Assembly (NCBI GenBank): GCA_040954595.2
Contig: CM082576.2
Span: forward strand, 1,433,403-1,497,402
DNA: 64,000 bases
Direction of reading: 5' to 3'
Origin: Balanoglossus misakiensis
Lineage: Eukaryota > Animalia > Hemichordata
This document shows, one piece after another, positions 1 to 64,000 of the stretch. Both the position numbers and the translations under genes were made by a program. Position 1 is the first letter of the stretch; every line of letters starts with the position of its first letter. Below the pieces are notes generated by a model. That model had not been told where the DNA came from. It saw only the letters and a program-made list of their open reading frames with translations, and ran no database searches.

Positions 1-2279
1 AGTAAGGCGTGATGTTAACGTCTTCAGTTGAACCGGTTGTTCTATGACTTCGTGGTCTCGCATTAACACACAGTTGAAGACGCCGATACTGCGGACGAGA
101 CCGATGAGACAACTGGTGATTATCGCTATGACAACGGACATGGCGATCACAACATTCCACGACACGAGATGCATTTCCCTCAAAATTAACAGCGTTGTCA
201 ACCCGAGGATGGCAACCAGCAAAATGTGGCGGTAAATGTACGGAACACGGTGGACAACCGTTTCCGACTCGTCGTCGGGATCGCAGTCGCGCAAGTTGCC
301 GTGAGGTAGACCGTAAAAATAATCGAAACCCTGATTTAATGGATGATGGTGATGATCATACCAATTTCGTCGATTTAGACCTTGGTGCCATTTTCCTGGA
401 ATAAAATAAATGTAAATGTAGGGTCATCGGTGATATTGAATCCTCTGCCGAAAAAGAAGAACATATGGCAAATGTGGGTTGGTTCGATCTTTAATACCAT
501 TTGCTGATTCTTGGCTGTTCTGTTCTGGGATGTATAGTGTGGCGTACATCCGATAACAGAACAGCCAAGAATGAGCAAAGGTAAAGATCGAGCCAACCCT
601 ACATCTGATTAAGTAAGATTCAAGATTGCCTGTACTTATGATTCGTTTGCATCTGGTAGTACACATGATTATACAGTACCGATGAAATTAAATTGACTAC
701 CTATGAGAGCAGTAGAATATCCCACATTCTGAACGATCTCGGCAAACGTGGTTTCGTTTCTTGGAAGGCCTCCACTACAAGATGGGTACGGCAACACCCG
801 AAACTTGTCTGACACCATGCCTGAAACAATTAAAAAAAACATGTATTGTCGGACCCTCGTCTCAATGTTACGCCTTGTGTTCACAGATGACCAAAAGTAG
901 GCCTACTCATGCAGCAAAATGCAGAACGAGAACAGCAAAAAAAAAAACGAAGCGAATGTAAAGACGGAGCCTGTATCTACAGCAGATTTTAAACAGAATA
1001 GTTCAACAGACTTGAAGCCACAGAAATGATTGAGAAGATGAGATGGATATCAAAGGAGAATTTGCTGTGAATGGAGACTGATATAATATGAGAAAGTGAT
1101 GAGATATACTGTGTTATTGAACAACTCCTTGTCAATTACGATAGTCCCTCATATATTACTGCCAACGCCTCTCAATCTGCTGGAACTGAATACTGTATGC
1201 CTACAGGCCTTCATGTCCATGTTCACCGTTTTTCCCCGCGTCACACATGCACGTGACACCGTTTTGGGTGACCCCCGTCCCTCGCGTTGGAGCCGCAGAT
1301 CACCAAACAGTAAAACACACGCAAGGTTATCATACACAAAAGCAGGTAAATGGAAATTAAAAATAGTTCTGTGTTCGATAATGAATTGCGAGTTAGAAGG
1401 GTCCATAATCGCAATATTAGACCTACTATTTTCTCAGTAGGTCTTTCAGTACATGTGATAATATGATGGTTTTTTTTTTAATTTCGGTGGTATTTTTATA
1501 TCAATTTGATGGTGTGTTTGTACAAAACGTACAATATCGATGTTGCCATGTAAACATAAAATGAGCAATGGCTTTTAATATTCTTTGTACAACTGAACCA
1601 TTGACTTAAAAATAGATCACTGAATAAGCGTTGATCACGACATACAATGATACACATGGCACTTTACACCGTTGTATTTTGATAGGCTAATAGTCAAATA
1701 AGGCCTCACATATTTTGATCAACCCATTTGTGTACTCCAAACATGCTCTATTTGAGTTTCCCAATGGGTCAAATAAAATTACAATTTATGAATTATTACG
1801 AATGTGTCTACATGTGAGTAATATTATTCTATTGGGGATTGTGTGTCCGCGAGCTCACCTATGAATACATTAATGCGTAATGATGTACGATGGGGATGTC
1901 CACTTGGACAGATAAAATATAAGAAAATAGATTTTTTTTAAAAGTGAAATACTTTACCTGATCTTATCGGATATCGACCCGTCAAAAAGGCAGCACGACT
2001 GGGCGTACACATAGAATCAGCGGCAAGGTGATGAACAAGCCTGGCCCCACCTGAAGCAATGCCGTCTATGTTGGGCGTGCGTAAAGTATCGTTTCCAAAG
2101 CAACCTACATCACCTATACCGAGGTCATCGGCCATCATGAGCACAAAATTGGGATGTTTTCCGACGGGCAGTCTGGCAAGACCGGGTGACCGCAGCGCTG
2201 CATTGCCGGGGAAGGCACTGAACAGCTGGAACCGAATCAAGAATACCGCCGTCCAGGTGATGTAGACGACCACCAACAT
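1..2279 (-). CDS. STS: Steryl-sulfatase / arylsulfatase (STS/ARSD/E/F/H family), 5' part; gene continues past the left edge
   Basis: Exons 1958-2279, 701-820 and 1-395, with GT-AG introns, join in frame. Translation has a hydrophobic N-terminus, [15 protein letters not shown], the formylglycine motif [27 protein letters not shown] and [14 protein letters not shown]. Two hydrophobic segments and [14 protein letters not shown] follow, typical of the STS membrane hairpin. Exact paralog uncertain. Confidence 0.88.
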
Positions 2280-3108
2280 TGCAAGGCGTATGGACGAGCA
2301 CCAGACCAGCTTAAAACACAACACAGCGCGTCATCTGTTGCAACAGCACACATAGCCATATATTCGGCTGGCGGTTGCGTAATGATCCACTCCCGTCTCA
2401 AAATAACCGTTATACCTTCGTTATACCTTAGCAGGGTAATAATAGGGTTCACGACAGTGTCGCGTCTGCGCAATCGATATTTCTTGTATACTCACGTGTT
2501 CATTGATATTAAAGTATGCATTCACTGTTCAGTCATAGAATGATACAGATCCATTGGATGATGGAATTGGAATGGGAAGGTCAAGTCGTCACAGATCCGT
2601 TCTTCATCTTCATACACGTAGGCCTACATGGAAAGTATCACAAATTCAGCGTTTTGCAAGTGTGGACGACTTCGCTGAAAAAAGATATACTGGAATCCGA
2701 ATAATCAGGAAAACGTATGGGCGCATGAAAATTTATCTCAGGTGCTATTTGGATTAAACCATGTCATATCGCACAGTAAAATAAATCGAGAAAAAATGAA
2801 TCCCATAGGTTTAGTATGCGCACGTAAAACTAGAATAATTAATAGGCATAAGGTATAACAAAATAACCATACTTGATTGATTGAACAGGTTTATGAAGTC
2901 TTGACGACCAGGTATGTCACTCTTACTATAATCCTGTCCTCAACAATATTAAAGATCACATTATGAAACTATTTAATGAAATGTGTAAGAAAATATACTT
3001 TATGAAATATCTAATAACGTATCTGTATCACAATTTCTACCACGGACACACTCGCACATTTTTCAATTCTATCCGCCAAATCTTGCTTTTAGTGTTCCAC
3101 TCCACTAA

Positions 3109-3144
3109 GTCTAAGCATAGACCCTATACCTCTAGGGTCTAAGC
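3109..3144. repeat. Short hairpin element (TAGACCCT...AGGGTCTA) with a duplicated GTCTAAGC
   Basis: gtctaagc-atagaccctatacctctagggtctaagc: an 8-bp inverted repeat plus a direct duplication of gtctaagc. Confidence 0.45.
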
Positions 3145-3392
3145 CGATACAGGAGGACCATGGACCCACAACGGGAGGACTAAGCTTCAGAAAGAAAGAA
3201 AGAAAAGTTACACTAATAAATACTTCAAAGTGAAACGTGTCCAACATTTATTGGATGCTTCTGGGACTGTCCCCCTGCCCCTTGGTCAATCCATCGTACG
3301 TACGTACGTGCCCGCATCATATCTAATGACATTTCTGAGGTATGCTAGGGAGTCAGTGACCTGTTGGTTGTCCTACGTGTACTAAAACTGTC

Positions 3393-4889
3393 ATGGCGGC
3401 CGCATCTGGCACAACACCTGAAGAAATTCTCGACGAAATAGGCGAAGATTTCCTTACCTGCTCAATCTGCTTGGAGTATTTTACAATCCCGAAAGTATTG
3501 CCATGTTTCCATTCCTTCTGTGAAGAGTGTCTGGTGAAGTTAGCGAGAAAGAATCACGAAAAACTTGAGTGTCCGACATGTCGGAAAATTTGCCCAGTGC
3601 CAAAAGGGGGTGTCTCCAAGTTAGAGACGAATTTTTACCTGAAGTCCCTGCTGGAAGTAGTTCAGAAGAGATCAAAGAAACCACGGGGCGCTCCAGATGC
3701 GGAAAAATGTGACGTGTCTGAAATCAGAACGGGCGACCCCACCGGTGGACAACCCGAACCAGCAGTTTCTCTTTGCAGAATTCACAATCGGAAAATCGAG
3801 TTCTACTGCCAGACATGTAATGTCTGTGTATGTGCAACCTGCAGTGCAGCACAGCACAGCGCCCCACCACACTATAATCAACATCTCAATGACGCAGTGG
3901 AGAATTTCAAGGAACATTTGCAGCAAAAGCTAACAAACCTAAAAGTGAAAGTGGACGAAGTACATGCGGAGAAGACTGACGCGAGGCAATCACTGGCTGA
4001 GCTGAGAGCACAAGCTGGCCAAGATAGGTCAGCGGTTGTCAAATTGGCAAGAGAAAAAGTCAAATCAGCCGAAGAAACAATCCGCAAAGTGAGGGCAGAT
4101 GAAATGACCCTTTTGCAAAAGATAGAGGCAGATTACAAGCAGAGATTAGAGAATGCACAGAGTTTATCAGATGATATGGAGTTTAGATATGCTAAAGTGG
4201 CAAGCATCTGTACCTACATTGAATCTTTACTGAAAAGCGAAAACCCAGTGCACCTGGTTTCTTCTCAGAATGAACTCATGCGTCCCATTGAGGATATCTT
4301 GGGCACAGGGCAACAGCAAAAAGGACTTGCAGGTCTTTTTGCTAGATGTAGCAGCGTGTTTGGTGTTGCAGAACCCCCAGCACCTAATCCTCCTCAGCGC
4401 ACCAACTCAGAGAGTTTTGAAATGTCAACAAACACACTCAATAAACTAAAGATGCTGCGTTCCCCTGTGTGTGTATTGCTGTGCACTGTTGACAACATCC
4501 CAGAACAACTGGAGGAAGGCAAGCCGTATGAGTTGCACATTACCACAAGGGATACAGATGGCAAAAAGGTCATCCCGCTTCAAGAGGTCAAGGTAGAAGT
4601 CAGAGCACCAGACGGAACTTGCCAATCTCTACAGCCCAAGTATCATATGAATGGTACACACAGTGTCACCATTATTGGACGCAGATACACTGATAGTGAT
4701 CTGATTGATTGGTCTGGAAACGGAGCTGGGAAGCTGGTGGTTACCGTGACGATAGATAATGAAAAGGTTCTTCATTCACCATTCGAAGTAAATGTTGTGG
4801 CCAAAAATGAAAGTTATTTCCATTATGACTTTACATTGATTTTTGTTATTGTACTTCTTCTTGCTGTGGGTTTTAATTGTTTTACATGA
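3393..4889 (+). CDS. Intronless TRIM-family E3 ubiquitin ligase: RING, B-box2, coiled coil, filamin-type Ig repeat, C-terminal hydrophobic segment (498 aa)
   Basis: Single ORF. C3HC4 RING CSICLEY..LPCFHSFCEECL..CPTC; B-box CRIHNRKIEFYCQTCNVCVCATC..H..H; heptad-rich helical region; filamin-like segment ending HSPFEVNV; C-terminus FTLIFVIVLLLAVGFNCFT*. Confidence 0.92.
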   Translation: MAAASGTTPEEILDEIGEDFLTCSICLEYFTIPKVLPCFHSFCEECLVKLARKNHEKLECPTCRKICPVPKGGVSKLETNFYLKSLLEVVQKRSKKPRGAPDAEKCDVSEIRTGDPTGGQPEPAVSLCRIHNRKIEFYCQTCNVCVCATCSAAQHSAPPHYNQHLNDAVENFKEHLQQKLTNLKVKVDEVHAEKTDARQSLAELRAQAGQDRSAVVKLAREKVKSAEETIRKVRADEMTLLQKIEADYKQRLENAQSLSDDMEFRYAKVASICTYIESLLKSENPVHLVSSQNELMRPIEDILGTGQQQKGLAGLFARCSSVFGVAEPPAPNPPQRTNSESFEMSTNTLNKLKMLRSPVCVLLCTVDNIPEQLEEGKPYELHITTRDTDGKKVIPLQEVKVEVRAPDGTCQSLQPKYHMNGTHSVTIIGRRYTDSDLIDWSGNGAGKLVVTVTIDNEKVLHSPFEVNVVAKNESYFHYDFTLIFVIVLLLAVGFNCFT

Positions 4890-4936
4890 AAGAGTTTGTT
4901 TAAATCAAAGACAACAAAAACAAACCATTGATTGCA

Positions 4937-5073
4937 TTTACCATTTTACCACCACGCCTATGGTTCAGCCCGAACCCACTGTTTTCTGTGGTAAGGTTGG
5001 ACCTTTAAAGAACCCAATGATTTCTGTGATAAAGGTAGACCTCCATACAGGGAAATTGGGATGAAAGGATTAA
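4937..5073. mobile_element. Short TTAA-bounded MITE-like repeat (piggyBac-type ends), with an internal ~38-bp tandem duplication
   Basis: Aligns by eye with the copy at 23552-23645 (atggttcag-cc-aaccca-tgtttt...gg-ggacct...gggaaat-ggg-tga-agg-taa). Internal duplicates start at 4972 and 5010. Confidence 0.6.
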
Positions 5074-8000
5074 AAATATGCCAAAACTGAAATGATCTGG
5101 AAGGGTTTAAAATTCATGTTGATGCTTCCATTTTCCCATTTCAGTTCATTGTCTTCGAACTCTTCCTCCAAAATATTGCATCTAAAGAAAAAGAAAAAAT
5201 TTACATTATTACATAGAATCTAGAAGTATGAACTACATGTAATGGAGAAATTCATTCAACCAAATAAAAATATTATTGTATAGATAATCAGAGTTTGTTT
5301 CTCAATTTTTGTTATCTTGGGTAGAATGCTGCATAGACTTATCCCACCAGGCCTATGATCAAACCGGATCTATTTTACACAACCTTGGCATTTCACCGAT
5401 ATATGTGTAGAATGTCTTTGTGAATACACCCTTTTCATAAGTCTCGCACCCTCACACAGCTATCATGCATTTAAACTCAAAGCGAGGCTAATAGGGGAAA
5501 ACCATTGATGTGATTGGTCAACTTTTCCCCATTGGCCTCACTTTGAGTTCAAATTCACTATGGCTGCGCGAGGGCGGTAGACTTGTGAGAAGGGTGCATT
5601 TGAAGCCTGTGTAATATTTCAGAAAGCTGAAACAAGCATGCAGACTTGATAAAGTCATCTGTGCCAATATGGTGTACCTGCAAACTCTTGTGATTGGTAG
5701 TTGACTGCAGACCTTTGCAGTAACTGTGCTACCATAAGCCTCATAAAGACGTAACACTATGGCCCCATCAATGTCTTCAGCCTAAAATAGAGAAAATAAA
5801 ATAACTTCTTACCATTTGTAAATACAATATTTCCAGTTGTGTCACAAAAAATCCTCCAGCATAGAATATTTAAGTGTGTTTGCATAAGACCTGACACAGC
5901 TGCGGGCAAGCAGTATTTTGCTTACTGTACAAAACAATAAAAGTGGCCTGGCATGATTGTGGGTTTCTGTAGCTAGGTTCCTTAATGTGAGCTGTCAAAA
6001 CACCTCTGACCTTTTTGACAGTTTCAAGGATAACAGCAGCAGTATCCACTGTGAAGAGTGATGCTGACTCTGGCTTCACAGCGCCTTCACTTGGCATGAG
6101 TTGAAGAGGATTGTTCATGTCATAGGCAGTTTGAATAACATTTGCATCTTGCAAAGTTCCTTAGAAAACAAAAACAACAATGTTAAAAAAAACTATGACA
6201 CAAAAGTAATCAAGTGTCATATAACTTTTTGCAATCAAATGGCACCCTAACTGACCAATGGCATTGGTCAATACTGCAGAGTTCTGGAGAATAAAATATC
6301 GACTGTGATTTGCATATTGTTTGGGTATCATCTGCTAATTTCAGAATCAATGAATATTTTGACTAGAAAGAGTTGAATCTATCACTTTTCAACTTTAAGA
6401 GTGTTCCAGACTCACATATACATGTAACTTACCAGTGTGAGGTAACACTGCATATGTGAATTCATGGTCGCCCATATCAGCATTAGCATCTGGGGCTTTG
6501 GCTGACTTCAACCTGATGATATGATCAGAAACAGTTCAAAATTGTTGGTAAGTAAGTATCTACCAATATCCTCCAGTGATTAACTCTCAGCAAATCAACT
6601 GAACAATCACAGATCAAGACAAAATACACAAAGAGGAGAATATAAAATCAACTCCTGTAAACGGGGAAATTTTCACTAAAAAAAATTGCCATCAACCATA
6701 TTGAATCACTCAGATAAAAGTCAATGTATGGTTTATACCACAATACTCACAGTGAGAGTCTGATCACATTTCCCTGTGTACAGTGTCCATATTTGCAGTC
6801 ATTCAATATGGCCACTCCCCAGTTGTGTTCTGATAAATCCACCCATTTATGTCCTACCACCTGTCACCATGGTAACAAATATCACACAAACAGAAAGAAT
6901 CTCTTGTCAGTACCAAGGACAAAAATGTGCTTTCAGAAATACAAGTGACAATTGAAATTCTTCTATATAACACAAATACAGTAACATTATATTTACCATA
7001 TTTCACATCAGTGTAACTTCCCTTGATGCATCACTTACCTCATACCTAGCCCAATCCCAGGAGGTGTTACCATGAGTTGGTCTTTGCAAGTGTCCAAACT
7101 GAATATCATACGTGGCCTGCATGGACCGCACTGTCACTGGAAATTCTACCTTCAGAAACTTACGGTTCTCTTTCCAGTGTACCTGATGATAAATAAAGCA
7201 TTTCCATTGACTCTACAGATTTAGCTTGGTTCATTTGTTGTTAACATTTTTTAGCAATATGGGGAGTATTTTTAATGGCTAAAATATCATGCCAGCAAAA
7301 TGACTTCTATGGCAAAGCAATAATCTGATCTTCAGGGTGAAGATAACAAACCAAATTCTCGTGTTTATGAACTTTGAACTTTTACCACATACACAACACT
7401 TAAAGTTATCAGTGATTGGTTACCTTGGTGTCCATTTTCAAATATGCTGATGTGGCATCCAATGATATGACTTGTTCAATGTAGCTATCTTGAGAGATCT
7501 GTAATGACACTGCCACTGCACATCTTATTTTGTCCTTCTCAATGATTTGTGCTGCTTTTCTCACCGTGTCAATTAAAGTTCTTCAAAGCAAGAACATAAA
7601 AATAGTCGAGAATAACTCAAGACATTAACCATAGGAAAGAAGGAAAAATACTTTGCAAGCTAAAAAAATACAGATTACCATCACAAGGTTGAAATTCAAT
7701 TTTTGACAATGTAGTTTTGCTATCATCTTACCTAGTTTCTAAGTGATAATCCATCACATCCCATGCGTCCCAGAACAGCGGAATATCATCAAAGATCACA
7801 AATTGGTTACCATAGCAATCAGATGCTATGGCTTCCCTGGTAAAAAAATGTCACACATATGTAAGAGTAAATGTCATGTAAACAATTGTATTTAAATGTT
7901 GGATTTATAATGCTATTCGTAAATTCTGACCGATACTGTGCAAGGGCAAAGAATAAAGTATGTTCATAGAGTACTTTTGTGATTTACCGATTTGAAGTAT

Positions 8001-11000
8001 TGTGACGTAGTGAAGATATTCGACCACATTGATCTATCTGAGCTGTGATGTATTTATTCTGCAGATGGATCATTCCAGCTGTGTCTTGGTGTACGGTGAC
8101 TGACTCTACATCATATTCCATCATGTTACTGATCCCGTATGGTGATGCTTTTACTACCACTGTAATTACAGAAAGAAAATGCAAATTGTATTTCAGGAAT
8201 GCACCTGCTACAATTGATACACAAAATGAGTATCAAGACTGCACAACATTAGGATGGCCTATTATTTGATTAGTTATTAATAATTCCCATCAAGTCATCA
8301 AGCTGCAATATAAAGTTTTAATTATCATTTAAAACCCACCGTATCTGCCTTTCTTTGAAACTTCCGCTGATGATGTTGGTGATAATTTCTGCTTCTTCCT
8401 GGCTGGCTTATGTTTGTCACCTGTGTCTGGTAACGTCACCACTTCATTCCTGTCCCAACCGTGTGTGTTAATCACCAGAAATGATGGTTTTGTGCTGGTC
8501 TAGAAGAGTAATACACAGAACTGAATACAACTGAGAACCTTAACAAGATATTGTCTTAGTTGTCTGACAGCACAATGGTATTATGCCACAGCTGCCATCT
8601 TTGGTTACACTGACATTTACTACAGTGTTGTTAGAGGGGATCGGGGGCCAGAAGAAGATCAGAGGATTGTAATATTATAGCGGTGTTTCCTTCTGCCTGT
8701 GAATAATTAATTACCTTGTCAGTGATTGCTGCAAGTGCTGAGCACGCTTTTCTAAACTCTGCATTTGCTTTGACTTCAATCTCCTTGTAAATCCGGATGG
8801 CATCTTCTACAACCTGAAAATGGAGATGCGATGGGTAGGGTCACAATGTTAGCAGCACTGCATTGTGGGTTGGTGAATGTTGCCTCAGCACAAGTTGTGT
8901 CCATAGTTTGAAGATTGCATTGTGGGTTGGTGAATAACAACATCTATTATCAATATGCAATGTAAATAACTACATGTAGATACCTGATGCAAGACACTTA
9001 AAGATATTTAAGTGCAAAGAATATTTGAGACGTGAAACTGCCCAGATAAACTCAGAGTCTTACCAGTTCAATACAACTCCCTGGTAACACATCATGAAAT
9101 TGGTTCAGTAAGAAGTTCTTCCACATTTGAGAGAGTTCACTTTGAGGATACTTGTAAGATTTATTCTTAACCCAAGCAGCAGTTGATATAAATTCTAAGT
9201 TGTGTAACAGAAACTCCAGCTTTCTGTTGTACCACTTGATCTGAAAAGGAAAGTTATGTTGGCTAATTATTATTACAACTGACATGATATTCTAACTTTG
9301 ACTGGAAGCTTTTTACTCTCAGCTACAACCAATGCATGGTGAATATTATCTTAAAGTTTTGAGTATAGACTTGTGCAGTCAATGCAACGTATAACTCAGA
9401 TTTTTGTAGCAAATTAAACTGCTGAAAACACAATCGTAATTAACTTAATTGGACCTAAATCACTGTGTGATTACAACAGTACTACAGAAATAGTGTATCA
9501 TCAACTTTTTTTAATTTCACTCCCATCATAAACCAGTTGGTAATCATCTGTTGGATTCTGTTTACCTTGGCTTGTGAAGTAAAAGTGCCTTGATGTAATT
9601 CCAGGTACAATTCTCCAATCCATGAGCACAAATCATGCGAGTTCTTTTCCACCTCTTCAAAAAACATGTCAGGTGTTGACATGGTAACTCTACAGGCAAA
9701 AAAACGATTGTACAAATATTTTTACAAATATTTCATGAATAAAAGGTAACTTATTTCATCCTGTAGAAAAAAGGGAATTGTACAACTCACTTGGGTAAAC
9801 CATCCACATCCTTCAGCCTTTCAAGTCTTTCCAACATGTCCTCCCTGGAAAAAAATCCAAGATAACTTTCAGGTTTCACTGCCTTATCAAGCAGAAAAAT
9901 TGTGAAGACAGCAGTCCTCAATCTCTCCTACCCATCCTTTTTTCACTTCTTGTACCAAAAGCAACGGCATAAGGATGAAAAATATTCTGCTGGACTAATG
10001 TTTCTGCTAATCACAGTCTCTGCAACAACTAAATGTTCAACTGGATGGATTGGTGAAAACATTTTGAAAAGTCCATTCATTATTTTCCCAGTATGAAGTC
10101 AGTGAGTTTCATAGGTAATACTGTTTATTTCACGGAGAACTATTATCGCAATATTTAAACTTACGTAGGGCCTCCTCCACCGTCACCAAAACCATACAAC
10201 AACATTCCAGCATTGACCCTTCCTTTGTCTTTATTGTTGTCCAGGGTTTTTAGCAGCTGATGAGAAAACAAAAATAATTACACGTAATATGGGTACAACA
10301 GCAGGTTTAATATCAGGCCATATGAGCTCGGCTGTAATTTCGACAAGCTAAAGAAAGACAGACAAGATACTACGCTACTTTCACTATAGAAAGGCAAGAG
10401 AACCAGCAACAATAACAAGCAGATTGAGTAAAAATAATCAAGCTAGGTACACGTATACTCACATCTTCGACCTTACATTCCAAACCATAATTATCACCAG
10501 GTGGGAAATGTGCCAGTGTCTTCGATCCATCAATTCCTTCCCATAGGAAAGTATTATGCTATGTATAAGAAATATCAAAATATTGAGCAACTTTGTATTT
10601 TGTATATTTTAATGATCCATGAGCGCAGACCATTTACTCAAACACTGTGTTTTGATTATTCTAATAGTGACATATGTATGTAATGGAGAACAAAATACTT
10701 ACAGGGAATTTGTTGACAAGATTCCAACTGAGTTTCTGAGTGACAAATCTTTGAATACCGGCACTATTCATGATCTGAGGCAACTGTGCTGAATAACCAA
10801 ATGTGTCTGGTAACCAAAACTACAAAAGAACAAGAATAATCAGAAAGTTCTCCCATTAGAATTCAAACATTGTTCACCATTTTACTTTTCAGGTTCATTG
10901 GTGTAGAGCACATGTGATTCCTTGTTCAGATTTCTGTAGTAACATTCAAACTCACCTCTTTACATTTGACTCCAAATTCCTTCTGAAAGAACTTTTGTCC

Positions 11001-14000
11001 AAAAAGAAACTGTCTGACAAAAGATTCTCCACTGGGGACATTACCATCCATTTCAACCCAACATCCACCAACTGGAATGAACTGCTTTGCTTTGATCTTC
11101 TTCTTAATCCTCTCATACAGACTGGGGTAGTTTGTTTTCACCCATTCAAACTGCTGAGCCTATATTGGAAGAATTCAATTTATTTCACACACAAAATAGA
11201 CAACACCGTGATCTAAGCTTGAATGCTTGTGCAAATTATGCGACCGAAAGAACTGAAATATCAATTCAGTACATGATGTACCTGCGGTGTTAATAAAACT
11301 GGAAGTAATTCTAAAAAAAGATTTGGATCTATAATTATGATGCCTACAAACTATTTTTGTATATTTTCCCAGCTTTTATCAACCATCAAAAATCACTAGA
11401 AAGCGATATTTCTGAAAGCCTACACTTTTTCAAGCCAGTGGTGTCATGTGGCAATAAACACTACAATTGAAGGCCTTCGCCAGAAAAGTATGAGGAGAAT
11501 AACTGACCTGTGAGCACACAAATGTATATTCTGGATACGCATCCATTAATCTGAGTGAAGCTGACCACGCCCTTGCACATTTCCTCTTAGTTTCATCATA
11601 CGGCCATAACCATGCTGTTAACACAAAATACCAAAGATGCCATACAGAATCGTTTCATTCAACTATGACACATCAGTTTCCAACACCAACCCAGAAAGGT
11701 GCCTTTAGCATATGGACACAGTGTAGAATAAGAAATCTCCTGGATCACATTCTCAGACCCTACAAAGCAAAGTTCATGGCAATTGGATGAAAATGACACC
11801 ATGGCCAAAGCAGAATTCTTCTTGTCCTTGTATTGGCACTGTACTCAGACTGGACTTACCAGAGTCAATGTGACAGTGGCCCATAGCATGCACTGTATGT
11901 TGGCTATCACCATTTCTTTCAGAGAAGAATCTTCTTGCTATCTGGTGAGCTTCCTTGTACGTATCACGATTACCGATTTTACAAATATTGACCATCTTGT
12001 TTGCAGTATACAAAGCTTGGAATGCTCTTTGGTTTTCGTCCGGTAAGTTCTGCAAAAAGAGTATCAAGGAAACCATGCTCATGTTTGATCAGAATTGTTA
12101 CATTTTATATCAATTACACTGTATAACTATTAAACTACAAAATTAATGTTTTCTGAAATTTCATATCCCATATTCTCTGCTTACCTTTACCATGTCAATA
12201 AGAAGTTCAAAATCTCTGATAAGGTCATAAACATCTCTGTCAAAAATGGCAATCTCTGCAGTTGATAATGTATACTGTTTCTTTTCATCTGGTGGATTGA
12301 TCAGTCCATTGCCACCACCAAACATTCCATTACACGCCATCTCCATGTAGATCAACTGCCTGAAATGGAAAATTGCCATGGATGTAAAACATCATCAACA
12401 GTGTAGAACCAACACATCAATGTAATGAATCACAGGCATGCTAAGGAATGCTTTATCCCTATGAAAACCTTATGAAAATGTTCAATTGAGCTACATGTAT
12501 TATATGGCATATACCTTAGTTCATTCTTGGTAAGATTTCGAGTCAAAATAAAATCTTTCCTGTGTTGGCAGTCCCCACTCAGACCTTGTAGTGGTTCGCC
12601 ATCCTGCCACACCTACAAAGTGAAGAAATGCAATGGAAGAATGGCACACAATTATTGGTGGTTGTACGAAGAATGACACAGCTATTACTCAATTTGTTTT
12701 CTGTTCAATAGCCCATCACAACCAAACAACGGTAAACGTACCATAGCTTCTGATCCTGAATCCCATACAAGTCTGACTTCCTCTCCGATCCATTTCTCGG
12801 GAATCTTGATTTCTATCTTAAACCAGTGGGTAGACCACCTGCCAGAAAATAAGTGAGATTTCAACAGTTGTTTGTACATTGAGGGGGTAATGGTAAATGT
12901 GATGAATATTAATGGCAAGCTATCTGTACATGTTACACTGTTATATCAAAACACTGCCCTGAAACCCAAAAGGTCATTATATAAAAGAACACAAAACTCA
13001 CAGTGGCCCAAATGATTCTCCAATCTTGGTGTCAGAGAAATGTCTCTTGTATGCTTCATGGTGAGGAATTCTATCGGCTGTAGCAAAGTGTTTTAGCCCT
13101 GTAATCTGAATCTTCTCTGGGTATAGCCTGAAAGATTATAAATACAGCATACAATCCTGCAACCCAAATGTCTTTATACAGGAGTCTAAACCTCCACTTG
13201 AGTTAAAGTGAGATCAAACCCACAAATTAAATGGTCCTATTTTATACAAATTTTAGTAAGTTTCAGGAAGTGTGGTTTCCACTACATAATTGTTCAACAT
13301 TCCTCGAAAGTCACTTTGAGCAATGTTTGCATTACTTATTCACGCACTGACATCGTATTGAATGCGTGTGCAACAAAGGTTGTAATTTATTAACTGCATC
13401 TGTTTAGTGATTTATGATTTTTTATGAACAATCAAACTGTCAATCAAAAAATCACATGAACAATGAAACTCACTCAAATTCTATTGCTGATAAGATTATA
13501 TCTAAATTATGTGACAGTAGAGATATATTAAAGTATGTCAAAGGTCATCCAAAAATTTTGAGACAAATCCTGATCCCAATCAGTAAAGAACATTGTGTAC
13601 CAGTATTACAGATGATGAAATATTAGAGAAAGTTGTCACCTAAAAATATGTCCCAATAAATGTACCTGCAAAGATACTAGTTACTCAAAATTACAAATAC
13701 AATGTAATCATTTACACATAATTGCAAAAAATTACAAATATGCCACACCTACTCAACTTTTGGTATATTATAAAAAGACCTGCAAGGTTGCCTCAAATTT
13801 GATATACCCACAATTCTTTGCGAGTTTTAAGCTAGATAGCTAGATAAGACCCCCCCCCCCCTCCCCTTCCCCGGTAATTGCCCCCCGGCCCTACATGAAG
13901 GGACAGTGGTCATCCCAACAGGCGTCTGTCGAGTGTTTTCTGGTTGTATTAATAAACACGCGCTAGTATTATAGTACATGTACTTCGGACAGGCAGTCCG

Positions 14001-14191
14001 CTCCACAGAGGCCTGTGGTCCTCCCGGCCCCCCACGATAGTCACCCCAAAAACGAGCGTTGCAGTCCAGTACCTGCCATGCAAGTTTACATCTGTGAAGT
14101 ACTGGGAGGAAATAAACTTCTCAGCTCGCTCAAGAGTGGTCCGCTTGTTCTTTGCAACGACGACACAGCTGTTTCCCCGACTGCTTTCCAT
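5070..14191 (-). CDS. MAN2C1: Cytosolic alpha-mannosidase 2C1 (GH38), 25 coding exons
   Basis: Exons: 14073-14191, 13002-13127, 12742-12838, 12515-12612, 12185-12359, 11860-12049, 11508-11614, 10956-11159, 10703-10819, 10463-10558, 10165-10256, 9791-9844, 9566-9689, 9064-9240, 8715-8813, 8340-8499, 7988-8159, 7732-7836, 7424-7580, 7039-7182, 6751-6860, 6433-6512, 6011-6159, 5678-5781, 5070-5181; all GT-AG. Motifs [96 protein letters not shown]. Confidence 0.96.
5335..5657. repeat. Putative non-autonomous foldback/MITE in the last MAN2C1 intron
   Basis: Internal inverted repeat 5469-5501 / 5523-5554 (aactcaaagcgaggctaataggggaaaa vs ttttccccattggcctcactttgagtt) and short inverted ends gacttatc / gataaagtc. 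Outer boundaries approximate. Confidence 0.45.
8859..8935. repeat. 20-bp direct repeat (tgcattgtgggttggtgaat x2) in a MAN2C1 intron
   Basis: Identical copies at 8859-8878 and 8916-8935. Confidence 0.7.
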
Positions 14192-14822
14192 CCCGATCCG
14201 CCCACCCTCGTGGCACTATGCATAAACAAATCCTCCTGGATCATCGTGACCTCGCCTGACCTTCGCCTGACCCTGCCTAGCTATGGAGCCACCAATCGAC
14301 AGGATTAAGAAAGGGTTACAAAACCACCTAGCTTTCTATTAAAAGTTCACATCACCCTGTTTACAAACATTTACTGGATCTAATTATGCAAATCGATTTA
14401 CTTAACAACATTAAATTCATTTTAACATTTAAACAATAAATGTAACCGAACAAATTTGTTCAACCATCCAGCTGTCACGAAGACCTAATTCTTTTAACAA
14501 ACAATATTGTTGTAAGTTAGGGTGTTTTTTCCGCCATATTGCGTTCGAGATATTTTGTCGATATTTTTGGATTGTGGTGACCTTAATTGATCTCTGTCAT
14601 CTTGGACTGCTCAGAACTTGTCTTTAACCCATATTGCAAATATGTGTACGTAAAGAAGTCACCCGTTGTAAGGAATTTTATCTTGATTGCTTTGGCAGAG
14701 GCACTGGACAAGACAGTTGAAGATCGGACGAAACTGTCGCCTTACGTACAACAACCACTGTATACGAAGTACGATCACCATCTTACAATAATAATACCTG
14801 TCGCCAATAAAAACACACAATA
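14192..14822. promoter_or_regulatory. Bidirectional promoter region MAN2C1 / PRKAB, including a probable non-coding first exon of PRKAB
   Basis: Divergent genes. YY1-like CCGCCATATT at 14531; three TGACC(T/C) repeats at about 14248-14275; donor gtaagt at 14823 and acceptor ccacag ending 15058, just upstream of the PRKAB ATG. Confidence 0.55.
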
Positions 14823-15071
14823 GTAAGTTTCAGGTTGGTCTTCGTTTTTCTTTTTATCTTCAGAAGTTAATATTGAGTCAAACCCATTACTGTGATATGT
14901 GTGGTCAAGTTTTGAGTGCAATTGATGTCAGTCGTCACGAGTCGATGACATTGAGATTGACAGCCTATCAGTAAACATTGGGGGGGGGGGGTCCCAGGCA
15001 CAAATCTTTCAAAACAAGTGATATCTTTTTTTCATTCTTTTATTTTTTTTGTCCACAGAGCGGCAGTAACA

Positions 15072-18000
15072 ATGGGCAACACTTCAGGGAAGGGAAAAGA
15101 TGGCCCTCCAATGTCACCCAAGGAGTCGCCAAACACTTTTGACTTTAAACCTGGTCATACTCATTTGATACAGCAAAGCAGTTATGAAGATTTCGATTTT
15201 TCTTCAAGGGTAAGTAGAAAATGTTTTTGAAAAGGGTGTTTATTTCAGTGGGAGCTTTTTCATGCATCTGACATAATGTATCATTCATATTTACAACCCG
15301 TTTTCTGCTAAGGTTGCGATTTGACTTCCTGCCAAGTCAATAAAAGACATTACTTACCCTGGATGCCAATTTCTGATGTTTCAGTAATATTCCAGTTTCC
15401 ATTACTTGCATCATTATAGGATGGTCATCGACCTCGAGCCAGTACTATATCCCAGTCAACGCTGCCTGCCTTGCAGTCCAGTGCACTGCCTACTGTCTTT
15501 CACTGGGAAGGAAATGCCAAAACAGTCTACATTTCAGGAACATTTAATAATTGGGAGAAAAAGATACCCATGGTGAAAAGGTAAGCATTGGGTAAATGGT
15601 AATTAATTGTCTGGTGGGGAGGGGAGGCCAGGGTCTGTGAGGGAGAGACAGGGGAGATAGATACAGAAACTGGTCATAGGAGAGGAAAGAATATGTTTGT
15701 GTAAAAAAACAACTACATGATTGTTGAAGGAAGGGGGTTAAATAATCCGCAGGCATTTGTTCTGAGTTTAATCTTTTTTGTAACATACACATTTTCATGT
15801 CTTTATTTTGTCAACAGATGCTTCTACTAAGATAACCTGATACATTTTTCTGACTAAAGTTAAGAACTGCATACAAATTATATATGCTGCTTTTGTTTAC
15901 AGCCATGGTGATTTCACAGTTATACTTGATCTAGCAGAAGGCGAACACCAGTACAAATTCCATGTGGATGGGGGCTGGGTTCATGATCATACCATGGTAA
16001 GTCAATAGCATTAGTATAAGTAACTACTGTTTTGACATTTTTTTTCTGTCTGAAAACTGGTCAGCAGATGATAGGCTATTACAACTTGACCAAAAATGTG
16101 TCTTTCCCAGAGGTACATGAAACTTTTTTTAGGATTATGGCTACCTGGAAAAAATGTAATCTTTTCGAGACAACCCTTTGTTCTTAAATATACCGATACT
16201 CACTTTTACTGTTGTTTTGTGTGCAGCCGACTTGTGTCAATGAGTATGGTTCCTACAACAATGTTGTCAAAGTACACAAGTCCGATTTTGAAGTCTTTGA
16301 AGCGCTGGCCATTGATTCAGTCAACAGTGGTAATTCTCCGAAAGGTAAGATTTGGTTTGTAATCGTAAAAAACAAACAACAAGCAACAACAACAATCTTG
16401 ATGTTGAAATGGTTTTACATGTACTTCTGGTGGAGGTGATACTTGATGTTGACATGTACAACACCATGTGCAGGCTTGCTTCAGTGCTTGACTGGATTAA
16501 TAACACCACTGTGCAAATGTGCGTTCAATGGTCAATTTTGTCTGCATGCTGTGTTGTCATTGTCATTGTCAGTTGTCTATATCAGCAGCACTCAATGTAC
16601 ATGTACTTGCAAGAATTCACATTCAATGGATATATTCAGGCGTCGTACAGGGGAATGATCAGATCATTCTTTTCACCAACAAAGCTCACATGTTGTGAAT
16701 TTTTTTATTCTTTTTCAGTTACATCTTCAAGTTTGTTGACAGGTCATTACCATTTATCATTTTCAAATGTTTGAACATCTCATCTGAAATATTGGTGACT
16801 TCACGTTCATACCGAGTCTCATGGTTGTATATCTCTGAAGGCTACCATTTCATCCAATACGCATGAAGTGGCTGTCTTATTTTTTGTTTTTGTTTTTCTT
16901 TTGTGTTGTCATAAACAATATGTGCAGTCATATGTCTGTTGGAAAATTCTATATGTAGCACCTAATAAGATTTAGAATTCAAAGAATGTGTTTGCATTGG
17001 CTTTGCATTTTCATGTCTGCTGTGGGTTTTTTCCAAACACTAGATGCAGTGTATCTCCAGTTCTATCAAACCATGCTAACCCTCACATGCACAGTGTCTC
17101 ATTCTACATTAACATCATGCTGGTTTTCAGCCCAGGTAACTCAAAGCTTGCAGCTTCAGACACTTTGAGAACACAGTAAACACACACCCCCCCCCCCCCC
17201 CCCATCACAAGGTTTTGTAAAGGATAATCTCAGTAGGTGTGGGGATACTGTGCATCTCTGCTAAATTGAACAACTCTAACAGAACCAGTAACACTGTGAT
17301 TGTTAAAATATGCCACTCATTATTAATCACCAATTCAAGCAAATTGCAACCATGGGATTCTGAACAGCAAACTTACCATATTACACAAAACAAGAGTGCA
17401 ACTTTAAAATCAAACCAGAGCAAGGTGTGAACTGTGCAAGAAATGTCAGAGAAACCAGCACTATGCTAAGTAGAATGACCATCATCGTCATCCTCATTAC
17501 CGTCATACACCAGACCTATCCTAGACTTTCTTGATGTGCAAAGGAGTGTGTGTATCTTCTGCCTCAGTTTTGACAACTCCTTTGCATGCCTTTAGAATCC
17601 ATAGTGTTCTCTTGGGATTGCTCGATGGCAAACGTCATAGGAGTATTTTAGCTTTGTGTACTGTTAGTGTTGTGTTCAACAGCAGTGCAGCAGTTTACTC
17701 CACTTGGTGTTTGTGTTAGATGATATGCAGTGTGAAAAGTAGTCATGAGAGGGGAGAGAAGAAATAGTAGACAGGGAGGGGTGGAAGGGGAGGGCTGTCT
17801 GACGTCAAATGTCATGTGTCATACTTCAAGCATGGACAATCTCCTCTGTTAGTAAATGCAGTGTGTACATATTCTTTCTGCACCGTATACATGTGTATAA
17901 ATCAGAACATGAAACTAATTCACCTTCAAAGGGGGAAAATGCAAAGGAATTCAAACATACACCAAAACCTCATTGATCAAGCATTTCAAGGTCTACAGTG

Positions 18001-21000
18001 AATACGGTTGATATTATTGTGGTTAGGTGAATTAAGTTGTCTCCAAGAAATGTGTTTCGTGAATCCAAGTCTTTGATTAGTGAAATATTTTCATGTTCTG
18101 CTAAACCTACTCTGAAATGAAGATGGTATGTATAAACTGTTGTTGCATGTTGACTTTTCTCAGATGTGTCTGGGTCCCCTCCCGGTGACTACACTCAAGA
18201 TATGCCTTCAAGAAAACTACAGGAGAAAACCACAGGTCCCCCAATTCTACCTCCACATTTGCTTCAAGTTATTCTCAACAAAGATATTGCACTGCAGGTA
18301 TGTCACCATACTGGTAATAGAGCATTCCAGTGAAATATAAGTTCTACATGTCAGTATTTTGACATGTGATGTGATCTTGATTTTTGTGTCTATCATTTCT
18401 TTTGCAGTGTGAGCCTTCATTACTCCCAGAACCTAACCATGTCATGTTGAATCATCTGTATGCATTATCGATAAAGGTAAGTCTCTCTAGAAATGTTCAA
18501 TGCAATTAACACCTGGCACGCTGTGATATTTCTAATGAAGTACACTTAGTGTGTGTTGATAATAACTATATCTTCTCCCACAGCCATTAATGCAGAGGTG
18601 AATGTACCCTAACATTGGTGTCAGTTTGGATAACGAGATCAGTATACACCTTAGAGAATGAGTATACACATTGACTAGCCACGAGGGTAACAGCATACGT
18701 TTATGTCCCCGGGGAACTGTTAGTCGCCCCTAAAAGGACTATTTCAGGCAACTCATCATCTCACAGTCAGGATCAAGAGGACATAAACATTTGTTGTTAC
18801 ATGAATATGGCCAGTCAATATGTGTTTTAATAACACACCTCATCTGAAAGTAGCATAAATTGGGAAATTTCTCTGCAGGCAACATCGCCATCTTAGTTTA
18901 CATTTTCTGGAGTGCACATGCAGCCTTCCAACTCAGCCAGGCAACAGTCTTTGGAACTGTTGCCTGAGAAGGTTAACAGTTTTGAAAACAGTAACTCCTC
19001 TTTGTGTCTATCAGCGCCAAATTGGCAAATCACAACACAGATTATGGATGAGGTGTGTTATAATGTCAGATGTTGCCTCATAGTTTGAGCAACAATAATC
19101 TTCTTTTATTGCGCTTGCATATTTAGGGATGGCAAGTAACTTGGCTCAACTATACACAAACCAACATTTTGAAATTCAAAATGGTCGCCAAGTGACATTG
19201 CAAAAAAACAACACATTCATCTATCTCTGAGAAAAGCAGTTTCATGCATATACACATTCTTCTCAAGTACTGTGTTTTTCAATGTGAACGAGCAAGACAA
19301 AGTACACTTCTGATGTAAAAAAAACCTTTGATATTAAAGTTGCATAGGTATCTGTCTGCATAAGCTTATTGTTCTGTGCAGTAATATTAATCTGACAATT
19401 CCTGGCATAACAGTACGTGTGGCTCTTGCTGTACAATGAGTGTCGTTTGAGTATTTGTTTTCCAATGAAATGGTGTATGCTGTGTTTAAATGTGTGTTCA
19501 GTTCACCAGTGGCATGGGTACATACTGTCTAGTAGTACTGTAGTATTTTCTGAATGTTGCCTGATGTTTTGTGGGTCCTGTCTTCTTCCACTCTCTGTTG
19601 CATCGCACAACGCATGCCAGCCAGCTCTTTTACACTTTGCTGACTCTAAAGTTTAATGATGCCACTGCCAATCTCCTCCCCCCAGCTGTGTTCAGTGCTG
19701 TGAATTTGGAGTTAGCACTTTTAGGATGTTTTGGTCCGATGTTCTCTGATGTCCTGATGCCTTCGTTTCCCAAACACTCTCACCCCTCTTTACAGGACGG
19801 CGTTATGGCACTTAGTGCAACTCATCGTTTTAAGAAGAAATTTGTCACCACATTATTCTACAAGCCAATTTAAAGATAGGAAACCAATATGGTTTGTGGC
19901 ATTATAATCTCTGTTCATTCTATCATCTTTTTGTTGTTGCTGTTTTGTTTTTTGCAACTATTGAGTGATTTTGCTTGTTTCAGGATGGTGTCATGGCTCT
20001 GAGTATTACGCAACGCTATCGGAAGAAATTCGTCACCACCTTGCTGTATAGACCCATTTGAGGAAATCCACGGAAAGAACTTGATATTCATTCATGTATA
20101 CATTTTATTCTGAAGGACTGTGACAGACATATCAAAAATATGAAGCTCCTGGATAGATTTTTTTACATAATGAAGTTATTTTAATGTGAACACTTATTTT
20201 GAATTTTAGTCCGACTCGAAGCAAAGCATGCACTTATACATAAGCATTGGAAATGTTACTGGTGTGTATTATGTATGTGTGTTAGTATATCAGTGGTCTG
20301 GAGTGTTGATTTCCAAACAAACAACTTTCATCATGGGGTCAAAGTGATGTCTGCAAATTGCAAATCGTTGATAATACCAAGAATTGTGGAACCCATCTTA
20401 ACCTTGTCAAAAATGTTGTCTCTAAAATATCATTTACATTAAATGTTGTGTGGATGGTAATTCTATGTGTGATCTTGAAAATACCTATTGTGCTACAACT
20501 CCATTGCATGATGGAATTTTCCTAGAGTGTGACCTCTGACCTTGCATTAATAATTTTAAAAGTCAGTAGTTAGTTGGGGCCCAAATTATTGCATCGTTTA
20601 ATTGTTATGAGATCATAAAGTAATCATGTGCCATTTCTTTGTAAGGTTGTCATAGTGATGAAGTAAAAGAGAAAACTAGTTTCCATTGCAAGACACAAGA
20701 CTTTTTAAAATTTTCAGTTAGTGTAACATGTCCTCATCATTCAGAGTTGCCATCAGAGTATGGTACATTTTGCTGCAGCAGTAATCATTTGAGGACAGTG
20801 TTTGTCTGACCATGTAGTTTTAGTCGTGCCTCTGATGAATTTTAAATAGCGTCAAAACATCCAGAAATTCTTAGTTTATTTTAGATTGATCTTTCATGGA
20901 TGTTTTATAAATTTTAAAGTAAGACATTGCAAATTTAACTGTTGTGATGTCATCAGTATTAAGGCATGTACCCACCATGACTTGTTCTTGTACATGACAG

Positions 21001-22507
21001 TCTTTTTCTTATGATTTTATTATTAAAGTATATTATTTCTTAACAGCTTGCTTGTTTCTGTGTTAACATCATCATTTTTCATTTTCTGTTCTGCTTCAAT
21101 TACTCTTTGTGCTTAATATGTCTGTTCAGTCAGGTCTAGACTGCAGCTTTTCATTTTGTTTCATAATTTTATTTTCAAGTAGATTTTGTATTTTTTTATC
21201 CTTTGTCATGACCCTTTCTAGATTTTCACCACTTCACTAAAAAGAGAAAGGTTGGTTTGACTGGTTTTGTCATTTCTGTCCGTATGACACTTGACACCTC
21301 TTACACAGAGAAAGTCATGGGATCAAGATATTCTTTCTGTTCCCACAATTTCTGTTACTAGTAATAGTAGTATTTAATCTTTATCAAGCCTTTCAAAGAG
21401 TTTTGCCACTGTCTTAAATAAATTTAATGATATTTGGTTGCTGAAAATTATTTCCAGTCAAACCAAACCAACTCTTCAGGGAACTACAACGAAATCACTC
21501 TAAAACAGGATTTATTGTTTTGTTTTTATTTACGACACAAAGAATAAAGTTACCTACCATCTAAGTAATTTTTTTTCTCCATTTGCTGTGTTAGTGTTTG
21601 TTAATCTATTCTTACTTCTACTAATATACTTTTATATTGTCTCTGCATTTCTGAAGGTAAGATCTTGGATGTCACTGACTACCAAAGAGTAATGAAATGG
21701 TAGTTGTGTGTATTTATTGCAGGACCAAACCCCTGTATAATAGCCTTGTGTCATAAATAGATGTCATCGATAATTAATGACATCACAGAAACTGCATTTT
21801 TTTCCATTGCATGACAAATGAAGGTTTTGATTTACTTACAACATCAGAAAATCGTATTGGAAGTTCAAAATGCTAATCATGTGACAAGCAAATTTGAAAA
21901 GAAAGAGGCTGTCAGCTTTTTTGGAAAGAAAAAAAAGTTGCTAATTATATTAATTAGCATAGACAATACAGGGCAATCATTACACCTCCTTGTAAGTGTG
22001 TCCATTCAAATTATTTAAAACTTAAATGTGCCATATTTAGTATATCTGTATCTTTTTATTGCATCTTTTTCTTTCTCGCAATGCACTTTTTCAAGAACTT
22101 TTCTATTTAACCTGTCCAACATCCTACAAGCACTCAGTTTTATTACTTTCACATGACAGTAACTTCCAACTTTATTTTCATAATTTGCATCAGAATGTAA
22201 TCTGTGAACGTGTCTCGTCAGGTTTGTCGTTGGACAGTTTTTAAATCACTGAAGATTTTAATACTAACCCCAAATATTATTACCCCAGCATGCACTCTTG
22301 AATTTCTACAACAATCATTGAATCATTTCTCTTGCGTATACTTGTTGTGAGCACCATAAAGGAGAGTTTGCCATGCTGCCCATGTCTTGAAGGAGGAATC
22401 TCTTTATGATTTTTTTGCAGGATGGTGTAATGGTGCTCAGCTCAACACAGCGCTATCGCAAGAAGTTTGTCACCACGGTATTTTACCGACCCATTTCTGA
22501 GAACTGA
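15072..22507 (+). CDS. PRKAB1: 5'-AMP-activated protein kinase subunit beta (PRKAB1/2 co-ortholog) with three alternative terminal exons
   Basis: Exons 15072-15209, 15420-15580, 15903-15996, 16227-16344, 18164-18297, 18408-18476, then one of 19796-19873, 19984-20061 or 22421-22507. MGNTS myristoylation start; glycogen-binding CBM (PTVFHW..GTFNNW..KSHGDF..GEHQYKFHVDGGW); DFEVFEALAID; SGSPPG; PPILPPHLLQVILNKD; EPSLLPEPNHVMLNHLYALSIK. Confidence 0.96.
18830..19061. mobile_element. MITE-like element with 15-bp terminal inverted repeats, in a PRKAB intron
   Basis: ataacacacctcatc (18830-18844) and its exact reverse complement gatgaggtgtgttat (19047-19061). May be part of a larger repeat starting near 18640. 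Confidence 0.6.
19796..19873 (+). CDS. PRKAB1: AMPK beta alternative terminal exon A (DGVMALSATHRFKKKFVTTLFYKPI*)
   Basis: Pyrimidine-rich acceptor ..cctctttacag, phase 0 matching the donor after 18476; intact ORF to TAA. Confidence 0.88.
   Translation, partial: DGVMALSATHRFKKKFVTTLFYKPI
19984..20061 (+). CDS. PRKAB1: AMPK beta alternative terminal exon B (DGVMALSITQRYRKKFVTTLLYRPI*)
   Basis: Acceptor ..ttgcttgtttcag, phase 0, intact ORF to TGA; AATAAA at about 21417 and 21543. Confidence 0.88.
   Translation, partial: DGVMALSITQRYRKKFVTTLLYRPI
22421..22507 (+). CDS. PRKAB1: AMPK beta alternative terminal exon C (DGVMVLSSTQRYRKKFVTTVFYRPISEN*)
   Basis: Acceptor ..ttttttgcag, phase 0, intact ORF to TGA; AATAAA at about 24184. 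Confidence 0.88.
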   Translation, partial: DGVMVLSSTQRYRKKFVTTVFYRPISEN

Positions 22508-23551
22508 AACTTTACTCGCAAGACCTAGAGGAAAATGCATCCGCTCTAACACTTTTGCTACTGCAGTGCAGGTTTTTTTTGATGAATTTTCAAAAAACAT
22601 TGTGAATGTTTATTTATCAATGACAAAAACTCCTGCAGTAAAATGGAGAACTGTTGGAATAATTCATATACTTTGAATAGCATAGCCTAGAAGATGCAAT
22701 TTTTATTTACTCAAAAGAGGAAAATTTGCAATCAGCTGGTATATTTTAAACAGTACTGTGGACTTCTTTACTCAAGCAGAGTATTTTCTGTTGATGAGAT
22801 TAATACACATTTTTGGTTTGCAATGCAGTAATTTGTATCACATCTTTCTGTTCTAAACTGTATTGAGATAGAACGTAAGCATACATGATAAACAAGTCAT
22901 GAAAACCAAAATATTTCATTTTGCACACTTACCACATTAATGTCAAATGATATTTGTCAACTGGCTTTCAGTGTTTTCCTTGTATAAACTTGTTCAACAC
23001 GAAGCCTACACATGTAGATATTAAATGGGGAAAAGGGTCTTTCATAATTTTTGTCATATTGTATTTTGCCAAAAGGTACTTTCAAAACTATGTACGCTGT
23101 GATTGGTGAGGATATCTCATACATGAAACTGAGCATACAGGGAGATTTGTTATCAGCAATGTACTCATTTCATTTCATTGCTTTCTGCTAGACCATCATC
23201 AAATACTCAAAAGTTGGAAGACACTCCTGCAATCAGTCTATACATGATGGAGGCAACAACAAATCGGTTGCCACAGGTACATTTTACAATGCTATTACAG
23301 ATATTTTTATAAACCACCTTGTTGTAATTTTAATGATGGTTCTCCTAAAAGCAGAATTAGGTATTTCAAGAAAACAGTTGGTGAGTTTTGAAACCACACA
23401 ACTCATGATCAACTCAGGATTTAATCACTTATATTACGTGGTGCTAAATGGCTTTGTGATTGCTTTCGGCCTATCCAGTTTTAAAAGTTCAAAGGTTAGT
23501 GCAGAGGTAAAAGGCTACTGTTTATTAGCTCCCATGTTAGGAATAGCATTG

Positions 23552-23645
23552 TTAAACCCCTTCACCAACATGGTTCAGTCCAAACCCATTGTTTTTTATG
23601 GCAAAGGTGGACCTCTATAGGGGGAAATGGGGGTGATAGGGCTAA
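23552..23645. mobile_element. Second copy of the TTAA-bounded MITE-like repeat, in the presumed 3' UTR of PRKAB exon C
   Basis: ttaaaccccttcacc...ggggtgatagggctaa has inverted ends and internal similarity to 4937-5073. Confidence 0.6.
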
Positions 23646-24925
23646 TAGAGATGCTTAACTCCTGGCGTTCCCCATTGTTGGTTATATAACTTCAACAAAA
23701 AGTTTACAGATGTCAGAATGGGCCCAAGTGGTGTCCTTGAGCAGCAACCAATCTTTCAAACCACAGGTCTGGTTGGCTTACAACTTGTAAATGCTAGTTC
23801 ATAAAATGTTTGTGATGGTAAAATAACGTTTGTGTCATTTAGGTGTGAGAAAACCTTAATCTGTATATAGTAATTAGACTGCAAAAGCTGTACTACCAGT
23901 CTTGCATCTTTACTAAGAAACTTAGAGGTATATTAATACAATGTATATGAGCTTCATCTGTTGTACATGTACTAGTATTCTATCACCTGTAAGTCTCTGT
24001 CGAGTTCAAGACTTGTTTGCAATGAGGTAATACACAAGTCTTCTTCTGACTTACAGGATTGGGAATACAGCTTTGTTTTGGGTGTGTGATGTGGCCAGTA
24101 TTTTCCTCTATTCTTTTCCGTTCTGAAAGAGTCTGAATTTTTCAAAAATGGATTGTTCTGTATGCTCCTTCCCTTGCTGTATCAATAAAATTGATAAACA
24201 GTGAATTCTTCATATTGTGTGATCTCTATTGATAACCTTTTCAAAAGACCCCAGAGTTAAACCCCAGACAGCAATGTCACTGATGTTAATTCTGACGGGT
24301 CAAGAAATCAGACAATGGTGACTGTTGGTTGCCTTTATTGATATGGATAAATAGAAACTAGACAGGAATCAAGATTTCATCAAAGTAGTGAGTTAAGGTG
24401 GAGTTAACTTGATTTGACTTTTTTACATTTCAAACACAAGAACAAACTTGCAGTTCTCAAAGTACCCATATTGAATGTGGGGGGGACAAGAATTGTTTTT
24501 GGAATGATAATCTCTTTCCAGGTCGACTAGTGGAGATAAAAGAAAAGTTTCAGGACAAGAGCCAAGTTACCATGGTTACTGCAGTTACTATGGTTTGACT
24601 GCTTTTACAGAGAAAAAAAAGATGCCAGAAAACAACCCTGTTTGTTGACACAAAAGATTTGCTGGTTTTCCTTGACAACCACCTGTCATGATACACTCCA
24701 TCTTCTGTCAGTCATGGGATGACAATTGTGCGTATAGAAATCAAGGTTTTTTTTCAAATTTGAAAGTGAGCCTAGGCAGCACATCACACAAGCATAATTT
24801 TCCTTTAAAATCACTTCGTAATTTCACTTCCATTTGATCCAGTGGTATAAAATCTACCAAAAAAATTCTCACACAAAAACTAAGCAATACACCCTGATTT
24901 AATATGAAAATGCATAGCAGGTGGT

Positions 24926-27546
24926 TTACAACTGATTCATGATTTCATTGGACAGACTGCAGGTCAGACCGGTGCCATCTGGTTCCACGTTTAAGTGTTT
25001 GATGACACTATCCTCAACTATCATGGAAAATCTGCAAGGCAATGCAACAAAGAAATCAATCTAAATTTCAAGTCAAACTTGTCAAAAAACAAAACAACCC
25101 AAGGACTTGGATATCACATTAAAAAAATTAACGGAATTTAGATCTGTATAAAGGGACTTTTAATTTTAACGTTTGAAAATAAAATCAGATTTCCTTCCAT
25201 TACTAAGGAAACAGTGAGATGAGGAACTTACCGTAATTATTCCTGAAATTCGACCACTGTAATAATTTGACCACCCCTATTTTGGGGGATAATATTTTTT
25301 TATTGCGACTCTAGGGCGGCTATAGCTCGCGTTGTCATTCATGCATGCATGCCTGACAGTCTAATTTGTTAATTTTCTCATCGTAGTTACGTAGAACATT
25401 TATTTTGAAAAAGCCTTGCAGATGTCATGACGTAGCAAACTACGCTGAAAATTACAGGTCAAAAGTAACGAAAAACAAAAGTAAAATTTACGAATCCGGA
25501 CGATTTCAAATCATAATTATTAAACTCAGGACAAATTATAGGAATAGTTACGGTACTTACACTGGGTGCATTTTTACAGAGATCTAATAACATTTGCGTC
25601 AGCCTAAAAGATTGGCTTGGTGCTTTACAGCATTGCTTGGTGGATACAACTGTTTTGAAGACAAACATCACCAGACAGCCTGATTTCATTATTGTGTGAG
25701 TGTGTGTACGTGTTGGGGGATGGGGATGGGGGAGGGGGAGTGGGGGGAGAGGTACATTACCGTTTTGAGCGCACATTGCCCAGGAATGGAGTAGCATCCA
25801 GTTCAAGATCCAAGGCCTGTAATGATAAAATAAAAATAAATGACATGGAATCAAGTGGATTCTTAGCAAATCTCTTCAACATATCAAAATGAAACCCGTG
25901 AGAAGGTATATGAACAGACATATTACTTTTGTGACAGATAACAACGTAAACCCATTGTTTCCTTTGTCAGTTTTTAAATATAGTCCACTAGATCATTCTC
26001 ATGACAATACAAACAGAATAATAATTTCTTTGTCCTTTGGGGTATTATTGACTTATAGAAATTAGAGGTATTGAAAGTAAAACAAGAGAGAAAAAATGTC
26101 ATACCTTGGCCAAGTCACCTTTATAATCAGCCAACATACGAATCTGTGACAAAGGGAAAAAGTATAAACAGTTTTATAGAAGTGGGAATAGTAAACTGAT
26201 ACAGTGATGGTATCAAACTGCAACTGACATCATTATTTGTAAAGAACTGGATCACAACTCAAATTACCTTTCCACTTGCAGAATGGGCTTCACCCCATGC
26301 AGCCATCACAAAAGCATCATTGACAGAGACACAAGCTATGATATCTACTCCCTTGGCTTTCAGTTTGTCAAAGTCTGCAACATAGCCTGGCAAGTGAGTC
26401 TGAAATATAAAAAAAATCATTTACTGTATTAATACTAGACACTTTGTTGACACAAGAAACAACAGAAATTGTTTGTAATGATGTACATTGTTACAGTTTT
26501 TGTGTGCTTTTGACTTCCTAGCAACATTGTCCTATGAGATTGAATAAACTTGCAGGGGCAGATGGGACAGTACAGTTGGAACAAGGTTGACAGTAAAAGC
26601 ATTCTTTGAAGACCAAATATATGCCTTAGTGTCTCACCTTGGAACATCCTGGAGTGAATGCTCCCGGCACAGCAAAGATGATACCTTTCTTGCCAGCAAA
26701 CAATTCTGCAATGTTGACTTTACTTCCTGGTGTATCCTCATGAAGATCCACACTGGGAAGCTTATCACCAACCTGAATATGGTTTACATGTAACAAAGTG
26801 ACAAGTCATGGTTACAAATTAGCTCACTAATATTGCTCACATATATGGTCTGATTCCAATCATTATAAGGCGTATATTTCCAAAATTCAATGAACAGGCA
26901 TGGAGTGCTATTTAATTAAAACAAGTGTCCGATACAACGGGACCGACTCTCAATTTGCCCCACAGGCGCTTGCACTGTTGCTAGGGTATTGAGGCCGATG
27001 ACCGAGAATGTATATACCGATATATATAATATAAAGGCCTCAAACTTTCGGGCATTTGCTCCCAATAGACTACCCCAAACAATAAATTATGCGAGCTCGG
27101 GCGCGTATGCCCGCCCCCCCCCCCCCCCCCCCCCCTCCCGTCCAGAACCTCAACCCCGGCCAAGAACTTCAATTTCAACGTTAACTTTATACTATAATAC
27201 TTTAACTATATGCATAAAATTTGCCATATAAACCGCATTTCAAAATGCTTAGTTCAGAACAAGTTCAAAGTTTATTATCAACAGCGTCACTTCTGGTGTC
27301 ACGGTACGCACGCCCACCACGTGTCCATCACCATGACCAACAGGAAACGAGTTTGCAAAAATTCCTGCTGCTGTCTTCGCTTGCAAACGGGAGCTGTTCT
27401 GTACTTATCATGCAACGAACCATACTCAGCGCTTAACCTAAAAAGGCTATGTAAAACGACAATTCCGTTACCTTGACGGGCATTCTGAGGGCTGAGGCTG
27501 TGAAGAAGGACCGTGAAAGTGTTCTCAGAGCTGCAGAAGACAACAT
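24926..27546 (-). CDS. PRDX5: Peroxiredoxin-5 (atypical 2-Cys), mitochondrial precursor, 6 exons
   Basis: Exons 27472-27546, 26638-26772, 26268-26399, 26105-26143, 25761-25816, 24926-25031. MLSSAALRTLSRSFFTASALR-MPVKVGDKLP; active site VPGAFTPGCSKTHLPGY; CVSVNDAFVMAAW; RMLAD; resolving Cys in EPDGTGLTCSLS; ends NQL*. Confidence 0.96.
25229..25555. mobile_element. TA-flanked MITE (Tc1/mariner-pogo-type ends) in the last PRDX5 intron
   Basis: Left end TACCGTAATTATTCCT; right end AGGAATAGTTACGGTA, whose reverse complement TACCGTAACTATTCCT differs at 1 position; TA at both ends. Confidence 0.7.
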
Positions 27547-27985
27547 CAGCACCTTTACGTAAGATACCTGCTTTTGGAGTGACAACCTGCGCTACATAGA
27601 GGGCGGTGTTTCCCATGTGGACGGCCGGTCGATGGCCGACGTCTACAAATATTGAAATAAACACATGATTGTGTATTCATTGTGTGTCAACAATATACTT
27701 TGCACTTTATCTCTCTTGCTTATATCCAATAAAGCATAGAATTTAGAAATTATCTCTCATGCGATAAATCAGAATTTAGAAATCAAAGTACATATTCCCA
27801 TCATTGACTTCTGCTACTTTGCCCAGGAATTTTCAATGTTCTTTCTCTTTTTGCAATGACAGTACTATGATGGACCAACGTTAACCCATATGAAGTAAAA
27901 AGAATGGTTAAACACTTCTAAAACCATTTTTTCGTGCTGAAAGTTGTCCAAATAATATCCAAATGCATTTCGCGGTTGTTCTCAA

Positions 27986-28001
27986 TAGCGCCCTCTGACA
28001 G
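27986..28001 (-). promoter_or_regulatory. CTCF-like motif between the PRDX5 5' end and the PPP1R21 3' end
   Basis: Reverse complement CTGTCAGAGGGCGCTA resembles the CTCF core (CCANNAGRGGGCGCTA). Confidence 0.35.
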
Positions 28002-28740
28002 AAAAAAACTACATTTCGTTTGTTTTCTACGTTTGCGACCATGATTTGAGCATGAACGTTAGGAACTTCTATGCAGCATGCAAAGCAAAAGCCCTCTTAT
28101 CGCATGATGTTGGTCACGAATGAAGCAATGACACTGTTCCACAGTAAATCAAACTATACACTACCACTTTTGAGCCAAACTTCAGGATGTAAGAGTAGTG
28201 TTATCATCCTGATACAGTCTTCAACAACATTAGTACAAAATCCAGACTACAATAGATTGCAGATTCAGGCCTTGACAGATGTTTAATTCTGCATAAGAAT
28301 GTTTTCTATCCTGATACATTACTTCTGATACATAGTACATGTACTACACATTACGGCACTCGATAGACAACTGATTTCATACGTCAAATTACAATATAAA
28401 AGTCATGACATGATTAATAAACGTTGCTTGACAGTGTTTACATAATTAATGCTCATAATTTATATGCTCTATGAAAAGAAATATGGCAATATACTTACTG
28501 AATATAAGTGACACAAACTGTACAAAAAAATTCCATTGGCAAACAGCGTACACTGTTGTCACTTTTATATTTTCTGTATGAGTTTTGGATTCCATGCAAC
28601 TCCATCCAATCAATATTGCTAATCAAATCAAGCATGAGTTTATTTTGAAGTTTACATTTCATACTGTCAGAAAAAAACACAATTTGAACATCACATGATC
28701 AGTTGCACATTTATCTTTAAAAACATACAATGGTGAAACT

Positions 28741-31700
28741 TCACTTGTTTCTTCCTTTCTTGTTGGAAGGCTGCAATAAAAAAAAGAAAAGAATTGACAG
28801 TGAATTAAAAGTTTAAAGGAGAAACCATATCTGAGGTTTTGTGAGAATAAACTTGGTGACCCTTGAGGAGCCACTTTTCACAATCAGTGAAGAAAATCAT
28901 GATATTGATGGGAAAATGGAAAATTATACATTCTAACTTCTTAAAAAAATGTTTTTGTTTGCTATTTGGCTTATACATTGTTGACATTTTCAACATGGTT
29001 TTCCATAAAATATCACAGACTCATAGACACTGGCCTGAATAAACATCAACACACACCCCAGACACAGACACACACAGCCCTGTGTCTGTCATATTGTTTA
29101 CCTTGGACGTTGCTGTCATTTTCAATGCATCAATTTCATCTTTCTGAGATGTTAACTGTTCATTCATACTACAAAGATGATCACTCATCATACTCAGTTG
29201 GGATTCATAGCTACGAGTTGTTGTCTGAAGTTCATCCTGAAAATAAATCCAATGATAACGGTTGGAAAACATGATTCCAAATTTCTTAGGCAAACGAAAT
29301 TTTTTCCAGAAGGAATATAAATCATTGCAGTCCATCTAATGTAAATTTTCCCTTTGATGACAAAAAAATGGATAAGTGTTAGTTTCCATACTCCTGGCCT
29401 TACCTTTAGTTGTGCAATTTGTTGACTAGATGTGGCTATCTCTCCTTGAAGTTTTTCTTTTCCTTTGTCTGTTATATTAAGTCGTTTTTGCAATGCACGG
29501 CACTGAAAGTAACCATACAACAGTACAAAAAGGTTATAAATATGATGAGTTTGACCAAATTCAGAGCATTTTATTTTAATAGTTTTAATTTATGGCCTTA
29601 TGGAAAAATTCAATTGGTACCCCTGCCTTGAAAAACATTTTTTCTTCTTCGTCTTTCAGTTTTATCACCAGGAAGGTTCATATTGTTGTCTGTAGTCAAA
29701 TGGTTTGTTCCATCCACTATACAAGACAATAGGAAGGTTATATAGCAATCCAAATGAAGTGCCCATGGACCAATAGATTGAGGTCTGTGTTGACCTTGCG
29801 TTGTTTTGGAATAAGTATGAAAGTGGATGTCATTATTTGAATAATATGAATCAAATGACATTTGGAAACACTCCTCACTAAGTACACACACAGTTACACT
29901 AAAAGCCCTGATATAATGAACTCCATTCTGCTAGCAGTTCATTATTATATATCTACTTAGGTTTTGGATTGTATTATCTGAAATAAAAGTATTCATAGTA
30001 CACCTTCCCAGCCTTATTCAGTGTAGTGCATGGCTCATTCTTATAATACCAAAAAATTATGTTGGATTTAAGGCAGAAAACATCCATTAAAGAAGTATGG
30101 AAGAAACCAAGTTGTGGAAGGGGGTTCGGGTTGTGAGCCGTTTTAAAGGTTGAAACAAAGTAACTGTTTTACGATCATATGAAATGTTATAGGATCACCT
30201 ATGCCATCAGTGGGGTTAAATACAGAAAGTTTTATGTTCCACTAAAAGCAACAAAAGAGTAGAGAGCATGGAGACATTGTTAATAATGCTCTCACCCATG
30301 ATTGAGCTTCTAATAGAGTACACTGACTCAGATTAGTGCATTGACCAGATAGAAAAGTACAAAACTCTTGTTAAACGATGTCTTTCAACCCTGGGATTTG
30401 CACTCCGGGAATTCTAGTGGGCAGATTTCAACTGAGTCTGACATTAATTGCTTGTAAAGTACACGTAGTCAGAATAATTCAATACTACTATTTTAGATTT
30501 CCTCCTAACCATGCAGTGCATATTGCCTTGTGTCATACTGCCATGTCTAAAAACAAAAAAACGAAGACAGACAGACAGACTCACTGATATCAGAATGCAG
30601 AAATAATCTGTATGGTAATTGTCCTTATGACAGCCGGTCTGACATTGTACAAATAGACTGAGCGTGAAATGTGTATTCTGATGATGTCATGTCTCAGAGG
30701 ATAAAAAGTCCTTGCCATTAGATAGTCTGCAGGGGAAGGCGAAGGTACTTTCCACTTTGTGTCAATGCTCTGAACGTAATTACGACAGGGGAAGGCCTTA
30801 TTACTTTAGCTTTGGCGTAAATGCAGTGGGAAGGACCATACTGCTATGTACATTATCTGGTAATACCGCTGTGTAAATTCATCAACCCAGAAAAAATTCA
30901 GAAAATCGACGAATGTCAATAAAATGACGGCTTTAAGGTCATACAATTGTTGAGAAATATTGTTACATTTAGGGTGGGAGAGAACTAAATTCTTGATCTG
31001 CTGAAACAACAGGCGAAACATTTCTTTCTAATTTAAAATATTGGATTATAAAAAGACGATGTTGGGGTAGACAGTTCCCAAATGGTACGTCAAATAATCA
31101 TTTTTCCTCCGTTTTTCAAGATATCCCTGTGTACTAATCTATTGATCCACTATGAATATGCCTCTCTTCAATGGAATGCCCTATAAAATTTGGTTTCAAC
31201 AGTCTGACTATAGCCTGAGGGATCGGAACAACCGCCCAGGCCATTACCATAGTAACACAGTTGAAAACATCACAGTGGAACATACCATTTGTAGGGGAGG
31301 AAGACCATGTCATTTGGGTCTGCTTGACTTTTGCTTCAATATAATTAAACATGAAACTGATGCTTGCCCTTCAAGCGACCTGGTTTGTGGGTCATGTCAA
31401 GCAAGGCAAGGTCATTTGTATGATTAATTGTAGTGTGGTCTGATACCTCAATCTCTTGGTCTAATTGAAACAGCTGCTTAATTCTTGTCCCAGAACTGTG
31501 ACCTAGGAAGGTATGATTGAGAGAACATGACCCACAAAAACAACACATATATGTCATTAATGATGCTTGTCACACTTGTTCAAGATTTTAAGGGTGAAAG
31601 TGGTCTAATTCTTCCTCCAAGGACCCTTTGGACCCTGACCTGACCTTGAACCTGGGGGTGGGGGAGGGCAAAAGCGACCATAGCGAGACACATTGTCACC

Positions 31701-34700
31701 ACAAAATACATGCACATTCAATTTTGCTTTTAATTTTAGACCTGACTTTATAGAGATGGACCAAAATCCTCACCTGCATATGATACCTGTATCATGGACA
31801 GAAATAAGACCAAATGCCGACATGAAAGAATCTGAGTATGAAAAATTAATATCTTCACAGGAGTAGAGGCCAGCCTTGGCAATGTTCAATTTTACTTGCT
31901 AATAAAATTTACATTTTTGAATGATTATGTAATTCATTTAATGATTATATAATAATGAAGTATGCTGGGGCTCAAAAACTTGTACGGTTTCTTCAAACTC
32001 CGACCCCATCCAACATAGTGGTCTGGCTGGCACACATAAAGGTGACCCAGTTTATCCTTTGTGTAAATGGGCCATTCCATTTTGTTTGTCCTGCTACCAA
32101 CCCGATATCTAATGGAACGGTCTGACTGCTGTCCTTCAACTAACCTTTGTTGCAGGGTAGAAAAAAGGGTCTGTGGTAAAAAAAAAGTACAGCTTGGCTT
32201 CAAATACGCGTCTGATGTCACTGCCCCCGAAGAAGAAGAAACATTATGGAGACAAACAATTCACGCAGTGCAGTCTCTTTTCGCTGAAGTTTTCTCTAGC
32301 CTAACTTACCTGATATATTACTCGAAAAAGCAAAGTTTCCCAGAAGATTTTTTAAAACCAAAAATGACAGTGACAAAAATCACTACAAACAATGAATAAA
32401 ATATACAAGATCCATAAAGGTACTTGCAGACTAATTTCAGCTCCCATACATAATAAATTATAACAGGATATTAATAGTTTGACAATAAATTCACTGAACA
32501 GATCAATGAATTTACAAATATTTCCCATGATTCCCTGAAGGACACACCAACCTTTGATTGCCCAAAGCTAAATGTGGCCTACGACCTAGTTACGTGTGTC
32601 CTACGGCCGGGATACAACCTAGACATATGACACGACAGTCTATCTTGGCACCTTGCGTATCTGAGACAAAAAGGTTGACAAACTCTGTTCACTTTCACCA
32701 TATATGACCTCAATCATAAAATAGATATGATGGCAACAGACTTTCTGCAATTAGAATAGTCTCTAAAGTGCATTTAACTCAGGTCAGATAGATTCCAGTG
32801 CAAGCTGTGTTTAACTAATAGTCTGGAAAGTGATTCATGATGTAATGGGAGCGATGGAGAATGAATATGAAGTGTGCCTCACAGAAACAGTATACCTGCA
32901 GCAGTATACACCCTGTCCCTTGAATGAACTCATAATGTACCATTAGGAATGAACCCTGTATTCTGGTTTGTAGTCTATCAGAAAATTTATCAGCTAGATG
33001 ACACTAACGAACATACACACAGCCATCACCTGAAGACATCTTTTGTATCCAATAACATGATAATGTATCAGGTTTTATCGCTTGAATAGCTGTTTGTAGT
33101 TTTACCCATATAATCAATAATTTACACGACAGCTGCATCTGACCCTTTAACCTCCTGTAACATTGTCATTCTGATATTTTCTGGATCAAAGCAGCAGAAA
33201 ATCATTTGTATATCTCTGTTCTTGATGTGTGTCTTCTCACAGTCTAATGCTACGTCAGATTATGTACAGAGAAGAATTTCACTCCTTCATGTCAGTTACT
33301 CCTACATACATGTACATTAATGTCACAATTCCACATTTGAAATTTTCAGAATGGAATGAAAATTCCTTGGACCCTTTAGCTACTGTAAAAAGGCATTATT
33401 GACACAAATGACAAATGTGTATGTTGATACAGAACAGATCTAGGACAGTATAACCTGCTTTGTATGAGTCCTACATCTCTGTACTTCAGGCAAAACAGTT
33501 CTTGTGTCGTAAAGAATTATAGGAATAGGTTATAGGGGTGTCATATGCAATTAGAGGGCACACTGAACCTAGCCCTGGTTTTCTGCTGCCTTCGCTCAAA
33601 AACGAAGGCGGCCAAAAACTAGAGCTAGGCTACACTGATCCTAACTGCAGATACATGACATATTTGACATCAGACAAATATTACAATCCGTTAAAATTTA
33701 ATATCAAAGCTATGCTGACAGAGTTTCAAGTTTCCTGGTTTGCATGACAATCGAAACGCTGGAAAGCCAATGAATTAAGCAGAAGTAGGTTGGATATATT
33801 AAACCTTTTTAAAGCAGTGATTCATGCCCAAGCTAATGACTTATGTCTACAACACGAAAGGAAAGTAGGTTGTTTTCAATTTAATATTCATGCTAATCTG
33901 CATTTAAGTTGAATAACCTAGCATGTCTGTGGCTAATGCTTTTCAGATACAGGCCTCATTGTGATGAACTTTGGGTGTGTCACCAAAATCATCATTGCAC
34001 GAGGCTGACTGATTTTTACATTTACGTTGAGTCACTAGAAAACATTCATTGATCACAGCTCTTTCTCAGTCGATTTTTATTCTGAAAACCCAGAAGATTG
34101 TCTGACTTTTGTAAATGAAAGGAGAGAAAAGATGATCGGCTCATTCTTACATCATTATTATTTAACTCCTCCCTTTGACTGGCCTGGGACTACTCTGTGC
34201 ATGAATACGCTTGAAGCACAATTACTGTCTGGGTTCTTTTTCAATGCAGGGGCTGCAAAGCGTCCAGGGTGTCTGGAAAATTAGATGAATGTCATGGATA
34301 CTCGATTTCATTCAAAGATACTTTATTTTGAGGTCAGTCAACATTTCAAAAGATATAGATGTGTGTTTTTCAGAACGAAATGGAGCCACACTTGTTTTGT
34401 AAAAAGCATGTCAGGTTTCACCTTCCCCACGGTGGAATAAACCTATACAATAAGAGGGATCACAGCATTTGCGGGAAATATACTATTTATAGGGGGGTTC
34501 AGGTTGTGACGGTCAACCAGTGAAGCTGATTTTCTCAGGTTACATGACTCCAGGTCGGTCATGACAAGGACATCAACCTGACAATACACCTACTGTCATG
34601 GATGGCTGTGATTCACAGCTGAGGGATTGGGATTTTACAAACACTGGGAACAAGATTCATCCAGAGAGGAAAGCCAGGAATAAAGGGGATTACTGTCAAA

Positions 34701-37700
34701 AACCCCTCCAAGTTTACACCATCCATCCCTATGCATAAGTGGTTGAACCTTGCCCTACATATGCTAATTTCTCAGAGTGATGTCATACAAGGCTTCCACT
34801 CCATCATTGGACCAATCCCTAATAGGTTAACATTCTGGGTAACTGGAGTATATGGGCCAACTCAGCTCATTTGACTACAAGAGATGTGTCAACGTGTGGC
34901 CTAAAATGAGACAAGACTACACCAGAACTGGGCTAGGCCAATTGATAGCAACACAATTCAGTCAAACTAAATGGAATTAGAGCTTCCACCCTGACTTGTT
35001 GCATTAACTAGGTTAGGGAATTGTGCAATGGTTACATTGCAAATAATACTGACATAATATAACTGTGAATTTTATTCCTAGACTAGGATTGTTACAGCTG
35101 CTTCTAAAGACACATTTGAATGGAATCTGTGATACATTTATGGATATACATGTAAGGTCCTGTTGATGTTCATGTACCTATAATAAAAGTGTTTTCACTT
35201 CACATAAGTTGATACACCAATTCCCATCTCCAAAAAAAAATATCAAGTCATTTTTAATGACATAGTCCCCACTGGATTAATAGATTAGGAAAACATTGGA
35301 GGAATGTCTAAGACAAAGTTTCCAACAAAGTTTTTAGTTTGAATTAAAATGGTTCAGGCATGTCCAATGAACTGCTTCAGACACTTACAAAATGGCCGCC
35401 CATCAGCCACATTGGATCACTTCGCAACACCATCATAGTGCACTGGTCCTGTATCGAATTTGAATGAAAGTGGTCCAAGCATGTCTGAGTAATGGCTGGG
35501 TACAGAGGGACAGATGGACAGAACCCAATGTATTAGTCCCTCATACTTCACCTGCAGGGACTAAACAGTGTTCCACAAAAGTCAAATCCAGAAAGGACAA
35601 GATAAACATTGTTTTACCCAAACTAATTAACTCATGTTCCAATAATAGTATGAAAGTGGTAGCAAATGAAATTCTTTTTTGGGATCATCCCTACAGCTGC
35701 TACAGGATATAGAGTGGTAAGTGCCAAAAAATAGAGGTCAAGTATACCTGGTACTTGACACACTTTGATCATGGTTAATAATAGTTCACTGATTGAACTC
35801 AGTGACCTAAATAGTTCTGTCTTCCTTGACTTACTTGCTATGCAAAGAGCTGATGTTCTTACTCATGTTACCATATTTGGAAAGATGATGTCATGCATAC
35901 AATTAAACTTCCTATTGTTAGGTATTTCATTACTTGATGACAATGGCAATGGTTTGGTCACTGTACTATACATTTTCCATAAGTAACCAACCATGCCTCA
36001 GATACGCCTTCACTATCTCTGAAAAATGTTCTCTAACATCATATGGACCAATCACAGCAAGTGATACAAATTTCCTCTGTGAGCATACATCAGAGGTTTA
36101 AATTGGAGGGACCGTTGATATTGGACAATTATGACAAAAAACATTTTCAACCAAAAACGGCTGTCAGTGAATAACAATCTCGCAACAGTCAATTTGCCCC
36201 CCCCCCCCCCCCCTTAAAAATCTTCGCAGTGGAACTTGACCTGCAAACTCTACACTAACAGAGTGGTGCAAGCTCAAAAACAAAAGAAACACAGAATTGA
36301 ACACTGCTGGCAGACTATTGAAGTTTTGTAAAATCTGTTTAGCTAGAAATTATTCACAGACATTACAAATAGGCTTTCTGACCACCACATGGTCAGAACA
36401 CCAAGGAAATATCTGCGAGTTGGAGTAGGAGAACTTTAAAAGTTTCATGGTTCTTCAACTGTTCAATGATTACAATGGAATATATCAACAACATACACAG
36501 AAACCAATATAACAACAACCAGATATAGGTTCCCTGAATTTTGACACTATGACCATTCTTTATTACTCATCATCAAGCAGTGTGTTAATGAATTGTTAGT
36601 CATCAACCAGGGTCATCAACGGTCAAACTAATGGTCATTGCACTTAGACAGTGGTCAGTCAACTCTCCACTTGGTCATTCACCTTTCCCACCAGGATGTT
36701 GACCTTTTCCCGGCTGGTCAGTCACATTTCAGGATGGCCATCTCCTTGAGGTTCAGTAAATGGAATGTTCCAAGTACAGACATTGGTTGAGCTTCCCTAA
36801 TTTCCTAATGGAATGTTCTACATTTAAATAAATAATCACACAATTTAACGGTTGAGAGAACACCATGATAGTAATTAAAAAGTGGTGCAGAACATTCAAT
36901 TGGGAGTCAAGTTCTATAAAAATGTTCTTCTGTATAAATCAATTCTATTAACATGAAGAGCTTCAAGCTTACTGCATCCTTGCACAGTTTCCTGTTTGAA
37001 ATTATTCATGGGAAAGCTACATCATATACCGGTATATGTTTTTTGGTTGTACATCTGTCAGACCTAGCTGTCACATGGTCATTGTCAATGTTTCAAAATT
37101 GACAAAACCACAGATGGCTATTCCATGATTGAGACTGCACCACATTGTCTGAATACAAAAGCAGCCAAGAGTGTCTTAACCCCGAATGAGCTGTTCCCAG
37201 GCACTGAGATTGCTTACATGCCAGACACCACAGGCAAATGACGGGAATTCATTATCCAACACGGGTTCTATTGATTATTTTTGCATCACAAAGAGTTGGT
37301 CCTATAATCTGTCTGGCACAGTAGGAAAGTGTATGCTGCATTGTCAGACATCAATTAGGCCAGTGGCTATCAAACAAAAGTGATCTTTTTATTTTCTCTG
37401 TTCATTACTTTTATCAGCTGCTGAATATCACATATTTGGATTTTTTTTAAAAATGGTACACAATCCATTTTCTAGTACATAAAAATCCATGATGGATCTA
37501 TGTGGGGGAATGACAAATGCAAGAAATGGATGGCAAATAACTGATGACAATTTCTGAAGAATTCTCAGCTTTTTCAAGGTTGGAAATTCCCTCGCACCCC
37601 TGTTAGTGAAATGGGCAACACCATTGAAAATGGTTTGATCCAGAATAGCATGATGATTGATCAAACAAGGGCCAACGGTTACTAAGGAATCACCCCTATT

Positions 37701-40700
37701 CATACAATGGAATAGCTGAATTGGAAGAGCTGCTTGATTTCTGAAATTAGTTTTCCTGTCGGCTTCATCAGAACATCAATATCACACCCCTCTGAGGAAA
37801 ATAGACTATCTGATGAATCCATAAATTTTGTATGCAAATACCACGCAATCCTTCAATTATACACAGTACCCACAACACAGATATCCAGTATATTCTAAGC
37901 AACCTGAACAATATTTACCTTCATTCTCAACTGAAGCTGATCGTTCTAGGAACTGATATCTCATTCTTGAACCATGACACACACCAAAAATTCACACACA
38001 AACCAAAACAACAAAAAACAACTAATGTCTTACCTCAGCATGGAAGTTGATACTCTTACTATCAGACCTCTGCAACTGAGCCATCAGTTCTGCCATTCTG
38101 TTGGTGTAATGTCTCTTTATCAACTGTTCTCTTGATTCGTCATCTTTCTCACTTTGTGTCAGACTGGTTTCAACTTTACCCAGCTGTAAATCCAAACATA
38201 AAATCAAAGTATGGATACATCATCTTTGGTGGAATCTCTAAATGAAATTGAGTATTTAAAATTCAAACAAGCATCCCGGATGGAACATTGCAGTTTTTCC
38301 ACAGTACTGGTTACTAACAGTTTCTTTCCTGCTTGTCAGTGATCTCAAAGCAATAAAACTTCTGAAAATACTTACATGAGATGTTTCCATTGTGGGTTCA
38401 TCATTCACCTTCACACTTGAACTTGAAGGACTATTGGCAGGTTTTGCATCAACAGGCTTTGCTGTAACTTCACCATGTGCAGTTCTTTCTATTTCAAGCT
38501 GTTTGACTCTCTGTAAGCAATGAGATATATTTTGTGTTATTTTTCTCGATACAGACTAAGATACTGACTATTTAACACTATGCCATCCCAGTGCAATTCA
38601 AATGCATGAAAAGGGCAGCATCATTTTATCAGTTTTATGATTTCAGCTGGTCAATGTCAATCAACAGTTACAAACATAATGGGTTGGATTTGAAGGTTTA
38701 TACAAATTGCCCACCTGTAACTCTTTGTCGTATTTGATTTGTATCAACTGTGCTTCCAACATCCAGTGTTCCTTCTCTTGCTCTAACTTGGTGATTTTAT
38801 CCACATTACTAGCAACTTGTTGAGTCAGCCCTTCTTTGCTCTCTGTAGAGCTCAGCAAAATCTTTCTGTTCTGTATGGCAGTTGTGTATGGTACTGTTTC
38901 TGGCTGAGCCTGGAAGAAATACACAAAATCCAAGTGTTCACCAACATATTTTGATCTATACATGACTATTGTATAACTGGTAGTACATTCTGTGGTCTAT
39001 TTTTACAAAAATCCAGTACCTGAGAAACATTGGCAGATATTATGGGGTCAATAAACCTTTAAAAATTGCAGCTATTTGGGCTTCCAAATAAATAGTATAA
39101 ACTTACTCTTTTCAATAAATTCATATACTGAACAGCTCTCTGTCTGAGTTGGGTCACTGTCGGTGATGTTGCAGGTCCATCACCATCACTGGCACCACTT
39201 AGACTATGACCTCTTGTGCGAAACAGAACTGAACTGCAGAAGAAATCTAGATTGGACTTTGAAAAACTTGATATCTGCAAAAAAAAAAACAAGGAAGCTC
39301 ATGAGACTTTTTCCATAGGTCATCAGGGGTCAGAGTGCAAAGGGTCAAGAAATACGACAAGACTCAGTGGAGAATCCACTAGATTCTTCTGTGTAGCATG
39401 TATGACTTCATATTACCAGAGAATATCAGTTCAACCATGGAAATGAATGTTTTTATCTTATTGTACATTGCTTATTAAGATGTGACCTGACAACTCACCT
39501 TCCCAGTTGATGTCACAAGTGATATCAGAGATGAGACGACACATTCATCTGTTGTTTTCAGTTTCTGAGATGCTGTTGGTAACTGGTGCTCTAAAGACAC
39601 TTTGGAATTGTAATGTTTTGATACATCTGAAATTAATAAGAATCTGTGTCAACAATCCATCAGGAGTAATTGACAATTGGTGTGAGGTAGATGGCAGTCA
39701 GTGTTTTTTGTTGTTGCTTTGATAACTCTTGACTACAATAAGTGTTCTCCACATAAGGTTACAAATTGTATAAAACTTAAATGCAGAATGTTGAATGACA
39801 GGTCAATGTTTTGATGGAATTACAGTACACTGACCTTTCATGACATTGTACAGATCCTCCAGACACTGAGCTAACCTCTGGAATATGACAGTGTGATTGG
39901 CTGTTGAGATATCACATGATTTCTTGCTGGCTGATGCAATCACACTAATATATGACTCCAATCTACTGAGTACTGTTGCTAGTTTCTTTAATGCACTGTG
40001 AAGATCCATGTTTCTGGTTTCCAAGGTCTGGGAACAGCTTGATATTGCACACTCTTCTTCTAAACTAAATGTTAAAAATCAATGCCAATATCAATGACAC
40101 TATCCTTCCATTTTGGTATATTGCATCCATGCATAATATGCAACGTCAAAAAAGAATTGTTCTTGCATAAACAGATCTCTGATCTGGTGTCAAATGTAAG
40201 CATATTGCATGCATGGAATGCATGATGTATACATCTTCCTGACAAGTCATTTGATGATGGGATACAGATTTATATTGGTTAATTACTAAATTAGGTTTGC
40301 TGTTCTGTTCATAGATTTACCCTCTTAGTTGTAAACATTAAATGAATTGGTGGCAACACCTTACAGACCAAGAACTCAAGCAACAAGCTGTCTACTGTGA
40401 AATCAGCGGAAATAGCGCCCTCAGTGGTAACAACAATCAACTCATGGTCATATATGCAGATTGGGGAACATGTCAATATAAGTGCCAGTCATTTCACTCA
40501 CCTTAGAAGTTGGTAAGGGAGTAATTTTTGGTGATATGCAATATATTTCCTGAACTTTTCAGCAAAATCTTGAAGTCCTGTTGCAGTTTCCTGACAAATA
40601 CAAAAATAAGATCAAGGACACTCCTCAGAACGGTTTGCTGATTAGCTGCCTGTGTAAGAAATTGCATTCTCAAGAAACTGTCAATCAAGTGGATTACAAA

Positions 40701-43700
40701 TTGTTTTCTGACGAGATTTTCAATCAAGTTGATTACAAATGCATTCACTGTGTATATGGACAAGGACATGGACTAATTGGAAACAGCAGGAAGCAAGCCT
40801 TATATGACAACTTCAGCATTCTGTGTCCACAACATGAAGACCATCGAATGAAGTGTTAACCTACAAACATTTAAGGCATGAACATAGTAAGCTCAACTTC
40901 CATGCTTGTTTGCACGCATGGTTTGTCTGTCTTCTTTTCATTTCTGGCTTACAATTACACGAATGTTCAACTTACCAATGTGACTAAAGCATCGTCCTTA
41001 ATGCTTTCTTGAAATGCAGTAAATGATGCTTCTATTGCTCGCAAGTAGGATGCATTTTCATGTAAATAACTACAAAACTGTTGACAAAACAAATTTTACA
41101 GTTAGCAGTACAAAGGTGTAGACACTCTTTAGAAATTTATCCATACTGACAGTGATTTAAATTTCATTTTTCCACACTGTATGGAAATTATGATATGAAC
41201 AGCAAAATGAAAATATGTTTAGGCTTTTGATGAAAACTAATTAGGGTTTCTGGTAGTGGTTTACTTCTTAAAAGCGAGGAGTTTCTTTGTTCTTAACATT
41301 TAGAAAGTCCATCACACTCCATCACCCAGACTGAGCTGAGGCATTTGAAACACACATCCAGATAACAAGAATGCACTTATATGTATTAAAAGATGCTGAC
41401 TTTATTTGCCAAGAAATTACCTTTTGATTGACAGGACTCAGTGTTTCTGTGGCAGAATCTATTGGATAAACTTTGGACCTCTGTTCAGCATATGTGTGGA
41501 AATTGGACAATCCAGACACCAGCTCTTTTATCAGAGTTGCAGCTTGACCTATGACCTCTTTAGCTTTCATCTGCACACCAATAGGTAAATAACATCAATC
41601 CAACTCTAATTGGCACAATCATGAAATATTGTGTTGACTGTGTACTACTGTGAAATAGTTATTTCTGTGTCATGTAGGGGACTCCCGTTTAAAAATGGGT
41701 AATTAACAGAAATTCAAACAGTAAGAACACAGGCACAAAATCTTTAGGGAAAAAAAACACATCATAGGCACCACAATCAAAAGTTGCTGGATAAACAGGT
41801 TTGCATGAAAACTGAGTAACTCACCTGATGTTTCCTGTCATGAGCAGGGATGTTAAGAGCATTGAACACTCTATACTCTAGAAAGAAAGAAAAATCAAAA
41901 TACAATTTTTGAATAAGATTATCCTTGTTTGGGGAGATTTGACTCACTAAGGTAGCAACAATCTATATAAGGTAACAGAAATGTATATGTATATTGTTTT
42001 TATTCCTTACCAGTGTCATTAAATGGTAATTTATCCCGGATTGTATTTTCAGCTTTACTAAGTCGACCAGTCAAATCTTCTTTTACTTTGTTTAGTTGTT
42101 GTTCACATTTGGTAGCTTTGATTATTGACTCTTTGACTTCTTTTTCTTGTGACTGCAATTTGACCTCTAGCATGACCTTGTCTTGTTGCAGTTTGTCCAC
42201 AATGTCCTTGTGTTTCTGAAGAGTACTTTCCAGCACTGCTTGGTGCTGACTGTTTTCATGTTCCACAACTGTCAGTCTCTCTTGCAGTTGAACTACAATT
42301 TGCCGATGTTCCTCTGTTGACTCATACACCTGAAATTGTATAGATCACGACAATCTGATTAAAATCAAATTGTAGAGTTGGGCGCCGTCTTTACCTTTAC
42401 GGGAGCATACATCAAGAACAGCCAAGACAGAGAACAGCAACAGTTGAATAAAAGACAAAAAAATCACCATATGCAAACACAAACTCACCTGTTTATGCAA
42501 TCTTTCATTTTCTCTGATTTTACTGGTCAATTCTTCTCCAATGACATTACTTTCAACTGGGTGATGATGTGGTTCACTGCTAGGTTTCTGTTTTGATAAA
42601 CAAGTATTTGTCAAAAAAACAACAACACTATGTACAATATCATAATCCTGAGTTGCATCAGTTTAGGTGCAATCATAATTCACCACAGTTACACCAAAGA
42701 CTGTGAGGCTGTGACAGGCTAACACAAAGGAGCTATGGCAATGACAAGCAAGAAGGAGGTGCAATACCTTACCTTATGTTTCTTTCCCTTGTGTTCATAG
42801 CTGTCTAATTCACTTTGTAAAACATCCACTCTCTTAGTCAACTGCTGATTACGGAATGTTAAACTGTCAATTTCTTGTTCATATTTTCTGATTGACTGGT
42901 CTCTTTCTTTCACAGTTTCCTGCAGAGAAAAACGTTCACATACAGAAGCTCAGAAATCTAGTTTAATATCAGAGAACATATTGTTTATTATAATTGACCT
43001 TTAAATTGAGATCTGCAGCCACAGTCATTGGATCAATTTTATTTGCCAGTAATAGATTTGCGATCAGAGAGAAAATATGCCATAAATGTCAGAAATTAGG
43101 ACACTGGCACAAAAATATATGACACACATTTAATATACATAAATTTAATTGGAAAGTGTTCAAAGATTCTAACCGCCATCTTTCTTTGCAGGACCTCTGA
43201 TACAAACCTTAAGTTCTCCCTGTTTACTCTGTTCATCCAACACTGCTTTCTTCAAAACTGAATGCTGAGCTTTCAACTGGAAAACAGAAAGTCCTTAAAA
43301 TTAAAAATACTGACCAAAATATGAATCTCATTCATGTAGCTTTTATCTACACCCAGAATAAATCAACAGCAAACAACTGCTATGGTTGCTCATTCTTGCC
43401 ACTTGTTTTATTCTAAGCGCAGTTTCAGTTTGAAGTCTGGCCACTGGGATATACCTGTGTCCAGACTAGCCTTGTCATCATGATGAATCATGAACTGCAA
43501 TTATGGCTTACCGACTTCTAGCCCTCTGTTTCTCTGTTTGCTGCAGTACTATGACTTGAGGCTTTGCCTGGTGTTGTACGGTTTTGTCGTCCACACACAA
43601 TACTAAGCAAAACCTTGAGCTAGTGTTTGTATACATTAGATCATTTTTGTCACCTTATGACACCTTCAATTGGCACACCACCATTTCCATAACTTGTTAC

Positions 43701-44166
43701 ATTTTAATGCGAAATACAAACTGTAATTCGCAATACAATTTATGGTTTGGGTGTGAAAGAAAATACTTCTGATTGGTGGGAGGACTATGCTTTAAATTTG
43801 TTTGTTTGTCTGTCTGTTTGTTTGTGTGTGTGTGTGTGGGGGGGGGGGTGACATTCTACATCATGACTCCGCCCTCTAACGACAACGTCGACAAAGTAAT
43901 CAGCGGATTATCGGACAGCTGATGTGTTCTATTCTAATAGATTGTGACTGTTTTTATAATTGTAACGCGAGGCTGAATCATTTCCAGTGTATCCTAAAAC
44001 ACTTTTTGATTGAGTAAATTGCCAAAGACACAAACAAGCCACTCCATTCATTTCAGGAGGCGGGGTCGTCGGAATCGCCGAGGTGCGGATATGTATCTTG
44101 AAAAGCAATTCTTACCTTGGCATACTCCTGTGCGAGTTTTTGGTACTTGGCTTGGATATCAGCCAT
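28741..44166 (-). CDS. PPP1R21: Protein phosphatase 1 regulatory subunit 21 (KLRAQ1/CCDC128; FERRY complex subunit), 18 coding exons
   Basis: Exons: 44116-44166, 43208-43276, 42773-42919, 42489-42587, 42011-42329, 41825-41877, 41421-41570, 40976-41077, 40502-40590, 39835-40064, 39499-39626, 39107-39274, 38715-38909, 38376-38510, 38034-38183, 29404-29502, 29102-29236, 28741-28770; phases consistent. Motifs KYQKLAQEYAKLKAQ, EQEIDSLTFRNQQLTKRV, LPFNDT, LEQEKEHWMLE, SKSINFHAECRAL, SYESQLSMMSDHLCSMNE. Confidence 0.95.
33561..33641. mobile_element. Short palindromic hairpin element with a target-site-like duplication, in the long PPP1R21 intron
   Basis: CCTAGCCCTGGTTTTCTGCTGCCTTCG and CGAAGGCGGCCAAAAACTAGAGCTAGG form an imperfect ~27-bp stem; flanked by cactgaacc (33561) and cactgatcc (33633); ends AGGCTA. 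Confidence 0.65.
35255..35565. repeat. Dispersed repeat fragment (aaaatggccgcc...ggacagatggacag...tagtccc..gggacta type)
   Basis: Terminal micro-hairpin tagtccct..agggacta and (GGACA)n-like tail; similar aaattcaa(a/g)atgg(t/c)c segments occur at about 19172 and 46697. Boundaries approximate. Confidence 0.4.
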
Positions 44167-44441
44167 ACTTCTGAACACCTTTCTTGTGTTTTCCGGTATT
44201 GAAACGAAAAGAATGTTTTATCTGTAGATAGTGGTGAGACTTTTTAAAAGTCAAACTCCTCACTACCGACAGTAGACGTCCATTTTGAATATATTAACTT
44301 TCAAAGGAATTCTGGGAAACTATCAGCTGTAAGGACAAGGCTGAGCTGAAAGTTGCACGTGTGTTTTTGACTGTCATCCAAAAAAGTCACTGCTAATATC
44401 TCCGGTATCACAAGTACTTTAATTGACCGAGAGTTCGTGAA
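44167..44441. promoter_or_regulatory. Compact bidirectional promoter PPP1R21 / TMEM223
   Basis: Start codons diverge with only 275 bp between them. E-box CACGTG at about 44356, TTCTGGGAA at about 44310, and a YY1-like AAATGGCG spanning the TMEM223 ATG. Confidence 0.6.
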
Positions 44442-45535
44442 ATGGCGCTCTGTATATCTTTGCGGACATGGACATCATCAGTTGCGCTCAGACTTAGAGT
44501 CAACTTGCAGTGCAAGTTTGGAGCTGGAGCATCAACAAACAACTTGGTGCGTGCTTTTACTGTCTCATCGCCCAGAACTTTTACCAACTCAGCACATAGA
44601 TGTTTCTTAAACAATGCCAAAACAGCCCGCCCGTGTGTTTTCACTGAAAGAGGACTAAACAGGTCAACGAATGGGTTCAGGATTATCGACACCTGCAGAA
44701 GGCCTTATTACGGTGAATCCGGTCAACAGCGCCCTCCTGATACCAATGTTGTAAGAGACGTTCTTCTGTATGAGAATAAGAACTTCACTTTTCATCGAGT
44801 TATGGCAATGTTTGCCATAGCACAGTTTACTTTCTGGGTCTACCTGGCTCATTTTGCCTATACAGAAATGAGAGTTCGGGAAAGAGCCGAAATATCAGTG
44901 TATGGAGAAAAAGGAGCACCTGAAGATAAGAAGAAAAAGTTTTCTTTTGCTGGATTGAGTTTTCCTTTGGGATCACCTTACTGGCGTTATGGAATGATTA
45001 CATTCTGCCTTGGAATGGGTTAGTATTTCTTATGCATTGGGTGAATGCACACAATGAATTCTGCATTGTCTTGTCAAGAACAGAATTTGTGTTCATCAGG
45101 TATGGATGATAGTATCACAACTATCACAGCTGAGCTGGACCAGCCTACCTCATCAACACAATATTATGTCTGATAATTCCTGAGAAAAAAGTACAAGCTT
45201 TCTTGTGATGCATGTATTTTGTTGATTTTCCCTCAGGTTCACTCATAGTGTCTGCTGTGATATTGTATTCAAGGAGAAACATTTATCGACTGATTTTGAG
45301 GAAAGGCGGCCAGAAGTGTACAGTCATACCATTTGGATTTTATGGACGTGCAAAACAAAGATTCACAGTTCCACTGATGAAGATGTCATGTCTGCATACA
45401 AGAGACACTGTTAAATCAAATTTACCTGTTAAAATCAAGGGGCGTCTTTTCTTCTATTTGATGGACAAGAGGGGGAAGTTTTACAATGGCAGATTATTTG
45501 ATTTTACTGCTGGTGTAAAAAGAATGATTGATTAA
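44442..45535 (+). CDS. TMEM223: Transmembrane protein 223 (mitochondrial inner membrane), 2 exons
   Basis: Exons 44442-45018 (donor gttagt) and 45237-45535 (acceptor cctcag), phase 1. Arg/Ser-rich presequence-like N-terminus; VVRDVLLYE; Q-F-W-YLAHFA; WRYG; LILRKGG; LPVKIKGRLFFYLMDKRGKF..LFDFTAG. Confidence 0.9.
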
Positions 45536-45667
45536 TTTTCTATCTAGTAACAAACTTCATTGTTTGGTTTTATTGGAAATAGAAAATATAATATGTTTTC
45601 TTGTGGGAAGAATGACTCTGTGTGGTAGTTGGAATGCATTTTCTCCTGGCATTTTAAAACTACAGTT

Positions 45668-45686
45668 GAGCTCCCTCTAGTGGCCA
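45668..45686 (-). promoter_or_regulatory. Strong CTCF-like motif just downstream of TMEM223
   Basis: Reverse complement TGGCCACTAGAGGGAGCTC vs CTCF consensus TGGCCACCAGGGGGCGCTA. Confidence 0.5.
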
Positions 45687-48600
45687 CTTTAGCATTTCTT
45701 TTCTTTAGTTGATTACTCTATGTGAAGCTTATTCAGAAAAATTGAACATTCATTGTGGAAAGACAACATGTACAGAGGTAAAAGTATTGATATTTCTGAC
45801 GCCACTGGGAATAACAGAAAAGTGCCTTAAAGGTTTGTTACACAGCTGTTCACAAATATGACCATTCCACCCTGTCTCTTCTATTGCATTACATCATCCC
45901 TCGGGGTCAGCTCTTCTCAGCTTATGGATGGTATGACAAATATTTGAAGAGCAGTCAAGTTTGTTGCAAATCGAAAAAAACAGAAAGTGTCTACAACTGT
46001 CTAGACTATAATGTGTTACTGTGGAACAAATATATTCCAGAATGTTCCAATTATGTCAAAATCTTTATGTTCCCAGATGTGTTTGTGTGTAACAGTGGAT
46101 ACCTTGATCTTCATTCACATTGACAGGTGTTGTCAGCATGCATACATCACCCACTGGGGAGTCCACTCCAGTAGCTTACCTGCTAGGGAGTCCACTTGAA
46201 TAGCAAGCCAATTAGCAACCATCCCTAGTACTGTTGCTATGGATATACACCACCCGCACCCTGCAAAGATTCCAAATGCAACACAGGCAAACTTTCCTCT
46301 TGCTCCTACTTCTGCATGATTCAGTTGCCTCAGGGCCACTGAACTGAGTTACTTGAAAGCACAAATCCATTATCAGGAACTGCAGTTGCTGCCTCAGATT
46401 TCAGAATCTCTCATGAGAAGTTTTGACAGGAAGTTTGATGACTGTGAGCATTCCTAACATGGTCAGTGAAGCATAAATTGAGGAAATCTAGTGTGAAAAT
46501 CTGCTTGTTTATTGACATTCCATGTCAAGAGGCTTATTTTTACATGTTTGGTCTTCTCCGGTTGGGAAGTTTTAATTTTGACAATTCAATGTAGCAATCC
46601 CAACAGAATATTACTCAGGGCTTCTGCTCATGAAATAATCAAATTTGGACTTTCAATCATTCTAAAAGCATGATTTACATTTCAGTACAGTATTTAAAAT
46701 TCAAGATGGCCACCAGTGTTTGACCTAGAATGGGAAGAAATGAATGATTTTTGCAGAGAAAATAGGACAAACTTTCCTACAAATTATGATTCACCCTTAG
46801 ATCAGCTACTGACACTACTGTTCACAAGATTTGACTCTGGGGTTTTTCCACTTAATGTTTGTGCTTGAGAGTGGTTTCCATGGCAATGTTGCATTACAAT
46901 TGCAGGGAATGGCAATAAGAACCCAATGAGGCAAGTTTACCAAGTTCAAAGTTTTTATTTCCTCTTTTTTAGTATTTACATAACATGAGATGTCAGTTTT
47001 AGACATGAGATGACAGCAAAAAATGTAACAGAAATCTATAATTGTCAATGATAAAATTTTGCTTTTTCTATGTTGGCAGTTTCTTTCTACAATAATAACA
47101 AAAAATAATTCTAGAGTGCAATAGGCTAGGATCAATCGTACACCTGAGTAAATTGTATGAATCACTCTTTGTAATTTCAACCACTAACTTTCTGAGAAAG
47201 TATTTTCCTTTGAAGTTTCAGAACTTATAGGGTAAGAAAATGAAATTATGGCAGTAAAAAGTATACATTCAGTTTCATTTGGCAGACATTTTAAAATATT
47301 GGGCCATTTCTCAATGCCAATAATGCTAAAAAGTTATAGTGGTGTTTCATTACAATATTCACAGACAAATAAGAATAAATAGTAACATTATTTCATAAAA
47401 AATGTTCACTCAACGTTTGACAAGTGATATTTGGCAGAAATAGAAACTAATTACGTAAGCAGGTCATTTTGACACTTTGCTTTTTGTTTAGGTTTTAAAT
47501 TTTTCCAACATATTACGGAAATTGTAGAGACTGCGATGTGGAGATGAAATGACAGATAGTTTCCATTTTACAGAGACCTTCATATTAAGAAAGGCCAATG
47601 TAATATGAACCCACTTTTAATCTTTTCAACATCATTGGATGATACATGGCCCCATTCTATTGACAGTGTTATCCCTGTGAGAACTGACTCCAGCCCATTG
47701 ATTACATATCTCTCATCTAAAAATCTCAATTTTCAGTACATCCGAAATTTTAACATTTACGTTACAAATGATTTCAATATTTTCATTGTCACTTTGAAGC
47801 AAAGAGCATTGAACTGTAATTGCCTTTTATGTTTATGAGAAAAACAAACTATTTCCTCGTACTTTCCACTTGTAACTTTCATGAAAGATAAACTAAAACC
47901 ATTTTGAGGAATAAAGGCTCTGATTAAAGAAATATTTAAACATTTTAAACTTTGTCCTATTTGGTATATAACTAAATGCTTTCCCATGTTACCCATTTCC
48001 TTCTACTCTAAAGCTCTTATTGGTCTTGGCAGTGACAGAAAAAAAATACACCAATGCTTCCTACTTTCCCAAATATTTCTAGTTTTCCACCGACTGGATT
48101 CATACAATTGCATCAAGACAGAATCAAATGCATACAACACACAGTTAAAAATTATAACTGGCATTTTTACATGTTACCAGCACTTGCTTGCACTTGTTTT
48201 ATACTAAAAAATTAAAACAGTTGTTCCTTACAGTTGCCATGGATACTGACATATGGAAGTGATAGCACATTTCAGATGTATTCACGTCTGTTAAGTATCG
48301 AATTCCAATCAGTGTTCCCTCTAAGGTTTTCAAATTTGGTGCCCCGGAAGGAAGATGGTCTGGTTGGGGTTTTTCCTCCTCATGATTCTTGTACACAAAC
48401 ATATTAAGAAATTGATTGGTGTTTCGGTGTGTCTTAATTTCAATTGTAGAAGTGGTTCTGGTCTTGAGATAATTTCCATTGTTATCCAAAAGTAAAATTA
48501 CTGTGACACTTTGCAACTGGGCGAAAAACTTCACACCAAAGCCTTAGTGGGAACATTGGATACAATTCTCCATTATCATGATTATAAACGAATAGTTGTT

Positions 48601-50725
48601 ATTACTTGTCTTAAAACTCACTTCCATCTTATCAGGTATAAATCTCCCTAAGTTTGTGGTTTTTGGCACCCCAGTTTACAAAACTGTACAAATACCTTCA
48701 GTTGATACCTGAAAGTTAACATGAAATGCTTTCAGCAACAAAAAATATTTACAAAGCCATTCAGAATAAAGAAGTGATACTGAATTCATATTGAAAAGTT
48801 GTGTGGTTTGGTGTTGACAGGAGAATGGAGTATATCAGGTGAAGGCTGCAAATAAATTTGAACTTAGAGAAGGGCAATGAAAATGTTGAATGTAATATGC
48901 AAGCTTAGAGGCAGTGGAGTCTCCAACTAATCACAGATTCAGAAAATATAGGGATTATTATAAATGGTTCTCCCTTTGGAGTTGTTCTGTGAAAAAGACT
49001 GAATTCATTGCTTGACCAGAAAATCCAGAACATGGCCAAGGTCACCATGTACAGCAATAAATCTGTTCTGATTGGCTAAAATGATCATTTTGTACAGCTG
49101 TCATCAGTCAGGATCCAATCAGCAGCTGCCTTGCAATTGAGTGAATACATTTTTTGCTCTTCTCAGGAACACCTGTACCCTATCATAATCCATTCATATA
49201 ATATGTCAACACCAAGCATTCCACTGCATGTACACGTATGTACAAACACTATACTATTTGATAAAAAAAACATTTTCAGCTTGTTGGTAAGAATGGTGCA
49301 AGTTGTAAAGACAATGATATGGTGCAGTGATGGGATTGACAAAATTTCATACATGGTAATTTTTCATTTTTTTCAATGAGTACGAACTTACAAAAGTTAT
49401 CACTTACTTATAAATGAGATGTTTATCCTCCATAGAAACACAAACAAAACAAAAATAAGGAGAGAAAAAGAAATTTAAATCCTTATTTACATGGCTTTGT
49501 AAGTGGTTTGTTTCAGGATATAAATCAGACTTTTGACTTGCTTCTCCCTGACATTTGAAATAAAACGGGAGGCAGTGAATATTAGACACCCAATCCAAAC
49601 GTTCAGTCCAGTTCTATTTGTTGATAAAAGACAACATGAAATGACAATCTCATGAACAAAATAAAACATTAATTTCAGTCCTGTGAGACTCTGCATAATC
49701 CTTGTCTTAACCCAAGAAAACCTCATTTCATGCTACATAATTAACATTTCAAAATTATTAGTTTCTAACTCGTTTAAAATAAAAAATAGTTTTTTCCTTT
49801 TTACTACTGATTGCCATTTTTGAATGAATCCAATACTTTCTCTATACAGATATTGATAATAGTCTCTTGCATCGTTTGTACTGTGATTACTTCCAGTAAA
49901 TTTGGACATAAGAACTATATGAAATTCTGCTACCAGCTACCAATAACAATTTGCACTATCATCCTACGTGAGTTTTAGTTGTATTTTTAAAATACCTTTT
50001 CTCTGCTCTTTACCTCCTACATTCTTTACTAAATAAATCTACTTCAAGTGTCTCTAGCTCTCTGTACTTCATTTGTGTCACGACTATATGACAGTTTACT
50101 TCCCCATATTCAACGCGTGTTGTTTTTTGTAATGCTTGATCTGAATATGGTGTCTGCTCATTGGGAATTCTTACACATGCAGCCACACACTCATGCAGAC
50201 TTGACCATATTGTGAGCGTTTGCTAGTAATATAATACTGTGGGTAAGAAAATACATGGCAGTTTATTACTGGATACCCGCTCTTGACTGTCATAAGGGTT
50301 TGTTTTTTCTTTAAAAAAAGGAAGAAAAAAGTCATGATACATTGGCAATGATACCATCCGTCCTAGCACCACCACTCTTACATGGTACACTATCCCCATG
50401 TGCTCTAAAATAGTTCACATTCACCCCTAACTTACGCAGTTTCCCTGAATGACTAATACCCCTATCAATTGTACAGTATGGCAGCATCACTGTGACATTA
50501 TTATTTTTTTCATTTTTTTTCTTCATGATCAATATAGATGATAAAAATGTCAGGTGGCTAGTTTTCTGGCCCATGAGTCACACCAATGGGGTGTAAAGAC
50601 ACATTAGATTGTGTCTTCTTGCTTTTTTTTTTTAATCCTCAAATCTGGATCTTGTTTAGACAATTGCACTCAGCCCTTGGTTTTTGTCGTTTTTTTCACA
50701 GTTCGGCATTTTCTACATCCCCCCT

Positions 50726-53700
50726 CTAAGACGTTGTGGCAGTTGAGATGGCAGAATGATTGACATTGTTGAGTGGGCTGATTGATCGGATGGGGATTGA
50801 TGCTGTTTTGATTCCGGCCAGATTCAAGAGGGCATCAGCACCTTCTACAATCCTCATCTCTTCATCCAAATCATTATTTTCAACAGGACGTGGCATCCGT
50901 TTCTTGATTGGCAAACTGCTCTCCTTTTTAACCTTTGCCGGTTTTTCTTCCTCTTCAAAACCATCATCAATGATGTAACCGCTATCATAGAGGTGTCTTG
51001 AAGAGTCCCCATCATGTTCCATCTCTGAATCAGTATCTTCATCTGTGAAGTCACTGACATCGCTCTCCAAAGGGTCATCGTTTGATGAGTAGCTGCCATT
51101 TTCTGTAATCTCACCACAGGGACTGGATGTCATACTATACGTATGATCCTCATTGCAGGGAGGTGTTGATTGTTTACTCCTACCCTTCATGGCTGGCGTG
51201 GAAGTCATCCTGATAAACGACATCAACAAAACAGTCAGTAAAAAGTATAAATAGCTTCATGCATAAAAAAATGGTTCCCTGGCCAGTACTGTTTGAGATA
51301 TCATTTCCGAATAAACTCATTCTTTTTCCAATCATTTTGTAAACATTTTCTGTGTGCAGTTCACACTGATATAGCAGGGCATGCATTATTCAAAACTGGC
51401 AAACTATGAAAAGAAATTGATAATTTCACAAAGAAACCTTTAGAGGGCGCTTTCTGCCACTGCACCCACAACTCACCTTGGCTTTCTCTTGTAATCCTGG
51501 ACATTATTATTGACCAGCCATGGCCTGAGTTCTTGTTTAATTACTGGTGTGTTTGTATTTGTCATCGTCCATTTTTGGAAGTCCTTTGACAGCTGTGAGG
51601 CTGATAAACTGGTTGTCTCTTGCTTCAATCTGGCATCTGTGTCATGAAATTAAAAAAAAAGGCAAAGAGATGAGAAACGTCTGCATTGACAACTTATTTG
51701 GAACAGCAGCAGAAATTGGCTTCTTCTGTATATTACACCTGTGGTCTCAATAGTATAAGATATGCAAATGACACAGACTCCCTTCACTGCAATCTAACTG
51801 AGGTAACCCAAGGGAGTGGTATGAATCCAACATCAGGCAATCTCAACTACACTTTCATTTCAAACCATGCCTCATTTAGATCTCACTGTGAATTATATCT
51901 CCAGACCACAAAATCTTTCTTTGGTCCATTTTTTCAGTTTAAAGACGTTTTTCATTTAGTAGACTGAATTTTTCTTTATGAATTTTCTACAAATGACACT
52001 AGAAACAAAAGACAGACAAAAACAAACAAGAACAACAAAATGTTTCTCACGTTCTGCCGCTCGTTGATCAGGAGGAGTTGTTAGGGTCATCATGGTTGCT
52101 GCGGCATCAGCCTCTGTATCTATGGAAACAAACATAAAGGAGATACACATTATTTAGAGCAGACAATACGAAAATGAATACAAAGTCCAAAAAAGAATGC
52201 CTGGAGGTATTATAACAAGGAAATTAGGCTATGCAAATTTTAATCCACAGGACATGACGTCAGACGCTGGCTTGCAACATTTGGTCTGTTGAGAAATCAA
52301 CAGAAAGATTTCACACTGCCAGAGTCAGAGGGGCTTTTAAAACACAATGTCTCAAAAGCAGTTTTATTAAAAGACATTTTTTTCTTGCAATGCCACTTAA
52401 TGATCATTTTGAGACTTGCAAGTTCATCTGTATTATGATTTGAAATGAAGAGATTTCAGCTCGTGCTTTTTGTCCTATTTTCCGATTCATTTTCCGTACA
52501 AGCCAATTACCTCCCATAATTCAATGGGCTAGTTCATAACATACAACAATACAAAATGTCTCAATAGCAAATTAGCACCAACTCAACCATTGTATAAATC
52601 AAATGTAATTTCACTTCTCATTAATCTAAATTATTAATAATCTGGTATTACTATGCAAAATAATGGCAGCTGCTGAGCACTGCATAAAAAGTTTCACAGC
52701 TCAGTCTGCTACTCTACTCTACTGGCATTATTGAAGCAGAAAATAATTACATTCCTACTGTATTAAAAGCAAGGAAAGCAAAAAAAGATTAAATTCTTCA
52801 TAATCATGTGATTCATGGCAGAGAATCATAACCTGTACAGGTATCATTTTTCTGTACTATTAATGTTTCACTCAAAAATTCAATAGGCGTAATAGCTTTA
52901 GAAAAATATCCATCTTCTTGAATGATAGCACTGTCTTGTCACCTGAAAGGCAATACTGCTATTTTCTTTCCCTTTAATCCTGTTCAGGCGGCTTCTACAA
53001 TAATGACATTCTAACCCCAAATTGAGCCTAATTTTTCCATCTATTGCAGTTCCCATTTCTTCCCATCGTGTTTAATGATGGCAGCAAATTTGGCGAGAAA
53101 GTGGGTAGTAGGAATGTGATGAACACAGTACTCAGTGCCTCATCTAACCATCCCTGCAAAACTGCTCTAATACTACATTCTCATGATGATTTCTTCAGAC
53201 TTTTACTGTGGCTGGATTTCAAACACCCAAATCGGACATACCGACAGTCAGTCTCCCAAATGAACTATGTAATTCAAGCTGACAGCACATAATGTATTGA
53301 AGTCTGCATCCTCAGATATGGCATAAATAATAATCCATTTCTAAATGACTCAAACAGTAACCATGGTAACATTGTTTGGAGAGTCTTTTCTTCAAAGATA
53401 TAAGTCATGATGATGCCATGTTTTTATTACTTGTACAATCCATCATACATCTTATTTTGATAAAAATTCTGTACAATATTGTTATTCTGAAATTCATTTG
53501 TGAAAATATCTACTGATCAGATATCTAATCCATTAAACATCTTTAGCAGGTTATGACATTTATGTATCCTAGCAACACATTTTGTACATAATCCCACAAC
53601 AATTATATACAGAAATGATAAAAAAGTTGAAACAAAGATGAAAACAAAGAAATATGTTCATACTACTTTACATGAATACATGTATGTGTGCATGTGGGTT

Positions 53701-56700
53701 TGCAAGTGTAAACTGTGAATATCATGGCCAATACATCAAATTTATTAATAGCTGATGAAAAGGAAACCTTGATAAACACCAAAAAACGGGAAGTTCCTGT
53801 CTAAGGAAGATGAAACTTAAACTGCTACAATGCATGGATCTATACTGAACGAGAAAACAACATCTGATTTTTTTAAAGTTAGGGGTACGGGATGCAAATA
53901 TCGAGCTCATTAGAACTTAAACCCACTTATTTCTTTTTCAACGCTGCGATATGATCAGTAGCATGCAATTTACATGACTTGGGCTATGACTAAGACTAAC
54001 ATCCTGTCACTGCCTCTCTCATAATTCTTTCACAGAATTTCAATTCATCTTGCTGGCTGTAGCCTTCATTTGGTGCCACAAACCTGTCCATGAAGTCAAA
54101 GGTCAAACCGTCAGGTATATTGAAAAGATTATTTCATCAGCATCATTGCTCAAAATGTCCCACTTTTATTTTAACATTTTTCCTTCAACTGTTTACTTTC
54201 AATACATGTCGTCCCTTCATCACACAGAAAGAGTAATATCTAGGACAAAACTGCCATTTTTTATCTTTTTACTATTAGTGCAGTAAAGCCAGAATGGTTT
54301 GATCATTATCAATTTGCTGTTGCATGTTCCAGCAGGCAGAGGACTTTTAGACTTTATACATGCATTTACATTAGTTACTATGGTAACCAGACTAATGGCC
54401 AAGTAGATTTTGGGTGTGATGGCTGACATGTAACAGATCCAACTGTTTCTTATTTTGTATTTTTTTCCACTAGACTATTATCCTACGTAACTCATTTTAG
54501 TAAAGTCAATCTCACACAGATCTTACACGAAATACACCCATAATGACAATTTGACATAAAATTGCCACTCTGCAGTGGAATGTGAAGGGGCTGTTTTTTA
54601 CGACAACTTGAAATACAATTTTGCAAATTGCATCGAAATCATTATCAAGTCATGTGCCAGCTGAGACGTAGGCGCGCCTTGGGTAATTAAAGGAATTTTC
54701 GATCAGAATTTACAGTCTAATAGAGAAGTTAGTAGTAAATGAAATGACTACACTGATAATATTGATTGGTTGTAAAAAAAAAGCATATCAACCCTTGTAT
54801 GATTGGTACAGCAGCAGACGTAAGTAATTAACACAAGTTTTTTGCTGTTTACTCAGCTTGTCTGTTTTCAATGAAGCCCGCAGGAACGTAAATACATCAA
54901 AGATGGAAACTTGATTTATTCTGGATTTTTTCTTCTCTTTTCATAAATGAAGTTCTCTTGACACTGTGATTTAATTTTTTTTACATCATATGGTGTTCTT
55001 AGTTTAACGGCCAAGATTGAATATTTCAGATAGTGTCACAAAGATTTGTTAACTGAACTTTTCAAGCATCGCCCATATATCTGGACATCACCACTTCTAC
55101 ATGCAATTAGTATTGGGGAAATTTACCTCTTCCATTTGAAGTGGGAAAAAGCATGCAAGTAATTGCTGTTTGCAGCTCATCTGAAGCATGACCGAACATT
55201 ATACTCAATTTTTGCATCTTCACTTGGTGTTTCATGATCGCTCACTCCAAAGCTTTAACTGTGTGGAATTTCATGGCTTTCACAAGTTTCACATTGGTCA
55301 TAATGAGTTCACTAGACAGAAAAAAATTTGTAGGTAGTTTCACGCTAAAAGTATTACTGCTGCACTGGGAACATTAAATAAAAATCATCATAATATCATT
55401 TGACGTCCAAACATGCCAGGACAAGTGAAATTTTGACTGATGATGGAACACATTTGCCATATTACTTGCCAACAGCTAATTATCTCTCCTAATTAAGCTG
55501 TGGGCAAAACATTCTGCCAGGAACTTTCATGTCGGAGCATGTTTAATTTATGAAAGTGGTTCTGACAGATGAAATACATTTTCTAGCAACAAATATTGTT
55601 CCAGGCATACACAGCAAAATTATACCACAAAAAATCTAGACTTATCACATCTAATAGTCAACTTTAAAAATGGCATGATGGATCACAGTACCATTGAGGA
55701 CGGGGGAAAAACACAGAAACAACAAATGCTGCCTTTTTATAACTTCACAAACTATTATTCCTGAACAGTGCAGTGTGAATATTGTTTGGTGCTGTGGGAC
55801 ATTTGCTATCAGCGACGAGAAAAGAAATCAAGCCTGATAATGTGGGTACACCTCTCTATGAATTTCAACACAGTTCAGTCTACTAGTACCAGCCAAGCCT
55901 CCAACAATCCTTTTTTTTATGTGAACATTACAGAACAAGGACCCAAATAGCTCCAGGATCATGATGAACAGATGTAAATTGATCAGTCACAGACACAAAC
56001 ACAAAACTCATCTTCTAGCTGAAGCCGCATTGCTATTTTCACAAAACGAGTGAGAGACACAACTCTTCTGCAACATTCTGCTTGATGTGATCTATTTCTT
56101 TTCTATAATCTGTTCTACTTTCTTTTATTCCTAAATAATATTCTTACAACTAACAATGACATATGACCATCTGGTGCAATGGTGACGTTCTCAGACACAT
56201 TACCTTACACCATTTTCACAAGTCATGCCCTTAAGTCATTCTCCCTCACAGGCAATCCTTAATTGCAATAAAACCTTTCATGTCTTACATTTATTTGGAT
56301 TAATTCTAGTTAATTTTATATTGCCACTCATTTATTATTTTTTATCTTGTATGTGGTGACTACACATGATGGACAGTGTGCTATCGCCATGGCAACTTGG
56401 CCCAGTTGTTTCATTTTGTGAATTTGTCTTCATCAACTGATAAAATTGGTACTCAATAGGGTTAGTACATGTGTACTTGTTTTGTTAGAATTTAATTTTC
56501 AATTTTGTAGAGTCTGTATCTCTTCACTTACCATCTATTGATCTATTTGAATGCAGTACCTTCTGGTTACTTTGTTGAAGAATATGTTGAACTATTGGCA
56601 GGCGGCCTACAACGATAGAACGAGGCAGATAGTTAGAAACTAACAAAAAAAATTTTTTTTATTTGCTTCGAGAAGGAAACAGGAGATTTTACGGAAATAC

Positions 56701-59700
56701 AAACTAATATCACAACATTCTGGTGGCAAAGGATATAATTTGGTCGTTTTCTGGGAAAAGAATGAGTTTCACAAAAATTACAGAATGCAGAAGTGAAACA
56801 ACATACAGTGTACTTTCAAATCCAGTCAGAAGTGTTTTATATCTTGCTAGAAGTGTTCATTTACGCCAAATATCAAACAACCTTTTGAAGGAGGAAGATT
56901 GACAGCAGTTTTACTTAATAAAATTAATATTTGGTTGATTATTCCATGTTTTCATTTATATATTTTTTTTATTTAATTACAATCATTTAATTTCCAGTAA
57001 TCAGTGCACCAAGGCAAGCTATTATGATGTTTTGCCTTTTGCATAAAATGCAATTACCGATAGTCATTGAAGTGTGTCACTGACAGAACATGTTATGGCA
57101 TGCTATGTTTTTCCTCCAGTTGATATAACTATGAAGTCACACCAGTGTTGATGTTTATTACAGCTCAGTAGCATATAAGCTAATCACACTTATTGTTGAG
57201 TCCCGCAGCCAGCCAAGCAAGCAAGAAAGGCAAACAGCAGCCACCACAGACACTCAGTCCTGCAGTGTACAGTGGCAATTGCCAATGTTTGTGATCTCCA
57301 ATGTTATAACTGTTAACATCATAAGTAGAAGTGAAAGTTAAATATCTTGGACAGCTCTTTTCATTCCCTTATAAACTGACACTCTGCTTGAAGTTTGAAA
57401 GCTGTTACGAACAATACTAAAATGTAAATGCACCGCCACTTTGGCCAGTCAATGTAGCAGGGGGTGTAGGTTTTAAATGAAACAGCCCTATATCAGCCAG
57501 TGAAGAGAACAATGAGATCACAGCACCAGCTGAAAGCAGTTCACAAAGTTGGTAAACAATGTCATGAGACTTGGGGCACAAAGCTAGCCATGAGTAATCA
57601 TTCACTGTATTTCTATAATAAAGTCCAAGGATCAGGGAAATGTGTGTTTTTTTAAACATTTTTTCCATGTTATTTTGGGAGGGGGTTTGTCAGACATTGT
57701 TAACTATAAACTGATTTACTGTTATGTTATAGTCACTCCCTACAGTTGAATAGACTCACAAACAAAATAACGGAAAGCAATCAGTGAACGCAAGTGACAT
57801 GGTATAAGAACAACCTCCGGAAATCTGCATTGGACAGATTACATGGCTTTGTCATGTAGCCATTATGTAAAGTGACGTTCATTCACAAATAGCCGAGAGG
57901 AAATCACTCCCTTCAAACAAAGGAGTATTTTTGACAACAATGTTTTTAATTGAGAGAAACTATGCAATAATCCCAGTTTTACAAGGAGTGTTTTTTGTGT
58001 CTGTTACTTGTTAATCTCTGTTCTCAGGAATCTCTCACTGGTGTCACATCACACAACCCGACCTGGCTTTACAATTCAGAAAACAAAGTCAAATCTACAG
58101 TAAGTTGTTCACAAAAAGACTCTTATTTCAATCCTTGCCTTTGCCCTTGAAGTATTCTTTCTTCATGTTTAAATTTTCCTGTTTGGCTCATTCACTCACC
58201 AATATTTGAACAATTATTGCCTTGAGCTATCTTCTTCAACTGCTGTCAACTGAACTGACTCTACGCTATCAGAAAATACTTCTTTGTGGACTAGCTATCT
58301 TTTTATGAGCATAAACAATATCCAGGTGTATACATATAATACCTGGCAGTTCATTAAAATTTTACAGTAATAAATAATTTTAGGATGGCACGATTCTGTC
58401 AGAGTTTCTCACTTCGGATGATAAATCAAAGAGCAGTCAATGATCTCTCTGACACGTCAGAATTTATTGCCAGAGATTTCCTCCTGCAAGGAACTGCGGG
58501 GCAAATTTGAAAACATTATGTACATCTGGTGTGAAATAGTTGTGCTTTATGAGGCAAAACAAAGCCCCTTAATCTTCTCATTCCTGCCTTTGAAATTATT
58601 TTTTTTACAACCAGTGTATCTATTATTCAAATGAAATATCAAATACCGGTAAATGACTTTCTTCAGGTACGACAGAGCTTTCAGAAGCAAGTGGTCATGT
58701 TAGCCACTTTTTTTCTCAACATTTCTTAAACTTGATGCGATTTGCAGATCAAATTTGTCCAATTAATAGTTTCAAAAGCTATGAATTTAATAACTTCTTC
58801 CTTGAGTCGAGTCTCTCTTTTATTGATACGACACATGTCTTCTGTTAATTGATACCATGAATGTACGCCCACATTACCAATACCATGGAAACATGACGCT
58901 ATATCCAGATAGGGTCAACTGTATCTAGAACTTCGTTATCTTGTCAGCACCGACTTGGTGACTTCTTCCTTTTCTTTTCCGCTAACACCTAATTACCGAA
59001 AACCAATATGGCTGAATTTTTTTCTCTCACAAATCATGACCAGTCTAGTGTTACACATCTGTACATGGATCTATTACTTCAAAACGTGAGCAATGAGGAA
59101 ACAAACTACAAGGTTGCCATGGTGATGGGGAACTGCAGCCATCCTGTCCATGCTGTTGATGTAACCTTACAGAAAGTGCTCCATTTAAATACTTAGCAGT
59201 ACGATCCAGGAGTCACGATTTTCTCAAACTGATGATGAACAAAATCTGAGCTTCTTTAGTTGCACACAATGCTGCTAACTTTGATCACTGTGTGATGAGG
59301 TGTGTGACGGCTCTTTGTAAAACTTGATGTGGCAGATTATTCATACGACAAAATCTGACATCACCAGTGGGGGGCTAGGTATCCTACTATTTACACCACC
59401 CTTATTTGGCTCTGGAAAAGTGGGATAGCAATGGACCAGCAAATATCAGAAAGAAATTTCTGAAAAATTATCAGCTAGAACTAAGTAGATACCATGAAAG
59501 TTTTTGGTCTTTAATGATAATAGTTGGCAAATAAACACTTTCAAGAAATATAATTCAAATACTCTGATAGAACAGAGTATTCAAAAAAGAAACTGAATCC
59601 ATTTCCACTTTCAGGTAGTGAAGTTGTCACAGAGTTTTTAACAATGTTTATGTTTCTTTGTAACTGACTGTTCTTGGCATTTTCCCCTCAGGCAAGATAT

Positions 59701-62700
59701 ACAAACTGAATACTGTGTGGTTGAGGTATCCAATGCCTTGCAGTGATAAGTGACCCAGTTTAAATGCTTGATTGAGCCAACCACTGTAAACAGTTAAACA
59801 GCCTTGGCTAGTCCTCAAGAATTACACAACACTTTGTGTAAGCCTTCTGCGATCGCAAGAAATCCAACAAAACAGGAAGTGACTTCACATTGAACACTAC
59901 GCCCAGATTAGAGTGCAGTTCAGGACCAACTTTTCAACAACCTTTCCGAGTCAAGTTCTCAAAACAGATTTCACTACCAGATAAACTACATTGCCTTGGT
60001 TATGTCTATATGTCTATCTTGTTCCTTTTTGTTTGTCCACAAGTTGTATTCATTTAATGAACCAGGTAGTTTGCCCCTTAAAAAGGCAAAACGGTCACTG
60101 CAGATCAACACAAAATCAAAAGTAGCTCCCATTGAAATGAGGGTGGGAATATAAAAACTTTAAAGACAGGAAGGGACTCTGAATGAATGAGTTGCAAGAG
60201 AATGACATGGATACTGCTCCACAGATATCTGACCTTTGACATACTGAGGGGAAAAGACCCGCAAATGCAACCATGCATGAGTGCCTCAGCAATGAGTTAG
60301 ACTAGACTGGTGTATAAATCGAGACCATGCATTCATTCCATTATTCCCACCATTACTTACACTTTGCTTGTCGCCCATATTTTCCACACATTTCACAACA
60401 CAATATTGTCCATATTTTCAGTATTGAAATCCTCTCTACCAAGAGCATCAGTTCTGGTCTAACCTTCACACACAGACAGAATCACAATCCTCCAACTTGT
60501 TTAGAGTCAAAGACAATGGCCTGATACACTCTCATTCACTCAGTGTCACCTTGAAATTTACCCTTTAATCCTTCAGAAATATTTCAGGGCAATATAATCT
60601 TTGGTGACTGGCAATGAAATTACCATACAATTATAACTGACCTTTGTTCAAAGACATTCAGGAACAGATAAAAATGTTTTAGTGCTTCCGGTATTTTTCT
60701 AGAAAAGTAGCATAACTATTTATGTTGGTTTCCATGGCAACCAATCTGACTCAGCTCAGGCTATTTCATAGTTCTTGTACAAGTGCATGGGTTAAGTGAT
60801 AACAGAAATTGCTTTAACATAAAGTTGCAACTTTTTGCTGATTAAACTTTTCTGGAGTGTGGTTCTTATCTCTGTTTTCCAGTTCAAAAATCAATTTATT
60901 GACTTTACGCTCTCTCACTGAAGTGATCCAGGTGAAGGCATGTTTACAAGTACTTCAGCAGATACTGCATGGGTGAAGGGCAAGAAATTCAATTTTAGTG
61001 ACATACAAAACAATGTGGAAAAAAGTGAGGAAGAGAAGAAGAAAGATTCAAATTGGCTCACTTGTGAATAAATGTGAATGAAAATACGTCAGAGCTATCT
61101 AGTTGAGTAGTGCAGGAAGCAATTCAAAGCTTTTCTGAATTAATTTGTAATTTCTCTCCTTTGCTGCGCTTGTTCCGATGGATATATTGTGTACATAAGC
61201 TACAAGCACTGCTTTAATACAACTAATTGCAGTAAATTCAATTTTGTGGCAGTTTATTAACAGTGAATCCCTGCATCCGATTTCCCTTGCCTGATGAGAG
61301 CTTTCAAATTAGAAGGATGAGAATCTGGGTCGATTTGCTGTCTGAATGATCACGACAACCGCTCTTGTTCACAGAGAGTAAAAAAAAACATGGAATTTAA
61401 TATGGTTGCTAACAAGCTGGCTAAACTCCTCAATAATAATATACATTGCCAATTTCACTTCCCCCCCAGTAGAGAAAGGGATAAATGAAATTTCACGTTG
61501 TTTGTTGGATTCATTTGCAAAAAGGCAGACTTGAGTAAAAATGTCTAGAAGCCTTATTGGTTGTCTGAACACCTGACTTGATAAAGGTCTGAATTACTTG
61601 AAATCATCTTACACTGGTTCAGCGAGTTTGGTCAATTGATCGCCACAATAACATGACGCTAAACTGGTACGCTATTACATTCATCCCACCACTTTGTCTG
61701 ATTGGAATCATTCACCAATCTTAACAACCGACAAGATGGGATCCCTCACAGTTCACACAAAATCAAATAGAATATCTGATGACTTGTTTTCTCTTCCTTT
61801 TCATCCTTTTTTCCTTGTATATACTCTTGGAAATGCAATAGCATGGAGGACGGTGTCTGGAATTTCAACGAGGGCTGTCGTCAGAAATGAAATCAAATAG
61901 TGACACAATCTGATTACACAGGCTACAGGATCTGACACTAACAGAAGCATACTTCATTAGTATTCTGTAGCTGCGGATAAACACATCAAACCATGCGCAT
62001 CAATAAGTGAGTGCCCCTAGTTTTACAAGGTCAGGCAGAAATAGTTTCCTCCATCTCTCCTCCCCAGTGTCACAGAAAAGACACAGATGTGTGCACTTCC
62101 AACTCTCTTTGACTTGACTTTATTATAATACTGATGCATACTGAGTTGAAGTCCAACACTGACAAGTTGATAGAATTTAACCAGCCAATTGACAGAGTGT
62201 GGTACTGCAACCCACAGGTAACCTTTGACCCTTGAAGGCAAATCGTGAATAGCGAGAAGAACCCAGGGGTCAAAACTTCATTTGAATCTGCTCAGCTCCT
62301 ATATCATTAGAATTTCAAATTATTCTCAACTACTGTGTTTTATTTCCCTTCCTCTGGGAGACCTACAGCTACAATGTATGTGCCTGTGATTAGTTGCTAT
62401 GGTAACCACGTCTACTAACTAGCTCTTCCCACATCGAAATACCCACAAAAATTTGCTTAGCTTCAGTATCTCCATTTGCATTTTCCCCTTGCTGGTTTTA
62501 TTTTTGCAATTCTAAAATTCTTCCCTAGTTTCTCTCGTACAATACAAGCAATATTGAAGAGCACCATTCTGAGGTAAACAAGATTTGCCTTCACCTGCAT
62601 AAATCAATCAAATCAGATCTGAACTGTCATCTGCAGATGCATCATGTATATTTCTTCCTTTCAAATTCTCTTGTTCAATACTTTCGCTTGGGAGAAAAAC

Positions 62701-62910
62701 CATGTCAGGAGCAGAAGATGCGACAGAAAAGGTGCATGTTCAATTTGACAGCACAAAGGCCGACTAGAAGTCTTTCAATCCCTCTCCCTAGGCTAAATAC
62801 AAGCGAAGGTCAGAGGTCATTAGGGTCACAGAAATGGAGATAAGTTTCACTCACCCGCAGTATATCCTGGCGAATGGCTGAATGAAACTGTTGATCCGTT
62901 ATTAGAAGTA
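50726..62910 (-). CDS. FOXN3: Forkhead box N2/3 transcription factor, 3' exons only (forkhead domain lies beyond the right edge)
   Basis: Exons 62855-62910 (TSNNGSTVSFSHSPGYTA), 52051-52119 (DTEADAAATMMTLTTPP; cf. FOXN3 DAASAMMLLNTPP), 51477-51636 and 50726-51209 (EDHTYS, acidic tract, DSGY, EGADALLNLAGI; cf. FOXN2/3 EDHNYS, DSGY, EAAGSLLHLAGI). GT-AG sites and phases are consistent. Confidence 0.85.
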
Positions 62911-64000
62911 CTGGAAAAAAAAACAGAAATTTGCGGTTACAATTAAAGACAGAAGCAAACATAAGACATAGCCAAGTTTCAAAATGGTGTTCACAAGAGC
63001 TGGAAGAAAATCTGTGGATATAGTGAACAGAGAATAAGACATATGGTCCCTAACATTTGCTTTGTGGTCACACAAAGAAAGTACAACTTCTGTCCTTGGC
63101 AGAGGTGAGGGGTGAAAAGCATTAAAAGACAAAATTGGTATTCTTGTATATACTTGACCTAACCATTCAATTGGGGGTCTGTTCACATTTGTGAGGGAAA
63201 AGGTACTCGCAAGAATAGACAAATGAAATTTACACAACACATGAATTTTTAAAACAACAACAACAACAACAAACATTTCTTGATTTGTTTATATTTGACT
63301 CACATTGACATGGAATGAACACAGCGTGCAAAACAAATATACACAAAATGTTCATAATTTGTTATGCAAACATGAAGAAATATGAAAACACCACAAGTGC
63401 TTGAAAAAAGCACAGCCAAAACGAAAGTCTCATGTGTTTTTTTGTCGGCAGCAGACATGGTCGTCAAGAGAATAGTGAATAATCATAGAACACAGATGGT
63501 GCGATGTTTTCTATTGACTGCTAATCCATGCACAAAGTATACTTTACTATACAGCCAGTACTGTTAATTTGATTGGGGATGAATATCAATTGATCTGGAT
63601 TGAGAACAATAAAATGTCACCCTATGGCCTATTTCTCCTTCTCCGAATACGTGTTTAAAATCGACATTGATTGAGTGATCACAGCATATCAAAATTTTGT
63701 TTCCTACAACTTTTTTCCATGTTTTTTTTTATATTATTGAATGTAACATGATTTGCTGTGAATGTGAATCTGTAACACATTTGTATGAGGAAGAAGCCAT
63801 CACCAATTCTGGAGTGCTGTGTGTTTGACATGTTCTCTCACACATGTCATCACAAACTTCCTTCACACGTTTCAAATTGATCGTGCCTGGATTTATTCAG
63901 GTTTCAAACAGCAACATCAAAACAGGTTAATCATTCAGGAAAAATCAATTAGCATTTGGCATAAAAAGATTGAATGTGGCGACCTCATAAGCCACTGACA

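Follow-up and report, generated by a model that had tools for sequence, protein, structure and literature searches.

We analysed a 64 kb window, that is, the whole 64,000-nucleotide stretch of Balanoglossus misakiensis DNA at positions 1,433,403 to 1,497,402 of contig CM082576.2 (forward strand). It contains a gene that can be assigned to the AMPK β subunit (PRKAB) by its domains and best PDB matches: the predicted protein finds AMPK β chains as its best matches in the PDB, and a carbohydrate-binding module (CBM; PF16561) followed by the α/γ interaction domain (PF04739) is present in all three isoforms of the Ptychodera flava protein. The features of the locus, in window coordinates, are as follows.

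15072..15209, + strand: AMPK β coding exon 1, with ATG (Met-Gly start) and a GT donor; 75% identity to residues 1–48 of Ptychodera flava P0001
15420..15580, + strand: coding exon 2, in which the CBM begins
15903..15996, + strand: coding exon 3 (CBM), single copy in the window
16227..16344, + strand: coding exon 4 (end of the CBM plus helix), single copy in the window
18164..18297, + strand: coding exon 5 (β linker; the PF04739 interaction domain begins)
18408..18476, + strand: coding exon 6, common to all ends, with the phase-0 donor for all three
19796..19873, + strand: last exon copy A, 25 amino acids plus stop; upstream AG-free zone of 69 bases
19874..19983, + strand: spacer of 110 bases from the A stop to the B acceptor, presumptive 3′ UTR in A transcripts and intron in those ending in B or C
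19984..20061, + strand: last exon copy B, 25 amino acids plus stop
22421..22507, + strand: last exon copy C, 28 amino acids plus stop, including a 3-residue tail
20438..21548, + strand: putative poly(A) signals of transcripts ending in A or B (ATTAAA at 20438 and 21022; AATAAA at 21417 and 21543)
23020..24189, + strand: putative poly(A) signals of transcripts ending in C (ATTAAA at 23020; AATAAA at 24184)

The donor of exon 6, after position 18476 (AAG/gtaagt), is in phase 0 and is followed by three acceptors, tttacag before 19796 (A), gtttcag before 19984 (B) and tttgcag before 22421 (C). Joined to any of the three ends, whose stops end at 19873, 20061 and 22507, the six upstream exons form one unbroken frame of 263 (A), 263 (B) or 266 (C) amino acids. 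The first-pass annotation had described this arrangement of one donor, three phase-0 acceptors and intact final exons, and its translations were reproduced as given. A tblastn search of the window with each copy returned exactly three matches (E ~1e-15 or better; next E 0.058), and thus no fourth last-exon copy.

Copies A and B are identical at 19 of 25 residues, A and C at 18 and B and C at 21, so that any two copies differ at 4–7 positions; different codons are used at 12, 11 and 11 of the identical residues, respectively. The counts for A and B agree with those reported before. As had also been claimed, the flanks appear unrelated: over 60 bases, 21–23 positions agree on the upstream side, where the pyrimidine tracts lie, and 16–17 on the downstream side, and the repeat common to the copies consists of the exon and about 9 bases of acceptor only. 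A comparison of the copies for selection, which had been proposed as a check and which we ran as pS/pN, gave pS values of 0.75–0.85 (saturated synonymous sites) versus pN values of 0.09–0.16 (Fisher p 2e-6 to 4e-8). When random mutations were introduced up to the observed base distance between copies, none of 20,000 simulated neutral sequences retained both an open frame and the observed amino acid identity, in each of three runs. Chance or neutral decay is excluded as the origin of the intact copies. These results, together with retention in relatives (see below), bear out the earlier view of an old exon duplication kept under purifying selection.

Two further acorn worms, belonging to two families, have gene models with all three ends; a comparison with related species had been proposed as a second check. 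In these RefSeq entries, which are automatic gene models, the three last exons are used in place of each other: Ptychodera flava has three isoforms with the A, B and C ends (XP_070577410, XP_070577409 and XP_070577408), and Glandiceps talaboti, a spengelid, has six (within XP_077994715–763) covering the same ends on a common body. The entries are named only ‘isoform X1...’, and no discussion of them was found in the literature searched. The common body of the window's protein is identical to the Ptychodera isoforms at 212 of 238 positions, and body identity among the three species is 80–89%, versus 100% for the A end, which does not differ at any of its 25 residues among the window, Ptychodera and Glandiceps (XP_077994763 and XP_077994731). 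The orthologues of copy B (XP_070577409 and, in Glandiceps, XP_077994747) differ between species at 3–5 of 25 residues. The first 25 residues of copy C are identical to those of Ptychodera and differ at 5 of 25 from those of Glandiceps (XP_077994715/723/754), where there is a one-residue insertion at the hairpin turn. The Saccoglossus model, from an 11 kb contig, ends at the donor of exon 6 or runs on beyond it and is uninformative on the ends. Glandiceps and Saccoglossus carry a short insert after exon 4, for which no recognisable match was seen among 29 candidate micro-exons in the window.

In a peptide tree of the 25 columns, the A copies form one group and the B copies another, with 98/98 support for B orthology, whereas the C copies form a single group in only 34% of bootstrap trees. 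Signals of the duplication order conflict: A and B share A250, A and C share F266, and ptychoderid B and C share Q255 and R268.

Twelve poly(A) hexamers were searched for; none occurs in the 110-base spacer between A and B, and candidates lie after B and after C. Since no hexamer separates them, A and B probably represent two rival acceptors of a single terminal exon, not two exons with separate poly(A) sites. Of the three AG-free zones, that of B is the shortest, at 16 bases, and a YTRAY branch motif is absent within 100 bases of the B acceptor. Among 20 motif-by-region tests for splicing-regulator motifs, the lowest p value (0.03, for GCATG in the B–C interval) was not significant after 20 tests. 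Of 98 inverted-repeat pairs, the longest 25 were inspected, and none joins one upstream element to the three acceptors as docking/selector pairing would.

In the established structure, the β-CTD forms a three-stranded sheet between the α-CTD and γ, and the last exon of AMPK β codes for the final two of these strands. The segment had been said to form the tethering β strands, and the exon does encode the final strands of the β scaffold; in a model of the B isoform, it forms a two-strand hairpin (243–252 and 255–264; monomer pLDDT ~61–65). According to a review (PMC11752127), T263 and Y267 (human β1 numbering) on the third β strand contact a γ strand. Both are present in 9 of 9 acorn-worm copies; V248, S252, R256, T263, Y267 and P269 are kept in all nine and in 347 of 347 background animal proteins. 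Each copy type also fixes changes at sites that are nearly invariant in the 347 proteins. The type-specific changes are V250A, Y257F and L266F in A; V250A, A253I, H255Q and K268R in B; and A253S, L265V and L266F, plus the short tail, in C. Among these proteins, V250A and A253I occur 0 times, K268R and Y261F once each and L266F three times. Copy A departs from the animal consensus at 5 sites, yet is identical in the three acorn worms. Copy B has A253I in all three species and T254S/I and V262T in two; T254 and V262, changed in the Ptychodera or Glandiceps B, are invariant or nearly so in the 347 proteins. This interspecies drift of copy B fits relaxed constraint as well as tuning. Most changes between copies are conservative, and backbone-paired strands may tolerate them. 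S253 and Q255 are the states of the only end in many crustacean-like sequences, and one of two horseshoe-crab β genes has the same S/T253-Q255-V265-F266 set as ptychoderid C.

Elsewhere among invertebrates, all 24 further isoform sets examined have a single end. A metagenome scan gave no second full copy at 72 loci (70 with one match, 2 with an intron-split exon), which is a weak control, as the segment is a separate exon in just 11 of the 72 and many have short flanks. The named matches listed included no protein from amphioxus, tunicates, pterobranchs or Schizocardium.

The mode of splicing itself belongs to a known class, tandem duplicated exon substitutions; its occurrence in AMPK β is one for which literature searches on alternative last exons found no paper. 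As described by Martinez-Gomez et al. (PMC8373072, PMC9741552), 77 of 236 human events are C-terminal, three tandem 3′ exons are known in TPM1, fly Tm1 and worm lev-11, and key binding residues are kept amid conservative substitutions at the Cacophony/Ca-β interface. The AMPK β ends resemble these systems in being tandem homologous last exons that would give interchangeable C-termini, ancient, and conservatively substituted with the key binding residues retained; the locus shows tandem homologous exons in one gene, in the same phase, with intact acceptors and stops and cross-species conservation. In that work (PMC9741552), terminal cases are over-represented in tails that are exposed, coiled-coil, membrane or disordered, unlike the AMPK β last exon, which encodes strands of an obligate heterotrimer core. 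PRKAB1, PRKAB2, PRKAA and PRKAG had no match in one supplementary file of the human set, and PRKAB and AMPK had none in the main text of PMC9741552.

We think it somewhat probable that the triplicated last exon provides alternative ends that tune the AMPK core, with three predicted β forms from one gene. The common donor would join one last-exon copy at a time, yielding three β subunits. A and B would share a terminal exon and compete as its two acceptors, with B read as UTR in A transcripts; C would lie further downstream as a last exon that has a poly(A) site of its own. Since all copies keep T263 and Y267, all ends are expected to assemble with α and γ; the three subunits are predicted to form a common α-β-γ core whose packing differs slightly between them, and the type-specific changes may alter core stability, turnover or γ-kinase coupling. 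The choice of end would probably be made by cell type or stage. Reviews attribute the diversity of AMPK isoforms to genome duplication in vertebrates and give invertebrates a single gene per subunit, which makes the tuning of one core a more economical reading than the earlier suggestion of a choice between α/γ partners.

A different reading, which we hold to be rather unlikely, is that the ends are equivalent as proteins and that what selection maintains is which 3′ end is chosen (UTR length, the stability or location of the mRNA, dosage by cell type), the amino acid changes being drift tolerated after the copies split an ancestral expression pattern. The different 3′ UTRs and poly(A) candidates of the ends would suit it, as would the γ-binding residues in every copy, the conservative nature of most changes and the fact that some copy states are the only end of other animals (the crustacean-like S253 and Q255). 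Against it, type-specific residues fixed across two families and an A end that is off consensus and invariant in three species are difficult to put down to drift alone, and the horseshoe-crab paralogue arrived at the residue set of ptychoderid C.

It is more doubtful still, and in our judgement improbable, that A serves as the functional subunit while B (perhaps also C) is specialised, as a weak binder or for alternative partners, and either reduces AMPK activity or pairs with another α/γ isoform. B breaks the most conserved positions (253, 254 and 262) and evolves fastest, and the Glandiceps C has its insertion at the hairpin turn; yet all B copies keep T263, Y267, R256 and P269, and the PF04739 score of the Ptychodera B is still 95 bits, versus 102 bits for A. 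We give hardly any credence to the idea that one copy is used and the others are unexpressed relics, their RefSeq isoforms deriving from protein alignments rather than transcripts: the short AG-free zone and missing branch motif of B would agree with it, but synonymous sites are saturated while pN is low, and orthologues of all three copies are recognisable in two families, where unused exons would not last.

On the favoured reading of core tuning, an invertebrate deuterostome appears to draw three β forms from one gene, and the acorn-worm gene varies the very segment that vertebrate β1 and β2 leave almost untouched. The vertebrate subunits (PRKAB1/PRKAB2, 2R ohnologues) have the same domain order (PF16561, PF04739) and fold and likewise provide more than one β form per animal; they are two genes, as stated earlier, but the analogy drawn from them proved weak, for they differ mainly elsewhere, at 1 of 25 residues of the last-exon segment in PDB chains, unlike the single acorn-worm gene, which varies in this segment only. 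The three ends would be variants of the AMPK assembly core that arose in nature and have long been under selection, and since only 4–7 substitutions lie on an otherwise identical protein, they offer a simple test of whether the β hairpin acts as a passive scaffold or as a point of tuning.

More tentatively, and with some doubt, we suggest that single-β invertebrates still make several AMPK complexes, exon duplication having diversified the gene on more than one occasion. Acorn worms would swap a near-invariant core hairpin, giving heterotrimers with cell-specific assembly or nucleotide sensing, one state of which would have been reached independently in the horseshoe-crab paralogue, and molluscs and brachiopods would swap exons of the glycogen-binding module. 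Isoform pairs of lophotrochozoan AMPK β (Lingula, scallops, clams, mussels and oyster) have same-length homologous alternative blocks in one gene; unlike the terminal acorn-worm ends, these are internal, equivalent to CBM exons 3 and 4, of which the 64 kb window holds no duplicates. The lophotrochozoan blocks look as tandem duplication would make them, and probably represent duplicated exons separate from the acorn-worm case.

The 3′ end of an AMPK beta gene lies on the + strand of the window. Its six upstream coding exons form an open shared frame of 238 codons that ends in a phase-0 donor, and three acceptors follow, each of which starts a complete copy of the last coding exon with its own stop codon.

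AMPK beta exons in the window
15072-15209, 15420-15580, 15903-15996, 16227-16344, 18164-18297, 18408-18476, + strand, coding exons 1-6, GT/AG ends
19796, + strand, acceptor of last exon A
19984, + strand, acceptor of last exon B
22421, + strand, acceptor of last exon C

The first-pass annotation had described these copies as fitting an old exon duplication kept under purifying selection. Its counts were reproduced, with 19 of 25 residues common to A and B and 12 of those 19 specified by different codons, and the similarity among the three copies does stop at the exon edges. No fourth copy was present in the 64 kb window. By the Nei-Gojobori method, the synonymous sites are saturated (pS of 0.85, 0.77 and 0.75 for A-B, A-C and B-C, respectively), with pN of 0.13, 0.16 and 0.09 (Fisher p of 4e-8, 2e-6 and 7e-8). 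In a neutral simulation run three times, 0 of 20,000 sequences mutated randomly to the observed base distance were stop-free with the observed amino-acid identity in any run. The low pN at saturated pS and the failure of neutral mutants bear out the proposal; the copies are old, and selection acted at the protein level.

The best matches of exon 5 were the beta subunits of Ptychodera flava (93%), Saccoglossus kowalevskii (84%) and Glandiceps talaboti (82%), and the shared body was identical to that of the window at 212 of 238, 190 of 232 and 189 of 235 positions, respectively. The window therefore most likely derives from an acorn worm near Ptychodera. RefSeq holds three isoforms for Ptychodera, which differ in the last exon only, and six for Glandiceps, with three different ends; the ends of both species pair copy for copy with A, B and C of the window. 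The Saccoglossus model is without the last exon. The isoforms of these three species are automatic annotations, and RefSeq alternative isoforms are normally based on transcript alignments. None of the 25 residues of A differs among the window, Ptychodera and Glandiceps; B differs among them by 3, 4 and 5 residues; C is unchanged between the window and Ptychodera and differs from that of Glandiceps by 5 residues, one inserted Glandiceps residue being excluded. All C ends carry a short tail beginning with Ser-Glu or Ser-Asp. In a 25-column tree, whose bootstrap was unsettled, B formed one group (98/98), A appeared as three identical rows, and C did not come out as a single group (34% of the bootstrap trees). 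Glandiceps is a spengelid, and the Spengelidae are the sister family of the Ptychoderidae (PMC11175523), so that the triplication is older than the split of the two families. The Ptychodera-Schizocardium divergence has been placed at >370 million years (PMC11175523); since 373 million years is the age assigned by the hemichordate genome paper to the deeper harrimaniid-ptychoderid split (PMC4729200), we take the 370-million-year figure as a maximum for the separation of the two families.

Isoform sets of 26 species, amphioxus and pterobranchs not among them, were put together by hand from cluster listings. Among the matches listed, three homologous ends occurred in 2 sets, both from acorn worms, and one end in 24, including four sea-urchin species, a brachiopod, a nemertean, two insects and 16 molluscs; four clusters were covered by the best 15 of 17, 15 of 28, 15 of 28 and 15 of 22, and isoforms elsewhere may escape. 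The database proteins P0253, P0326, P0369 and P0034, as well as Saccoglossus, were excluded as truncated before the exon or as having non-homologous ends. For starfish, brittle stars and crinoids, each entry consisted of one model. As a weak control, a second full last-exon copy was found in 0 of 72 metagenome loci.

Tandem exons that encode homologous alternative C-termini have already been described as a class; they make up 77 of 236 events in humans, and tropomyosins have three tandem 3′ exons (PMC9741552). AMPK genes are absent from one supplementary file of PMC8373072. Reviews assign single AMPK genes to invertebrates and trace the isoforms to vertebrate genome duplications (PMC11752127, PMC4995730). 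The literature searched, which lacks most subscription papers, yielded no publication that describes alternative last exons in AMPK beta. The three-ended AMPK beta is real, conserved in two acorn-worm families and present in automatic annotation, and was not found in print in this search. The tandem-last-exon class is known; what is unusual here is that an almost invariant assembly core is affected.

Lying between the alpha-CTD and gamma, the beta C-terminal domain stabilises the activation loop (PMC6274893); it is a three-stranded antiparallel sheet, in which T263 and Y267 of the third strand touch a gamma strand (PMC11752127). In the AlphaFold2 model of the Ptychodera B isoform, whose closest structural matches are AMPK beta chains, the exon is predicted to form two strands, 243-252 and 255-264 (pLDDT about 61-65). 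We numbered residues as in human beta1, counting backwards from residue 270. As background we used 347 non-hemichordate proteins (40 distinct sequences, arthropod/mollusc-biased) out of 387, from which 11 hemichordate proteins, 24 lacking the anchor and 5 whose ends were short or non-homologous had been removed. V248, S252, R256, T263, Y267 and P269, invariant in this background, are kept in 9 of 9 acorn-worm copies. No acorn-worm copy retains the modal animal sequence, each having 5-8 departures. V250A (A and B) and A253I (B) occurred in 0 of the 347 proteins, K268R and Y261F in one each and L266F in three; A250 is present in 5 full-match metagenome loci. Assuming a simple two-residue hairpin turn, V250 would be the cross-strand neighbour of Y267, L265 would lie between T263 and Y267, and positions 253, 255, 266 and 268 would occupy the opposite side, so that the type-specific changes would touch both hairpin faces. 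Vertebrate beta1 and beta2, by contrast, differ at only 1 of these 25 residues in PDB chains. Passages of PMC3905731 and PMC7866021 yielded no information on the variable positions in particular.

The stop of A is 110 bases from the acceptor of B, and none of 12 poly(A) hexamer types tested occurs between them.

Candidate poly(A) signals
20438, 21022, 21417, 21543, + strand, hexamers after B
23020, 24184, + strand, hexamers after C

In the simplest reading, A and B would be rival 3′ splice sites within a single terminal exon, with C as a distal last exon; no special exclusion device would be necessary, because each copy has its own stop. Of the AG-free zones at eight acceptors, that of A is the longest (69 bases) and includes two branch-like motifs, and that of B is the shortest (16). 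Neither a regulator motif nor a pairing element was conspicuous. Between B and C, at 21620-21662, a long pyrimidine-rich tract ends in AAG with GTAAG directly behind it; this resembles a recursive splice point or UTR donor and could, if used, link the A/B UTRs to C; 0.11 such 7-mers are expected by chance in the region, which is not significant.

All three ends are very probably real, selected isoforms. We somewhat favour the view that their protein differences tune the AMPK core, rather than accompany UTR choice. That the ends choose among alpha or gamma paralogues, as the first-pass annotation had envisaged, is possible but unsupported. In each of the horseshoe crabs Limulus and Tachypleus, separate contigs encode two beta proteins (P0103, P0212 and P0213 versus P0020, P0214 and P0215), with 86 positions different. 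One of their ends is canonical, and the other has S/T253, Q255, V265 and F266, the ptychoderid C set. This sharing, possibly convergent, would be one hint of function; against it, S253 and Q255 may just be tolerated, since they are the sole state observed in many crustacean-like sequences.

RefSeq isoforms of lophotrochozoan AMPK beta come in pairs set apart by homologous blocks with 9-16 substitutions, equivalent to exon 3 and/or exon 4 of the window gene (Lingula P0013/P0073; scallop P0266/P0332 and P0330/P0335; clam P0022/P0076, P0046/P0080/P0086/P0088 and P0052/P0386; mussel P0339-P0342; oyster P0045/P0101). Four Ruditapes isoforms are the 2 x 2 combinations of these blocks. Judged from the proteins, the blocks appear to represent duplicated, mutually exclusive exons of the glycogen-binding module, and would be independent of the duplication in acorn worms. 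Glandiceps and Saccoglossus models (P0003, P0060, P0063, P0064, P0002) have an optional serine-rich insert of 7-8 residues after exon 4, of which Glandiceps has two versions; the window intron 16345-18163 showed no recognisable counterpart.

The AMPK beta gene is head to head with an alpha-mannosidase gene, which we take to be MAN2C1-like, and three neighbours lie downstream.

Neighbouring genes
9485-12945, - strand, family 38 alpha-mannosidase exons (PF01074, PF22907)
29021-42949, - strand, PPP1R21 (PF10212, PF21636)
44427-45535, + strand, TMEM70/186/223-family gene (PF06979)
50726-51256, - strand, acidic exon with no Pfam match

The acidic exon presumably resembles a FoxN2/3 C-terminus, and FOXN2 and PPP1R21 are linked in humans.
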